Shown: positions 1 to 53,764 of the stretch, one piece after another
Position numbering within the stretch: position 1 is the first letter of the stretch
Layout: every line of letters begins with the position of its first letter
Source: Bacteriovoracaceae bacterium
Lineage (GTDB): Bacteria > Bdellovibrionota > Bacteriovoracia > Bacteriovoracales > Bacteriovoracaceae
Length of the DNA stretch: 53,764 bases
Assembly: GCA_018649885.1 (NCBI GenBank)
Contig: JABIHA010000041.1
Coordinates: 1 to 53,764 of the forward strand
Direction: 5' to 3'
The notes under the pieces: model-generated
What the model was told of the DNA's origin: nothing
Databases searched by the model: none
The model's input: the letters and a program-made list of their open reading frames with translations, nothing else
Made by a program: the position numbers and the translations under genes

Positions 1-9
1 GGTAAAAAC

Positions 10-540
10 GTGGTAAGCTGCTGGAGCGCTTGGAGGTTAGAAGTGATGATTGAGAAAATGAGTGATGATAAATTATTAAAAAGTGTTCTACTAGAAGTTA
101 AAAAAGAGCTTTTCCCTAAATTAAAAGTCTCTAAAAAAATCTTGGAACTTTTAAATGAGCTGCAAGATCTCACTGGGGAGGATCAGACCAAATTACTTGA
201 AGTGTCCCTTGAAAATAAACTAAAACAAGTTAAAAAATGTGAATTAAAAGCAATTCTAAGGCCTTCTCCAATACAAAGTGTCAGGTCTAGGTATATTTCT
301 CAAGTCATAAAAAGAAAAATTCGAAAAAGAGCAAACTACACCTGCGAGCATGTTAGCATGCACAGAGGGAGGTGCGCTGAATCCAGAAACCTGGAATTTG
401 ATCACCACATCATCCCCTATTCAAAAGGAGGGAAAAATACATTGGAGAATTTAAGACTTGTATGTAGGAACCACAATACCAGGCAATTTGTTTTAGACTT
501 TGGGACCGAATCATTAGAAAAAATCACTCAGAAAAATTAG
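10..540 (+). CDS. HNH endonuclease-domain protein (frame open from position 1, possibly 5'-partial)
   Basis: C-terminal CEH..GRC...LEFDHHIIPYSKGGKNTLENLRLVCRNHN is a typical HNH motif. Confidence 0.85.
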   Translation: MVSCWSAWRLEVMIEKMSDDKLLKSVLLEVKKELFPKLKVSKKILELLNELQDLTGEDQTKLLEVSLENKLKQVKKCELKAILRPSPIQSVRSRYISQVIKRKIRKRANYTCEHVSMHRGRCAESRNLEFDHHIIPYSKGGKNTLENLRLVCRNHNTRQFVLDFGTESLEKITQKN

Positions 541-754
541 CTCATTAAACTTCCATTTTTTTGTTTATTAAAAAGAAAAAATCTGCTTAAAAATCGGTTT
601 TGGGGGGGGGTACTCTTTTAGGACTAGATGCAATCAACGCGCTAAGTCCCATTGATGTAATGTACCAAAATACTAAAATAAGAACGCGACTATAGAACTC
701 CTACCAAAGTTTAAAATTCAATAAGTGTATCTAGGAGTAGAAACTAGGATTGCT

Positions 755-1390
755 TTAGCCTACAACTTGCTGCTTTCCAATTTCAACACCACTTATAAAT
801 GCTTTAGTATTGATTTCTTTGAATTTGGGAGGCATTTTTTCGGAGATGATTCCCCAGAACTCGTCCATATTGCATGGAAGAAGGCCACTTCCCAAGAGGC
901 ATCCTAGGAAGACCATGTTGAGGGCCTTTTTTTCTCCGGCCTTTTCTGCTAGCTCTGTAGCATCTATGACACTGACTTTTGATGTTTTGGATTTAACGTC
1001 TTTAATGAGATCTGAAACTTCAGGGTATTTTCCATCGCCTTTTTTGTGGATGTATTCTTGTCCCAAGACAAAAGGCAAAATGGGTGTGGAGTTCATGAAG
1101 ACCACACTTTTACTGGACATAGAGTTCAGGGCCCTTGCCGTTTCAGCTGGTTCAAGGCCAAGAACTACGTCGGCATCTCCATTTTTAAGGGCAGAGCTTA
1201 GGCCGCAATTTACAAGAACGGCTGCTTGAACACTGCCGCCTCTTTGGGCCATACCGTGAAGTTGAGAGCTCACTACATCAAGGCCCATTTCAACAAGTGT
1301 TTCTGTTAGTATGCTGGCTGCGGTAAGAACACCTTGGCCACCTGTTCCTGCAAATAGAATTCTCGTTTTTACAGCGCTATTGTTTTGCAC
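755..1390 (-). CDS. iorB: Indolepyruvate:ferredoxin oxidoreductase beta subunit
   Basis: GTGGQG, HGMAQRGGSV and EPAE motifs; overlaps the iorA stop. Confidence 0.93.
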   Translation of the reverse strand: MQNNSAVKTRILFAGTGGQGVLTAASILTETLVEMGLDVVSSQLHGMAQRGGSVQAAVLVNCGLSSALKNGDADVVLGLEPAETARALNSMSSKSVVFMNSTPILPFVLGQEYIHKKGDGKYPEVSDLIKDVKSKTSKVSVIDATELAEKAGEKKALNMVFLGCLLGSGLLPCNMDEFWGIISEKMPPKFKEINTKAFISGVEIGKQQVVG

Positions 1391-3263
1391 AAGCTTCTCC
1401 AGATTTACTTATAATTGATATAGCATCAGTGTGACAGCCTCTTGCACAAAGATCACAACCGTCACAAAGCTCTTCGTCAATTGTGTATACCCCATCAACT
1501 ACTAAAATGGCCGGACAACCCAACTGACGAACACAAAGAGAGCACTCGGTGCAAAGCTCTTGGTCAATTTGGTAGGCCTCTCTTTTTTCTTTAGTGATTC
1601 TATTTTTATGTATTACACATGGGGAGTTGCAAATGACGACATTGACTCCCTCTGAGTTTTTTACATCCTTTAAAGCAGTCAATATTTCAGTTTCATTGAA
1701 AGGATCAACCAGGTGCACCTTTTTGACTCCCACTCCTTTAACTGCATCTTCAATAGAGAAGTGGGCAAGCTCTGCTTTCACCTCAATGTCAGGATTATTG
1801 CTGGAAGTGAGACTGGGTTGGAATCCAGTCATTGCTGTAATGTAATTATCTAGAATAACAACAGTGATATTATCATTTGCCTGAACAGCGTTAGCTAGGG
1901 CCGGTAGTCCACTGTGAAAAAAGGTAGAATCCCCAATGTAGGCCACAGTTCTTTTTTTAGTAACTCTCGATATTCCACTGGCCTGGGAAATTGATGATCC
2001 CATACATAAGAGCATATCGCAGGCGTTGAGTGGTTCTCCGTAGCCTAGAGTGTAGCAGCCGATATCATTGCAATATACAGTCTTCTTACCAAAGACTTTA
2101 TTGACCATGTGAAAACTGGTTCTATGTGGACATCCAGGGCATAGGACAGGAGGTCTTGCGGGAAGCTCAGTCTGCGGAGCCTCTTCTACCTCTTCCATCT
2201 CCTCTAAATTCAAAAAGGCCCTGATCCCCTTTTCAGCTAACTCTGGAGACGATTCAAATTCCCATGGGAAGTGATTGCTGAGTTTTCCAAAAACATCTTT
2301 TTGAATTTTATTTTTAAATAAGTAAAGGCTCACCCACTCTTCTACAAATGGAGTTAGCTCTTCAACTACTAAAATGTCATCTACCTGTGTACAAAAACTA
2401 TCAATGATTTTTTCAGGGATAGGATAAGCTCCAATTTGCTGAAGGCACACACTATCCCAGAGGTTTAAATCATCTATTACTTGGTGAGCATAAGTGTAGG
2501 CAACTCCACTTGCAATGATTCCTTTTTTTCCAGAACCTGATCTGGGGAAAAAGTTAGATTCACCAAGGAGCTCCTCAGCCAATTTCATTCTCTGGGTGAG
2601 CTCGACTCTCATTCTTCTAGCATTGACGGGAATGGGTACATATTTTTGAGGGTTCTTTGTAAAACCCACTTCTTTTTTTTCACTTGGTAAGTCACCCATC
2701 TCAACCATCCCAGTTGAATGGCAAACTCTGGTTGTAGGTCTCATAATAACCGGGAGTCTTGTTTTCTCTGAAAACTCAAAAGCGTACTTAGTCATTTGGA
2801 GAGCATCATCAGCAGTAGCGGGATCAAAAATAGGATAATAGAGAAATTTATTTAAATGCCTTTGATCTTGCTCATTGGGGCTTGTTAAGCATGATGGGTC
2901 GCCTGCTGAAACAATTACCATTCCCGCTTCAACTCCAACGTAAGGCATGGTAGACACGGGATCTCCGGCTGACATTAAACCAAGGTGCTTCATACTACAC
3001 ATTGAACGAGCTCCTGCCAGACTAGCGGCATAAGCAATTTCAACGGCTATTTTTTCATTCACTGAATATTCAAATTCAATACCCATTTCGCGAGAAATTT
3101 TTGCAGTGGTATCGGCAACTTCGGAGGAGGGAGTTCCGGGGTAGCAAGAAAAAAACTGGACTCCAGCTTCGAGACCGCCACGAACAATGGCGTTATTTCC
3201 CAGCAGGCTGGCCTTTGAGCCTTTTTTTTCTAAAAGTTTGATACTTTTGGTGGATGCACCCAT
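1377..3263 (-). CDS. iorA: Indolepyruvate:ferredoxin oxidoreductase alpha subunit
   Basis: LGNNAIVRG, YPGTPSSE, NEKIAVE, RPPVLCPGCPHR, DIGCYTLG and the TPP motif GDSTFFHSG; C-terminal 2x[4Fe-4S] motifs; AGGAG RBS at 3269-3273. Confidence 0.95.
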   Translation of the reverse strand: MGASTKSIKLLEKKGSKASLLGNNAIVRGGLEAGVQFFSCYPGTPSSEVADTTAKISREMGIEFEYSVNEKIAVEIAYAASLAGARSMCSMKHLGLMSAGDPVSTMPYVGVEAGMVIVSAGDPSCLTSPNEQDQRHLNKFLYYPIFDPATADDALQMTKYAFEFSEKTRLPVIMRPTTRVCHSTGMVEMGDLPSEKKEVGFTKNPQKYVPIPVNARRMRVELTQRMKLAEELLGESNFFPRSGSGKKGIIASGVAYTYAHQVIDDLNLWDSVCLQQIGAYPIPEKIIDSFCTQVDDILVVEELTPFVEEWVSLYLFKNKIQKDVFGKLSNHFPWEFESSPELAEKGIRAFLNLEEMEEVEEAPQTELPARPPVLCPGCPHRTSFHMVNKVFGKKTVYCNDIGCYTLGYGEPLNACDMLLCMGSSISQASGISRVTKKRTVAYIGDSTFFHSGLPALANAVQANDNITVVILDNYITAMTGFQPSLTSSNNPDIEVKAELAHFSIEDAVKGVGVKKVHLVDPFNETEILTALKDVKNSEGVNVVICNSPCVIHKNRITKEKREAYQIDQELCTECSLCVRQLGCPAILVVDGVYTIDEELCDGCDLCARGCHTDAISIISKSGEACAKQ

Positions 3264-3279
3264 CACTACTCCTTATACT

Positions 3280-3385
3280 TATACTGATCCCAGTTTGAAT
3301 TTCAAGTGGTGTATTCCTCATCGGAGTGTGCTTACACGCCTTCTTCGTCATCCACTCACTTGAAATCCAAACTGGAATCAGTATA
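3280..3385. repeat. 106-bp ERIC/MITE-like inverted-repeat element with TATAC...GTATA ends
   Basis: Arms 3280-3308 and 3357-3385 are reverse complements at 27/29 positions; a small internal hairpin lies at about 3323-3340. Confidence 0.8.
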
Positions 3386-3571
3386 TTCTTTGTACAACCA
3401 CTTAAATTCCAAAATATAAAATTGATGGTTTGAGAAAAACCGTATTCAATTTTCATGAAAAAATACATGAGCCCCATCATGTAACCCCAGTAATAAATAG
3501 GTAAAAATTCTCCTGAACAAAAAGTAGCGACCATCTGCATTGCGACGAATCAAAAACAATGTCTGATTCCA

Positions 3572-3600
3572 TTGACAAAAGGGCCATGCATGAGTAGTTT
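3572..3600 (+). promoter_or_regulatory. sigma70 promoter of the tetR-bcr operon
   Basis: TTGACA (3572-3577), 17-nt spacer, TAGTTT (3595-3600). Confidence 0.7.
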
Positions 3601-3603
3601 TCT

Positions 3604-3625
3604 ACATACTGACCAGTTGGTATGT
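3604..3625. promoter_or_regulatory. Putative TetR operator
   Basis: Imperfect palindrome ACATACTGAC-CA-GTTGGTATGT (8/10 arm match) covering the expected transcription start, just upstream of tetR. Confidence 0.7.
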
Positions 3626-3668
3626 TTGAGTTTGGCTTTTAATTACAAGTAGTTATAGGGAGTTTTCT

Positions 3669-4280
3669 ATTTTATCATCACGCTCAGAAACGACTATTTC
3701 TACCATCCTCGAAAGGGCCTCTGAGCTCTTTATTGCCAAAAACTATGCTGACGTAACCATGGATCAAATTGCTGGAAGTGCAAAGGTGACAAAGGGTGCC
3801 CTCTATCATCACTTCCCTAGTAAAGAGGCCTTGTATCTTCGTCTGATGCAAGACGATTTGAATTCAAAGAAACAATGTTTTGAAAAAGCTGTCACAAAAA
3901 GCGATAGCTGCCGCGAAAGACTCTACCAATTAACCTATGAGTTTTTCTGCTTGCCCAGACCCAAGCAAGAGCTAATTAGATTAATTAGAAGAGATAATAA
4001 TATTTTTAATGGTGATGTCAGATCCCTGTTAATTCAATCCTACCAAGAGTCTCTTCCCCAAATAATAGAACAAGTGATTAAAGACGGAATTGAAAACGGT
4101 GAACTAAAAGAAGGTGATCCCAGACTCCTGTCTTGGTTTTACGTCTCTTTAATTGAATGCACATTAAGACCATACTCAGATCAAATATTTGAAGATATCA
4201 ACTCAAAAATTGAGCACACCCTGGATTTCTTTTTTACTGGGGCCTGTACAAAAACGAAGAGGAATGAACATGAGCTTTGA
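3669..4280 (+). CDS. TetR/AcrR family transcriptional regulator (probable ATT start; first ATG is at 3759)
   Basis: HTH MDQIAGSAKVTKGALYHHFPSKEALY. The in-frame upstream segment RSETTISTILERASELFIAKNYADVT corresponds to TetR helix 1. Confidence 0.88.
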   Translation: MLSSRSETTISTILERASELFIAKNYADVTMDQIAGSAKVTKGALYHHFPSKEALYLRLMQDDLNSKKQCFEKAVTKSDSCRERLYQLTYEFFCLPRPKQELIRLIRRDNNIFNGDVRSLLIQSYQESLPQIIEQVIKDGIENGELKEGDPRLLSWFYVSLIECTLRPYSDQIFEDINSKIEHTLDFFFTGACTKTKRNEHEL

Positions 4281-5433
4281 AACTTTCCCCGAATGGCGAG
4301 GCAAAGAACTAGATGAGATTCTCTACGAGTGTAGAGAATTACTTGAAGACACTGAATACCCTACCATTAACAGATGGAGACAAAATGGGGGAAAGGTAGC
4401 TGGTCATTTTCAGGTCTACTTTCCCGAAGAAATTGCTCACGCAGCTGGTATGCTTCCAGTTAAAATGGGTGGTGCTCCCGTTGAGCCCAATAGTGCTGAC
4501 TCTCATTTTGGATCTTATCTTTGCTCAATTATAAAAACCTCTCTCGAAGTGGCCTTAAATGAAAAGGTGAAGCTAGATCTTTTTATCTCTCATCCTATAT
4601 GTGATGCTGCTAGAAATTTGGCGGCGATATTTGGGAGAAACTTCGACTATCCTTGCCAGATTCTATACCTTCCTCAAAATCCCAATTCATCACATAGTCT
4701 TCAATACCTCACTGATGAGTATGGAAGACTCAAGAGGCTTGTCGAGGAAATTACAGGAAATAAAATTACTGATGAAAAACTTCGGGCATCTATTGAAGTC
4801 TACAACCAAAATAGGCAATACCTGCGAGAAATTTACGACATTAAACGTGATACACCATGGCTTCTGACAGCTGATGAGGGTTACGCCCTACTTGCTATTG
4901 GTGGACTTATTCCAAGAGAAGAACACAACGAAGTATTAAAAACAGTAATCCCTTTAATTAAAAGTAGAGTCAGAAAAAAAGAAGATCGAATCAGACTTGT
5001 TTTTGAGGGAGGATTTTGTGAGCAGCCACCTCTAGATCTTATTCGGATGCTGGGTCAAACTTGCTACCTTGTGGATGATGATTTTTTAATTGGAATGCGC
5101 TGGATTTTATCAGATGTAAGTTTGGAGGGTGAACCTCTTAGAAATCTTGCACACTCCTATCTTGAAGACTCAAGCTATAGCCCTGTTCAACACGATAACA
5201 GAAAACCCAAAGAAGAAATGTTACTCAAAAGAATCGAAGCTTGTGATGCTGGAGCTGTCATTATTGCGGCGGCAAAAATGTGTGAGCCAGGCCTTGAAGA
5301 GCAGGTTGCCTATACCCACGAATTAGATAGAAAGGGAATCCCCTACTTTGTCACTGAGTTTGAAGAGAATATGAATTCCTTTGATCACTTAGAAATGCAA
5401 GTAGACACCTTTTTAGAAAATTTATTATTTTAA
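4270..5433 (+). CDS. bcrC: Benzoyl-CoA reductase subunit C-like (BcrC/BadD/HgdB family)
   Basis: FPEEIAHAAGMLP, SYLCS, ICDAARNL, ITDEKLRASIEVYN, FCEQPPL and KMCEP motifs recall Thauera BcrC; GAGG RBS precedes ATG 4270. Confidence 0.8.
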   Translation: MSFETFPEWRGKELDEILYECRELLEDTEYPTINRWRQNGGKVAGHFQVYFPEEIAHAAGMLPVKMGGAPVEPNSADSHFGSYLCSIIKTSLEVALNEKVKLDLFISHPICDAARNLAAIFGRNFDYPCQILYLPQNPNSSHSLQYLTDEYGRLKRLVEEITGNKITDEKLRASIEVYNQNRQYLREIYDIKRDTPWLLTADEGYALLAIGGLIPREEHNEVLKTVIPLIKSRVRKKEDRIRLVFEGGFCEQPPLDLIRMLGQTCYLVDDDFLIGMRWILSDVSLEGEPLRNLAHSYLEDSSYSPVQHDNRKPKEEMLLKRIEACDAGAVIIAAAKMCEPGLEEQVAYTHELDRKGIPYFVTEFEENMNSFDHLEMQVDTFLENLLF

Positions 5434-5454
5434 AAAAAATTGTGAGGAGTTAAT

Positions 5455-6747
5455 ATGAATTCAACACCTGAAAATAAAATTGTCGGAAGAGGAAACCGTG
5501 ATGGTGCCGCCCTTTTTCGAGATTGGTACAATGATCTATCCCAAACGGCCGAGACAGATGGAAGGGCCGCCTATGTTTTTGTTATGGGTAGTTTAAATGA
5601 AATTTTAAAATCCTTTGATATGCCGGTTGTTTTTCCTGAGATTAATTCTCTTCAAACAGCTGTAAGAAGAGTCGCCCATGACTACCTTGATGAAGCGGAA
5701 GATCACGGCTACTCTCCAGATATTTGTGGCTACGTCAAAGCCGACTACGCCGTTCAAAAAAGAGGTGGTGAACACCCCATGGGAAAAATCCCCAAGCCAT
5801 CAATCGCTGTTTTAACAAATGCCTGTAACACCTATATAAAATGGGCCGAAATTTGGGAGAGAATGTATGACATTCCAATTTTCACCATGGATATTCCAGG
5901 CACAAGGCAAGGCGGAAAACCTTCACTCGAAGGTAGTGTAGATTTTGAAAATGACCGCCGATACGTTGAGGCCCAAATTAGAGAGCTGATCACTCTTTGT
6001 GAAAAAGTCACAGGGAAAAAATTTGATATCGACAAACTCAGAGAGGTCTTAAAAAATACTAACTCTCTTCACTCTAGTTGGGAAAAAGTTATCACTCTCA
6101 ACCAAAATACCCCTGCTGTATTTAATGCCCTAACGGATGGAACAATCTTTTTGGGTGTGGCCAATGGCCTTAAAGGAACTCCAGAAGGTGCAAAATACTT
6201 CAAAGAGCTAGTAGAAGAAATGGAGTACAAAGTAAAAAATGGGATCGGCACATTAACTGAAGAGCAGTACCGCTTAGTTTTTGTAGGAGTTCCCTGTTAC
6301 CCCATTTTTAGACGCTTTAATGAGCTCTTTACCGATTGGGGTGGAACATTTATCAACTCAACATATCTTTGGTTCGCTTCAGGTGGCGCCAACAGAGGAT
6401 TCCAATACGATTTAGAAGATCCTATAAAAAGTCTTTCCATTGGACTTTTAATGAGTGTACGAGATGCTATGGACAGTATGTTTCATCAAGAAATTATGGT
6501 CGAGTCCATGGTCAAAGACTTCAAAATCGATGGCATTATCTATCACCCCATAAAAAGCTGCAGGACTGTTTCAACAGGTCTTGCTGATAGTCGCTACCAT
6601 CTTTCCAAAAAGATTGATGTACCCAGCCTATTTATTGAATCAGACATGATGGACCGCCGGGTTGTTACCGAGGCCCAAATGAAAAATAGAATTGATGCAT
6701 ATTTTGAAGGACTCGCCTCACGCAGACAAAGAATGGGCGCACATTAA
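5455..6747 (+). CDS. bcrB: Benzoyl-CoA reductase subunit B-like (BcrB/BadE/HgdA family)
   Basis: GSLNEI, DICGYVKAD, KFDIDKLRE, IKSCR and FIESDMMD motifs with three conserved Cys ligands. Confidence 0.8.
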   Translation: MNSTPENKIVGRGNRDGAALFRDWYNDLSQTAETDGRAAYVFVMGSLNEILKSFDMPVVFPEINSLQTAVRRVAHDYLDEAEDHGYSPDICGYVKADYAVQKRGGEHPMGKIPKPSIAVLTNACNTYIKWAEIWERMYDIPIFTMDIPGTRQGGKPSLEGSVDFENDRRYVEAQIRELITLCEKVTGKKFDIDKLREVLKNTNSLHSSWEKVITLNQNTPAVFNALTDGTIFLGVANGLKGTPEGAKYFKELVEEMEYKVKNGIGTLTEEQYRLVFVGVPCYPIFRRFNELFTDWGGTFINSTYLWFASGGANRGFQYDLEDPIKSLSIGLLMSVRDAMDSMFHQEIMVESMVKDFKIDGIIYHPIKSCRTVSTGLADSRYHLSKKIDVPSLFIESDMMDRRVVTEAQMKNRIDAYFEGLASRRQRMGAH

Positions 6748-6763
6748 AGCTAAGGAGTAAAAA

Positions 6764-7579
6764 ATGGCCTACGCAGCTGGTGTTGATGTTGGATCAACCC
6801 AAACTAAAGCAGTCATTATTGATGAAAATAGAAAAATCGTTGGACGTGCCCTAACAGACACCGGCGCCAATGTGATTCAGGCAGCACAAAATTGTTTTGC
6901 CATTGCTCTCAAAGATTCAGGCCTCCCTGAAGAAGAAGTTGAGTATGTCATAGGCACTGGTTATGGCCGCTATAAAGTGACTTTTGGAAATGCCCAGATC
7001 ACCGAGATTAGCTGTCATGGTCGAGGTGCTGTTCATATGTTTCCAAAGACTAAAACAGTTGTGGACATGGGTGGCCAGGACACCAAGGCCATCAGTGTGG
7101 GACCAGACGGTGATATTATTGATTTCTGTATGAACGATAAATGCGCAGCCGGCACGGGACGTTTTCTAGGAGCTGCCTCCATGGCCTTAGATATTCCTCT
7201 AGATGATCTTGGACCGACAGCACTAAAGTACAACCGGCCAGTGAAAATATCCACCACCTGCACAGTTTTTGCAGAATCAGAAGTACTCTCCTGGCTCGGT
7301 AAAGGAAAAAAAATTGAAGACATCCTATGGGGAGTCCACCAATCGATTGCCTCACGATCAGCTGGTTTAATGAGAAGAGTTGGAGTTGAGGACGAAGTTA
7401 CTTTCACAGGTGGTGTCACAAAAAATGTCGCCATGGTTAAAGCACTGGAAGAAAGACTTGGTAAACAGCTCAATGTAAGTGATGACTCCCACTACATGGG
7501 TGCACTTGGGGCCTCACTTTTTGCCCTCGATCATATTATCTCCAGCAGAACCCCTCAACTTGAAAAGGAGAATGCCTAA
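6764..7579 (+). CDS. ASKHA-type activator ATPase subunit (BadF/BadG/BcrA/BcrD family; BzdQ/HgdC-like)
   Basis: [34 protein letters not shown] and CTVFAESE motifs. Confidence 0.92.
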
Positions 7580-8403
7580 TGTCTACTATCACGGCCGGAA
7601 TTGATGTTGGCTCCACCTACACAAAAACAATTTTATTAGATGAGAATCAAAAAGTACTCGCCAAAGATCTTAGGCATACTGGTTTTAAGCTCAAACAAGT
7701 AGCAAGAGAATCTTTCGATGCCTGTATTGCCAGCATTGGAAAAAAAGAAAGCGATATTGATTATATTGTGGCCACTGGAACTGGAAGACACCTAGTTGAT
7801 TTCAAAGACTTGGCCGTTACTGATATTACGGCCACTGCCAGAGGAACGACTCACCTTTTCCCTAAAACCCTTACAGTCCTTGATATTGGTGGCCAAACCA
7901 TGAAGTCATCAAGGCTAGACGAAAATAAGAAAGTTCTCTCTTTTAGACTAAATGATAAGTGTGCAGCCGGCACTGGAGCCTTCTTAGAAAAGACAGCAAA
8001 GTATATGGGTTTCCAAACAGAGGAAATCAGTCCCCTCTTATCAACATCAAAAGAGCCGGTTCCCATCTCTGGGGTCTGCGCAGTTTTTGCTGAATCAGAA
8101 GTCATCAACCACCTCTCCCTTGGTGCACCTCCTTCAGATATTATGCAAGGAGCGATCGAGTCCCTTGTAAGCCGAGCACTTCAACTTATAAAACGAGTGA
8201 AAGGTGAGCCGGAGTTTACTCTGGTTGGTGGCATCATGAGATTTACCACCATGGCAGATTCTATTCACAAGCAACTTGAAAAAGATGTCAATGTTCCACC
8301 TGAGGATATGGTCCAATTTATGGCCTGCCTAGGAGCCGCCATATTGGCCGGGATTCGACTTGAAAAAGTAGGAAGAACAACTGAAGCAGTGGCACAAGCT
8401 TAA
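7579..8403 (+). CDS. Second ASKHA-type activator ATPase subunit (BcrD/BzdP-like)
   Basis: [25 protein letters not shown] and CAVFAESE motifs; TAATG coupling to the previous gene. Confidence 0.92.
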   Translation: MSTITAGIDVGSTYTKTILLDENQKVLAKDLRHTGFKLKQVARESFDACIASIGKKESDIDYIVATGTGRHLVDFKDLAVTDITATARGTTHLFPKTLTVLDIGGQTMKSSRLDENKKVLSFRLNDKCAAGTGAFLEKTAKYMGFQTEEISPLLSTSKEPVPISGVCAVFAESEVINHLSLGAPPSDIMQGAIESLVSRALQLIKRVKGEPEFTLVGGIMRFTTMADSIHKQLEKDVNVPPEDMVQFMACLGAAILAGIRLEKVGRTTEAVAQA

Positions 8404-8404
8404 G

Positions 8405-8641
8405 ATGGCCGTGGATGAAAAAGAAATTAAAGGCTGCCCCAAACTTCTTAGTGAAGGCTGGAAAAAGAGACACCTAGTCGACCCTGACAGGGCAGCTGAA
8501 TCCATAGAGCTCTATGAAAGCATGGGACTCGAGGCCATCGCCAAAAAACTAGACCCTAAAGACCTCGGTGATAGCTGCGAAGGGTGCAAAAGTGCTCTTT
8601 GCACCAACTATCTAATGGTTTACACCAAAGTCAAAAAATAG
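8405..8641 (+). CDS. Small Cys-containing hypothetical protein closing the bcr-like operon
   Basis: Starts 1 nt after the previous stop; contains GCP and CEGCxxxxC. Confidence 0.75.
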   Translation: MAVDEKEIKGCPKLLSEGWKKRHLVDPDRAAESIELYESMGLEAIAKKLDPKDLGDSCEGCKSALCTNYLMVYTKVKK

Positions 8642-8759
8642 TGTTCTTTTTACACACTACCCTCAGTAAACAATTCCAGGTTCATTAAGCTTTCATTAAC
8701 AGGCATTGAGCCAGATCCCACTCCCCGTTAAACTCTCATAGCACTAACGGAGAATCCAT

Positions 8760-9026
8760 ATGACACTATTTAAAGCATTTAGCACTCTAGTACTTTGCCT
8801 TTCTTGGACATCCATAGCACTCAGTGCTTACGACACTGAAGTGAAACGAATAGACAGCTCACAAGTAAGAGTTGAAAACCTTCAGCTGCAACACTCAGGA
8901 AAAGCCTTTGATCGATTCTATCGTATTATCGATAATGATAAAGGTGTTACTTGTTATATTATTAGCTCTGGCTCAATACAGTCATCAAGTAGTACTAGTA
9001 GCTCTATACAATGTATCAAGCTCTAG
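8760..9026 (+). CDS. Small secreted hypothetical protein
   Basis: GGAG RBS, signal-peptide-like N-terminus, two Cys in the mature part. Confidence 0.7.
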   Translation: MTLFKAFSTLVLCLSWTSIALSAYDTEVKRIDSSQVRVENLQLQHSGKAFDRFYRIIDNDKGVTCYIISSGSIQSSSSTSSSIQCIKL

Positions 9027-9040
9027 GATAGCAAATACTG

Positions 9041-10903
9041 TTATTTTTTTATAATAGTCAAAAGGGCGTCACTGGCATCATTAACAACTCCGGTCACTGC
9101 TTCTTTTTTGGCCTCAATGGTTAGAGTAGAACTTGCCGTCATATCATTCAAAAAATAAACCATGGAGCACGAGCTCTCATCATGACCTTCGGTTATCCTA
9201 ATGTATTGAGACTTGCACTCAGCACCTGTTACTGGTGTACCATTAACTTTCAAACTAATGACTACATTAGGTCTTTGAGCAGCACTGGTGAGATGATCAT
9301 TGTAGTAAACAAGATAATCTCCGCCAGTTACCAGCGTAATATTTTGAGGATTAACTCCCACACTGTGAGTAAACTCAGTGGCATCAATTGTATCTTGAGT
9401 GGCCCATTCAATGGCACTGCCCACTGCTGTACTATTCCAATCAGTGCTGGCAACGGTTCGGTTTCCTCTCACGGTGAGGATATTATCAGCAGAAGATATC
9501 TTTTCAATCATAATGGAAGCTTCAGTTCCGGCGATGACATTAAGGGCACCTGTTGTGATAGTAGTACCCGCTTGGGCAGTCACAGTCAGTACTTGCCCGG
9601 CCATAACAGACTTGGCAACCCCACTAAAGTGAACAGTTGCTGAGTCGTGAGACTCAGCACACCTAATATAACCTTGCGCACCTGTACCTCCGGCAATGGT
9701 GACACCGTCGAGTTTAATTTTGATATCAGAAGAGCGTCTCTTGGAATCACAGCTGGCCATGAAAAGTGGTAGGTTGGCGGTAATAAGATAATCTCCCGCC
9801 GTATTAATTGTTATGTTTTCCGGAGACACAGAATCTGAATGAGTAAAATCTGTATCTTCTTTTACCTCTGTCCAGGTAATGGCGTCAGCAGCGGCCAAAT
9901 TAAAACCGCTTCCTCCTACAGTATTGGAACCTTTTGCAAAGAAAATGGAACGAGATGGTTTTACATACTCCACATACAAAGAAGCGCTTGATGTGGTGAC
10001 AGTACCAATAGAAGCTTCTTGAATCGCTTTGACTTCAATATAATCTCCTGCACTCAAGTCATTTAAAAGGGTGGCAATGTGAACTGAGGCCTCTGCATGC
10101 CCTGATCCTTGCCTGATATAACCCGAGTCTCCCCTTCCTTGAGAAACAGAGACTCCATTTACTAGTACATCGAGAGATACCGCCCTTCTAATGCCGTTGA
10201 CATCAGATAGTGTTAAAGGAATTGTCACTGAAATAAAATAATCACCATCATGCGTGATACTTAATTGTTCAGGGTTAACACTAAGTGAATGCGAGAAGTG
10301 ACAACTAGCAAAGCTGCTGGCACTCCAGACAATGGGATAGGCCGTGGCCTGATTAAAATTAGTTGGCGTTCCTGCTTCAGTTGTCTCGGTTCCTGTTAAA
10401 AATGCTGAGGGGTTGTCATTTGGGATTTGCCAACTTGCAGAGACAGCATGATTGGATTTATTTCCAGCAGCGTCCACAGCTCGCACTAATGAATAATAGT
10501 TGGTCCCAGCACTAAGCCCTAGCTCAGTTGTAAATTGAGCACTGGTTCCAGTCACAACTGAAGAGCTAAATCCTCCACCAGAAATAATGTCAGAAATATT
10601 AGTGCTGGTACTGATTGCCATTTGATAATAACTTACTCCTCCCCCGGAATCAGTAGAGGCAGTCCATGATGTGGCATCAGTTTGATAAAGACAGCTATCT
10701 CCAGTGAGCGTCAAGCTAGTTGGTTTTGTAGGAGGAGTTGTATCACTTGCAGCTACCGTTGAACTATTATCAGAAGACTTTCCAATTTCCTTATATTTTT
10801 CGACCTGCTTATCCAGGCAACCACTAAGGATCACAAAAATGAGAAGATGAAACACCACAGAAAGCGGCACACCACTTCTAAATTTAGTAATTAGAGTCTT
10901 CAT
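9041..10903 (-). CDS. Surface lipoprotein: Fn3-like domain plus three tandem beta-sandwich (C1q/BclA-like) repeats
   Basis: Lipobox ILSGC; DTTPPT..P / VRAVDAAGN Fn3-like signature; three repeats with F(S/T)HS.sV.P.ni.i...GDY and YIR...H motifs. Confidence 0.75.
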   Translation of the reverse strand: MKTLITKFRSGVPLSVVFHLLIFVILSGCLDKQVEKYKEIGKSSDNSSTVAASDTTPPTKPTSLTLTGDSCLYQTDATSWTASTDSGGGVSYYQMAISTSTNISDIISGGGFSSSVVTGTSAQFTTELGLSAGTNYYSLVRAVDAAGNKSNHAVSASWQIPNDNPSAFLTGTETTEAGTPTNFNQATAYPIVWSASSFASCHFSHSLSVNPEQLSITHDGDYFISVTIPLTLSDVNGIRRAVSLDVLVNGVSVSQGRGDSGYIRQGSGHAEASVHIATLLNDLSAGDYIEVKAIQEASIGTVTTSSASLYVEYVKPSRSIFFAKGSNTVGGSGFNLAAADAITWTEVKEDTDFTHSDSVSPENITINTAGDYLITANLPLFMASCDSKRRSSDIKIKLDGVTIAGGTGAQGYIRCAESHDSATVHFSGVAKSVMAGQVLTVTAQAGTTITTGALNVIAGTEASIMIEKISSADNILTVRGNRTVASTDWNSTAVGSAIEWATQDTIDATEFTHSVGVNPQNITLVTGGDYLVYYNDHLTSAAQRPNVVISLKVNGTPVTGAECKSQYIRITEGHDESSCSMVYFLNDMTASSTLTIEAKKEAVTGVVNDASDALLTIIKK

Positions 10904-11033
10904 AAATCTTTTTGTTAACACCATTAAAACAACCACTAGTACTGATGTAACTATTCGTAAAAATTACGAACTAGTTTAAGAAAAATTTAGACTTTGGGTG
11001 AAACTTAAGAAAATAGTTGAGAGTTTTTATTGG

Positions 11034-11056
11034 GAAGGCACGAATACCGTGCCTTC
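11034..11056. terminator. Hairpin downstream of the 11074 gene
   Basis: GAAGGCACG-aatac-CGTGCCTTC, perfect 9-bp stem. Confidence 0.55.
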
Positions 11057-11073
11057 TAGTCTACTATTCAAAC

Positions 11074-11631
11074 CTATGGGCAGTAGGAAGCGATTCCTTT
11101 AGGAGTGGCGCTTGAGCTCATAATAGCGAAAAAGACTACACAATCACCTCTGCCACTTTTACAGGCAACCCCTAGTTGATCATCAGTCCAAGTACGCCTG
11201 AAAGTTTTAAGTCGATTTTTACAGCGAAATTGCCTGCATTTAAGCGTGTTATCAGAACTGGCACATTTCTTAGGATCTGGCTTTTTTGGGTCTGGTTTTT
11301 TAGGATCTGGTTTTTTAGGATCGGGCTTTTTAGGTCCTGTTCTCTTACATTTGGTGTAATGCATTTTAGAGATGGTTAGACGCCCTTTAATTCTTGAACG
11401 GCAAAGCTTAGAACAATTCTCAGCACACTGATCCCCTGGCCCTGAGCCCCACTCTAAAGCGCGGTATAACTCATCTTCAAAGTCCCCGCACTTGAGAACA
11501 TGTTTATCCACAATCACTTGCCAGCGATCAATTTCATCCATGCAGCCTTTAGAACAACTAGAAGCGCAACGCTCCTTTGACCAAGCAAGCTGGGTGCTAA
11601 TTAAAATTAATAGTGCCAGAAATAGTTTCAT
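11074..11631 (-). CDS. Secreted Cys-rich protein with PKKPD repeat linker
   Basis: Signal peptide MKLFLALLILISTQLAWS; duplicated CxxxCSxxC motif; (PKKPD)4. Confidence 0.8.
   Translation of the reverse strand: MKLFLALLILISTQLAWSKERCASSCSKGCMDEIDRWQVIVDKHVLKCGDFEDELYRALEWGSGPGDQCAENCSKLCRSRIKGRLTISKMHYTKCKRTGPKKPDPKKPDPKKPDPKKPDPKKCASSDNTLKCRQFRCKNRLKTFRRTWTDDQLGVACKSGRGDCVVFFAIMSSSATPKGIASYCP
11266..11334 (-). repeat. 15-bp coding tandem repeat (PKKPD x4.6)
   Basis: Degenerate ttttaggatctgg units with 15-bp period. Confidence 0.85.
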
Positions 11632-11882
11632 AACCTGGGCCCTCACAAATAAGTTATAATCAAATGATGACTCCATTCAGAGCATCTGTGAAGCCCAGGG
11701 CCAGAAGTTTTACCAATGTCACAAAAATACAGTGATCAGCTCCATTATGGAGCGAAATTACTAAATTTCTGCCGCCGCTAGCGCTGCGAGGAAGCACGTC
11801 CAATTGGAAGGATTTTTCTATTTCATAGATCAAGAAATTTATCTCACTTAAATTCAATTCTCTGAGGCATTTTACCGAAAAT

Positions 11883-13142
11883 ATGATTGTGATGAGAGCT
11901 TATTTCCAACAAATATTATTTATCCTTCTAATTCCCGCAGCCTTTGCTGGGAAAGTCGGAGAATTAAAATTTGATTTCACACCAATTGATCACTCAAGAT
12001 CTCTTTCAAAAAAATTTTGTGATATTAGTTCTCTAATAACGAAGCTCCATCAATGTGACTACCACGGATCCCCCTGCCCTCTAAAAATGAGCGTGGAAAG
12101 ATCTGGAAAATGCCAAATCGTTCAATTTAAATTTTCTCCTGAAGTGATTGCAAGCTATGAAGATAAACCGTTTGCAAAAGCAATGTTAATTTTCTCGAAA
12201 AATGGGAAACCAATTAAACAGAAAATAAACATTTTTGGAACCTCTTCGCTTGTAAAGTCTGGGACAGTGGAAGAACAAATTGGAGAAATCTGTGAAAAGG
12301 CCATTGATCCAGAAAGGTGGGGACAACAAGGTGTGGATGAATTAGTAAAGGTTGTCATTTTTGACACCGTATTTGCCCTAGATCAAATGAAACAAGTCCC
12401 ACTTTATCCACAATTAGTTGAAGAGTTTAAATATTACCAAGACTGGACATCTCGCGAGCCTCAGACTCATGGGGCACTTATGGCCACCAGAGTGAGTAAC
12501 AATGCTCATGATGTTAATGCAGTAATCCCCATTGTAAGCTACAATGGTCAAAAATTTCGCGATGTTAAGTACTGTGTTGAATCAGACTGTAGAATCATTA
12601 GATATGATACCTATGAGCTCATTTCTGCCATCAAGCAATCCAAGGCCTTAGTGGTAAATTTAAGCACTCACGGTAAAAAAGAAAGATTTGGCAATGGTTT
12701 GGATTTGGCCATGAAAAAAAACCCCAATACTCTTTTTGTAGCAGCTGCTGGTAACATCGACGACGACCTAACAAACGATGATATTATGAGTAACCATTAC
12801 CCCCAAAAGCTAGCGCCTGATAAAGAAAACTTAGTGCTTGTTGCAGCCTGGGATAGAGAAAAAAATCAATTGGTAGAAAGCTCGGCTACCCACCCACAAA
12901 AAGTGGATTTTGCGCTATCTACCCCCTTTCCTGAACAGCAAACATCAGTGGCCGCTGCTATTACCTCAAGGGTTGTTAGCAAGCTTGTAAAAAAATACCC
13001 TCAGTTTACAGGTCCACAAATCAAAGAAGCCCTTTGCGAAACAGTCACCCCAGTAGAAGAGCTAGTGGATCTTACTCGCTGTGGAGGAACCATAAATCCA
13101 AAAGCTGCTGATCTTTACCTGGAAAAAATGAAAGGTATTTGA
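11883..13142 (+). CDS. Secreted S8 (subtilisin-like) peptidase
   Basis: Signal peptide; triad-like motifs VVIFDT, THGALMA, AAAGN (oxyanion Asn) and QTSVAAA. Confidence 0.8.
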   Translation: MIVMRAYFQQILFILLIPAAFAGKVGELKFDFTPIDHSRSLSKKFCDISSLITKLHQCDYHGSPCPLKMSVERSGKCQIVQFKFSPEVIASYEDKPFAKAMLIFSKNGKPIKQKINIFGTSSLVKSGTVEEQIGEICEKAIDPERWGQQGVDELVKVVIFDTVFALDQMKQVPLYPQLVEEFKYYQDWTSREPQTHGALMATRVSNNAHDVNAVIPIVSYNGQKFRDVKYCVESDCRIIRYDTYELISAIKQSKALVVNLSTHGKKERFGNGLDLAMKKNPNTLFVAAAGNIDDDLTNDDIMSNHYPQKLAPDKENLVLVAAWDREKNQLVESSATHPQKVDFALSTPFPEQQTSVAAAITSRVVSKLVKKYPQFTGPQIKEALCETVTPVEELVDLTRCGGTINPKAADLYLEKMKGI

Positions 13143-13154
13143 GCTTTCCGCTTC

Positions 13155-13802
13155 TTAGTGGGAGTCACCTTTTTGTAGATCGCGACGAATATCCATCCAG
13201 ATCTGATAATAGCGCCAGGCCGGAGGGTCATCAGCTCTGACTTTATGATCGGGCCTTAAGTTCAAACTTCCTGTCGCTAAAAGAGTTTGTTTTACTTTAG
13301 GGTTCTGATTTAATTTAGAAAGCATCGCTTCTTTAATAACTTGGTAGTGATCACTTTTTTCAGAAGTTCTGTAGACCATTTCCACCCCTTCAAAGGTTAC
13401 CCAGTTGATTCCCATCTTCTTCATCACTTTAGAGCCAAACCCTCCAGCCTTTTTAGCGGTGTGCCCATCCATTTTTTCCACTTCTGCTCTTGTGAATGGC
13501 CACTCGGCTTTTGAAAAACGTGGATCAGATTTACTTTCAGGATATTTCATAGACTGCCAAAGACCTTCAAGGCTTGGGTATTTCTTTTTTCGGAAAACAA
13601 AAGGTGTTGCTGCAAAATTTGATAGCAGCCCCAGTTCATTTCTCTTACTGAGAACAACCTCACCTTTTTTGGCACTATCAGGAGAAATCTCCCACCATTT
13701 AAGATCTTCTTTGGGAACAGGTTTCCACCAGTGAGTTGGATACTGTGCATGTGCAGAAAATAAAAATGAGCTGATTAGAAATAGAAAAAATGTGTTCTTC
13801 AC
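13155..13802 (-). CDS. NADAR (YbiA/DUF1768-like) N-glycosidase domain protein with signal peptide
   Basis: LSNFAATPF, YPSLEGLWQSMKY, AKKAG and SKLNQNPKVKQTLLATG motifs; N-terminus (GTG)KNTFFLFLISSFLFSAHA. Confidence 0.8.
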   Translation of the reverse strand: MKNTFFLFLISSFLFSAHAQYPTHWWKPVPKEDLKWWEISPDSAKKGEVVLSKRNELGLLSNFAATPFVFRKKKYPSLEGLWQSMKYPESKSDPRFSKAEWPFTRAEVEKMDGHTAKKAGGFGSKVMKKMGINWVTFEGVEMVYRTSEKSDHYQVIKEAMLSKLNQNPKVKQTLLATGSLNLRPDHKVRADDPPAWRYYQIWMDIRRDLQKGDSH

Positions 13803-13876
13803 CCTGCCCCCCAAGCGTAGCATTGACCCTCTAAACTCCTACCGATTATTGGACCAAGGTGTCAAGAGACTGCGGG

Positions 13877-16282
13877 TTATGCCGCTGAATAGGCCCACTC
13901 AAGTTCCGGTAATTGGGTGCTACCCATGGATGGATCTAGCTCCAACCTTTCAATGAACTCTGGAATACTCTCATAGGGAAGAGGAAGATCATTGTCTTGT
14001 AAAACCTTGATCATCTCAATAGGATCAAAAGAATCAATGAACGTCTGTGTATCTTGCTCATATGCCCAACTAGGTACGACTTCAGCAAAGGCAATTCCTT
14101 TGTACTCTGTTCCAGCTGAAGTGATAGCACGATCTCCTGAGGTCCCTTCCCAAACTCTTGCATAAAAAGAGAGGTGTGATCTTGGAATATTTTGAATGTT
14201 ACCAGTGGCACTTTTGTCACTAAAAGCTTCGATCTGTTTCATTTTTTTAGCTGCTGCTTTAATTCCATAACTTCCATTTCCCATTCCTCTTCTTAGACGA
14301 ATGATTGGTACTCCACTTTTACCTAAAATTCTTGTAGCCTCACTAAAAGCATTTGGGCCATCAGCTATAATCACCTCAGGTTTTCCTTGTTTTAAAACTT
14401 CGCCTAAAACTCTTTGTCTATACTGAGATGTTTGAGCTAATACTGTAGCCCACTCCTGTTTTGTGGCACCGTCCATTCCGAAAGGAATAGTTTTAAAAAC
14501 TAGGTACTGATCAGATACACCCATGTCTTCCATCAGGCCGTGAAGGTATTGCCCTCTCTCTCCAGTTAAGGCCCTGGCCGTAACGATATCATCATATCCA
14601 ATGGGGTCAGCTAAGATTAGAACTCTAGGATTTTTAAAAGTTCCTCTGTAGTGTCCAAAAGCTGCAACATTGGGGTGTGTTTTGACATTGTAAGCATCGA
14701 TGCCATCACTCTTCCAAGACATTTCTTCTTTTTCATCAAATATTTTTTTAAGATCAAGATTTTCGACCATTAATTTTGCAAATTTTTCTCCTGGTCCTGG
14801 ATCAAATACATAACGCAGGTCCAGTGAAGAAGGTCTTGCGATAAATAAATTACTTTGATCAATCCCCTCAGCAGCTTTAGCACTAGTCATCTTCTGAATA
14901 GCCGACTTTGAAAAGCGGCCATTATCTCTGGTTCCGATAATGACTACATGGGCGTTCCCAGACATTCTCCTGGCAGTTGATTTAGATACCATTCTATTTT
15001 TTGGAGTTCCAAAATCATAAAACTCTGGCCCAATATCAGATCTTCCATATTTATAGTTCTCGCCTTTAGAGTAGTAGTTAATTTTTCCCGGATCGGCTTT
15101 AATGCTCCATCCTTTCTCAGCGTAAATATCAAGATCTTTTACATTACTCATAACTCTTTCTGAAGCCTTGAGCTCTCCTATTGCCCAAGTCTTTGCCTCC
15201 CTGACTGTACGAGTTAAGCTACTTGGATGAGGAAGAGAAATAACAATAAGATCGTTTTCGATGACTGATCCATCATCAAGCTTAAGTCCTTTAAGAGATC
15301 TTGTGTAAGCTCCATCAATCATCATTTTTCTTAAATCATAGCCACCTAATTGAGCCGCATTAATTAGACCATTGTTATAGGGGCCACCCTTAGTAAAAAC
15401 CATTTTGTCTAAGTAATCTTCTAAGTTGTTTGCAAGTGAGCGCTCTACCTTTCTTTGATTAGATGACTTTGAATAATCCACATACTCACCCAGCACGTTC
15501 TCATAGAGATCACTCCCGTCTCTTGCAACTAGTGAGGAATAAGTATTGTTTGCTCCTGCATACTCAACCTTTGTCTCAGGAACTTGGATATCTTTCATTT
15601 TATCTTCATTGTAGGCCTCAACACTGGCACCCTTACTTCTAGCGTAAGTAGCAATCGAGTCACGAGCTGCTCCACCAAACAATACAATCAACTTCATAGA
15701 TTGTTTATTGTTTCTGATAATCCAATCGATAAGCTGATTTCTCCATTTAACAATGGGGCTATTTAAATTTTGTGAAATAAGCCATAGTTTGTTGTCCACG
15801 AGGTTACTAAGCCGAACTGAAGCACCACTACTTTTTTTATAAATATAGGGAGTATTGTAGACTCCGTACTGTCCTTTTATTGTAAAAGAATATGAATTAA
15901 TAAAAGCGGCTCCCTCGGCAACACCAAAGTAGTTAGCAAGGTCTTGGGTACGGCCACCAAATCCAGCGGTTGCAGGCCTTCCCGCGGCTTCGGCAATATG
16001 GGTTCCGTCTTGGCCAATAAAGAGAATTTTTACCTTTCCCTCATCTGGAAGCATTCTCCAAGGGATAGGACCAAAGGCCGGTCTAAATTTTTGTTTTCTT
16101 CCTATGATTTGCTTTGATACCAGTGGCATATTGGGAATATTCGCCGTTATGTCAATCAACTCTTTTCCCATTTTTGTATCAGGACTCGGACCTGGGTCGT
16201 AAGACCAAAGAGGCATTTTCGCCTGTAATTGAGTGGATAAAAATAGAGTGGCAAAAAGAAACAAAACATTTACGCGTTGCAT
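13877..16282 (-). CDS. Secreted protein with two tandem uracil-DNA-glycosylase (BdiUng-like) domains
   Basis: Signal peptide. Domain 1: YDPGP, FGPIPWR, KILFIGQD, GGRTQ, FINSY..IKGQ, LFGGAA, PHPS. Domain 2: FDPGP, HYRG, RVLILADP, RALTGERGQ. Confidence 0.75.
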   Translation of the reverse strand: MQRVNVLFLFATLFLSTQLQAKMPLWSYDPGPSPDTKMGKELIDITANIPNMPLVSKQIIGRKQKFRPAFGPIPWRMLPDEGKVKILFIGQDGTHIAEAAGRPATAGFGGRTQDLANYFGVAEGAAFINSYSFTIKGQYGVYNTPYIYKKSSGASVRLSNLVDNKLWLISQNLNSPIVKWRNQLIDWIIRNNKQSMKLIVLFGGAARDSIATYARSKGASVEAYNEDKMKDIQVPETKVEYAGANNTYSSLVARDGSDLYENVLGEYVDYSKSSNQRKVERSLANNLEDYLDKMVFTKGGPYNNGLINAAQLGGYDLRKMMIDGAYTRSLKGLKLDDGSVIENDLIVISLPHPSSLTRTVREAKTWAIGELKASERVMSNVKDLDIYAEKGWSIKADPGKINYYSKGENYKYGRSDIGPEFYDFGTPKNRMVSKSTARRMSGNAHVVIIGTRDNGRFSKSAIQKMTSAKAAEGIDQSNLFIARPSSLDLRYVFDPGPGEKFAKLMVENLDLKKIFDEKEEMSWKSDGIDAYNVKTHPNVAAFGHYRGTFKNPRVLILADPIGYDDIVTARALTGERGQYLHGLMEDMGVSDQYLVFKTIPFGMDGATKQEWATVLAQTSQYRQRVLGEVLKQGKPEVIIADGPNAFSEATRILGKSGVPIIRLRRGMGNGSYGIKAAAKKMKQIEAFSDKSATGNIQNIPRSHLSFYARVWEGTSGDRAITSAGTEYKGIAFAEVVPSWAYEQDTQTFIDSFDPIEMIKVLQDNDLPLPYESIPEFIERLELDPSMGSTQLPELEWAYSAA

Positions 16283-16474
16283 GATTTTTCCTTGTAAAAC
16301 AAATTTTAGGCTCTTTGTTTACTGTTTGATGCACTAGCTGTGTAGTTAACTTTTGTTCTGTTGTAAAAAATACAAAAAGTGATTTGGACCAAGTCCTTAA
16401 AACCATTTAGCACAGGGGTTTTCGTCAGTCATGGACTGTGAATATAAAAGGGAAAAACCAATAGGAATTAAAAG

Positions 16475-16999
16475 TTAAATATGTACATTGAAGTTGATAT
16501 TTAAGCGACTTTTGTCGCTCCACTTAGAAGTAGCGCAACCTTTTAGATAGGCCGTCTTATTGGCCACTGACAAATCTGCACTTTCAAGAGTCACCATGAG
16601 TTCTGTATTTTTGGGATCCATACTCTTTTGGTAATACTTCCGTTTGCCATGATAAAACCTCAAGGTTGCATAGGGAGGTTTTCTCATATCCGCAAAGCTG
16701 TTGAGCCCCGCCACATCTTGCTTTTTAGTGAGACCAATAATACTAAGGTGAATTTTAGTATCTCTGTCTTTTGAACAAGTGAGCTCTAGTGTCAGTCCAC
16801 CCTTCAAGGCCTTCTCGGCCCGAGCGTGTCCAAAGTCTTTGTCTTTTTTAAGGTCACATTTATAGCTTATTTTCTCACCGCCAACTTTTGCTACCACAGT
16901 TATTTGGCTACTCTTTTTAGAAAACTTGGAAGTTTTACATCCAGCGTGAGCACCGATACAAAAAACGAATAAAACAAATGATAATAATAGAGCTTTCAT
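16475..16999 (-). CDS. Secreted hypothetical protein
   Basis: Signal peptide MKALLLSFVLFVFCIGAHA. Confidence 0.75.
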   Translation of the reverse strand: MKALLLSFVLFVFCIGAHAGCKTSKFSKKSSQITVVAKVGGEKISYKCDLKKDKDFGHARAEKALKGGLTLELTCSKDRDTKIHLSIIGLTKKQDVAGLNSFADMRKPPYATLRFYHGKRKYYQKSMDPKNTELMVTLESADLSVANKTAYLKGCATSKWSDKSRLNINFNVHI

Positions 17000-17103
17000 G
17001 AGCTTCCCAGGTAACAATGTGTTTATACTCACATGATCAAGCTTTTCACGCGAGCATTCCTCAATTTTACTTGGCCAGTTAAATTAAACAAGAAGAAATC
17101 GAA

Positions 17104-17655
17104 TTAATTTTTGGGTGGGATTTTACACATCCCTTGCGAGGGGATGGCAAGTGCGGCATTAAATTTAGCAGACATATTTTGAAATGAGATCAAGGCGGTC
17201 AGCTCCACTATTTGATCATCACCTAAATGTTTTTTAAGTCTGGCCATTAGTGCAGGATCTACCTCGACTTCTGTTGATGAGAGAGTCTCAGTATACTCAA
17301 GTGCTGCTCTTTCAAGATCTGAGAAAAGCTCACTTTTACTCCAGTCAGAAAGTTGATCAATTTTATCACTTGCATCGCATCTTTCCATAAGTAGTACTGA
17401 ATTGAAATCTATACAAAACTTGCACCAATTAATTTGAGCAACTCGAACTTGCACAAGGGATCTAAGCACTGGATCAAGCTCTGAGCTCTTTCGGTCAAAA
17501 TACTTCCAAAAAAATGTGAAAAGTATGTGCAGTAGAGGCATTCTTGCCCAAAATAATCCAGGCAGCAAAACCATTCCTAGCTTCTTTTTTTGCTTTTTGA
17601 AAAGCATTCTCGCATACCAGGGGTAGCTCTCAATTGGTTTTGGTTCAATGTGCAT
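17104..17655 (-). CDS. AhpD-like / carboxymuconolactone decarboxylase family protein
   Basis: LVQVRVAQINWCKFCID CxxC motif; FSDLERAALEY; QIVELT. Confidence 0.9.
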   Translation of the reverse strand: MHIEPKPIESYPWYARMLFKKQKKKLGMVLLPGLFWARMPLLHILFTFFWKYFDRKSSELDPVLRSLVQVRVAQINWCKFCIDFNSVLLMERCDASDKIDQLSDWSKSELFSDLERAALEYTETLSSTEVEVDPALMARLKKHLGDDQIVELTALISFQNMSAKFNAALAIPSQGMCKIPPKN

Positions 17656-17836
17656 GCAGTAATAGTAGAAAAAAAGGAACTGAAGCTCAAGCTATACTTG
17701 ATCATTTATGGTTAGAATATTTCGACGCGATGTCGTAGAATTGGCCTCCTTTTTGAGTCACAAAGTACTATAAAGATCCTATGTATATAGTCTATAATTT
17801 TAACTACCTACAAACTGTAATGTTGGAAGTATAAAA

Positions 17837-18487
17837 ATGGATATGAAAAAGGTTTTTGAAAACAATGAAAATTGGATCTCTGAAAAATTATCAGGAGATA
17901 AGAACTTTTTTAAAAAATTATCCAAAGGCCAAAACCCCGACCTTCTCTACATTGGCTGCTCAGACAGTAGAGTCACAGCAGAAGAGCTTATGGGAGTATC
18001 CCCTGGAGAGGCCTTTGTTCATAGAAATATTGCCAATATGGTTATCAGTATAGATTTAAATGTCATGTCTGTTCTCAACTATGCTGTCAATCAACTCAAA
18101 GTTAAGCACATTGTTGTCTGTGGCCACTACGGCTGTGGTGGGATTAAGGCAGCACTGGAAGCAACTGACATGGGTATTTTAAATCCATGGCTTAGAAATA
18201 TTAGAGATGTTTACAGAATTCATAATAAAGAACTCTCCAAAATAAAAAATGAATGTGACAGAGAAAAGCGGCTAGTAGAGCTAAATGTTCAAGAGCAATG
18301 TATTAACTTGATAAAAACCGCAGCTGTCCAAAAGGCTTCAACAAAACGTGGCATTACTGTGCATGGCTGGGTATTCGACATGGAAACGGGAAAATTAATT
18401 GATTTAAAAATTAATTTTGAAAAGATTTTAAAAAATATCAAAGAAATTTATCAACTGAGTGTCGATACTGACTTAACACAGCTATAA
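17837..18487 (+). CDS. can: Beta-class carbonic anhydrase
   Basis: GQNP, IGCSDSRV, FVHRNIAN and CGHYGCGG zinc motifs. Confidence 0.95.
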   Translation: MDMKKVFENNENWISEKLSGDKNFFKKLSKGQNPDLLYIGCSDSRVTAEELMGVSPGEAFVHRNIANMVISIDLNVMSVLNYAVNQLKVKHIVVCGHYGCGGIKAALEATDMGILNPWLRNIRDVYRIHNKELSKIKNECDREKRLVELNVQEQCINLIKTAAVQKASTKRGITVHGWVFDMETGKLIDLKINFEKILKNIKEIYQLSVDTDLTQL

Positions 18488-18496
18488 GATTTTTTT

Positions 18497-19639
18497 CTAC
18501 TCCAGATCAGACATCAATTTTAAATAATAAACTCTAGTGCCTTCCATAACTTTGATAATTTTTTCTGACAAACGAAATCCTGTTGAGCCTATATACTTCT
18601 GTGCCGATAGTATCTTGCCCAGGGCATTTTTAATTTTGGCCCTGGTATAAACCTTGGCCTTTTGTTGATCACTTACATTTAATTTTATTAAATGGCTTCC
18701 AAGATATTTTGGATACCACTTATCATCATCAACTTCAGTATACTTGGACTCCCTCCCAAACCAAGCGTGGGAGTCTAGGTCATAATCATAGGGAACAAAG
18801 TGAATCACACCTTTCACTAAAAATGCTTCGTTATTGTCCCTAATGGTCAAATCTCCACTAGCACGCAAAACCCTTGCAGGAATATAGAGGTCTACTAGAG
18901 TTTTAAATAGATCTAGCTCACTTCCAATAAGCTTTTTTACATAGCGAAATCTTCTTTGATGATAAACAGATTTTTTAATAAACCACTTAGGCTTATCTCG
19001 AAGTTTAGGCCAAATCTCCCAGTCCTCTATAGGCACCAGCTCATCTGCACCTATGATGTTTCCTCCCAACCTGGACGCTATATCCGAAACAGACTCCAGC
19101 AGTATTGCGTTTCCATAGCTCACTTTTTTTCCTTCTAAACTATGGTAATTAGCTGCCGCTAGCTTGACCTGGAAAGAATCCTCACCTAATAAAATTTGAG
19201 AAACACGATATCTATAAAATTCCATCAGCACGACTTCATTGGGAGACAGACCAATCCAAGGCTGAATTGTATCTGGATTCAAATTGCAATGAGTAACAAT
19301 TTTAAGTTTTTTATTGATTCCCTTAAGTGGTCCAAAAGTTGGCGCCCCCAGTGAGAATTTAACCCTCAAAGGTTTCATTCCTTCACAGTAATCAATTCTC
19401 GAATTCCCGCGTGGCCTAATCACTGCAGGGTACTGAGTGCTTCCTATTTTTAAAAATCCATTCGACGAGAAAGGAGATCTTTTCTGGAATCTCGATCCAA
19501 TGGAACCTATCAAATCAAAATCGGCACTTATATCTACAGACACAGGGGTATCAGGGTCACTAAATATAGCGCTCGCCCCTGAGCCAAGGGCCACTGGTAT
19601 TAAGATCATCGAAAAAAAGAAAATTTTGATAAGCTTCAC
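18497..19639 (-). CDS. Secreted CotH-like kinase-fold protein
   Basis: Signal peptide; RGNSR..C..PLRVKF, KLKIVTHC, E...Y and VPYDYD motifs resemble CotH-related proteins. Confidence 0.6.
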   Translation of the reverse strand: MKLIKIFFFSMILIPVALGSGASAIFSDPDTPVSVDISADFDLIGSIGSRFQKRSPFSSNGFLKIGSTQYPAVIRPRGNSRIDYCEGMKPLRVKFSLGAPTFGPLKGINKKLKIVTHCNLNPDTIQPWIGLSPNEVVLMEFYRYRVSQILLGEDSFQVKLAAANYHSLEGKKVSYGNAILLESVSDIASRLGGNIIGADELVPIEDWEIWPKLRDKPKWFIKKSVYHQRRFRYVKKLIGSELDLFKTLVDLYIPARVLRASGDLTIRDNNEAFLVKGVIHFVPYDYDLDSHAWFGRESKYTEVDDDKWYPKYLGSHLIKLNVSDQQKAKVYTRAKIKNALGKILSAQKYIGSTGFRLSEKIIKVMEGTRVYYLKLMSDLE

Positions 19640-19884
19640 CTTTCTTACCTTGAGAATTGTTTAATTAAAGCTCTTTACTATAGAGAAGAAATGCAGAAAT
19701 GGAACAACCCGCAAATTAATGTAATTGTTACACACGAACTAGGGGCCAAACATAAAAACCATTGATTCATCTCAGTGTTACGTACACGTGAAACAATAAA
19801 CGCATACTTCATTGCGTCGCATCATTCCTTATGCTATAGCCAGATTAGGAATTGGATACAAAGAATAATAAACTGGAGGTCTTG

Positions 19885-20745
19885 ATGAGATTACTAATCT
19901 TAATTGCACTAATATCTGCAAGTTTTGCACAAGCTGCGGATTACTCACCTGAAATTAAAGCTGAGCTAGAAAGACAGCAAAAGCTACGGGCATTTAGGAG
20001 CTGTGCCTATGGAGGCACTGTTGAAGAAGGTGTTGGCATTGCTGCTGCTGTATCGGCTGTGGGAATGGCAGCTTCATTTAGTACTTTTGGAGTTTTTGGG
20101 TTTGAAGATTCTCCGGGCCTCATTGATATGGGTTTTACTGAAAGAAGAAATACTCTAATTGGATACGGAATCACTCTAGGCGTTTTGGGAAGTGTTTCTG
20201 GCACTGCATTCGCCGTTAATGCCCTTAGATCAAACTTGGCGGGACCTGTACTGAAGGAATTGGCTCACTCAATAGAGCCTATCAATGTAGTCGATAGTGA
20301 GCTTGCTGAAAATAAGCTCCAAGCGATAGATGACTATTATAGAGTTCTTAATAGAGAAGCAAGAATGGATGTTCTCAGGCAAATTGATTTTAAAAGTTAC
20401 CAAGATTTAAAAGGTAAAAAAAGATATCAAAAAAGAATGGAAAAGAAGGCCTTGAGATTGTCTCGATTTAAGGCAACAAATAAACTCATTTCCCTTTTAA
20501 AAGAAAAGGAAGGTATTAGCTATACAGTTGATGAACTCAAAGATCTTTTCTTTAAAAATGCTCTCACTCTTTGTGACGGTACTCTTAAAGATAGAGAAGT
20601 AAAAACTCGTACTAATGCCGAAGCCAAATACTTAGTTTGCAATGATGTAAAAGAGTGCGAGCTACTTCCCTTTCACAGTATTTATGGAGCCCGTTTCCTT
20701 CCAACGAACAAACAACTGGTTCAATATTTAGTAGATCAAAAATAA
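19885..20745 (+). CDS. Secreted/membrane hypothetical protein
   Basis: GGAGG RBS, signal peptide, two Gly/Ala-rich hydrophobic segments. Confidence 0.75.
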   Translation: MRLLILIALISASFAQAADYSPEIKAELERQQKLRAFRSCAYGGTVEEGVGIAAAVSAVGMAASFSTFGVFGFEDSPGLIDMGFTERRNTLIGYGITLGVLGSVSGTAFAVNALRSNLAGPVLKELAHSIEPINVVDSELAENKLQAIDDYYRVLNREARMDVLRQIDFKSYQDLKGKKRYQKRMEKKALRLSRFKATNKLISLLKEKEGISYTVDELKDLFFKNALTLCDGTLKDREVKTRTNAEAKYLVCNDVKECELLPFHSIYGARFLPTNKQLVQYLVDQK

Positions 20746-20754
20746 AGTAAAATA

Positions 20755-20786
20755 CAATGTACGGCGATCAGGATCGCCGTACATTG
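20755..20786 (+). terminator. Stem-loop after the 19885 gene
   Basis: Perfect 15-bp IR CAATGTACGGCGATC-ag-GATCGCCGTACATTG. Confidence 0.75.
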
Positions 20787-20895
20787 CTTCTAACCTGCCC
20801 AAATTACAGCATTTCCCAATATTTCCAAAAAAGATTGCAATCAAATTGGCCACTAAAAGGTCTTAAGAGTAAATAAGTCTTTTCTGGAGGTATCA

Positions 20896-21279
20896 ATGAA
20901 GACAACTATAGTAGTAATGACATTAATTTTATCCACAGGGGCCTTTGCTCTAACGCCCACAACTAAAACAGCAGTCCAAAGTACAATGAAAACCTACGTC
21001 AACTCTCTTGTGAAGCAAAATGGCTTTATGCCAGTACTATTTGAGGGAAAGGTTCTCAAACTTAAATTGAAAAAAACGGATAAATACCCAGATGGCTTTC
21101 ATGCCGGAGTCAAAGACAATGCTAGCTTGTATACAAGTTGTGCTGACTTCCAAGATGCTAGTGGGAAAAAGTATGACATTGATTTTCTTGTAAGCAAAAC
21201 AGGAAGTTCTTTCAGTGTTGTTCAACCTATTGTTCACTCGATAAATGGTGAAAAAAACCAGTACGATTTGGCCCATTGA
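20896..21279 (+). CDS. Small secreted protein, first gene of the ECF operon
   Basis: GGAGG RBS, signal peptide ending AFA, overlaps the sigma start. Confidence 0.85.
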   Translation: MKTTIVVMTLILSTGAFALTPTTKTAVQSTMKTYVNSLVKQNGFMPVLFEGKVLKLKLKKTDKYPDGFHAGVKDNASLYTSCADFQDASGKKYDIDFLVSKTGSSFSVVQPIVHSINGEKNQYDLAH

Positions 21280-21728
21280 GTTTTAATAGACAAGACCTCG
21301 ATTCATTTTATAGATATGCTTTGAGTTTAACGCGCAAAGAAGAGTGGGCCTATGACCTTGTCTCTCATGGAGTGGAGAAGGTCTTAAGCCGCCCTTTTGT
21401 TTTAAATAAAAAGGCCTATGCCAAAAGATGTATTCGAAACAAATTTTTTGATGAATACCAAAGAAAAGAAGAAGCTGTCGCATTTATAGACGAAGAAGTT
21501 TCACTAGATGATCTAGAGAAGACGGCCATTAATAAAGACCTCATTCAAAAAGTACTGAAAGTTTTAAACCCAGAAGAAAGAGAGCTTCTCTACCTTTGGG
21601 CAATGGAAGACTATAGCTTAAGTGAGATTGCGAGTCTTACTAAAACTCCAAGGGGAACGCTGAGTTCAAGACTAGCGCGCTTAAAAAAGAAATTAAAAAG
21701 CACAAACTGGGAGGAAACTCATGAGTAG
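21276..21728 (+). CDS. ECF sigma-70 factor
   Basis: Region 2 (YRYALSLT..AYDLV..IRNKFFD) and region 4 (LNPEERELL..YSLSEIA..PRGTLSSRLAR). Confidence 0.92.
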   Translation: MSFNRQDLDSFYRYALSLTRKEEWAYDLVSHGVEKVLSRPFVLNKKAYAKRCIRNKFFDEYQRKEEAVAFIDEEVSLDDLEKTAINKDLIQKVLKVLNPEERELLYLWAMEDYSLSEIASLTKTPRGTLSSRLARLKKKLKSTNWEETHE

Positions 21729-22251
21729 TTTTAAAAACCAAATAAAAAACTATTACCAGTCAAAAGAACTCTCTGCCTCTCAACTTGAAAGACTTCAAGG
21801 GAAAAGCTCGATGTCACTTTTATGGAGTGCAGGTGCAGGGCTCGCAATTAGCTGTTTTGCACTTTTAATATTTTTTTCGACTGCAAAAATAGAAAACCAA
21901 ATAGTAGATGAAATTGTTTACAACCATGGAAAAAACCTATCTGTAGAGATAAGCTCAAGTGATTTAATCAAAATTGGGAAAGCTCTACCCAAACTAGATT
22001 TTACATTGGCCCAAAGCTCTCGACTTCCCCCAGGTAAATGGAAGGTTTTGGGAGCAAGGTATTGTAGTATCCAGGGTAAGATTGCCGCCCAGTTAAAGCT
22101 TGAGAATATCTCAAATGGACATGTCTACACTCTTTATCAAACACATTTAACCAAAGAGATGAAAGGCATTGATCACAAAGACCAAGTAAGTGGGGCCAGT
22201 GTACAATTATGGACAGAGAAAGGACTACTGATGGGACTAGTGGGACCTTGA
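21721..22251 (+). CDS. Putative membrane anti-sigma factor
   Basis: Overlaps the ECF gene; single TM followed by a periplasmic domain (NH, GARYCSIQG). Confidence 0.75.
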   Translation: MSSFKNQIKNYYQSKELSASQLERLQGKSSMSLLWSAGAGLAISCFALLIFFSTAKIENQIVDEIVYNHGKNLSVEISSSDLIKIGKALPKLDFTLAQSSRLPPGKWKVLGARYCSIQGKIAAQLKLENISNGHVYTLYQTHLTKEMKGIDHKDQVSGASVQLWTEKGLLMGLVGP

Positions 22252-22409
22252 GTTTAAAGAGTTCTTACTTCTCGAATATAGCCTGAAAAGCAGAGGCAAG
22301 TGAAAAGCAAACACCTTTTGGTGGTGAAGACTCTGTAAAATTGCACACCTGATCATATATTGAGAGGTTAATATTTAAAAAGGACAAATTTTGGAAGATG
22401 ATAGATTGG

Positions 22410-22751
22410 TCAATTTATTTCATGTAAATTGTTTCCCACTGGTCCAATTAGTTTCTCACCCTTTTTTAGTGCACGAAAGCTAATAAGTGTCGCCTGTGAC
22501 CCTGCACATTTTACCTTTTTGGAAATTTTGAAGGAGAGGTAATAGCTTTTAATACCCACGGTATGTAATTTCTCCGACAAAGGACCGGTAAGTTTTATCA
22601 TACACCTCAGGCGGCTTTTAGAATTAAAAACCACTTTGGGACCTGATTCCGAAACTATCACCTTTGCCACCACAGAATATATATTTTGCTCTAGCCAAAT
22701 CGAAGACATGACGTGTGTGGATAATAATATTAAAAAAATCAATTTCACCAT
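22410..22751 (-). CDS. Small secreted hypothetical protein
   Basis: Signal-peptide-like N-terminus; overlaps the upstream gene's stop. Confidence 0.6.
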   Translation of the reverse strand: MVKLIFLILLSTHVMSSIWLEQNIYSVVAKVIVSESGPKVVFNSKSRLRCMIKLTGPLSEKLHTVGIKSYYLSFKISKKVKCAGSQATLISFRALKKGEKLIGPVGNNLHEIN

Positions 22752-24124
22752 CTACTCCCACAAATATCGGGGGCCTTGTCTGTTTTAAAATTAAAACTTA
22801 AACAGCAATAGGAGCTAATATACTCCTCAATTTTATCCTTAGGGGCCTTAAGTAGGAAAATCATATGATCATTTAATAATTCCACTCCATATTCTTCTCC
22901 CATAGTTCTTTCAAAAAAATCACGATCTTCAAGCTTTGCCTCTTCATCTAACATTACTTGTTCTGACTCAAGACAGTTGTACATTCCTTCTAGCAAAATT
23001 TTATCATCAGAGTTGTACTCTGAACACTCATCAACAATGGAAAGGATATTACTTTTAAATTCATCAATAATTTTTGAACTTGAATCATCTTTTAATAATT
23101 GAGTAAATATACTTGTAGCTTGCTGAGCTGGATTTTCCAAACTCTTAAAAAATGGGCAATAATTATTAGGTATTCCCTCACTGGTAAGCCAGTTTCTTAC
23201 AATCGAATCAAGAGATGTATTTGGCCTATTAAGAGGATCTTGAACCATTGAGCAAGTATGGGCCCTAAGTTGATCTCCATACTTTTCCAAATTCTTTCCA
23301 TAAACAAGATCATATGTTCTTGGAAACAATACATCATTTCCATAGCTATAAGTATCTCGGTCTGACATAGCTACAGAGCAAATGCTAGATCCAGCCTCAG
23401 ATGCTTTAGATAAATCCACAAACCCTCCACCAAAGCACACTTGGTTAGCTAAGTGAATAGTAAGCCCCTCAGGAGCAGCATCTAAAAGAGCTTCCAGCTC
23501 AGAGCGGTACAAGTCGTCAACATCGTCCCCCATACCAATGAGGAAGTCCTCATGACCCTGAATGTCTGTTTTTAGACCATGATCATCTAAATTAATATAT
23601 AAGTGATCACCTGATTTGGCCTTTTCATAAATTTCTTTAAGGGACTGTTCAAAATTTACACTTGAGCTACTACCATCGACTTCATTTTGACCATCACCAT
23701 TAAAATCAAGAAAATCTTTTTCGCTTGATGAACAAATTATCTCATCATCATAAGCCCCTTCAAAAAACATGAAAAGCTCATTGGCCACCCCACAGTCTGT
23801 AGGATTTCTTAAAAACTTCGCCTTTAGATCAATCATCTTTTTAGAAATTTCTTCTTTAGTTCTGGAAAAACAATATGGCCCACTTGTTGGACCCAGTTGA
23901 ACGGCGATATTTTCTGAATTAGTAAAACTAGACGTAGCCTGATATTGACTTTGGATACCGGTATAAAAGGCTTCCAATGTACTTACTCCACTGCCTCCCC
24001 CACTCGAAAGTATGTAATAGTTTTCTGAATAGCAAACACCACTAAAAAGTAATATTATTAAAGAAATAGTAATTTTTCTCAACCTACAAACCTCGACGTC
24101 CCCTCCATTTCGGAGTTTAGACAC
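22745..24124 (-). CDS. Secreted clan CD (C13/legumain/caspase-like) cysteine peptidase
   Basis: LYINLDDHG (His-Gly) and ANQVCFGGGF (Cys) dyad pattern; hydrophobic signal segment. Confidence 0.7.
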   Translation of the reverse strand: MSKLRNGGDVEVCRLRKITISLIILLFSGVCYSENYYILSSGGGSGVSTLEAFYTGIQSQYQATSSFTNSENIAVQLGPTSGPYCFSRTKEEISKKMIDLKAKFLRNPTDCGVANELFMFFEGAYDDEIICSSSEKDFLDFNGDGQNEVDGSSSSVNFEQSLKEIYEKAKSGDHLYINLDDHGLKTDIQGHEDFLIGMGDDVDDLYRSELEALLDAAPEGLTIHLANQVCFGGGFVDLSKASEAGSSICSVAMSDRDTYSYGNDVLFPRTYDLVYGKNLEKYGDQLRAHTCSMVQDPLNRPNTSLDSIVRNWLTSEGIPNNYCPFFKSLENPAQQATSIFTQLLKDDSSSKIIDEFKSNILSIVDECSEYNSDDKILLEGMYNCLESEQVMLDEEAKLEDRDFFERTMGEEYGVELLNDHMIFLLKAPKDKIEEYISSYCCLSFNFKTDKAPDICGSRW

Positions 24125-24500
24125 CCAAAATCAAATAAAATAAGCTTGTTGTGGTGGAAATATTGATGGTTTATTAGAAAGCTTGAGTAAAAAACACGGT
24201 GTAGGTTTTTGCAGACCTTTCCCTAATTATAGGGAGAAGTCTGCGGACCCGTTTTCTCTGACCACAAATGCTGCTTGTCTCTCAAATAGCAACAAATAGG
24301 CCCTATCTCATAAGGTGGTATAGCTTGGTTATGCTTACCCCTTCCCCAACTTCAGTGATCAATCTGAGATATTTATGCCACAATTCAGGGTATTTATCCC
24401 TTCAATTTTCTATACTTACATACAAATTAATAGAAAACTCAGAATATGTGGCCAAGCATTTAAAATCACAATATCTAGTAGTATCTATAATCAAGCAATT

Positions 24501-25136
24501 CTAGACTTTGATTACCACCTCTTCTAGTGGGAAACGAACTTTTTTGAGCTCAGAGTATTTATCTTCGCTACTTCTATGGCCTATGGCACAAACAACTGTG
24601 GCATCGAGTCCACGACTTGGTAATGATAAAATTTGGTTGTATTGTTCGCGGTCAAAGCCCTCCATGGGACAGCTATCGACTCCCATCATGGCGGTCACGG
24701 ATAGTAAATTGCCAAGAGCTATATAGGCCTGTTTTCTCATCCACTCCAGTTGTTGCCCTGGATTCATTCTTCCAATAAACCCCTCGATTAATTCTTTATA
24801 TCCGGCCAGTGAGCTCACTTCAACTGCTCTTTGCTCAGCTGATGTGTTGATAAAATGATCTAAATGCTCTGGAGAAAATTGCTCTGGCGTACACAAAATA
24901 AGAAGATGAGATGCATCTACAATTTGAGACTGATTCCAGCTGGCCGGTCGCAATCTTTTCCGAATTACTGGGTCCTCAACTATTAGAAGTTTCCACGGTG
25001 AAAGTCCAAAAGAAGAGGGAGTTAGTCTGGTGGCCTCAAAAATTGTTCCTAATTGTTCATTATTTAATTTTTTAGAAGGGTCAAACATCTTCGTTGCATA
25101 TCTCCATCTAAGTTGTTCGGTAATTTTGCTATTCAT
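24501..25136 (-). CDS. NfsB-like NAD(P)H nitroreductase
   Basis: WRYATKMFD, PSSFGLSPW, KQAYIALG, DSCPMEGFD motifs. Confidence 0.93.
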   Translation of the reverse strand: MNSKITEQLRWRYATKMFDPSKKLNNEQLGTIFEATRLTPSSFGLSPWKLLIVEDPVIRKRLRPASWNQSQIVDASHLLILCTPEQFSPEHLDHFINTSAEQRAVEVSSLAGYKELIEGFIGRMNPGQQLEWMRKQAYIALGNLLSVTAMMGVDSCPMEGFDREQYNQILSLPSRGLDATVVCAIGHRSSEDKYSELKKVRFPLEEVVIKV

Positions 25137-25246
25137 TAATAATCCTTTTTTTAACTTGCCCTTAATCAATTCGAGCAATATAAACACTAAGCGATTTATA
25201 AACAAGTACGCACAATTAAGTACAATAGTTACCAAAAGGATACTGT

Positions 25247-25600
25247 GTGAAAAACCTACCTCTGGACCTAGAATGCCCTGTACAATATGCCCTCAATGTA
25301 TTTGGAGGAAAATGGAAGGTACTGATTATACATCAATTGCAAGACCAAACACTGCGGTTCTCCGAGTTAAAAAGGGCCATATCAGGCGTTACTCAAAAAA
25401 TGCTGACTTCTCAATTAAGAGAGCTTGAAAATGACGAACTGGTAAAAAGGGTTGTCTACCCACAGGTCCCGCCCAAAGTTGAGTACTCTTTAACTCCCTT
25501 TGGAAAAACTCTAATACCTGTAATGGATTGCCTATGTCAGTGGGGTGAAACGTACAAAAATCACAAATTACAAACGGCCCGAGCTGAAGTCACAATATAG
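25247..25600 (+). CDS. HxlR family winged-helix regulator, divergent from the nitroreductase
   Basis: CPV..AL...GGKWK, RFSELKR, QKMLTSQLRELE, VPPKVEYSLT motifs. Confidence 0.95.
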   Translation: MKNLPLDLECPVQYALNVFGGKWKVLIIHQLQDQTLRFSELKRAISGVTQKMLTSQLRELENDELVKRVVYPQVPPKVEYSLTPFGKTLIPVMDCLCQWGETYKNHKLQTARAEVTI

Positions 25601-25611
25601 CGACCGAACTC

Positions 25612-27072
25612 TTATGATGAAAGTTTTTCTTCACGGATTACATGGAAAATTGTCTTTTTTCCGCGCTGGGATTTACTAATGAGCCCACAGTCTTGCCACT
25701 CTTTGAGAAGTGAATAGGCACTACTTTTTTTGATATCGTAGAAGCTCATAAGCTCATCGATGCCAAAGCTACTCATTGTTTCTAAAAATAACGGCGTTGA
25801 AATTTGAGGGTCCCAATTACTATAAATTCGTTGTGCATCTTCAGGCTTAAGACAGAGCCATTCTCCTTCTTGAATAAGTTTAATGCCAAATCTAGTATTT
25901 ACTCTTGCAATTAATTTTTTCAGCCTATCTTTATGGAAGAAATGACCAAATAAATCATCACTCCACAAAAGCTCAAAGAGCCTAATCTTAGTAATGCCAA
26001 TGATGCCTGTTCTTTTGAGGTACCCCAAGAGCTCAATTTCCTTGGTTAGTATAGGGGACGTCTGCCCCATGAAGACAAATTCACTGCGGCCAAAGAAAAT
26101 CGAGATATTCGCCTCACTGGCCACACCTATTTCAAACTTAGATTTAGAATTTTTCAAAAGATATATGTAATCATCTATTCCGGGGTAACACTCCATAGAT
26201 TCTTGAACTTCGGGGTCAATTGTAGTGACCTCCATTAAAAAATCCAGCATAAAGAAAAATCCCTCTGCTTTAAAGTAGTTTCTTTTTATTTCACTAAATT
26301 CGGCTTCCAGGTAGTGCTTTAATTCAGTTTCATGACCATCATCTTTAATGCCCAATTTCCCCTTGGCATACAACTTGAAACCTAAAAACAAGCTCTTTGC
26401 CGATATCTTCTCACTCCTTGCAATTTTCATCTCAGCCACTTCATCAAGTAAATCTAGACCAGCACGGTAATTACCTTTGAAAATCTCATTGAGGCTCCGA
26501 AAAAAGCAAGCAAAACACTGAGCAATTTCATCATCAAAACTAAGCAAGGTATCAATTAAATCATCGGCCCTCTCAAATTGTTTTGAGTAAATATGTGAAA
26601 GAATAAAATTTTGAAAACAAATTCTTCTTTTTAGATAGGAGTCATAAGAAAGATCACCAAGTGCTTTGTAGAAAAAGCCGATGGCCTTGTCAAAATACCC
26701 ATTTAAAAAGTAAATCCCACCCAATAAGTGAAATTCAGTAGGACGAAAGACATGAGCATTTTCTACTAATTTAATTGCAGATTTTCCGGCTCCTCTAAAG
26801 TTTAATAAAACCGCCGCATAAAAGGCCCGTTGCCCAAGACTGTAGCGAGTATCTATTTCTCCAGGAGGAAATTTGTGCACATCCAAGGTTTTAAGCCCCT
26901 GCCTAATATCTCCATTAAGTTTATGCCATATAAATACACGCTCAATGTCTTCAAAAGAATCTGTGAAATGGTGACGCATATAATATTTGATGAGCTTACT
27001 AGAATCCCCTAAGGCCTCAATAGTGGTCTTAATCTCAGCAATAAGTTGTGTTTTATCTTTTATAGAGCTCAC
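25612..27072 (-). CDS. TPR-repeat protein with C-terminal winged-helix domains (putative regulator)
   Basis: TPR-like LLGGIYFLNGYFDKAIGFFYKAL; OmpR-like LFELLW..RLKKLIARVN; terminal HTH KSSAYSLLKEW..GLISK.QRGKKTIF. Confidence 0.7.
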   Translation of the reverse strand: MSSIKDKTQLIAEIKTTIEALGDSSKLIKYYMRHHFTDSFEDIERVFIWHKLNGDIRQGLKTLDVHKFPPGEIDTRYSLGQRAFYAAVLLNFRGAGKSAIKLVENAHVFRPTEFHLLGGIYFLNGYFDKAIGFFYKALGDLSYDSYLKRRICFQNFILSHIYSKQFERADDLIDTLLSFDDEIAQCFACFFRSLNEIFKGNYRAGLDLLDEVAEMKIARSEKISAKSLFLGFKLYAKGKLGIKDDGHETELKHYLEAEFSEIKRNYFKAEGFFFMLDFLMEVTTIDPEVQESMECYPGIDDYIYLLKNSKSKFEIGVASEANISIFFGRSEFVFMGQTSPILTKEIELLGYLKRTGIIGITKIRLFELLWSDDLFGHFFHKDRLKKLIARVNTRFGIKLIQEGEWLCLKPEDAQRIYSNWDPQISTPLFLETMSSFGIDELMSFYDIKKSSAYSLLKEWQDCGLISKSQRGKKTIFHVIREEKLSS

Positions 27073-27295
27073 GGTTGTACTATCGGATTAAACAAACCGA
27101 AACCAAAGTTAAATAAATCAAATTTAGATTGAGCTCAACTGCAGAGCATAATTCACAAAATTTGACCAAAAACTTCACCAAATCTTGATTTTTTGTCAAA
27201 AACAAGCTCTTAACTAACCTCCACGTTTAAGTTCTCGAAAAAATGTATATAAACTTATAGCTTAAAAAAAATCAGTTTATGGGCAGGAGATATCT

Positions 27296-27545
27296 ATGAA
27301 AACATTCATTCTGATAATGGTTTCTTTCATTTTCAAGGCTCAGCAGACAAGAATGTAAAACTAACTCACTTTGCACAACTTGCAAGTGAGTTAGAAGAAA
27401 ACCATATTTCACATGAAATGATTACCTATAGTGGTGCACCTCACGCCTTTACTGTTTTTGGTTCAAAACGCCATAGAAAAGATGCAGGCGAAAAATAGTG
27501 GAAAAGATTTACTAGTTTTTTAACTGAAACTACAAAAAAAAAAAC
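27296..27545 (+). pseudogene. Dienelactone hydrolase family remnant
   Basis: AGGAG RBS + MKTFILIMVSFIF signal-like start. Another frame gives GSADKNV..FAQLASELE..HEMITYSGAPHAFTVFGS..K*WKRFTSFL, with a TAG at 27496. Confidence 0.8.
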
Positions 27546-27738
27546 TTCCTGCTGCCACAAAATATGTACCCTGCCCCGTTTTGGCCACATTGCCACCGGT
27601 TCTACCAACTTTTCTGACATATACTTAATTCACCGTCCCGTACTAGCTTTCGGGACGGTATTAAGGCCCTAACTCTTGCGCCTACTACCTTGGCCTTTTA
27701 AGCTAATTAAGAGAATACCCATCATGGAGGAAGGGCAA

Positions 27739-28347
27739 ATGAAGTTTGTAGAACTAACAAGTGAAAAAGAAATCAACACCTATAGAGAGATGACTTCTGT
27801 TCAAGTTGATGTACTTTTTCCGATTGAATATTTAAAAAGAAGCAGAGTAGTTGTCTGGATGGACCATGAAGGAGTCATCAAAGGAGGATTTGTCATTGTC
27901 ACAAAACCACCTTTTAGAGTTTTAGAATCAATCCCTCAAAGAGTCAGAAACCACTTAGATGTTGAGCCCTTTGAATGCGTTGAAGTGACAGGGCTGTGGC
28001 TTCATCATTCACTCGAAAATAAAAGAGACTCCGCTAGGTTTTGGTTAAAACTTTATAGGGAAGTTTGGAGTATGAAAAAAGAAAATATTATTTATGCCTA
28101 TGATATAAAAAAGAAAAAGCTCAAAAATATTTATCAAAAAGGAAAACCAGAAGTTTTGTACAAAGGCATCACTATTAGACTTCAGGGCATGAAAACTAGT
28201 GAGGTAGAATCAGTTGAGATGGTAAGAAGAAAAAATGTACTGCTCACTCCCCTATTTACTCCCTCTTTTTTAATTTCAAGACTCTTTGGAAAAAGAAGAA
28301 TGTCCCATTTAGATATAGTTCCCTCAAATTTTCAGGAGAGGAAATGA
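27739..28347 (+). CDS. Hypothetical protein, probable GNAT/acyltransferase fold (LuxI/FeeM-like)
   Basis: G.IKGGFV..PPFRVLE and CVEVTGLWL pattern; fold assignment is tentative. Confidence 0.55.
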   Translation: MKFVELTSEKEINTYREMTSVQVDVLFPIEYLKRSRVVVWMDHEGVIKGGFVIVTKPPFRVLESIPQRVRNHLDVEPFECVEVTGLWLHHSLENKRDSARFWLKLYREVWSMKKENIIYAYDIKKKKLKNIYQKGKPEVLYKGITIRLQGMKTSEVESVEMVRRKNVLLTPLFTPSFLISRLFGKRRMSHLDIVPSNFQERK

Positions 28348-29510
28348 AACTCGCTGACCTGCTTTCTAAGTATCCTAATATTGAATTGATGGACAACAAA
28401 AGAGGGCCAGAATTGGCGACTTTTTTATCAAGTGCCAAAATAAAAGTTGGGGAAATGGAGTTAAAATACCAATTTGATATGGACCCCAGCATATTTGGGC
28501 GAGCGCAAGGAGTAGGCAGTATTCGTTTCATCATGACCAATAATGATCGAAGTATTCAAGGATATGCCGTATTCACATTCAAGACTTGCATGATAAAAGG
28601 GGCACTCAAGCAGGCCATTTATATAAGCGATTTACGGGCCGGCCGAAAATTGAGCCTAAGCGCCAGAAGACAGTGGAAATCATCCTTTGAAGATATCATG
28701 AAAAATCACCGTGAAATTGATGAGCTCAAAAGAGCTGCATATATTTTTGGTGCCATTTTCGATAAAAACCGTAGCGCTCGAAATTTCATGGAAAAATACA
28801 AGCGTATTCAATTCGATCCTCTATATCAGTATCACGCAATCAGTTTAATTGGACGAAACTTTCTAAAAAAGTTCCCACCAATAAAAGCAAGTACTTTTCG
28901 GTATCAAAGATTGACTGGTAATGGTGAAACAAAACTCATAGAATTCTACCACCTACAAAATTCAAAAAAATACTGGGGAGAATTTTACAATGGACTTGGT
29001 ACTAATGATGAATGGGAAAGAAGAAAAAAAACGTGGCCCGGATATCAAATCAAAGATTTTATATGTATTTTTAATTCTGCTGGAAAAATCGTTGGAGGAG
29101 TACTTCCTTGGTCCCCTTCTTCTATGAGAAAAATTGTCATTGATAAAGTTACAGATAAACAGCGATTGTTTAACTTTGGGCTCAAGTGCGTTGGCAAAAA
29201 TTCGTTTAACGAGGGACAGGAAATGAAGATCCTCTATCTCACCCATCTTGAAATTGATAGAACTCTTAGTATCAAAGAACAAAGAGAAGTCTTCTCATTA
29301 ATTCTATCTAAGGTATATCGTTTAAAAATTCCACGCCTGTACCATATTGTCAGCTTTTGTCTTTCACAAAGTGACCCTCTTCTAAGAGTTCTTAAAGGAG
29401 ATATTGTAGAATATATTCCTTCAACAATTTATCAGCTAAACTGGAAAGAAAACAACTACTCGGTACTGCCCACAATGAAAGAAATGAGTTTTGAGCCCGC
29501 TATCTCCTAG
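28344..29510 (+). CDS. Hypothetical protein with duplicated GNAT-like fold
   Basis: ATGA coupling; IQGYAV..AIYISDLR..N.SA and KIVGGV.PW..ILYLTHL segments. Confidence 0.6.
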   Translation: MKLADLLSKYPNIELMDNKRGPELATFLSSAKIKVGEMELKYQFDMDPSIFGRAQGVGSIRFIMTNNDRSIQGYAVFTFKTCMIKGALKQAIYISDLRAGRKLSLSARRQWKSSFEDIMKNHREIDELKRAAYIFGAIFDKNRSARNFMEKYKRIQFDPLYQYHAISLIGRNFLKKFPPIKASTFRYQRLTGNGETKLIEFYHLQNSKKYWGEFYNGLGTNDEWERRKKTWPGYQIKDFICIFNSAGKIVGGVLPWSPSSMRKIVIDKVTDKQRLFNFGLKCVGKNSFNEGQEMKILYLTHLEIDRTLSIKEQREVFSLILSKVYRLKIPRLYHIVSFCLSQSDPLLRVLKGDIVEYIPSTIYQLNWKENNYSVLPTMKEMSFEPAIS

Positions 29511-29518
29511 GACTCCCT

Positions 29519-30262
29519 TCAGGTTGCATTTTTTAGAGCTAGCCACGCCACATAACTATCAGGGTTACCGGGGTCATCTATCACAGATTTTTCTACAACC
29601 TCAAAACCATGGTCAGCAAATTCTTGTTCGAGATCTCTCACTTTTTTTATTCTTCGATGGGAAAAAACTTTTCTGCCATCGATCTCTGTCCAATCCATGT
29701 CCCAGTCTTCATTTCCAGTGCTCCAAAGAATGTCTTCTTTCAAAAGGATATGGGGTGCTGTTAAGAAATTAGACATATCGTCAGAGTGCACCATGGTATG
29801 GATAAATAACTTTCCATGGTCATTAATTATGTTTTTAGCGAGATCAAAAAACTTTTTTCTATCCTCATCTGTTACGAGACAATGAAGAAATGAACTATCT
29901 GTAATTAAATCAAATTTTTCACTACATTCTAAAGATAGAATATCACCACAAAAAAAATCTGTATCGAGTTTAAAGTAAGCAGCATTTTCTAAGGCCTTCG
30001 ATATGGCCGTTTCAGAAATATCATGGCCTCTTGCTTTGAAACCATACTTTGAAAGATAAAGCGCACAAGTCCCCATTCCCGTTCCAAGGTCAATTGCCGA
30101 TTTCTCTGTGGGATCTTTAAAGTAATGACTTAATCTTTTTTCAAGGCTTACTATGATCTCGTGGTCAAAGATTTTATCTCTATCAGTCTCACCATCCCAA
30201 GCAACTGCCCCATTTTGGGCCAGGACCTTGTAAGCCTCTTTGTGTATTTCATAGTATTTCAT
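29519..30262 (-). CDS. Class I SAM-dependent methyltransferase
   Basis: IDLGTGMG, HDIS..AI, FDLITDSSFLH motifs. Confidence 0.9.
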   Translation of the reverse strand: MKYYEIHKEAYKVLAQNGAVAWDGETDRDKIFDHEIIVSLEKRLSHYFKDPTEKSAIDLGTGMGTCALYLSKYGFKARGHDISETAISKALENAAYFKLDTDFFCGDILSLECSEKFDLITDSSFLHCLVTDEDRKKFFDLAKNIINDHGKLFIHTMVHSDDMSNFLTAPHILLKEDILWSTGNEDWDMDWTEIDGRKVFSHRRIKKVRDLEQEFADHGFEVVEKSVIDDPGNPDSYVAWLALKNAT

Positions 30263-30340
30263 GACCTTGACCTCATTGGTGTGAGTAGTTCACTTACAGT
30301 TTACAAGGGATGGATCTTCGAGTCACGTGAGGATATTGTG

Positions 30341-30844
30341 TTACTCAGTGCCATCAAGGGAAGCAGGAGCTTCACATTCGTAGTAACTAATCCTAGAAAC
30401 TACATCTTCTTCAATGGACAGCCAGCGTTTTTCAGCACTAATAACTCCACGTTTTTCGTCAATAGTCAGTGTCCGTTTTTCAATCGGAAACATAAGCAGG
30501 CTGAGAATGGCATAACCAGGATGGTAAAAATGTCGCTGCATCTCCATTACTCCCTGTTCATTCAAAGACCATTTTTTTTTCTTCCGAATCCTAAATTGAG
30601 TCACAACTCTAGCGCCATTGCCAAATCCCCCATAGGATCTTTGAATGAATATTTTCTTGCCATTATCAATGATTTTGACCCGTTTATCAGTAAATTCCCA
30701 ACTGATAATATCCCCTGTCACTGGATCATGGTGATTGACACGAATTGCACATTCGTAGAGAACTCTTCCTTCTTTGAAAAATTTAGCTGCTAAACATGGC
30801 TGAAGCGCCGTTAAAAAGATGCAGAAAATCAACAGATTGTTCAT
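30341..30844 (-). CDS. Secreted hypothetical protein
   Basis: GGAGG RBS, then signal peptide MNNLLIFCIFLTALQPCLA. Confidence 0.7.
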   Translation of the reverse strand: MNNLLIFCIFLTALQPCLAAKFFKEGRVLYECAIRVNHHDPVTGDIISWEFTDKRVKIIDNGKKIFIQRSYGGFGNGARVVTQFRIRKKKKWSLNEQGVMEMQRHFYHPGYAILSLLMFPIEKRTLTIDEKRGVISAEKRWLSIEEDVVSRISYYECEAPASLDGTE

Positions 30845-30930
30845 TCGAACCTCCAATAATTTTCCCAAGCACATTATATATACTACAAAATGCCTTCCAA
30901 GCTTCTCAAATTGAAAAAAATACTTACAAA

Positions 30931-30962
30931 AAGGCACGAATACTAAAAAATATTCGTGCCTT
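30931..30962 (-). terminator. Intrinsic terminator of the RRM gene
   Basis: 12-bp IR AAGGCACGAATA / TATTCGTGCCTT followed by a T-run on the minus strand. Confidence 0.75.
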
Positions 30963-30985
30963 GGTATAATAAAATTTTGAATTTA

Positions 30986-31297
30986 TTAGTAGCGATTGCC
31001 TCTGCTATTACTGTCAAAATCACGACGATTTCCACCACCGGTTCTTGGCTCCATTGGCTTGGCAATATTAACTTTCATTGCTCTGCCTTCACAGTCCTGA
31101 CCATCAAATTTATCAATCGCCCCCTGGGCCTCATCATCACTGGCCATTTCTACAAACCCAAAGCCCTTGCTTCGGCCTGAATCTCTGTCAGTAATAAGCT
31201 TAGCTGAGTCAACAGTTCCACATTGTGAAAATTTATCATGTAATGTTTGTTCAGTTGCTGAAAAGGGAAGGTTTCCCACATACAATTTCTTAGACAT
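30986..31297 (-). CDS. RRM (RNP-1) RNA-binding protein
   Basis: KLYVGNL (RNP2), KGFGFVEM (RNP1), Gly/Arg-rich tail. Confidence 0.96.
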   Translation of the reverse strand: MSKKLYVGNLPFSATEQTLHDKFSQCGTVDSAKLITDRDSGRSKGFGFVEMASDDEAQGAIDKFDGQDCEGRAMKVNIAKPMEPRTGGGNRRDFDSNSRGNRY

Positions 31298-31470
31298 TTG
31301 GATTTCTCTCTCTTTTTAATTGTTCCTATTGTTCTTTTATTAACACACGATATTAAGTAGTGGAAAGTAAAGAATAATTAAGCCATGACCAGGCAAGTCT
31401 TTTGATTTCTATTTCAAAGCATCAAATACTATGCTATTTCGAATGCTCTAAACTTCGCACAAGGGCCTTG

Positions 31471-32208
31471 ATGCGGAAAAGGTTGACCGCACAAGTGACT
31501 CAAATCAATGAATTAATAAGAAAAAGTGACTTCTTTATCCCAGCTATTGACCAAGATGACCGACAGCACGCAACTCACGTTGATAAAGTCCTTGGGTTTA
31601 ATATTGCCAAGATTGAACAAAAGCTGCTGGGCAAATATCGTGCTTTTTTTAAAAAATCAGATAATGCAAATAGAAAAAATCACTACCAGGGGACCCAAAC
31701 GTGGATTGGTCTTCACCCTCAAGTGCTGCTCACTCCTTACGCTGAGATATCTCACTTCCTATCACTTTTTAAAAAATATGACCCAAAGACTATTGTCGAT
31801 CTAGGTGCTGGATACGGCAGGGTTGGAATAGTCATGAATGCGCTCTTACCCAAGGCCTCTTTTATTGGTTATGAGATCCTTGATGTCAGAGTCAAAGAAG
31901 CACAAAGAGTTTTTGAAAAATACGGTCTTGAAAATTGTGAAATGAGATCTCAAAATATATTAGATAAATCATTTGAAATGCCAAAGGCCGATGTTTATTT
32001 TATTTATGACTTTAGCGATCCCCTTGATCTTAGAATTATTTTAAAGAGACTATCTGAAAAACTATCAACCCAGCGTTTTTTTATTGTGGCCCGTGGTGAT
32101 GGTATTCGCTCATTGATACAGCTCAAATTTCCAGAGTTTTGGGCCGTTCATGGTGCTATCCACAAAAAACAGTGGAGTATTTATTCATCATATTGTGACC
32201 TAGATTAA
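31471..32208 (+). CDS. Class I SAM-dependent methyltransferase (DOT1-like motif layout)
   Basis: TPY, VDLGAGYGR, IGYEI, ADVYFIYDF motifs. Confidence 0.8.
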   Translation: MRKRLTAQVTQINELIRKSDFFIPAIDQDDRQHATHVDKVLGFNIAKIEQKLLGKYRAFFKKSDNANRKNHYQGTQTWIGLHPQVLLTPYAEISHFLSLFKKYDPKTIVDLGAGYGRVGIVMNALLPKASFIGYEILDVRVKEAQRVFEKYGLENCEMRSQNILDKSFEMPKADVYFIYDFSDPLDLRIILKRLSEKLSTQRFFIVARGDGIRSLIQLKFPEFWAVHGAIHKKQWSIYSSYCDLD

Positions 32209-32232
32209 TCCCTTACAAAAACCATACTTTTA

Positions 32233-32538
32233 CTAGTAGAGCATTAATCCTATCCCTACGATAGAAAGAGAAATCCCAATCCAGTAATTTTTTTTAAGTT
32301 GTTTTGAAATTTTTCGGGCCCCAATTGTGCAGTAATCTCCCTTCTTATATTGTGATATTTTCGCATAGAGCATTAATAGAAAACCAAATACCCAAATAGA
32401 ATAAGCAAAAATTTTTGGATCATCTTGATTGATGTAAAGAATTGCTCTTTCATGAAGAAGTGTATACCCAATGCCAATGGCCGAAATGGTCAATAGTCCG
32501 TCGATCAGAAATTCTTTGACACAAACTCTATTATTCAA
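32233..32538 (-). CDS. Small membrane protein (3 TM)
   Basis: Three hydrophobic segments; AGGAGG RBS. Confidence 0.7.
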   Translation of the reverse strand: MNNRVCVKEFLIDGLLTISAIGIGYTLLHERAILYINQDDPKIFAYSIWVFGFLLMLYAKISQYKKGDYCTIGARKISKQLKKNYWIGISLSIVGIGLMLY

Positions 32539-32689
32539 ATTGCCTCCTTTGTTAGATGTATACTGGTTATGGATTAGTTGAGGTTCCCATAAACTACCGG
32601 AGATAAGTCAGCCCAGTGTCAATTTAAAGTAATTTTTTAGGCCTAGATTTGATAGATGTGCTTTGGTTAAATCTATAATAAAATGAATT

Positions 32690-33721
32690 ATGCGAAAATT
32701 ATGGCTCTCCTCATTTTTGATTGTAAGTCTTGTGCCTTGTGGATCTCTTTATTCTCGTGTCTCACCAATTGATCAAGCACATACCGATTTTTCAAGATCA
32801 ATCCTTACTCTCTCCAATTGGCTTGATTCATTTTTTGGGGATGTAAAATCTCTTGAGGATAAAAATGGAACCAATCTCAGGATCTATACACTCTCACTAA
32901 AAAAAGAGAGAGAAGAGTTAAATAATGAAATCAACTTCAAGTTTCAAATCAATTTACCCAATCTTAAAAAACGCTTAAATTTTACCCTTGAGAAATCTTC
33001 CGCTAAAAGTAAGGAAGAGTTCACGGCAACTAAAGAGACCAATGCAGATCCAGCTGCTACTCAAAATAGTGATGTCAAAGCTGGTCTTTCTTATTTTCTA
33101 TTTGATAAAGACGAATATAATATAAAATTATCTAGTGGTATCCGCTTAAGATGGCCTCCTTACCCATACGCCAATCTACGCTTTAGTCACAACGTCCCTA
33201 TTGGTAAGCTAAAAATCTCTCATATCGCTAATTCATTTTGGGAGCTTAACAATTGCAATTCAAAGAAATACCGAGTTTGCTACGGGGAAATTCTCACCCA
33301 AGATTTTGACTATGCTTTTAGCCGAAAGGCCGTTGTTAGATGGACTAACAATGCCATTTGGAATTTTAAAATGAACTCATTTTCTCTCGAGATAGGTCCC
33401 TCGTTTTACTATATTTTCTCAAAAAGAAGAGCGGCTTCTCTAAATTTAAGATCCCACTTTAATGATACGGAACTTTTTTCGCTTAAATCTCACACACTCA
33501 GCACAAACTACCGGCAACGATTCCACAAAGACTGGTTATTTGGAGAGATCGGAATTTTTTCAACACTTCAGCGTGCTTATCATTGGAGAGATGATTGGGG
33601 AGTTGTTTTAAAACTAGAAGCCATTTTACCAGGAGAGAATTGGCCCGTGAACAACTTCCCTAGGCAACGCTTCCAGCGGAAATCCACAGATTTGTTCCAA
33701 ATCAGCAAACTCTTGAAATAA
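32690..33721 (+). CDS. Putative outer-membrane beta-barrel protein
   Basis: Signal peptide, WLDSFFG motif, alternating amphipathic strands, DWLFGE near the end. Confidence 0.65.
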   Translation: MRKLWLSSFLIVSLVPCGSLYSRVSPIDQAHTDFSRSILTLSNWLDSFFGDVKSLEDKNGTNLRIYTLSLKKEREELNNEINFKFQINLPNLKKRLNFTLEKSSAKSKEEFTATKETNADPAATQNSDVKAGLSYFLFDKDEYNIKLSSGIRLRWPPYPYANLRFSHNVPIGKLKISHIANSFWELNNCNSKKYRVCYGEILTQDFDYAFSRKAVVRWTNNAIWNFKMNSFSLEIGPSFYYIFSKRRAASLNLRSHFNDTELFSLKSHTLSTNYRQRFHKDWLFGEIGIFSTLQRAYHWRDDWGVVLKLEAILPGENWPVNNFPRQRFQRKSTDLFQISKLLK

Positions 33722-33762
33722 AAGAGTGTGCTAATCCGCAACCACCCCTGTAACCTGAATCT

Positions 33763-34557
33763 TTGATGAAGAAATCAACCCTCTCACAAGGAATTACTTT
33801 GGAGAACTACTACCTCTATTGTCTGGTTATATTTATCTTTTTTTATGGTGTCAGCATTACATTAACTTCGGTATTTTATCACCGCGCCATCACTCACAGT
33901 GCAATTGAGCTTAATCCAATCTTAAAGTCTATTTTCCTTAAAAGCAGTGTTTGGTTGACCGGAATAGAGCCCAAGGGCTGGGCCTGCATGCACAGGATGC
34001 ATCACCAATACTCAGATGGTCCGAGTGACCCCCACTCTCCCCATAACAATGGAGTGTTCGGTTTATTTTTGGCGCAATCAAAAAAGTACGAAGAGATCTT
34101 GGATCAAATACGCAGTAAAGACCCTAAAATCATGAGTGTCATAGAAGATTTGGATTTCCCACTTCACCCACTGTATCAAAGTGGAAGTCTTATATGGCTT
34201 ACTCCCTATTTTTCACACGCAGCCTTGGCATTGTGTTTTGGATACTTCACTGGATTTTGGCTTATGGGTGCATGTTATTTTGTAGGCCTTATGTCTCACC
34301 CGGTTCAAGGGTGGATGGTCAACTCCTTCGGGCATTTTAGTGGAAAAAGGAATTTTGATCTCCCAGATAAATCCACCAACAATTTTTTTGTTATGTTATT
34401 ATGTCTTGGAGAGGGACTCCAAAATAACCATCACCAGTACCCAGACGCAGCTAAATTTTCTTTAAAGTGGTATGAGATTGATATGGGATACAGCATTTGT
34501 CTTGTTCTATCCTGGCTAGGCCTACTAAAATTCAGCGCAAATTCAAAAGTGCCTTAA
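33763..34557 (+). CDS. Membrane fatty acid (delta-9 acyl-CoA-type) desaturase
   Basis: His boxes HRAITH, HRMHH, DPHSP and GEGLQNNHH. Confidence 0.93.
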   Translation: MMKKSTLSQGITLENYYLYCLVIFIFFYGVSITLTSVFYHRAITHSAIELNPILKSIFLKSSVWLTGIEPKGWACMHRMHHQYSDGPSDPHSPHNNGVFGLFLAQSKKYEEILDQIRSKDPKIMSVIEDLDFPLHPLYQSGSLIWLTPYFSHAALALCFGYFTGFWLMGACYFVGLMSHPVQGWMVNSFGHFSGKRNFDLPDKSTNNFFVMLLCLGEGLQNNHHQYPDAAKFSLKWYEIDMGYSICLVLSWLGLLKFSANSKVP

Positions 34558-34750
34558 GTTTTTTTTATGAAAATGGGGATCAACCCATCAAAGAGTTCTA
34601 CGGCACGCAACAGCTGAACTCTAATAATTACTATCAGTTATATCTCAATTCCCTTTTAGAAAGCTAGTTAAGTCTGTAGCATTATCAAAATTCTTGTGGG
34701 ACAATTGATCAACTATTTTTTAGAAGTTTACTTAATAAAAGGATTTAAAG

Positions 34751-35080
34751 ATGGCTGAAGAGAAGGGTTTAAAAAAACCAGTAAAATTAAAATCAGAACT
34801 CGCGTCAATGCTGGGAGAAACACAGCTGCCAAGAACAGAAATTACAAAAAAGCTTTGGGATTATATTAAGGCCAACAAACTTCAAACAAAAATTGAAAAT
34901 GGTGCGCCTGAGAATGCAGGGAAATACATTGTTGCCGATGCAACACTACTTGCTATCTTTAAAAATACTAAATCCACCAGCAAGTCTGGCAAGCTAACTG
35001 ACCTAACAAGTATGAAAGAAGGCGAGACTATCAACATGATGCAAATGGCAGCGGTTGTTGGTGCTAATATTGAATCTTAA
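34751..35080 (+). CDS. SWIB/MDM2 domain protein
   Basis: LKSELA..LG...LPRTEITKKLWDYIKANKLQ motif. Confidence 0.9.
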   Translation: MAEEKGLKKPVKLKSELASMLGETQLPRTEITKKLWDYIKANKLQTKIENGAPENAGKYIVADATLLAIFKNTKSTSKSGKLTDLTSMKEGETINMMQMAAVVGANIES

Positions 35081-35095
35081 AAATTGTGCATAAAA

Positions 35096-35119
35096 AAAGG
35101 GAGTTTTAAAACTCCCTTT
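35096..35119. terminator. Bidirectional terminator between the convergent SWIB and csp genes
   Basis: Perfect palindrome AAAGGGAGTTTT/AAAACTCCCTTT. Confidence 0.8.
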
Positions 35120-35146
35120 CCAAAAAAATAATTAAATATATAATTA

Positions 35147-35341
35147 TTATAATTTTCTAACCTGAACAGCACAAGGACCTTTTTGACCTTCGCCTACTTC
35201 GTACTCAACTTTGTCATCATCATTAAGCTGACCTTGCTCGATAGCTGAGATGTGAACAAAAAGATCTTTCCCGCCATCATCTGGAGTAATAAATCCAAAA
35301 CCTTTTGACTCATTAAAAAACTTTACTCTACCTGTACTCAT
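35147..35341 (-). CDS. cspA: Cold-shock protein (CspA family)
   Basis: [31 protein letters not shown]. Confidence 0.95.
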
Positions 35342-35546
35342 AATTTTTCCTTATCCTTAATAATAAACATTTACATAAATGTTCAATAACCAATTATACT
35401 CACATATAACGGGCTCAGTATAGGACTTGGATTCCAAAAAGTAAAATGCTCTTTACAAGATAATTGTAGCTGGACTACCCTGAGAAAAGGGCTGGCGTGA
35501 GCTACTTGCACTGCATCACTTAAACTCAAAAGGATTGAACTAACAA

Positions 35547-35978
35547 ATGGATGAGCTAACTTATGAAAATGATGAGGGTGATACAGTCTATACCTCACAA
35601 TATTTAAAAAATAGAGGACATTGCTGTAACACCAATTGCCTTCACTGCCCTTTTGGTACGACACTAAAAAACTTAGGAGTTCAGTTTTCTGAAGTAAATT
35701 TAAATCAAATAAAAGCTGCCGAGGAGATAATCTTAGGAAAAAAGGTAGGTGGGAATGATATTAGTGCGTCGCTTCTTACAGGTGCCTTTGGCAAACCAAG
35801 CCGTAGCATTGATATTTCATCCAAGAATATAGCATCATTTAAATTTATACTGATTAAGAATACTAGGTGCGGCCTGGCCCATCTGGGCGAATCTGGTATC
35901 AAAGATATTTTTCTTTTACCCCATTTTCAAAATCAAGGCCTAGATAAGGACACAGTCCAGTCATACCTTGAATTTTAA
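35547..35978 (+). CDS. Protein with N-terminal Cys-rich DUF5522-like domain
   Basis: VYTSQYLKNRGHCCNTNCLHCPFG. Confidence 0.75.
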   Translation: MDELTYENDEGDTVYTSQYLKNRGHCCNTNCLHCPFGTTLKNLGVQFSEVNLNQIKAAEEIILGKKVGGNDISASLLTGAFGKPSRSIDISSKNIASFKFILIKNTRCGLAHLGESGIKDIFLLPHFQNQGLDKDTVQSYLEF

Positions 35979-36187
35979 TTGACCACTTTAACTGTTTGAC
36001 CTGCAAACTCTACAACCTGCATAGGCCTTATTTTACAACGTTTTCGCAGCTCAACCTCTCCATCGACTACTGCTTGGCCTTCTGAAATAGCTTGCTTTGC
36101 ATGGCCTCCAGACTCGCAAAGTCCCACTCTTTTTAATAAATCGCAAAGAGCTATGTACTCTCTGCCCTCAAGTTTAAACTCTTCCAT
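35975..36187 (-). CDS. ybcJ: S4-like ribosome-associated RNA-binding protein (YbcJ/YaaA)
   Basis: YIALCDLLK..GLCESGGHAK..I.EG...VDGEVELRKRCKI; GAGGAG RBS. Confidence 0.88.
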   Translation of the reverse strand: MEEFKLEGREYIALCDLLKRVGLCESGGHAKQAISEGQAVVDGEVELRKRCKIRPMQVVEFAGQTVKVVN

Positions 36188-36414
36188 TGCCTTATTTCTC
36201 CTCAAGCAGTCTATATATACTCGCGTGAGCAAGGTTTTCAAGTAAAGATTTAAGCCGATCAAAATTGTTGTATAATTTTATTTCCTAAAAAAGAGCTCCC
36301 CCCCCTTTTGTTAATTGGATCATTTTGCCCCGTTTCCCGAGAGCCCATCCTAGAACGGCTAAAGGAGTCTCTGAGTAACCCGATCGGTTGGGGCGAGAAT
36401 AAAAAGGGGCGAAA

Positions 36415-38619
36415 TTGAAAAACTTGAAGACAATGTTGTGGCCAATTTTATCTATTATTTTTCTATCACTGGCCTCATGTAAGTTTAATGATCCACCTCC
36501 AGCAAATAGTATTTTAAATGGAAGTGCTGCTGGAAATGGCTGCCAACTTAATGCTGAAAAGATAGAAAGGTTTTTTGAAGAAATCATTACCTCCGAATTA
36601 GATTGTATTGAATTGAGTCTTTTAATATACGCACAGGTCGACCAAAGAGTTCGCACAAGTAATGTGAATAAAAGTGAGCTCAAACAATTCTTAAAAGTTT
36701 TTGTGGGATCCACACAAAAACAAATTGATGGCACAAATATATTATTTTTTATTAACCATCTTATATTCGATAAAAATAAAAATGATATTAATGTTGATGA
36801 TATTGGAGCTCTTTTTGCATTTTTAAAAGAGATAAATCGACTCGCCGTCCCTCTCGTCTCTTTATTTGAAAAGCTAAAACCTGGGATATTAGAAAAAGAA
36901 AATACTCAAAACTTAGAAAATATATTCACTCATTCACAAAATCTTTCTCACTACCTTTCACAAGTATTTATATCCTCTGGACAGTACCGCGCAGGATTTA
37001 ATATTGAAGAAATTCTCCGAAAATTTCTCGAGGGAGATAAGGCCAATATGATTGATCAAATAACACCTTTGTTATTTTTAAAAAATGTTGTTATGGGGGG
37101 GGAAGAGGGAGTAATCGAGGCAAGTGAATCACTTCATTTTTTTAGTCAAATTCCAGGTATTGTCAGAATGATTTATCGTGGGATCTCAATTGGTAAAGTT
37201 GCCTACAATAATTCATTTGGAGACTTAGCTAGCATTCGTGAAATTGTACTAGAATTTAAGTCTCATTTACATCACCGGGATGGTGAAAATGAAAGGTACT
37301 TTCACTACAATAAAATCATGAACCTCTCATACCTTGTCCCCAATTTTGAGTTTAGTTCTATTGAAAACTCAATTAAAGAATTTAAGCACTCAAAAATCCT
37401 AGGAAGTGAAAAACAATATGACCATTTTACTTATAAAAATTTTGCCACTATTTTAGATCACTGCTCATACGTCCTTTCAAAAACTATCTATTCAAATAAG
37501 AATTTGGATCAACATCATTCAATAATTCATTCAAAAAAGGGAATCAATTTTGACAAATTGGATAGTCTGCTTAAAGAGGAAAGTGATTTTAAAGCTTCAT
37601 TGGTCCAAATGTTAAAAGATTACCGAATTTTAAGAGATAGTACCCTTGTGCCCACCTATGATCATCAGATTAATTTCCCCAATTTTGGTATGGGAGAGGT
37701 AGTGGTTTTTGATCACTTAGCAAAGATATTTTTCGAGACTTATAGCACTGCCAAATCAAAGAGTGAATTTAAAAAAGAAAATCTACAGGGTTTGATCAAT
37801 AGGTATCAAGATTTAATCGTAGAGCTTAAAATGTGGAGAAACCCACCTGAAAAGCTAGTGGAAACAATATATTTAATGACCGATTACCTAAGGTTAAGTT
37901 CTGACTCAGATGGAAAAATAGATATTTCAGAAGTTGTCGAATTTGCTGTCATGGCACTTTCAAGTGGCCATATTACCTCAAGATTATATCAAGGCCTTGA
38001 TAGTCAATGCCGAGAGGAAAAATGTAATTACAATCATGAACAACAGGGAGTACCCACAAAGTATTTTTATGAAAATTCATTTGCGTTGTTCAAAAGATTT
38101 CAATCATCTTTTGAATTATTATTTAACGAATTTCAAACATCTTCTAAGGCCTGGACAAGGTATATTGAAAATGTTGCAACATTTGCTAGAGTATGCCCCT
38201 ATGACTACAAAGGGGCAACAGAAGTTAATATAAAAGAAAAGGATTTTGGCCAAATTTTGTCAGGCCTGATATCTATTGAAGAAATCTTTATTGGTTTTGA
38301 TAAAAACCAAAGTGGCATTCTTGAATACAATGAGCTTGAGGTAGCCGAGATTCATTTCAAACCACTGGTAATGGATCTAGGAAAACTCAGTGAAGGTGAA
38401 AAATATCTCACTAAATCCATTTTTTTCTATTTGGTAACAAAGAAACGTGTCCCCTCATCAATTGATGCTATTACCTTTTATGCTGAATTTAATTTAATCA
38501 AAAACCAAAGTAAAATATCGGCAGATAGAGAAGTTATCTCACAAGTATTAACAAATTTTGCTTCTATTGAGGATTTGCCTGAAGAAGACTGCTATATTGA
38601 TAAGCCGCTTCCATGGTAG
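36415..38619 (+). CDS. Large lipoprotein with EF-hand-like loops, function unknown
   Basis: Lipobox LASC; DSDGKIDISE and DKNQSGILEYNE loops. Confidence 0.75.
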   Translation: MKNLKTMLWPILSIIFLSLASCKFNDPPPANSILNGSAAGNGCQLNAEKIERFFEEIITSELDCIELSLLIYAQVDQRVRTSNVNKSELKQFLKVFVGSTQKQIDGTNILFFINHLIFDKNKNDINVDDIGALFAFLKEINRLAVPLVSLFEKLKPGILEKENTQNLENIFTHSQNLSHYLSQVFISSGQYRAGFNIEEILRKFLEGDKANMIDQITPLLFLKNVVMGGEEGVIEASESLHFFSQIPGIVRMIYRGISIGKVAYNNSFGDLASIREIVLEFKSHLHHRDGENERYFHYNKIMNLSYLVPNFEFSSIENSIKEFKHSKILGSEKQYDHFTYKNFATILDHCSYVLSKTIYSNKNLDQHHSIIHSKKGINFDKLDSLLKEESDFKASLVQMLKDYRILRDSTLVPTYDHQINFPNFGMGEVVVFDHLAKIFFETYSTAKSKSEFKKENLQGLINRYQDLIVELKMWRNPPEKLVETIYLMTDYLRLSSDSDGKIDISEVVEFAVMALSSGHITSRLYQGLDSQCREEKCNYNHEQQGVPTKYFYENSFALFKRFQSSFELLFNEFQTSSKAWTRYIENVATFARVCPYDYKGATEVNIKEKDFGQILSGLISIEEIFIGFDKNQSGILEYNELEVAEIHFKPLVMDLGKLSEGEKYLTKSIFFYLVTKKRVPSSIDAITFYAEFNLIKNQSKISADREVISQVLTNFASIEDLPEEDCYIDKPLPW

Positions 38620-38628
38620 TATTAGTTC

Positions 38629-40605
38629 CTAAGAAGTTTTAGAGATGGGTATTTGTACTATAAAAGTGGTATTGGACATTCTGTCGTCAATACAAAATCC
38701 CCCACCATGTTTTTCGATAATTGATTTAGAAATACTCAGACCTATTCCCGTGCCTTTCCCTACTTCTTTGGTAGTAAAAAATGGATTGAATATTTTATCA
38801 TGTAACTCCTGTGATATACCATTTCCACTATCAATCACTCTTAACTCAATAACCATTTTTCCCTCAACTGGCTTCTTAGTAAGTTCTAGTCGCACCCACT
38901 TTTCATCAAGATTTTCAATTGCATCATAAGCATTACCTAATAAATTAATCAAAACCTGAGAAAGCTGAACTCTTAAACAAGAAATCTTCTCATCTAGAGC
39001 AGGGTTCTCCCAATCTAGAATTAAATCGACACCAGCGATTTTAAATTTTTCTTGGCATAGGGCCAGCGAGTCATTTAAAAGTTCTTTAAAACTGCAATCA
39101 GAATACTCTTCACTTGCCTCATCTCTAGAAATAACTCTAAGGCCATTCACAATTTTAGTAATCCTGAGCACAGTCAAATCTATTTTTTCTAGATAGGAAA
39201 AAACTAATTCTTTAGACAACTTCCCTTTTTCAATATTTTTTCGAAGTACTTTTGATGTTGTCACAATAATGGTGATTGGATTGTTAATTTCATGGGCCAT
39301 CCCACCAGCCATCACCCCCAGGGCCTTCATTTTAGAGGAGTAAATGAGCTGTTGTTTAGTATTTTCTACTTCTATTATTTTTTCTGATAATTTCACATTT
39401 TTTTCTTCTAGCTGATTGTGCATTTGTAAAAGATTAGTTGTCATAAAATCAAATGTTTTTTCCAATACCTTAACTTCATTTAGATTTTTAGTTTCCTCTG
39501 CGCTCCAAACTTTATTATTTGAAATATGAAGTGCTTTTCCTGTTAATTGTTGTAGTGGCTTAAAGATAATCTGTGAGATTTTCCTTGATAGAAAAATAAT
39601 GAGAATTACTGTAAATAGAGTGATAATGAACAATGTGCTCTTTAGCTTACCTATGGGAGCATAAGCTTCATTTTGATCAATTTTGGCCACGACTCCCCAT
39701 CTTAAAAGAGGAATATAACTCCAAACTGCTATTGTCTCTTCCGCTCTATAATCAAAAGACTTACCACTTCCACTATTACCACGAACAGCTTCCTGAGTGG
39801 GAAAAGCATAATCAGCACCCAGTTTCACACTTTTTCCCAAACTAGGAGCGGAATCATGTCTTAAAGGATTTATAAAAACTGCTTTTTCTCCCTCCCTAGC
39901 ACCAATTAATGTCTCCCCAGTGTCTTTTAAACCTGTTCTATCATTAATCATGTTAATGGTTCCGGACATATCAATCTCTAATACAATGACTCCAATTTGC
40001 AGACCATTAAATCCTTGAACAGGAGCGGAGATATACATCTGTGGCATCTGGTGGTGGTGAATATTTTTTACCACTTGGGAAATATAAATTCCTTTTCTGC
40101 CCTCTAGAAATACAGAACTAATATTTTCGGGGAGTCTTTCGCCCAGGTGTTTTTGATGTAACTTTTGTGCTGTATATACAATTTGCCCTTCCCCATCAAG
40201 TAGCATCAAATCATGATATTTATAGCTCTTCACAAATGTTTTGAGCTGATTATCGAGCATTGTTTTTGCTTTTATATATGAGCTCGATTGCTTGTCCCTG
40301 AGATTTCGCCCCAAAATGGGTAAATTGGTTTTAATATTATAATACTCACTGGCAACCCTAATATCAGAGATTCGCTCTCCAAAATGTGATTCAATTTTCC
40401 TTACAATTAGTTTTGAAATACTCTTTAATGAGTCGAGACTATTTCTTTCTATTTCAATTTTTGCCATTTCTATCACTATAAAAGAGAAAAAAAGAATTGG
40501 AACTAAAGAAGCCAGTAAGAAAACTATTGTTGATTTTGAACGCAAGGAAGGATCAATAATTCGGTCACGAAGTTTTAAATATTTTTTAATTTTCTTATAT
40601 TTCAT
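38629..40605 (-). CDS. Membrane sensor histidine kinase (Cache-HAMP-HisKA-HATPase)
   Basis: Two TMs flanking a periplasmic domain; HEINNP, QVLINLLGNA, DSGNGI, PFFTTK, GTGIGL motifs. Confidence 0.95.
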   Translation of the reverse strand: MKYKKIKKYLKLRDRIIDPSLRSKSTIVFLLASLVPILFFSFIVIEMAKIEIERNSLDSLKSISKLIVRKIESHFGERISDIRVASEYYNIKTNLPILGRNLRDKQSSSYIKAKTMLDNQLKTFVKSYKYHDLMLLDGEGQIVYTAQKLHQKHLGERLPENISSVFLEGRKGIYISQVVKNIHHHQMPQMYISAPVQGFNGLQIGVIVLEIDMSGTINMINDRTGLKDTGETLIGAREGEKAVFINPLRHDSAPSLGKSVKLGADYAFPTQEAVRGNSGSGKSFDYRAEETIAVWSYIPLLRWGVVAKIDQNEAYAPIGKLKSTLFIITLFTVILIIFLSRKISQIIFKPLQQLTGKALHISNNKVWSAEETKNLNEVKVLEKTFDFMTTNLLQMHNQLEEKNVKLSEKIIEVENTKQQLIYSSKMKALGVMAGGMAHEINNPITIIVTTSKVLRKNIEKGKLSKELVFSYLEKIDLTVLRITKIVNGLRVISRDEASEEYSDCSFKELLNDSLALCQEKFKIAGVDLILDWENPALDEKISCLRVQLSQVLINLLGNAYDAIENLDEKWVRLELTKKPVEGKMVIELRVIDSGNGISQELHDKIFNPFFTTKEVGKGTGIGLSISKSIIEKHGGGFCIDDRMSNTTFIVQIPISKTS

Positions 40606-40869
40606 TTAGATACAAACTTCCCTTCGTTAGTACAGTTGCTTAGATTGAGTTAATAACTAAGACATACTGACTTTTCGAACGCTTTTGTATTATTGGTAAA
40701 TTTAAATAGCTGAATTTTACTTAAGACAACGCTGATTTTTCTTTGCTTTTTTAAATCGTAAACTAAGATATTTTTGAATGATACGTCACGAATTCCAACC
40801 TAGATTATGTTAGGAAGAGATGCAGAAAAGGTGTTTAGAGATAGGCCAATTCCATAAATATCATTTAGT

Positions 40870-41577
40870 TTATTTAAATTTAGCAATAAGGGATAGTGTA
40901 TAGTGATAGTCATGCATTCCTTTGCCGGGAACAGGAAAATTATCATACTTCCAAAGATAGGCCGTTTTCATGGAAAAAATAGATGTTAGAGTTACTATAA
41001 TTGAGGGTTCAAAGTTTATTTGATAGTCCTTAGACTCAGAAAAATTCGGCAAATATTCAATCCACAACTTCCCCGATAAATCACTCTTAAAAGATTTGTG
41101 ACCTTCTAGATAGACTCTCCCCTTGCTGTACTTCTTTTTGGCCACTGTACTCACTGTATTTTTTTCGACAGAGTATCTATAACCGAGTTCAGTAAGCACA
41201 TGATGGGCTTCAGATTTAGAAAGTGCGACTTTCATTCCAATATCCGTATTGTACCTTCTTTTTAATCCTGAATAGCGATCAGATTCGGCCATCTCTCCAA
41301 AAAAGACTGATAGATCTGAGGTTAAGGAAAAGTCATAACGTAAACCCACATTCCAGTTTTCCACAATCCGCACTTTTTCAGATTCACCGTAATTATAACC
41401 ACCACTGAGGGCCAATAGGTTTTGATGATATTGGTAGCTGTTTTGTGAAGCAAAATTGTATGTTTTTAGATCAGTATTACCACCCGTCAAGTTCACACTT
41501 GCACTATCTTCTGTTTGAAACTGGGCCTGCACGCTTGTGGAAACAAAAATTGCAAACACAATACCAATTATATTCAT
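40870..41577 (-). CDS. DUF481/YdiY-like outer-membrane protein
   Basis: Signal peptide, GGNTD motif, beta-strand pattern, C-terminal F. Confidence 0.8.
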   Translation of the reverse strand: MNIIGIVFAIFVSTSVQAQFQTEDSASVNLTGGNTDLKTYNFASQNSYQYHQNLLALSGGYNYGESEKVRIVENWNVGLRYDFSLTSDLSVFFGEMAESDRYSGLKRRYNTDIGMKVALSKSEAHHVLTELGYRYSVEKNTVSTVAKKKYSKGRVYLEGHKSFKSDLSGKLWIEYLPNFSESKDYQINFEPSIIVTLTSIFSMKTAYLWKYDNFPVPGKGMHDYHYTLSLIAKFK

Positions 41578-41686
41578 ATTTTCACCTAATAAAAAAATAA
41601 CACCTATAAAATATATTTCATAATCTACCCATTAGGCAACGCCCAAAAGTGTAGACGTTCCATTACAGTTTCATTACAGTAAAGCC

Positions 41687-42841
41687 ATGGTCATGAAACC
41701 CTACGAAAAAAGAGCTTACTCCTTTCTTTTAGTTCTCACGGTATTCTCAACTATTGTTTTCCAGCTGTGGAGAACACTTTTTAATAACTTTGGCGTCGAA
41801 GCTATTAAGCTCACCAGTGATGCGGTTGGACTAATCCAGGCCGTCAGAGAAATTCCCGGTTTTCTATCCTTTTTAGTAATATATATAGCTTTGTTGATCA
41901 AAGAAAAATGGCTCGCTCTGATATCCGCGCTTGTACTTTGCCTTGGTGTTGCTGTCACGGGCTACTTTCCTAGTAAGTTAGGTTTACTGGGAACTACTCT
42001 TTTAATGTCCATCGGTTTTCACTTCTATGAAACCATAAATCAATCTCTTTCAATGCAGTATTTTTCAATTGAAAACTTCACCACGGCCACAGCAAATTTA
42101 CGAAGGTTTGGGGCCCTAGCAGCAATTGTCACAGGAATTTGCATCTCAGCTTTAACAAGGTTTTTAGAATTTAAAGAGCTCTACCTACTTTTTGGATTGA
42201 TTGGCTCTGCTGGAATTTTTATTTCTCTCATTTTTTTGCCAGATGAAGACCAGGCCCCAATCCAAAGAAAGGGATTAGTACTTAAAAAAAAATATTGGAC
42301 TTACTACGCCCTGGTTTTTCTGAATGGTGCCAGAAGACAAATATTTACCGTCTTTGCCCTTTTTTTGCTGGTTAAAAGACACCAAATATCAGCAAGGGCA
42401 GTATCACTGCTATTTGTTCTCAATAATGTGGTCAATTTTTTTATTTATCCATATGTTGCAAAGCTCATTAATAAATGGGGCGAAAAACTCACACTCAAAA
42501 TTGAGTATTCTTCGCTTATCATTATTTTCCTTATGTATGCACTACTCGATCATCCTGTAATGGCCTTGGTTTTGTATATTCTCGATAACTTCTTTTACGC
42601 TTTTACCATGGCTACAAGAAGCTATTTTCAAAAGATTGCCGCCCCTGAGGACTTGGCCCCTACTGCTGGGGTTAGTTTTACAATAAATCATATTGCTGCT
42701 GTAGTGGTTCCCTTCGTCGGGGGTCTTCTATGGTTAATAGACTGGAGGATCCCATTTCTATTGGCCTCCACTTTTACCGTTGCTTCCTTCTATCTCACCA
42801 GGTTCGTCATAATAGACGCCACAAACCAGCGTTTACAATAG
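41687..42841 (+). CDS. MFS transporter
   Basis: About 12 TM segments; REIPGFL, GFHFYET, GARRQIF, FTINHIAAV motifs. Confidence 0.9.
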   Translation: MVMKPYEKRAYSFLLVLTVFSTIVFQLWRTLFNNFGVEAIKLTSDAVGLIQAVREIPGFLSFLVIYIALLIKEKWLALISALVLCLGVAVTGYFPSKLGLLGTTLLMSIGFHFYETINQSLSMQYFSIENFTTATANLRRFGALAAIVTGICISALTRFLEFKELYLLFGLIGSAGIFISLIFLPDEDQAPIQRKGLVLKKKYWTYYALVFLNGARRQIFTVFALFLLVKRHQISARAVSLLFVLNNVVNFFIYPYVAKLINKWGEKLTLKIEYSSLIIIFLMYALLDHPVMALVLYILDNFFYAFTMATRSYFQKIAAPEDLAPTAGVSFTINHIAAVVVPFVGGLLWLIDWRIPFLLASTFTVASFYLTRFVIIDATNQRLQ

Positions 42842-43036
42842 TCTGAGATAGCTCATACTTTAAATTGAGCAAATAAAAAATCTCTTTAAAAGCTCTAAAA
42901 TTAATGAATATAGACCTATGAATTCAAGTCATTTTTACACAGTTTAGGGAAACTTATCGTCTATATGCATAGGACGGGAGTAAAATTACTTAAGAAAACA
43001 ATTGGCATATAATTTTGCCCCTAAGGAGGTTAGAAG

Positions 43037-44116
43037 ATGAAAGTCTTCACACTAAGTGCCCTTTTCATTAGTATCTTATTTCCAGTTTGCCATCTTCAAG
43101 CGGCCAATGACAAGGCTGAAAAATGTGGTAATCCATCAGAGGCCGCCTGCGATGAAGTTAGGACTCTTGATGGACATCAGTGGAATCTGATAAACAGATC
43201 TAATACTGGTGATGAGTTTTGGGAAGACCAAACGCCAAATGAAAGTGGTGAAAAACTCATTTGGGGAGAAAGGGCCAGCACAGTTGTTTTCTTTGATCAG
43301 GCCAATGACAATTGCAATACAGTGATTAGTTACGACGACGAAAGTGGTGGATCTCACCAATTAGACCAGAGATTGCCCACTGCAGGTGATTTTAAAACAG
43401 CAGTTAAACACAGTATCCAAAAAGCTCTCACAGATATGGTTGACTACGACTACTGGACTAGCACTCCAGCTCCTGAAGGATATGGTCCAACTATGACTAT
43501 GCTCTTTCTTGGAAACCCTCAGCCAGCTACGGAAAAGCCAGGGTACTCCTACCAATACTGGAAAAAAGGTCATAATCCGCATTCTCAAAGATGTATCGTA
43601 AAAAAGCCTTATCCAGCGGCCTATCCGAGAGAGAAGATTGCTCACGGAATTCGCTTTAACCATAAAAAACATATACCAGCTACAAGTGGCAATTGCACTG
43701 CCTGTCACAATGATCAATCAAATGTCGCCTTTATTCCCGATAGGAAAACTTGTAGTAACTGTCACGATGTTGAGACCTCTGATTGTATGATGTGTCACAC
43801 CGACTATGATTTTTATAATCCAGTGAGAACAAAGGCCACTGTAAGCGATGTCCAGAAAAGCTTTCTTGATCGTTTTAAAGGAATTCACTTCGATTCTTTC
43901 TCTGAAGATATGCCGGCGATGATTCCCAACCCTCACGACCTGAGTCAAGCGGGGAGCGATAAGGTTTCTTGCAAGTCTTGCCATATAAAAATAGAAGCCA
44001 GTACCAGGGCTTCTGATAATAATCTTCCGGGCCAAAGGCATATGAGCTTTCGGAATATATCAAAGCATGTGGACAATAAGACTAGCTGTAAGTCTTGCCA
44101 TCAGGTAAGCCCTTAA
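43037..44116 (+). CDS. Secreted DUF1566/Lcl-like domain fused to a pentaheme c-type cytochrome
   Basis: Signal peptide; WED..LIW..C..RLPT..YWTST; FNHKKH plus 5 CXXCH. Confidence 0.85.
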   Translation: MKVFTLSALFISILFPVCHLQAANDKAEKCGNPSEAACDEVRTLDGHQWNLINRSNTGDEFWEDQTPNESGEKLIWGERASTVVFFDQANDNCNTVISYDDESGGSHQLDQRLPTAGDFKTAVKHSIQKALTDMVDYDYWTSTPAPEGYGPTMTMLFLGNPQPATEKPGYSYQYWKKGHNPHSQRCIVKKPYPAAYPREKIAHGIRFNHKKHIPATSGNCTACHNDQSNVAFIPDRKTCSNCHDVETSDCMMCHTDYDFYNPVRTKATVSDVQKSFLDRFKGIHFDSFSEDMPAMIPNPHDLSQAGSDKVSCKSCHIKIEASTRASDNNLPGQRHMSFRNISKHVDNKTSCKSCHQVSP

Positions 44117-44156
44117 GTAGTTGCTGTTGAAACTCTTTTCATAACTTAATCTAATG

Positions 44157-44195
44157 AGAGCTCATTACTCTAAGTAAAGAGCTCTTTATTTTTTT
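44157..44195 (+). terminator. Intrinsic terminator after the pentaheme gene
   Basis: AGAGCTCATTACT/AGTAAAGAGCTCT stem followed by a T-run. Confidence 0.65.
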
Positions 44196-44358
44196 GTACA
44201 ATCCATTCAACATTTTTTTGAAAATAGTTCAGCCTTAATTTAAGACACTTTCCAAAGTGCAAAAGATTGTTTTATGAACTGCTGCAGATCATATATTTAT
44301 TTTTTACTTGAGATATGTTATCTGCATAAATAGTTTAGCTTATATCAACGAGGAGTTA

Positions 44359-44691
44359 ATGATGAAAGCAACAGTAGCATTGGCAGTTTTTTTACTTTTT
44401 GGACTACAGTCAGCCTTTGCGAGCTTCGGGTACTTTAAAGCATTCGATGCCCAGTATCCAAATAATAGTCTTAAGAGGTGTGATACTTGTCATATAGTAC
44501 CAGGACCCGGCGTAGATAATTTAACCTTATACGGAAAATCTATGTGGGAATTTAGAGATCTCGCCACTGCTAAAGAAATGCTTGAGGCGATCGAGTTAGT
44601 TGATTCTGACGAAGACGGATTTCTTAATAAAGCAGAAATTGAGGCTGAGACTAACCCGTCTGACAAGGCAGACTTTCCAGCAGAGCAGTAG
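44359..44691 (+). CDS. Monoheme cytochrome c with DxDxDG Ca-binding motif
   Basis: GAGGAG RBS, signal peptide, CDTCH, DSDEDGFLN..EI...TNP. Confidence 0.85.
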   Translation: MMKATVALAVFLLFGLQSAFASFGYFKAFDAQYPNNSLKRCDTCHIVPGPGVDNLTLYGKSMWEFRDLATAKEMLEAIELVDSDEDGFLNKAEIEAETNPSDKADFPAEQ

Positions 44692-44826
44692 CCTCAGAGC
44701 AGTCGAAAAGGCGCAGGCACTACGATCATTAAGTACAGCTTAAGCCCCTAAGTGGCCCGATCGAGAAGATGCCTACGCCTTTTGTCTTTTTGCTGAGACA
44801 AAAATCTTGAAACACATGGGGGAACC

Positions 44827-45432
44827 ATGAAGAAGCTTATACTAACATTCATTACATCAACACTTCTTTTGGTGGCTGGAGACTCTTTTGCTATTGCTGA
44901 ATATCTCCCAGGCTTTATTTCTATCTATCCAAAGACTGTGGACACACCACTAAATGACTGTACTATTTGCCATCGCAGTGGCAGAGGTGGCCTTCTCAAT
45001 TCCTATGGGCTTGAATTCGTCATGAACGAATACAATTTTAAAAACATAGAAAGCCAAGATTCTGATGGTGATGGAGTGGTAAATATCGACGAGATTATTG
45101 CTCTTACCCACCCCGCGGATGGACCAAATGATCAAATAAAGGCCTTTATATTTGATAAAAAAGGATATATGGGAAAAGTGCGATTTGATCACACTGCTCA
45201 TCAATATAAAGGCCAATACATGTCGGGTGGAAACTGCGCAAGCTGTCACCAAAATGGTGATTTTTCCAAGTTCATCAGCTTTACCACAAATGGTGATGAT
45301 AGAAAGGCAAAGGCCCATGGTCTTTGTTATGGATGTCACACTGAGGCCAATGGTTATGGCAATACCAATGCTCCGATGGTTTGTGACCAATGTCACAAAG
45401 CCGATGACGGTGGAGTTTGGAGCGAGCCTTAA
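44827..45432 (+). CDS. Tetraheme cytochrome: monoheme/DxDxDG domain fused to a c7 (PpcA-like) triheme domain
   Basis: CTICH and DSDGDG, then VRFDHTAH, CASCH, AHGLCYGCH, PMVCDQCH. Confidence 0.88.
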   Translation: MKKLILTFITSTLLLVAGDSFAIAEYLPGFISIYPKTVDTPLNDCTICHRSGRGGLLNSYGLEFVMNEYNFKNIESQDSDGDGVVNIDEIIALTHPADGPNDQIKAFIFDKKGYMGKVRFDHTAHQYKGQYMSGGNCASCHQNGDFSKFISFTTNGDDRKAKAHGLCYGCHTEANGYGNTNAPMVCDQCHKADDGGVWSEP

Positions 45433-45449
45433 AAATAGTTTCATTGAAA

Positions 45450-45477
45450 TATTGTGGCGGTTCGCGTCGCCACAATA
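45450..45477 (+). other. Intergenic stem-loop (terminator or mRNA stabiliser)
   Basis: TATTGTGGCGG-ttcgcg-TCGCCACAATA. Confidence 0.55.
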
Positions 45478-45580
45478 AGTAATCTGGCTACTTCAGTCAT
45501 GTACAAGCCATCCATTTAGTCATAATATTTTACGGCTCCATTTCATGGATACGATCAGTTAGGGAAATACAGGGAAGAAG

Positions 45581-46795
45581 ATGCTCTCTTTTCTATTCTT
45601 TTTGGGTTTACTATTACCCCAAGACCTCCAGGCGTTAGTCTCCTTTGAGTCTCGCCTGACAAGTGGTTATTACCGTGACTCCATTAAGAAAAACCATCTC
45701 ACTCTCAACTACAATTGGCGTTTTAACTACACCCATCAAAGCGGTGTAGAAACTTTTATCGACTTTGGGGTTAACAATAACTTTGTCCAAGATGAGTGGG
45801 GACTCTACCCCTACCAAGCCTATGTTTCGATTCCACTAGCTGAGGCCTTTGAAAAAACACCATTTCACATTCCAAGGGTTCAAGTGGGTCGTCAACTGCT
45901 GACCGATGGATTTGAATTTGCGCTAATTGACGGAGCTGTAATGCCCTATTACTTCTCTCCCCGCCTATACGCAAAGCTCTTTGCAGGAGCACTTCATATC
46001 CCCGAGGACACTCCTGAAAATAGTTTTAATGACCAGCTCTACGGCGGAAGTTTGAGCTACAGATTGAGCGGGGCCATCTTAAAAGGCGGCGGCATATTTA
46101 AACAAAACCAAAGTGCTGAACGCTACTTAAGTTATTTCACTATCTATAAAAACTTTGAAGCTCTTCCTCTAACTCCTGGAATCCTGATAAAAGAGCAATT
46201 CGATGTCAAAGAGAAATCACACGACCAGTCACTGATCGAACTTCGCGCTCACCTAGCAAAAATCAGCGGGACACTTTTCCACTCCTCTAGAAGAGTAGAC
46301 CCCCTACTTTCACAAAAAAAACGTTTGATTTACCAGCTATTCGCTGTAGACAAGCAAAAGAGCTTTGGCACCACAGGTACCTGGGATATTCATGAAATGC
46401 TTCAAATCGAGGGACGATTTGAAAGAGTCGAATACCACTCGAGAGTGAGAAAAGAAATTGGTGATCAAGGAACAGGATCTCTGATTATCGGAAACAATAA
46501 TTACTCTATTTCTCCTTTTCTTACCAGGCTATCTTCCTATGGCGGGTACTTCTGGGATTATGGACTCAGCTCTAAAATTAGATTAAAACGAGAGCTAAGC
46601 CTTGAGCTTGAAAGTAACACTATTAAATATAAAAAGATTAACGGGATGTCTGGCTTTGCTTATCACGCATTGGCCGGCATAAGTTTAGTTTTTCCACCCA
46701 ATTGGCAGGCCAAAGCATTAATTGAGCTGGAAAGAAATCACTTGTACAAACTTGATTCGAGGGCACTATTTCATGTCTCGCATTTTTATTTCTAA
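45581..46795 (+). CDS. Putative outer-membrane beta-barrel porin of the cytochrome cluster
   Basis: Signal peptide, no Cys, amphipathic strands, RVQVGRQ..IDGA motif, C-terminal HFYF. Confidence 0.75.
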   Translation: MLSFLFFLGLLLPQDLQALVSFESRLTSGYYRDSIKKNHLTLNYNWRFNYTHQSGVETFIDFGVNNNFVQDEWGLYPYQAYVSIPLAEAFEKTPFHIPRVQVGRQLLTDGFEFALIDGAVMPYYFSPRLYAKLFAGALHIPEDTPENSFNDQLYGGSLSYRLSGAILKGGGIFKQNQSAERYLSYFTIYKNFEALPLTPGILIKEQFDVKEKSHDQSLIELRAHLAKISGTLFHSSRRVDPLLSQKKRLIYQLFAVDKQKSFGTTGTWDIHEMLQIEGRFERVEYHSRVRKEIGDQGTGSLIIGNNNYSISPFLTRLSSYGGYFWDYGLSSKIRLKRELSLELESNTIKYKKINGMSGFAYHALAGISLVFPPNWQAKALIELERNHLYKLDSRALFHVSHFYF

Positions 46796-47378
46796 GCAAC
46801 TAGTATTGCTTACAATATGTTTAAATCTATTTCCCATCTCCTTATACGCTGAGAAGGGAAAGCCTGCACTTATTAAAGAGCTATCGATCCTCTTTTCTCA
46901 TAAAAAACATGCTGAATCATTTAGTGACATGAAAATTTCTTGCAAAGATTGTCACAATTTCTCTATAAAACCCAGTGAGAAAGGTCCTCTGGGAGAGCTT
47001 ATTGAAGAGTCGGCCCTAAAACCGGCCAGGCAAATTTGTCACCAATGCCATCAGGGAAAAGTTATGGTCCCGACTCCCAACCGCTGTACACTTTGCCATC
47101 TGCCTTCAAAAGATTTGAAGCCTAATGATCATTTTATTAGTTGGAAAAATCGCCACGGCCAAATGGCCCAAATGGATAGTGACTCTTGCAAGAAATGCCA
47201 CTCCAAAAATGATTGCTCAGATTGCCACCTTCAAAGAAATGGCCATAGCGTTCGAGTCCACCGTGGTGGGTTTCGCTTCACCCACTCTATGGAAGCAAGG
47301 CTTAACCCCAATAAATGTACAACCTGTCACCAATCCACTGGCTTTTGCCTTGATTGCCATATGGGGAAGAACAGATGA
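46773..47378 (+). CDS. Periplasmic heptaheme cytochrome c (c3-like N-terminus)
   Basis: Signal peptide, FSHKKH, 7 CXXCH. Confidence 0.92.
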   Translation: MSRIFISKQLVLLTICLNLFPISLYAEKGKPALIKELSILFSHKKHAESFSDMKISCKDCHNFSIKPSEKGPLGELIEESALKPARQICHQCHQGKVMVPTPNRCTLCHLPSKDLKPNDHFISWKNRHGQMAQMDSDSCKKCHSKNDCSDCHLQRNGHSVRVHRGGFRFTHSMEARLNPNKCTTCHQSTGFCLDCHMGKNR

Positions 47379-47668
47379 AGCTTAGAAACCTCATTTTATA
47401 TTTTAGTTTGATAATAGTTGTTTCTTGTAATGATGAACCAAAGGGTGAGAATTATCAGCTTAAAAGCAGCGATGATTTAATTTTAACAGCAGATAATCAT
47501 CCCCATGGATTTACTTATCAAAATTGCTTTTACTGTCACGTAAAGGCCAATATTCACCAAGAAGATCGCTTGGGTACTAATCTTTTAGAACTGGCCCGTG
47601 AGCTGACGGCCGTACAGGGTTTGGGATCATGCCAAATGTGTCACGGGGTTAATGGTGTGAGTCCATGA
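47375..47668 (+). CDS. Diheme cytochrome c lipoprotein
   Basis: Lipobox VVSC; CFYCH and CQMCH; ATGA coupling. Confidence 0.88.
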   Translation: MKLRNLILYFSLIIVVSCNDEPKGENYQLKSSDDLILTADNHPHGFTYQNCFYCHVKANIHQEDRLGTNLLELARELTAVQGLGSCQMCHGVNGVSP

Positions 47669-48189
47669 AGTTAATTTTTTTAATCCTCCTCATTTTTCCT
47701 TTGGCCCTAGGTGCAAAAACCGCAAAAAAATTTCAACTTGTAAGGTTGGACCCCCATGGAGAACTAGGTGTGGCCCTATCGACTTCTAGGCTTAACTCAA
47801 ATAGTGAATGCATGGTCTGTCACATCAGCTCAGACTCAACTACAAAGGCCAGTGCAATATATTCCAATATCTCTATCCGCTGCACGGCCTGCCACAATAA
47901 GTCCCCTCACAGTGGGCTCAAAGAACATTTGGGACGTGAGCTATCAAATCTCAAATTGGGACTCAAAGGAAAAATTGACTGCATAAGCTGTCATCGTTCC
48001 CACAGGGAGAAAACTGCAAGTGACAAAAAACTTTTGGGGAAAAACCTAGACTCACCCAAAGGGGCTTCATTTATTTACACAAAAAAAGAGCCTATCGCTT
48101 TGAAAAAGGGTAAAATAGCCAGAAGAAGTAGATTTCCAATGTTAAAAAGGACTTGTGTAAATTGTCACACAAATCACGGATACCAATAG
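47665..48189 (+). CDS. Tetraheme cytochrome c
   Basis: Signal peptide; CMVCH, CTACH, CISCH, CVNCH. Confidence 0.9.
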   Translation: MKLIFLILLIFPLALGAKTAKKFQLVRLDPHGELGVALSTSRLNSNSECMVCHISSDSTTKASAIYSNISIRCTACHNKSPHSGLKEHLGRELSNLKLGLKGKIDCISCHRSHREKTASDKKLLGKNLDSPKGASFIYTKKEPIALKKGKIARRSRFPMLKRTCVNCHTNHGYQ

Positions 48190-50273
48190 TCACAGTTTGT
48201 CTTTTCATAGGGGCAATGTTTTTCAGTACCTCTCGCGCTGATCAAGGCCTTTCGGCCAAAAATATCTTTAATCAGGGACTGGACTCTCCTTCTACACTAA
48301 CTTATTGCAATGGAGCACTTTGGGCCTACTCAGTTGGCACTGGAATGGTGACAAAGCTTGAAGCTACCACAGGGAAAATTCTTAAAAGCCTAGGTGTTTC
48401 AATTATCATAAAAAAAAAGGTTGCAGATTTTGAGGTGGTCTCACTGGCCTGCTTTAATGACCAACTACTTCTAGGTGGAATCATTTTTAACAGTGAGAAA
48501 ATAAGGATCACCAACGCTTTATATAGTTATTCACCAAAACAAGGTTTTATAGCAAAGAATATTCCTGAGTCTGACACTCACTTAAGAGATATCAACTGCG
48601 GGAAAAAGAAATGCACTGTTATTCAAGGTGAAGTTCATATATCTGAGGATTTAGACAATTGGTCACGGCTCAAAGTTCCAGCCTCCTCAAAAATTACCAA
48701 CAAAAAAAGCCGGCCCGATATAAACCCCTTTGCCGACTGGCAGGATAAGTTTGTCCTCGGCAGTGGACGCTATATCAGAGGAAGCTTCGCTGGAGCTGAT
48801 CAACTCTTTTTGCTGGACTCTTTAAGAGCTTCCATCGTGTCAGTAAATGGTGTTCAAAAATACTTAGATGGGGCCGGGGCACTTAACAAATGGGGCAAAT
48901 GGGGTGGTTGGGAAGGGCAGCTGATGTTCCCAAAGGCCATATCATATATCAAAAAATATGATGTGCTCGCCGTTTCAGATGTGGCCTTAAAATTTGTCTT
49001 TATTTATACAAAGCAAGGTGATTATATTGGAAAGTTGGGAAGTGATGCTGATAATGTGCCCTACCGTTATCCTCTGGATTTAGAAGTCCACGCTGATACA
49101 ATTTTTATAGCTGATTTTCAAAATAACGCCGTTATTGCCACTCAAATTACCAGTGTAAATAAACAATTTGAAATTGATCGCGAAGATATTGATGCCCTAC
49201 TTCACCAAAATCTTTTTAAGAGAAGTGACATAAGAGAAGATCTGGTGAAAACCAGATGCCTCAACTGTCACGATGGCCTAGAAAAATACAGCCTTAGAAA
49301 ATTCATTGAACATCCCCAGTTATACAACCACCCAAGAGACGCTGAAGTCAGTGGTGAAATTGATCTGCCCTTAAAAAAGAAAAAAATGAATTGCAATACC
49401 TGTCACGACCAGCACCACGAAAGCATTGAGGGTATTTCATTTGATCCCAAGGGCGTCCAGAGAAAGGTGGCACCCATTCGCTATAACTTACGAAAAGAAT
49501 ATTCTAAGCTTTGTCTCACTTGTCATACTGACAAGGCCCAAAATTTTAACAATCACTTTGACTTGAATATGGACTTCAAAAAATCTAAGTCTACTAAAGA
49601 AAAAGGCCTGCGAGTGGTCTCTTGCTCACAGTGCCACTCGATGCATGCAGCTAAGGAAAAGCTCAATAAGATGAGAGATCCAAAGCTTTGCCTTAACTGT
49701 CATAAGGATCACTATAAACCAAAGTCACACTCTTTTGGTGTTGTGAAAGACAAGCTTGTTAATTGTTTTTCTTGCCACAACATCCACGGTGGCAAAAAAG
49801 AGTTTAGCTTCGCTCGCATGGGTAAAAACGGAAAAGAAAATGCCTGCAGTAATTGTCACCAAGACCTAGTCGCCAAGATTGGCTCCAATAAACACCTTTC
49901 AGTAAAAAAGAAGAAAAAACCTGTTATGGGGAAGTATGACTGGCCAAAGAATGAGGGGATTTGCTTAGACTGTCACAGGCCCCATAAAAAAGGCATCAGC
50001 ATAGAAAAAACCTGCGCCTCGTGCCACAAAAAGAAAATTCAAATCCACCAACCTCTTAACCCTGTGGCCAATACCTATAGAGCTGAAGGAATAAGACTTA
50101 ACGGTACAAAGGTTGTTTGTACCACTTGCCATCAGCACCACGGTTTAAGTAGCGAGAAAAAGTTCCTTAAACCCAAAGAAAGTCTTTTAATTTTTTGTTC
50201 CAGTTGCCATGGAGAAAAGACATTAAAGCTCTTTGATCATTATCACAGGGAAATAAAAAGGGCCGGGAAATGA
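48153..50273 (+). CDS. NHL/beta-propeller domain fused to an 11-heme cytochrome c
   Basis: WG..GQLMFPKAI..AVSD and YRYPLDLEV..IFIADFQN NHL-like repeats; 11 CXXCH, several in paired CXXCHxxH...CXXCH arrangement. Confidence 0.9.
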   Translation: MCKLSHKSRIPIVTVCLFIGAMFFSTSRADQGLSAKNIFNQGLDSPSTLTYCNGALWAYSVGTGMVTKLEATTGKILKSLGVSIIIKKKVADFEVVSLACFNDQLLLGGIIFNSEKIRITNALYSYSPKQGFIAKNIPESDTHLRDINCGKKKCTVIQGEVHISEDLDNWSRLKVPASSKITNKKSRPDINPFADWQDKFVLGSGRYIRGSFAGADQLFLLDSLRASIVSVNGVQKYLDGAGALNKWGKWGGWEGQLMFPKAISYIKKYDVLAVSDVALKFVFIYTKQGDYIGKLGSDADNVPYRYPLDLEVHADTIFIADFQNNAVIATQITSVNKQFEIDREDIDALLHQNLFKRSDIREDLVKTRCLNCHDGLEKYSLRKFIEHPQLYNHPRDAEVSGEIDLPLKKKKMNCNTCHDQHHESIEGISFDPKGVQRKVAPIRYNLRKEYSKLCLTCHTDKAQNFNNHFDLNMDFKKSKSTKEKGLRVVSCSQCHSMHAAKEKLNKMRDPKLCLNCHKDHYKPKSHSFGVVKDKLVNCFSCHNIHGGKKEFSFARMGKNGKENACSNCHQDLVAKIGSNKHLSVKKKKKPVMGKYDWPKNEGICLDCHRPHKKGISIEKTCASCHKKKIQIHQPLNPVANTYRAEGIRLNGTKVVCTTCHQHHGLSSEKKFLKPKESLLIFCSSCHGEKTLKLFDHYHREIKRAGK

Positions 50274-50416
50274 TTGATTTGAAAACTATTTTAGAGAAAA
50301 AAAGAAATCGAATCATCATAAGAGTTGCTGGAGTTATCATTGGTTTTTTAGGAAGCGCATTTATCATTTTCCAAGTGCTCTTTCTCTACCGGGTTCTCCC
50401 CCATGGAGGACTATAG
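50270..50416 (+). CDS. 48-aa single-TM microprotein (not in the ORF track)
   Basis: ATGA overlap upstream and stop abutting the next GTG; MIDLKTILEKKRNRIIIRVAGVIIGFLGSAFIIFQVLFLYRVLPHGGL. Confidence 0.7.
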   Translation: MIDLKTILEKKRNRIIIRVAGVIIGFLGSAFIIFQVLFLYRVLPHGGL

Positions 50417-51148
50417 GTGAAGAAGCTTTGGAAGAAATTTCTCCCCCTTCTATCATTTATGATTCCCTCTTTAATTGGAGGCGGACTTGTTGGGATCTAT
50501 CCCGGCTATAAAGTCTACGAGTATGTGTGGAAAGACGCCGCTTTTTGTACCTCGTGCCACGTTCACGACTACGCCACTGTTGGCTGGGAAAATAGCTCCC
50601 ATCAAAGACTGACCACCTGCCATGATTGTCATCACCAACCCCTACACGAATATGTTAGAGAGATGGTTGTGCTTCTTACAAAGAATCCTAAATTCCCAAA
50701 AGACTTAGACCATATCCCCTATATTCCAGATGATTTATGTCAAGCCTGCCATATTAGTAATCACCAGGACCTCTCCACTGTAACTGGACCTCTGGATAAG
50801 GAAGATATTGATAAATTGCACAAAGTTGATAAAACAAAAATGCATCAACTCCACTTCCAACACAAAACTAAATTGAAGCTTCTGGGAGAATTTAAAATAA
50901 AAAAGATTGACCGTATGGGAGATGTTGCGATCATACCGAGTAATGAAGAAGGTAAAGAAAGACCCATAACCTGTAGTGACTGTCATGGAGGTCCAAGTAA
51001 CAGGGCCCACAACTTCAGTGCCACTGATAGTGCCTGTGTCAGGTGTCACCAAGATGAGCATAAGAAAAAAATTGGTAAAGAATTCGGATGTCGAAACTGT
51101 CACTTTCAAGATTTCATGATTCCTACCAGTAAAAACCCCACAAAATAA
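50417..51148 (+). CDS. NapC/NirT-like membrane-anchored hexaheme cytochrome c
   Basis: N-terminal TM, then FCTSCH..W..SSH...CHDCH as in NapC/NrfH; 6 CXXCH. Confidence 0.85.
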   Translation: MKKLWKKFLPLLSFMIPSLIGGGLVGIYPGYKVYEYVWKDAAFCTSCHVHDYATVGWENSSHQRLTTCHDCHHQPLHEYVREMVVLLTKNPKFPKDLDHIPYIPDDLCQACHISNHQDLSTVTGPLDKEDIDKLHKVDKTKMHQLHFQHKTKLKLLGEFKIKKIDRMGDVAIIPSNEEGKERPITCSDCHGGPSNRAHNFSATDSACVRCHQDEHKKKIGKEFGCRNCHFQDFMIPTSKNPTK

Positions 51149-51261
51149 CCTTAAGTGTCTAATATTATGTCTAATTTACCCCCTTTTCCCTTCAAAAGTT
51201 TTCTTAAGAACTTCCTCTAAACACCCGAAGATTTGTTAGGTCTTACTAAAAAGTTGAGTAA

Positions 51262-52158
51262 ATGCGAACACTACTGCCGACTACCATTATTTTTCTGATC
51301 CTTATTGGCGCTTGTACCAAGCCCAATTTTGAGGAAAATAATGAAGTAGGCACGGGTAGTAACCCAAATACTGAAGCTCTGGTAGGCATTTATCCCCACA
51401 CAAATGAGTTCCTAGGCACGCCCCTTCATGGTGAAATTTACCAAAAAGATAAGAAAAACTGCACGGTATGCCACGGTGAATCCCTTCAAGGGGGGGAGTC
51501 AAAAATCTCATGCGCTAATTGTCATGATGGATTTCCCCATAGCGAAAATTTTATTAATACCAGCGCCCATGGGAGAGAATACTTTGAAAGTAAAGAGTCT
51601 TGCCAAAAATGCCATAAACCCCAAGGTGAAGGGAATTTAAGCATCTCTAAAACTTGCAACAATTGCCACTTCTTCCCACACTCCTCTACTTGGTTTCAGG
51701 GGAAAAAACACGGTAAAAAATTTCTGGAAGGGCAAAAGGGTAAAGGGCCAAAGGTCGGCTGCCTTGATTGTCATGCCCAAAAACATTCTTTCGAGGACGA
51801 AAAACACAAAGACCGCTATGTTACCTGTAACCGCTGCCACATAAATATGCCTCATAGAAAGGGCTTTGAATATTCCCATGGTAAAGAGGCCAGAAGTTAT
51901 GCTGGCAATTGCACCCTTTGCCACAAAGATATGAAAGAGCATCTGCCTCATTACAAAAAAGACTGTGAAACGTGTGTACAGGGCTGTAGAAAATGCCATG
52001 GGGATAGAGAAATTCAAATGCAGTGGAAAGATAAAGATGATGTTTCAAACTACTTACCTAGTGGCCCAAAACTAGAACATCTCTATCTCAATAAAGGATC
52101 AGGCAAAAGAGTTCCAGCTGCCATTAAGAAATACAAAAACCCACTTCACGATTTCTAA
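51262..52158 (+). CDS. Octaheme cytochrome c lipoprotein
   Basis: Lipobox LIGAC; 8 CXXCH; repeated PH.....HG units. Confidence 0.9.
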   Translation: MRTLLPTTIIFLILIGACTKPNFEENNEVGTGSNPNTEALVGIYPHTNEFLGTPLHGEIYQKDKKNCTVCHGESLQGGESKISCANCHDGFPHSENFINTSAHGREYFESKESCQKCHKPQGEGNLSISKTCNNCHFFPHSSTWFQGKKHGKKFLEGQKGKGPKVGCLDCHAQKHSFEDEKHKDRYVTCNRCHINMPHRKGFEYSHGKEARSYAGNCTLCHKDMKEHLPHYKKDCETCVQGCRKCHGDREIQMQWKDKDDVSNYLPSGPKLEHLYLNKGSGKRVPAAIKKYKNPLHDF

Positions 52159-52270
52159 ATAAAGATGACCTTAGGTATATGATTTCTTTATAACAAATAT
52201 CACTTTAATAAATTTTTGTTACTTCCAATCAGCTGGTAGATTTCTCTCATAAAACAACCAGGAGAACACC

Positions 52271-53044
52271 ATGCTACTTACTACCGCACTTACTCTCTTA
52301 TTTTCAATGACCAGTTTTGCCTCTGTAATTCAAACTAAGGCCATATTAAAAAACCCAGAAAGCACTACCATAATTAATAAGCAAATATTTGTTACAAATA
52401 TTGGTGAGAAAAACTGGAAGAAAAAAGATGGTGACGGCTTTATCTCAAAGTTCAACTTAGACGGAAAGGTAGAAAAGCTTAAATTCACTACAGGCCTTAA
52501 CGACCCAAAGGGTATTTTCCCCTTTAAAAATAGTCTTATTGTAACCGACATTAGCGAAGTTGTTGTCATAAACAGTATCTCAGGCAAAATCATCAAGAAA
52601 ATTCCAAATGGTGCCAGTTTTTTAAATGATATTTTCGTAACAGATCAAGGGCTTGCACTTGTGACGGATACCTATGACGGGAAAATCTACTCTGTGAATC
52701 TTGAGACTGAAGAAGTTAAAAGCATACTCACAAGTATGGAAGAGGCTCCCAATGGCATCTATCAAAAGCAAGGGTTTTTATATATAGGCTCTTGGGCCAA
52801 TGCGATCTCATCGCCAAGCCTAGGCAACCTAGACGGTGTTGAGCCTTACAAAGAAAATTCGTGGCTCATTAGTGATAAGACAGCTGGTGCTATTTATATT
52901 TTTGATGAACTCAGTGGCAAGCACCAAACAATTGACCACACTTTTACCGATGTTGCAGACATACACTATAGCAAAAAACACGGCATTTTGGTGGCGCCAT
53001 TAATGACCTCAGGAGAACTTGTTATCTATCCACTACCTCAATAA
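52271..53044 (+). CDS. Periplasmic SMP-30/gluconolactonase-like beta-propeller
   Basis: PES, DGDGFISK, GLNDPKG, FLND, PNG, LDG motifs; signal peptide. Confidence 0.8.
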   Translation: MLLTTALTLLFSMTSFASVIQTKAILKNPESTTIINKQIFVTNIGEKNWKKKDGDGFISKFNLDGKVEKLKFTTGLNDPKGIFPFKNSLIVTDISEVVVINSISGKIIKKIPNGASFLNDIFVTDQGLALVTDTYDGKIYSVNLETEEVKSILTSMEEAPNGIYQKQGFLYIGSWANAISSPSLGNLDGVEPYKENSWLISDKTAGAIYIFDELSGKHQTIDHTFTDVADIHYSKKHGILVAPLMTSGELVIYPLPQ

Positions 53045-53268
53045 TTCAATAGAGGTTTCTATAAAAATAAAATGCTCTAGATTACCTATAGGAACCTCTT
53101 TACACAATTTGCCAAGTGATAAAACTCACCTGGAGAATTGAGAAAAAGCATATTTAAATTATGACCCATATCACTTATGATGCTCTTCTATCTTAGTTTA
53201 GAAACTGTTTTTAAAAACCACGAATGTAGATAGCAAATAACAAAAAAAGAATCAACGAAGGGATAGTG

Positions 53269-53764
53269 ATGACTCTGCAGAAAAAGACTACCAAGAAAAA
53301 AGTGGCAAAGAAGAAGGCCACAACTAAAAAGGTAGCAAAGAAAAAAGCTACAACAAAAAAAGTAGTAAAGAAGAAGGCTACAGCTAAAAAGGCCACAAAG
53401 AAAAAAGTAGTAAAAAAGAAAGCTACAGCAAAAAAGGCCACAAAGAAAAAAGTAGCAAAAAAGAAAGCTACAGCTAAAAAGGCCACAAAGAAAAAAGTAG
53501 CAAAGAAGAAAACTACAGCTAAAAAGGCCACAAAGAAAAAAGCAACAGCTAAAAAGGCTTCAAAGAAAAAGGTAGCGAAGAAGAAAGCTGCCAAGAAAAA
53601 GCTTGAAAAAAAGAAAGCGGCAAAGAAGAAAGCCGATAAGAAAAAACTAGCTCAAAAGAAAGCTGCCAAGAAGAAAGCCGATAAGAAAAAATCAGCACAA
53701 AAGAAAGCTGCCAAGAAGAAAGCCGATAAGAAAAAATCAGCACAAAAGAAAGCTGCCAAGAAGA
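53269..53764 (+). CDS. Histone H1/Hc2-like Lys/Ala-rich repeat protein (3'-partial)
   Basis: ATG 53269 is open to the window end: MTLQKKTTKKKVAKKKATTKKVAKKK..., pentapeptide repeats. Confidence 0.8.
   Translation, partial: MTLQKKTTKKKVAKKKATTKKVAKKKATTKKVVKKKATAKKATKKKVVKKKATAKKATKKKVAKKKATAKKATKKKVAKKKTTAKKATKKKATAKKASKKKVAKKKAAKKKLEKKKAAKKKADKKKLAQKKAAKKKADKKKSAQKKAAKKKADKKKSAQKKAAKK

Follow-up and report, generated by a model that had tools for sequence, protein, structure and literature searches.

An MBR-type class I benzoyl-CoA reductase operon in a marine Bacteriovoracaceae bacterium: a known enzyme in an unexpected host

The MBR type of class I benzoyl-CoA reductase has been described from Thauera chlorobenzoica (PMC11971306), and structures are available for the 3-methylbenzoyl-CoA reductase MbdONPQ (PDB 9g87, 9gai, 9gal, 9gba). 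The other enzymes to be compared are the Thauera-type reductase BcrCBAD (TIGR02263/02260/02259/02261), the BZD-type reductase (TIGR03190/03191/03192) and the radical dehydratases HadBC/HadI and FldBC/FldI. The mbd cluster of Azoarcus/Aromatoleum sp. CIB has, according to excerpts of PMC4424350, a TetR repressor, MbdR, and an ATAC-N10-GTAT operator over a predicted promoter. The IorAB enzymes of Pyrococcus, Aromatoleum and Desulfococcus and the IORs of the iaa clusters are two-subunit TPP/Fe-S arylpyruvate oxidoreductases; their product, an arylacetyl-CoA, is described as phenylacetyl-CoA in excerpts of PMC9765128 and PMC5109826.

We analysed a stretch of 53,764 nucleotides (the window), which is contig C40 of the 92% complete genome G000 of a marine bacterium of the Bacteriovoracaceae (Bdellovibrionota). 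The locus comprises the following features:

755..1390, minus strand: iorB, indolepyruvate:ferredoxin oxidoreductase (IOR) beta subunit (211 aa; PF01558)
1377..3266, minus strand: iorA, IOR alpha subunit (629 aa; TPP and ferredoxin-like domains; TIGR03336 668.8 bits, cut-off 650.9)
3280..3385, no strand: palindromic repeat, MITE/REP-like (about 107 bp; directly upstream of iorA, between both transcription units)
3572..3600, plus strand: predicted sigma70-type promoter (TTGACA, 17 nt, TAGTTT as a weak -10; read from the sequence)
3604..3625, plus strand: predicted palindromic TetR operator ACATACTGACCAGTTGGTATGT, fitting the MbdR operator pattern
3669..4280, plus strand: TetR-family repressor (about 203 aa; PF00440; probable ATT start behind AGGGAG)
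4270..5433, plus strand: MbdN-like (BcrC-type) catalytic-module subunit (387 aa; 9g87_B E 1e-160, 539 bits)
5455..6747, plus strand: MbdO-like (BcrB-type) active-site subunit (430 aa; 9g87_A E 9e-160, 535 bits)
6764..7579, plus strand: MbdQ-like ATPase/activator subunit (271 aa; 9gai_D E 2e-125)
7579..8403, plus strand: MbdP-like ATPase/activator subunit (274 aa; 9gai_C E 1e-81)
8405..8641, plus strand: unnamed conserved protein (78 aa; invariant GW, Y-x3-G and CxxC)

The iorBA genes stand back to back with tetR, the genes of two HGD-D subunits and of two BcrAD_BadFG ATPases, and the 78-aa reading frame. Gene content and gaps of -11 to +21 nt agree with the original observation of a tightly coupled operon running from tetR through reductase and activators to a small ORF, divergent from iorAB. 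For the N subunit the ATG at 4270 is most likely the start.

Among solved structures each of the four subunits is closest to MbdN, O, Q and P, respectively, which supports the class I benzoyl-CoA reductase proposed earlier. The N subunit scores 539 bits against MBR compared with 123 for HadC and 88 for BzdN, and the O subunit 535 bits compared with 128 for HadB and 99.5 for BzdO, that is, the MBR scores are four to five times those of HadBC or BzdNO. Identity to the MBR structures, hand-counted from alignments, is ∼54% for O and ∼58% for N. The two ATPases are encoded by distinct short genes and are 38% identical to each other, and short paired ATPases as well as conserved Glu and Cys motifs are shared with MbdONPQ. 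Cys127 and Cys166 of Q are invariant across 44 sequences, as are Cys128 and Cys167 of P in the alignment; we take these residues to be the cluster ligands. In the O subunit, motif mapping places three cluster cysteines and the catalytic glutamate at Glu62, Cys91, Cys124 and Cys369. The reference residues are BzdO Glu65/Cys95/128/380 (PMC11971306); the position of BzdO His131, placed by spacing only, is a tyrosine in the window protein and a phenylalanine in MbdO. Unlike MbdONPQ, the window has the order N-O-Q-P followed by the CxxC gene, the operon opens with tetR, and the locus is devoid of ferredoxin and ring-cleavage genes.

The bcrC and bcrB labels originally given to the catalytic genes are right as to the reductase class but not as to the Thauera type. 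Reaction class and C-B-activator-activator order are shared with BcrCBAD, whereas the window subunits reach only 127–252 bits against cut-offs of 313–578, the long BcrA is missing, and identity to the BcrB of the related family genome G133 is 33%. The BZD-type models are equally far off (89.5, 109.8 and 190 bits against cut-offs of 454, 449 and 380).

It had also been considered that the locus might encode a 2-hydroxyacyl-CoA dehydratase of the Stickland type; this would be an FldBC/HadBC-like enzyme whose activator is duplicated. Superfamily and Pfam families are indeed common to both enzymes and matches to the HadB and HadC models reach E 1e-45 and 1e-47, but 535–539 bits for MBR stand against 123–128 bits for HadBC, the window has two activators instead of one, and the HadB-like protein of the genome with its single activator is encoded separately, on contig C3. 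In the O-subunit tree, whose rows are labelled by HMM score and do not include characterised MbdO, FldB, HgdA or BzdO, a branch with 100/100 support puts the window protein with the reductases, apart from the HadB-like rows, and together with seven close relatives it forms a 100/100 group apart from both BcrB and HadB-like rows. We regard a dehydratase as exceedingly improbable; judged by these sequence comparisons, the locus encodes an MBR-type class I benzoyl-CoA reductase. Substrate preference among MBR-like enzymes cannot be inferred from sequence.

The 78-aa gene follows mbdP in 63 of the 69 MBR loci with room there. Its product has 236 relatives, the named ones all being called hypothetical, and is predicted to adopt a beta-alpha-beta-alpha-beta fold (model pLDDT 78.9). 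No sequence match was found in Pfam, NCBIfam or PDB and no Foldseek match at E<=0.001; the best VIA Z was 4.2, and the Atlas hits were unnamed clusters under 0.9 and a weak DUF2007 likeness. These missing matches are no evidence of a new fold. Two further candidates were discarded: in locus L073 an apparent fusion of MbdP with the small protein is joined by a run of N, and in locus L053 the hit is a weak match on a truncated MbdP.

Upstream of the reductase genes, the tetR frame is open from 3630 and contains no ATG, GTG or TTG ahead of the ATG at 3759. From this ATG the protein would have 173 aa and lack helix 1, and homologues reach into the region before it; the start is probably the ATT at 3669. 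Compared with MbdR (4uds) the TetR protein is alike in the HTH only, by a weak match (E 2e-6) outside the top hits. The operator is the only match to ATAC-N10-GTAT (the pattern as given in excerpts of PMC4424350) in the window. As 0.53 matches are expected by chance, it is position and conservation that carry weight: the operator is the top PWM site in the genome (28.9 bits, next site 16.1), and 15 of 24 loci have a site of at least 15 bits ahead of tetR (7 of the 15 being PWM seeds), against none of 191 control windows. The tetR promoter was not picked up by a scan for the sigma70 consensus. By analogy, TetR would keep its own operon repressed until it binds an aroyl-CoA. In contrast to the mbd cluster of strain CIB, as far as the excerpts describe it, the pathway is here distributed over two contigs and neither an ABC transporter nor a ligase is nearby.

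The earlier statement that ring-cleavage genes are absent is correct for the window, in which a Pfam scan of the longer ORFs without overlap (47 of the 131 listed) revealed no CoA ligase, crotonase, dehydrogenase or ferredoxin, but not for the genome. Contig C3 carries had-oah-dch, a CoA ligase and an hcrCAB-like set. Here had (440 bits, cut-off 339) and oah (524 bits, cut-off 464) exceed their thresholds; the best dch hit, adjoining oah and followed by a ligase of other type, stays under its cut-off (216 against 292.5 bits), as do all three Hcr subunits. An aminotransferase, a PanE-like reductase, a HadB-like dehydratase with activator, a thiolase and a dehydrogenase are also encoded on C3, and a probable glutaryl-CoA dehydrogenase on contig C132. 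In this 92% complete genome the best benzoate-CoA ligase hit (TIGR02262) has 193 bits against a cut-off of 375, so that the entry route to benzoyl-CoA would rest on the C3 funnel. Around the C3 cluster no TetR operator turned up, so that co-regulation with C3 is no more than a possibility. In relatives, had or oah lies beside the MBR cassette in 24 of 44 loci of at least 15 kb, and in the second MBR-bearing genome of the family, G152, N-O-Q-P is one gene away from had-oah-dch-ligase.

Thauera-type BcrCBAD occurs in the relatives G132 and G133 and in six other genomes of the phylum. In G132 and G133 bcrCBAD, with BcrC, B and D above cut-off, lies within a cluster colinear with that on C3, whereas the C3 cluster is without bcrCBAD at the matching spot and no bcr remnant was found in G000. 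The contig of G133 starts inside dch, hence its oah was not recovered. Gene order suggests that the ancestor had a single cluster had-oah-dch-bcrCBAD-ligase-...-hcrCAB, as in G132 and G133, and that the lineage of G000 exchanged the Thauera-type bcrCBAD for an MBR-type cassette at another site.

Turning to iorAB, the best NCBIfam models for IorB are IOR beta models, all below cut-off (156.6 against 205.8 bits), and the protein is ∼50% identical to IorB of indoleacetate-type clusters; IorA nests with 100/100 support among IorA of iaa-like clusters. It had been proposed that IOR supplies both thioester and electrons to the reductase as a compact module. For this, IorAB would have to feed thioester and reduced ferredoxin directly, for example by acting on phenylglyoxylate, or the reductase would have to accept arylacetyl-CoA. 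The two units are indeed adjacent and have a promoter region in common, perhaps as a result of selection in this lineage, and G000 is without the fused IOR type common in the family. Moreover, a co-oriented iorA recurs in 4 of 80 MBR loci, so that electron supply by IOR is possible. The divergent pairing, however, is not conserved, being found in none of 52 MBR loci with at least 3.5 kb upstream and in none of 12 close IorA loci with at least 3 kb upstream, and at E<=1e-30 IorA finds no match in the three other reductase-bearing genomes of the family. The known IOR product, arylacetyl-CoA, exceeds by one carbon what the reductase would need, hence IorAB at most supplies reduced ferredoxin. A PadE orthologue which could shorten arylacetyl-CoA was not found in the genome, PadE and PaaA giving no match above cut-off, and no ADP-forming acyl-CoA synthetase scored above cut-off either. 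In addition, the palindromic repeat (fold z -7.8) stands between iorA and operator; with 16 near-full copies over 16 contigs of G000, C40 and C3 included, it is a host genomic repeat and no part of the pathway. We therefore consider the compact module very unlikely; IorAB is probably a separately acquired enzyme.

A somewhat less remote, though still unlikely, explanation is that iorAB and the MBR cassette form the beginning and the end of an iaa-type route for tryptophan, proposed to run via indolepyruvate and indoleacetyl-CoA to 2-aminobenzoyl-CoA. The genes of its middle part would then be missing from the assembly or have been lost, and the main substrate of the reductase would be a substituted aroyl-CoA. 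A hydantoinase gene follows in 15 of 15 loci of the closest IorA relatives (55–67%) with room for it, the longer of these loci add an acyl-CoA dehydrogenase, a B12 mutase, a Mo-enzyme and a CoA transferase, and the window IorA nests in this hydantoinase-bearing clade. In its sister locus, L028, an MBR cassette is followed by iorAB and hydantoinase, and in the present assembly, which is 92% complete, the contig ends 754 bp beyond iorB, inside a repeated HNH gene. On the other hand, this unrelated, convergent HNH gene is what follows iorB in G000, where IorAB stands apart from the hydantoinase, mutase and Mo-enzyme genes seen with its closest relatives, and the assembly would have to miss the whole of a cluster of ∼10 kb. 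Orthologues of the iaa genes (hydantoinase pair, mutase, dehydrogenase, CoA transferase, Mo-enzyme) gave only distant hits scattered on other contigs: for the hydantoinase the best match is a fused oxoprolinase (33%), for the mutase a protein (42%) encoded amid carboxylase genes, and for the CoA transferase a hit at 25%.

The family of the host is known for preying on other bacteria, and the phylum is mostly predatory. As originally expected, the reductase is unusual in this group: the contig belongs to the Bacteriovoracaceae, of which 4 of 237 genomes have a class I reductase, and phylum-wide the count is 8 of 401 sampled Bdellovibrionota, about 2%. Literature searches found no report of anaerobic aromatic-ring degradation in Bdellovibrionota, and the terms Bdellovibrio, Oligoflex- and indolepyruvate do not occur in PMC10803450. 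Could the contig or the operon be mis-binned or chimeric and really stem from another phylum? The closest relatives of the O subunit (68–77%) are from Acidobacteriota, Planctomycetota, Actinomycetota and others, and the tetranucleotide fit of the operon is in the lowest 7% of 8-kb windows. Nevertheless, the whole contig has a tetranucleotide correlation of 0.994, GC3 is inside the 5–95% range of the genome, the repeat within the locus has its 15 other copies elsewhere in the genome, and there are seven HNH paralogues (84–94%). Host repeats connect C40 with C3 and further contigs of G000. An identical stretch is present in a second assembly, L134, which may be from the same sample, and in four other runs operon and flank are covered at a read depth of 0–7x, mostly 2–6x, with no single piece spanning the operon. 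A foreign origin of the contig or operon thus has hardly any probability.

Taken together, we are fairly confident that the operon encodes an intact MBR-type reductase with TetR and operator, likely dearomatising benzoyl-CoA for the had-oah-dch genes on C3, and that IorAB is probably separate and at most an electron source. By analogy with the characterised family, ATP hydrolysis by the Q/P heterodimer would drive electrons from reduced ferredoxin through the heterodimer's bridging [4Fe-4S] cluster to N/O, where O would use them to convert benzoyl-CoA to cyclohexa-1,5-dienoyl-CoA. Ring opening would then fall to Dch, Had and Oah, and the thiolase and dehydrogenase of C3 together with the probable C132 glutaryl-CoA dehydrogenase would lead to acetyl-CoA. 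Phe/Tyr might be the source of benzoyl-CoA: the aminotransferase, the PanE-like reductase and the HadB-like dehydratase with its activator, all on C3, would act first, followed by beta-oxidation and an Hcr-like enzyme. IorAB would convert arylpyruvates to arylacetyl-CoA and reduced ferredoxin, in parallel to the other 2-oxoacid oxidoreductases of the genome.

More speculatively, and in our estimation rather doubtful, a nitrate-respiring lineage of the Bacteriovoracaceae might mineralise aromatic amino acids by a redox-coupled split. IorAB would oxidise part of the arylpyruvate pool and thereby make reduced ferredoxin, the aryl-lactate/cinnamoyl-CoA funnel on C3 would turn the remaining arylpyruvate into benzoyl-CoA, and the swapped-in MBR with the CxxC protein as fifth component would spend the IorAB ferredoxin for ring reduction.

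Enzymes of this type are already known and occur widely among uncultured bacteria, and their chemistry is not new; the host is the notable part. For comparative work the family may offer a natural swap of a Thauera-type for an MBR-type reductase within one pathway, and the large MBR clade may have an overlooked factor for maturation or electron transfer, for which the 78-aa CxxC gene makes a concrete candidate. NarG and NosZ (clade II, above cut-off) are encoded in G000, and NarG is present in all four reductase-bearing genomes of the family, which as kin are not independent, compared with 16 of 237 family genomes overall. A full benzoyl-CoA pathway together with nitrate reductase in the Bacteriovoracaceae, and the class I reductases found across the phylum, would imply that some members of the Bdellovibrionota can degrade aromatic rings without oxygen.

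The original prediction located iorAB and a divergent reductase operon correctly. On the strand opposite iorAB, Pfam recognises a TetR gene, two HGD-D subunits, two BcrAD_BadFG ATPases and a 78-aa open reading frame; these genes are −11 to +21 nt apart, and N, O, Q and P, the subunits matching MbdN, MbdO, MbdQ and MbdP, each have a ribosome-binding site in front. The best solved relative of each subunit is the corresponding chain of 3-methylbenzoyl-CoA reductase (MBR), with ∼58% (N) and ∼54% (O) identity by hand count from the printed alignments. N scores 539 bits to the MBR chain (HadC 123, BzdN 88) and O 535 bits (HadB 128, BzdO 99.5), while Q and P reach 421 bits to MbdQ and 277 bits to MbdP; all four are far under the Thauera-type and BZD-type cut-offs. 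In an IQ-TREE tree of 34 rows, picked from 70, labelled by HMM score and with no characterised sequences among them, O groups with close relatives (100/100) and a 100/100 branch parts this reductase side from the HadB-like rows. O also retains Glu62, Cys91, Cys124 and Cys369, motif equivalents of the catalytic Glu and cluster ligands of BzdO in the accessible text of PMC11971306. Because of the subunit scores, the tree position and these residues, the enzyme is, on sequence grounds, an MBR-type class I reductase and not the Stickland-type dehydratase that had been named as the alternative. Elsewhere in the window, an NADAR/phage GP30.3-like gene lies beside that for an 801-aa protein, which weakly matches the UDG superfamily (13155–16282), and there is a run of six genes for multiheme cytochromes c (c7/c3/paired CXXCH), whose partners are unannotated (44827–52158).

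The palindrome at 3604–3625 matches the MbdR operator ATAC-N10-GTAT, as given in the accessible text of PMC4424350. One pattern match in the window versus 0.53 expected is within chance; with a matrix from seven homologous sites, the palindrome has the top score of the genome (28.9 versus 16.1 bits for the next). Upstream of tetR, 15 of 24 loci have matrix sites (the seven seeds counted in), as against 1/48 loci without tetR and 0/191 control windows. The predicted operator is just downstream of a candidate promoter (TTGACA-17-TAGTTT) and ∼340 bp from the iorA start. The match between the window TetR and MbdR is confined to the HTH; its start is probably ATT 3669, which sits behind AGGGAG (start region 3657–3671); standard starts do not give the full HTH.

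Of the 80 MBR loci, 11 are truncated; among the 69 that have room for it, the 78-aa gene stands after mbdP in 63 and is missing from six. Its invariants are CxxC, GW and Y-x3-G, its model is beta-alpha-beta-alpha-beta at moderate confidence, and every named one of its 236 relatives is called hypothetical. No copy of it was found in G152, G132 or G133, the three other reductase-bearing Bacteriovoracaceae genomes. Since G152 does without it, the small protein is most likely an accessory factor, for metal binding or maturation, rather than an essential subunit.

The reported lack of ring-cleavage genes holds for the window, where a Pfam scan covering 47 of 131 listed ORFs gave no match for a ligase, a crotonase, a dehydrogenase or a ferredoxin, and fails for the genome: a search for dch, had and oah found all three on contig C3, had and oah over cut-off and dch under it. 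Next come genes for an AMP-binding ligase, a dehydrogenase/hydratase fusion, a thiolase and an SDR, then three Mo-enzyme genes. The top model for the large and FAD subunits of the Mo-enzyme is 4-hydroxybenzoyl-CoA reductase, and all three subunits score under its cut-offs. No operator-like site was found at C3. A gene on contig C132, matching at 51% the acyl-CoA dehydrogenase that adjoins the G152 reductase, is probably a glutaryl-CoA dehydrogenase. Benzoate-CoA ligase, PadE and PaaA had no match at cut-off in this genome, which is 92% complete. Divergent genes on C3 encode one HadB-like subunit, one activator, a PanE-like reductase and a HisC-type aminotransferase. Such a lone HadB-like subunit with one activator recurs in benzoyl-CoA genomes (G000:C3:32534–36624, that is L011/L012 of the host; L114:14306–17236; L030; L202), joined by the PanE-like reductase in the host and G152, and is a candidate funnel from aryl-lactate to cinnamoyl-CoA.

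IorA scores above the TIGR03336 cut-off, and the nearest models to IorB are those of IOR beta. A conserved ior-bcr pairing was not borne out: a divergent iorA occurs in none of 52 MBR loci with at least 3.5 kb upstream, and a reductase match in none of 53 non-self IorA loci, including 12 close ones with at least 3 kb upstream (L134, identical to the window, is left out). Co-oriented iorA genes, 34–45% identical, are found in 4 of 80 MBR loci, and an HMGL-like (PF00682) gene directly precedes iorA(B) near MBR loci of two phyla (L093:13381–16993; L033:14125–16191). No IorA match was obtained in G152, G132 or G133. Among 236 relatives, 163 have one of 29–36%, mostly a fused ∼1,130-aa protein, a form absent from the host and these three genomes.

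The window IorA nests (100/100) among metagenomic IorAs, which are followed by a hydantoinase in 15/15 loci with room, the longer loci also having an acyl-CoA dehydrogenase, a B12 mutase, a Mo-enzyme and a CoA transferase. The gene content of these clusters fits the indoleacetate pathway, in which a hydantoinase and a Mo-enzyme have roles. Transferase, mutase and dehydrogenase are named for it in the accessible text of PMC8360864. The host has only distant, scattered matches to indoleacetate-type genes. Complete iorAB-hydantoinase-acyl-CoA dehydrogenase-B12 mutase-Mo-enzyme clusters on metagenomic contigs (L135–L158) likely represent an anaerobic tryptophan route with IOR in place of indoleacetate-CoA ligase.

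Against a purely chance neighbourhood of IOR stand four loci: L028, whose IorA is sister to that of the window, lies within an MBR-fadB-thiolase-iorAB-hydantoinase cluster, and IOR is likewise joined to benzoyl-CoA genes in L073, L178 and L182. Since these loci unite both, a loose functional link recurs as judged from gene content. In known aromatic degraders the IorAB product is phenylacetyl-CoA, according to the accessible parts of PMC9765128 and PMC5109826. As this is not a benzoyl-CoA, of the proposed module, in which IOR gave thioester and electrons, only the electron supply survives. The host also has small ferredoxin-like ORFs and further 2-oxoacid:ferredoxin oxidoreductases, the latter on C21, on C146 and at ends of the contigs C133, C142 and C12.

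Named RecA matches (77–81%) are to Bacteriovoracaceae, Halobacteriovorax and one Oligoflexia record, which backs the placement in Bdellovibrionota; NarG and clade II NosZ are over cut-off. Between iorA and tetR lies a ∼107-bp palindromic repeat that is present in 16 near-full copies, spread over 16 contigs including C3, and the HNH gene adjoining iorB has seven paralogues at 84–94%. Operon and flank have alike depth in 4 of 18 listed runs, with no piece spanning the stretch; the listed runs that contain it are marine or seawater metagenomes, two possibly the source. Because of the shared repeat, the paralogues and the similar depth, the locus belongs to this genome. The repeat (3280–3385) is MITE/REP-like and lies 14 nt ahead of the start codon of iorA; in other runs its summed depth is high and it has loose ends. 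Positions 1–540 are the 3′ part of the HNH endonuclease, the contig breaking inside the gene; the family is expanded in the host (21 matches), and 8 of 60 relatives carry several copies.

Such reductases are rare in these bacteria, with O matches in 4/237 family genomes (E ≤ 1e-10) and 8/401 of a phylum sample (E ≤ 1e-40), namely the host, G152 and six genomes from four other families. NarG is found in 16/237 family genomes, including all four reductase-bearing ones, kin that are not independent. The G152 reductase is likewise MBR-type (75%), and its N-O-Q-P genes stand a single gene away from had-oah-dch-ligase-SDR. In G132 and G133 the set is Thauera-type, with BcrC, B and D over cut-off and BcrA at 536 versus 578; the gene order there, pieced across contigs, is had-oah-dch-bcrCBAD-ligase-fadB-thiolase-SDR-hcrCAB, that is the C3 order plus inserted bcr genes. 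The host has no bcr remnant. We infer that the MBR cassette replaced a Thauera-type reductase in the host lineage, a direction read without a rooted tree. In the six other-family genomes BcrB is 73–75% to that of G133, with bcrC and bcrA adjoining and, in two, one stop inside the match; these Thauera-type bcrCBA(D) sets (L196–L201 in G397, G471, G331, G328, G505 and G477) suggest a phylum-associated reductase lineage.

Outside the phylum the MBR cassette is common, with at least 580 candidate stretches. The best 80 of these (68–77%) are spread over many phyla and contain N in 80, O in 80, Q in 78, P in 73 and tetR in 26 loci; had or oah lies within 31 of the 80, and within 24 of the 44 of at least 15 kb. 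In one Gemmatimonadota genome the MBR cassette is preceded by a second, distant four-subunit reductase-like set (L093:1585–5661), 25–39% to the window subunits.

In the accessible text of PMC9376291, PMC10090433 and PMC13690636, we found no link between the benzoyl-CoA pathway and Bdellovibrionota. The IOR neighbour is not conserved and the pathway is split across contigs; the enzyme is of a known type in an unexpected host.

What the first reader, a model, noticed from the sequence alone, without database searches (positions are those of the whole stretch)
43037..52158. Porin-multiheme cytochrome cluster: candidate complete extracellular electron-transfer conduit
Seen: nine co-oriented c-cytochrome genes (5+1+4+7+2+4+11+6+8 = 48 CXXCH), a beta-barrel gene overlapping the heptaheme gene, two lipoprotein cytochromes, a c7-like shuttle and a NapC/NirT-like membrane cytochrome. 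No catalytic molybdo-, flavo- or NrfA (CXXCK) subunit is present. Known: a quinol dehydrogenase, periplasmic carriers, porin-cytochrome and surface cytochromes make up Mtr/Pcc conduits. This one differs from mtrCAB in its ~400-aa barrel and heme counts. Inference: an undescribed conduit in a probable predator lineage, for mineral/electrode respiration or electron exchange with other cells. Together with the BCR/IOR locus it points to an anaerobic lifestyle.
Basis: partly seen in the sequence, partly recalled or inferred. Interest (0 to 1): 0.9.

Follow-up and report, generated by a model that had tools for sequence, protein, structure and literature searches.

The report
Unannotated porin-cytochrome wire in predatory-lineage bacteria
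A conserved gene cluster in uncultured relatives of predatory Bdellovibrio bacteria most likely builds a chain of heme proteins that carries electrons across the whole cell envelope, using protein families that standard databases do not yet recognise.

Summary
Observation confirmed: nine cytochrome genes, 48 CXXCH, no CXXCK. The conserved unit is 45581-52158; the first three genes are a local addition, and a missed 48-aa membrane gene (50270-50416) is present in 28 of 28 related loci. The 404-aa protein models as a 22-strand plugless barrel with no Pfam, NCBIfam or PDB sequence match. Co-folding places the heptaheme against the barrel's inner face (0.72 versus best control 0.00). Barrel homologues occur in 32 of 401 phylum genomes, followed by the heptaheme gene wherever the contig continues. 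The NapC-like hexaheme is replaced in some loci by a tetraheme/NrfC/NrfD module, which supports a link to the quinone pool. Best reading: a Pcc-like but non-Mtr electron conduit of Bdellovibrionota. Direction and partner are untested; the hexaheme lacks the canonical quinol-site lysine, and no expression of the core was seen. The host has oxygen, nitrate and N2O reductases, so it is facultative, not strictly anaerobic. MtrAB was already reported in this phylum; this family was not found in print. New variant of a known kind.

The parts
43037..44116 (+). Accessory, not conserved: secreted pentaheme cytochrome with an N-terminal Lcl_C/DUF1566-like domain
   Evidence: 5 CXXCH; ESM Atlas Lcl_C look-alikes at 0.90, TM about 0.6, a lead only; no homologue in any fetched locus
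44359..44691 (+). Accessory: small secreted monoheme cytochrome with a DSDxDG (TSP3-like) motif; likely start ATG 44359
   Evidence: 1 CXXCH; weak NF041762 and PF18884; homologues near the cluster in 2 of 28 loci (L062, L073); RNA contig 44340-44712
44827..45432 (+). Accessory: tetraheme = monoheme domain like the previous gene + c7-type triheme domain
   Evidence: PF14522 31.4 bits, cut-off 24.8; NF043011 43 bits, cut-off 120; the full fusion was not found in related loci
45581..46795 (+). Core: outer-membrane beta-barrel, 22 strands, no plug domain, unannotated family
   Evidence: AlphaFold2 pLDDT 88.9, pTM 0.80; fold matches are usher and TonB-receptor barrels, Z about 20; no Pfam/NCBIfam/PDB sequence family; 64 homologous clusters
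46773..47378 (+). Core: heptaheme cytochrome; N-terminal c7-like triheme domain and C-terminal four-heme part predicted inside the barrel
   Evidence: 7 CXXCH, six further invariant His; complex score 0.72 vs control 0.00; follows the barrel in 19 of 21 and 21 of 21 loci
47375..47668 (+). Core: diheme lipoprotein, inferred outer-membrane cap of the conduit
   Evidence: Invariant lipobox Cys and two invariant non-motif His in 23 of 23
47665..48189 (+). Core: soluble tetraheme cytochrome with conserved RLDPHG start, inferred periplasmic carrier
   Evidence: 4 CXXCH, signal peptide without lipobox; conserved after the diheme in the close-clade loci
48153..50273 (+). Core: NHL six-bladed beta-propeller fused to an 11-heme MtrA/DmsE-like cytochrome (7-23 hemes in relatives)
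   Evidence: Profile hits TRIM71 NHL E 2e-35 and MtrA chain 6r2q_A E 1.3e-24; model and Foldseek to NHL domains, TM by target 0.7-0.8; upstream of the hexaheme in 28 of 28 loci
50270..50416 (+).
   Evidence: Present between the 11-heme and 6-heme genes in 28 of 28 loci, PHGG in 23 of 28; hydropathy peak 2.4; no credible family
50417..51148 (+). Core: membrane-anchored hexaheme with a NapC/NirT-like N-terminal half; inferred quinone/quinol oxidoreductase
   Evidence: One N-terminal hydrophobic helix; PF03264 22.1 bits vs cut-off 24.1, TIGR03153 36 vs 134; only cytochrome hit in PDB is NrfH, E 0.036; 45-60% identity across the phylum
51262..52158 (+). Core but variable: octaheme lipoprotein (6-30 hemes in relatives), candidate surface or periplasm-spanning cytochrome
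   Evidence: Lipobox Cys in consensus; heme number and orientation vary

Best explanation
The core cluster encodes an envelope-spanning multiheme electron conduit that works like the Geobacter Pcc/Ext systems but is built from its own protein families. Proposed path: quinol -> membrane hexaheme (with the 48-aa helix as partner subunit) -> NHL-fused 11-heme and soluble tetraheme in the periplasm -> c7-like end of the heptaheme -> its four C-terminal hemes inside the 22-strand barrel -> diheme and octaheme lipoproteins at the outer membrane -> an acceptor that cannot enter the cell (Fe/Mn oxide particles, humic or particulate quinones). The host would use it as one more low-oxygen respiratory exit beside nitrate and N2O. 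Shown here: genes, motifs, synteny, distribution. Predicted: barrel fold and barrel-heptaheme fit. Inferred: localisation, order of carriers, quinol chemistry, direction, acceptor. I put the architecture (a trans-outer-membrane heme wire tied to the quinone pool) at about 0.85 and outward respiration as its main use at about 0.6.
For: 22-strand barrel with no plug, so an empty lumen. Complex score 0.72, best control 0.00; that mark was reached by 116 of 157 solved and 2 of 215 mismatched pairs; runs agree in >=83% of contacts, partner pLDDT >=65. Contacts fall on 20 of 22 strands, on the hydrophilic face (mean hydropathy -1.0 vs +0.6), and cover 53 of 85 residues of the heme 4-7 part against 17 of 71 of the heme 1-3 part. 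Barrel-heptaheme adjacency in 19 of 21 and 21 of 21 loci, both misses at contig ends. Interchangeable inner-membrane modules beside the barrel: hexaheme in 10 of 21 loci, tetraheme/NrfC/NrfD-type in 6 of 21 (one has both, families), and a cytochrome b561-multiheme fusion in L066; such modules are the quinol oxidases of Geobacter (PMC13591261, passages). Hexaheme found in 18 of 30 barrel-positive and 0 of 20 barrel-negative genomes. In FG-1 the 11-heme/6-heme pair lies about 6 kb from an MtrB-like gene. Strong 2-oxoacid:ferredoxin oxidoreductase matches in 27 of 30 barrel-positive vs 5 of 20 barrel-negative genomes (kin not independent). ResB and CcsA present in G000.
Against: No experiment and no direction-specific marker. 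The hexaheme misses the NapC/NirT cut-offs and has His and Glu where NrfH has Met49 and Lys82. No menD, menB, mqnA or mqnC was found in G000 (92% complete), although 12 of 12 other family members tested match MenD. Surface exposure of the lipoproteins cannot be read from sequence. The co-fold had no hemes and may echo the solved MtrAB architecture. The organism is found in runs labelled marine or seawater metagenome, where metal oxides may be scarce, and it has oxygen, nitrate and N2O reductases. NapC/NirT proteins also sit in Fe(II)-oxidiser mto clusters (bioRxiv 2022.01.10.475773, passages).
Confidence: 0.6

Rival explanations
1. Same conduit, run inward or both ways: electrons from Fe(II), reduced humics or conductive particles reduce the quinone pool or periplasmic carriers and end on oxygen, nitrate or N2O.
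For: G000 has two heme-copper oxidases, a NOR-sized third homologue, NarG, clade II NosZ, alternative complex III and a Rieske/cytochrome b complex. The hexaheme's heme-1 site differs from known quinol oxidases. A NapC/NirT gene is part of the Sideroxydans mto cluster and direction there is unsettled.
Against: Large and expandable lipoprotein cytochromes (up to 30 hemes) and Cbc-like quinol modules are typical of reducers; Shi et al. 2014 found no pcc cluster in Fe(II) oxidisers (PMC4245776, passage).
Confidence: 0.2
2. The conduit is a redox buffer or detoxification route (heme capacitor for short anoxic spells, or surface reduction of soluble oxyanions as with Geobacter ExtHIJKL), not a growth-supporting respiration.
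For: Patchy distribution (32 of 401), highly variable heme numbers (29-68 per intact locus), no NrdD over cut-off in 50 genomes.
Against: Tight conservation of a membrane module (45-60% identity) and its replacement by NrfCD-type modules suggest coupling to energy metabolism; only negligible hits to Ext-operon models.
Confidence: 0.1
3. A predation or cell-contact device: the predator exchanges electrons with prey or host cells (for example dumping electrons into a respiring or metal-reducing prey).
For: Phylum-restricted in all named homologues; G000 has a Tad-pilus RcpC gene; NHL propeller and Lcl-like domains could be adhesive.
Against: Found in only 4 of 100 other genomes of the host's family, so not core predation machinery; no predation genes seen in the conserved neighbourhood; predation by G000 itself is not shown.
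Confidence: 0.06
4. The barrel is a transport or secretion pore plugged by the heptaheme (export of lipoprotein cytochromes, or metal/heme uptake), not an electron path.
For: Closest solved folds are ushers and TonB-dependent receptors (Z about 19-20), above MtrB (Z 14.9).
Against: Those matches follow strand number at 6-12% identity; there is no plug, TonB box region, chaperone or ABC gene in the conserved unit; all partners are cytochromes.
Confidence: 0.04

Closest known systems
Geobacter porin-cytochrome (Pcc) conduits: OmbB-OmaB-OmcB, ExtABCD
   Same: Barrel of 18-22 predicted strands next to a periplasmic cytochrome of 5-14 hemes and lipoprotein cytochromes (PMC4245776, passages); linked quinol modules resembling CbcSTU and CbcL in some loci.
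   Different: No detectable sequence family shared; heptaheme with c7-like N-domain; diheme lipoprotein; NHL-MtrA fusion, hexaheme and 48-aa helix encoded in the same cluster; different phylum. Remote homology to OmbB/ExtB could not be tested.
Shewanella MtrCAB + CymA (and MtoAB, PioAB)
   Same: Cytochrome inserted in a barrel; NapC/NirT-like membrane cytochrome; an MtrA-like multiheme domain is present.
   Different: 22 vs 26 strands, 404 vs about 650 aa; no TIGR03509 match in G000; the MtrA-like domain is fused to a propeller and is not the gene next to the barrel; no MtrC.
MtrAB of magnetotactic Bdellovibrionota FG-1/FG-2 (PMC13200544)
   Same: Same phylum, same proposed role; FG-1 also carries the 11-heme/small helix/6-heme module (L073) and a distant barrel-heptaheme-diheme unit (L085).
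   Different: The paper's section 19 describes only MtrAB; profile comparison of this barrel family with the FG-1 MtrB-like protein gives probability 0.1%.
NapC/NirT family (NrfH, CymA, ImoA)
   Same: One N-terminal membrane helix and the spacing of the first three heme motifs.
   Different: Six hemes, CXXCHXH instead of CXXCHXM, invariant Glu and no invariant Lys in the quinol-site segment, eight invariant non-motif His for six hemes, a dedicated small membrane partner gene.

Membership tests
MtrAB/MtoAB/PioAB | 26-strand MtrB/PioB-family barrel (TIGR03509) | tested here: not met
   22 strands, 404 aa; no family hit; no TIGR03509 match in G000 while FG-1 matches; hhalign 0.1%
MtrAB/MtoAB/PioAB | Decaheme MtrA-family cytochrome as the barrel's adjacent partner | tested here: not met
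   Adjacent partner is a c7-like heptaheme; the MtrA-like domain is in the NHL fusion, TIGR03508 65 bits vs cut-off 192
MtrCAB | Surface decaheme MtrC/OmcA | tested here: not met
   Lipoproteins have 2 and 8 hemes; PF22113 17 bits vs cut-off 30, TIGR03507 13.5 vs 209 or no hit
Pcc (Geobacter type) | Porin of 18-22 strands | tested here: met
   22 strands in the model; range from PMC4245776
Pcc (Geobacter type) | Adjacent periplasmic multiheme cytochrome (5-14 hemes) that fits the porin | tested here: met
   7 hemes, adjacency, predicted complex 0.72 vs 0.00; prediction, not measurement
Pcc (Geobacter type) | Outer-membrane lipoprotein cytochrome exposed at the surface | tested here: inconclusive
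   Lipobox conserved; side of the membrane cannot be determined
Pcc (Geobacter type) | Sequence homology to OmbB/OmaB/OmcB or ExtA-D | not testable with these tools
   No OmbB/ExtB sequence or profile was available to me; library scans gave no hit; Atlas shows unnamed look-alike barrels in other phyla
Pcc/Mtr conduits | Measured electron transfer across the outer membrane | not testable with these tools
   Needs biochemistry
NapC/NirT | N-terminal membrane helix and heme 1-3 motif spacing | tested here: met
   Hydrophobic segment 8-27; alignment to NrfH 2j7a_C residues 36-127, E 0.036
NapC/NirT | Score over family cut-off; four hemes | tested here: not met
   PF03264 22.1 vs 24.1; TIGR03153 36 vs 134; six hemes. 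Some homologues carry PF03264 in precomputed lists
NapC/NirT | Quinol-site lysine (NrfH Lys82, CymA Lys91) | tested here: not met
   Aligned position is invariant Glu82; no invariant Lys in that segment. The alignment has a gap here, so Glu82 may instead stand for Asp89
PpcA/c7 (gene 44827) | Stand-alone triheme c7 | tested here: not met
   c7 domain present over Pfam cut-off but fused to a monoheme domain; NF043011 43 vs 120
Class I benzoyl-CoA reductase (window 4189-8403) | Four subunits over BcrABCD or BzdNOPQ cut-offs | tested here: inconclusive
   Four-gene layout present, best hits BcrC 252/421, BcrB 216/487, BcrA 224/578, BcrD 132/313 bits, all under cut-off

The most novel reading that the evidence does not exclude
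Low-oxygen members of a predatory phylum carry their own, independently assembled class of electron conduit: a short heptaheme in a 22-strand barrel fed by a new two-subunit quinol oxidoreductase (hexaheme plus 48-aa helix) through a propeller-fused cytochrome, and they use it to discharge or draw electrons through particles or the cells they attach to, allowing predation under anoxia.
Probability: 0.15. Interest if true: 0.9.

Novelty: new variant of a known kind. Interest (0 to 1): 0.66.

Why it matters
It adds a self-contained, cloneable (about 6.6 kb core) candidate conduit outside the Mtr and Geobacter families, in about 8% of sampled genomes of a phylum regarded as aerobic predators. Because the barrel has no Pfam or NCBIfam model and the cytochromes are annotated as hypothetical or 'c3 family', marker-based surveys would miss it. 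It makes two questions testable: how few hemes suffice to cross an outer membrane in a 22-strand barrel, and how Bdellovibrionota conserve energy in anoxic habitats. The hexaheme with an altered quinol site and a dedicated micro-protein partner may be a new subtype of quinone oxidoreductase.

Tried and rejected
Word-indexed homologue search with the barrel found only itself among 3877 candidates; the exhaustive search then found 64 clusters. Pattern scans of genomes could not be seeded with the barrel or heptaheme alignments, so the named-genome survey rests on the hexaheme's exact motifs and can miss divergent carriers and barrel-only loci. No Pcc-type solved barrel appeared in the top rows of three fold searches; that absence shows nothing. 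The one RNA run laid (X18, 0.08 of words) had 4 contigs, all on the three accessory genes and none on the core: no evidence for or against expression of the core, and DNA in the library was not excluded. Small-share runs (9 of 20) were not used for habitat. Sigma-70 promoter and terminator scans were at shuffle level (24 vs 25.7; 15 vs 10.5); repeats were heme-motif codons; no Rfam or tRNA hit. NrdD was uninformative (0 of 50 over cut-off). Flank-gene identities were too few to place the genome below phylum. A heme-ligand role for the small protein's His is weakened: 5 of 28 lack it. Two marginal barrel matches (E > 1e-5) of the 32 were left out of the later 30-genome set, and only 4 of the 12 distant matches were fetched as long loci. 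Three look-ups in earlier scan findings returned nothing. Supplements of PMC13200544 could not be read, and those of the MHCscan survey (PMC11475568; 76 new cytochrome and 42 accessory families) were not examined; either may list these proteins.
Full report
Observation. Heme motifs number 5, 1, 4, 0, 7, 2, 4, 11, 6 and 8, in total 48, with no CXXCK; shuffles give at most 4 in 2000 trials. From the barrel gene to the hexaheme gene all junctions overlap or abut (-23, -4, -4, -37, -4, 0 nt), whereas the first three genes are separated by 135-242 nt. The window is a whole contig of a 5.4 Mb genome, 92% complete. Three DNA runs cover 30 of 30 bins of 35000-53764 with no joints listed and contigs bridging the inner and outer junctions, so chimerism is unlikely. 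Eight of 20 listed runs hold half or more of the cluster's words, all labelled marine metagenome; without the possible source they come from five named studies and one unnamed.

The barrel. It matches no Pfam or NCBIfam family, alone or across 47 homologues, and no PDB sequence. An exhaustive search finds 64 clusters at 50% identity, 44 of them at E <= 1e-30. AlphaFold2 gives pLDDT 88.9 and 22 strands starting directly after the signal peptide, so there is no plug. Nearest solved folds are usher and TonB-receptor barrels (Z 19-20.6, rmsd 3.8-4.8 A, about 340 aligned, 6-12% identity); MtrB scores Z 14.9, rmsd 6.1 A. The Atlas lists unnamed look-alike barrels in Myxococcota, Zixibacteria, Desulfobacterota, Binatota and Calditrichota (feature score 0.98, TM 0.87-0.89), so it probably belongs to a wider unannotated superfamily.

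Barrel-heptaheme fit. Co-folding scored 0.72 (runs 0.72, 0.77, 0.69) against a best control of 0.00; this mark was reached by 116 of 157 solved and 2 of 215 mismatched pairs, counts that hold only roughly with my alignments; runs agree in at least 83% of contacts and the partner's pLDDT is at least 65. From the residue list, contacts touch 20 of 22 strands (my strand limits, with the long third loop cut out of strands 5 and 6), in alternating positions on the hydrophilic face (mean hydropathy -1.0 vs +0.6), and involve 53 of 85 residues of the heme 4-7 part but 17 of 71 of the c7-like heme 1-3 part. I infer that four hemes thread the lumen towards the outer loops while the triheme domain stays periplasmic. 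Hemes were not modelled, I did not see coordinates, and the pass may reflect likeness to the solved MtrAB architecture.

Conservation. A barrel profile matches 32 of 401 genomes of the phylum (18 at E < 1e-60, 12 distant, 2 marginal), and 4 of 100 other genomes of the host's family. The distant barrels are true homologues (hhalign 99.7%). In 21 long loci (17 close, 4 of the 12 distant) the heptaheme follows the barrel in 19, both misses at contig ends. A genome-collection scan with the hexaheme gave 28 loci: 22 titled with Bdellovibrionota names, 3 'Deltaproteobacteria', 3 unlabelled; named hits of the heptaheme and hexaheme protein searches have the same labels. I therefore infer the host is a member of Bdellovibrionota; it has a Tad-pilus RcpC gene, but predation is not shown. 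In these 28 loci (which overlap the 21) the 11-heme gene precedes the hexaheme in 28, a barrel is present in 21 and is followed by the heptaheme in all 21; five of the seven barrel-less loci were tested and all five genomes have a barrel elsewhere. The system is thus two modules: barrel-heptaheme-diheme, and 11-heme/small helix/hexaheme, with the tetraheme and a 6-30-heme lipoprotein usually attached. The pentaheme gene had no homologue in any locus, and the monoheme type appeared near 2 of 28; the closest long metagenome locus (L110, 71% in the hexaheme) lacks all three upstream genes.

New parts. A 48-codon ORF at 50270-50416 fills the gap between the 11-heme and hexaheme genes and has a counterpart of 37-59 aa in 28 of 28 loci, one hydrophobic helix ending in a PHGG-like motif. 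The 11-heme protein is an NHL six-bladed propeller (PDB profile hits E 2e-35; Foldseek TM by target 0.7-0.8) fused to an MtrA/DmsE-like cytochrome (6r2q_A, E 1.3e-24). The hexaheme has one N-terminal helix and aligns weakly with NrfH, but has His for Met49 and Glu at Lys82, and eight invariant non-motif His. The ImoA preprint (passages) states that the Met is dispensable in the family while the Lys is considered important, so quinol activity is inferred, not established.

Link to the quinone pool. Beside the barrel, 10 of 21 loci have the hexaheme and 6 of 21 a tetraheme/NrfC/NrfD-type set (one both; 4 of the 6 with neither are cut by contig ends; NrfD-type subunit over the DsrP cut-off). L066 adds a cytochrome b561-multiheme fusion. 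These resemble Geobacter CbcSTU and CbcL, described as quinol-cytochrome c oxidoreductases feeding porin-cytochrome complexes (PMC13591261, passages). In FG-1 the 11-heme/hexaheme module sits about 6 kb from an MtrB-like gene and a distant barrel-heptaheme-diheme unit lies on another contig (L085). The hexaheme occurs in 18 of 30 barrel-positive and 0 of 20 barrel-negative genomes.

Host physiology. G000 has system II maturation genes, two heme-copper oxidases and a NOR-sized homologue, NarG and clade II NosZ over cut-off, alternative complex III and a Phs-like molybdoenzyme, no bd oxidase, no MtrB and no NrdD. It is best read as a facultative, low-oxygen respirer. Strong 2-oxoacid:ferredoxin oxidoreductase matches are in 27 of 30 barrel-positive vs 5 of 20 barrel-negative genomes, 4 of 5 vs 5 of 20 within the family (negatives were all of one family and kin are not independent). 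No menaquinone marker was found in G000 although 12 of 12 other family members match MenD, which may be an assembly gap. The BCR-like genes 35 kb away are below all BCR cut-offs.

Comparison with what is known. Shi et al. 2014 give 18-22 strands and 5-14 hemes for Pcc porins and periplasmic cytochromes (PMC4245776, passages): this system fits that range and works like Pcc, but homology to OmbB/ExtB could not be tested. It fails the Mtr tests (26-strand MtrB per PMC12133095, passage). MtrAB has been reported in magnetotactic Bdellovibrionota (PMC13200544, passages and section 19; supplements unreadable), so extracellular-electron-transfer genes in this phylum are not new; that section does not describe the present family. 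Nine literature searches listed no paper describing it; PMC7399161 and PMC11475568 (passages) do not mention Bdellovibrio-type names in the main text, PMC11492766 (passages) covers Desulfuromonadia only. The library lacks most subscription papers.

Verdict. Real, conserved, phylum-restricted as far as searched, and very probably a porin-cytochrome electron conduit with its own inner-membrane module (about 0.85). Outward respiration is the best guess for its use (0.6); uptake, buffering and cell-contact roles remain open. New variant of a known kind; interest 0.66.

Noticed in passing
L004:6534-14580 (G000:C16): A second, larger candidate conduit in the same genome: 14- and 30-heme repeat lipoproteins, a 440-aa barrel-like protein with no family, and a 24-heme cytochrome, behind a ferredoxin-thioredoxin-reductase-like gene. 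Its barrel aligns weakly with the window's family (hhalign 35%, E 4e-4; control barrel 2%).
   Followed up: partly
L106:4170-8585 (G000:C146): HAO/HDH-like heptaheme next to a tetraheme, a 4Fe-4S NrfC/DsrO-like and an NrfD/DsrP-like gene, the same kind of module that replaces the hexaheme in other genomes.
   Followed up: partly
L098:2621-7914 (G000:C73): Rieske, cytochrome b, ExtQ-like membrane protein and a 951-aa eight-heme cytochrome: an unusual bc-type complex.
   Followed up: no
L107:236-958 (G000:C149): Eight-heme lipoprotein at a contig start whose N-terminus looks like the C16 repeat lipoproteins (by eye).
   Followed up: no
window 755-8403: IOR alpha (over cut-off) and beta divergent from a TetR gene and four BCR/2-hydroxyacyl-CoA-dehydratase-like genes, all below BCR cut-offs; may serve aromatic amino-acid fermentation or ring reduction.
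   Followed up: partly
window 53266-53764: Lys/Ala-rich repeat ORF (histone H1-like by composition) running off the contig end.
   Followed up: no
window 52271-53044: Secreted 257-aa protein without family, co-oriented after the cluster, with a paralogue on G000:C92; not conserved in related loci.
   Followed up: partly
window 40870-41577: DUF481 outer-membrane barrel gene on the minus strand upstream of the cluster; unrelated to the cluster's barrel.
   Followed up: partly
L050:5561-8880, L065:11400-12900: ResB/CcsA cytochrome c maturation genes lie directly beside the cluster in some genomes.
   Followed up: partly
L066:183-9819: Variant locus with a cytochrome b561-pentaheme fusion before the barrel and a 23-heme version of the propeller cytochrome.
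   Followed up: partly
L137-L149: Distant relatives of the hexaheme are 11-heme membrane-anchored cytochromes, sometimes tandem and next to tetraheme/NrfC genes, in other organisms.
   Followed up: no
G000 whole genome: No menD, menB, mqnA or mqnC found although 12 of 12 other family members tested match MenD; four barrel-positive genomes of other families also lack both menD and mqnC.
   Followed up: partly
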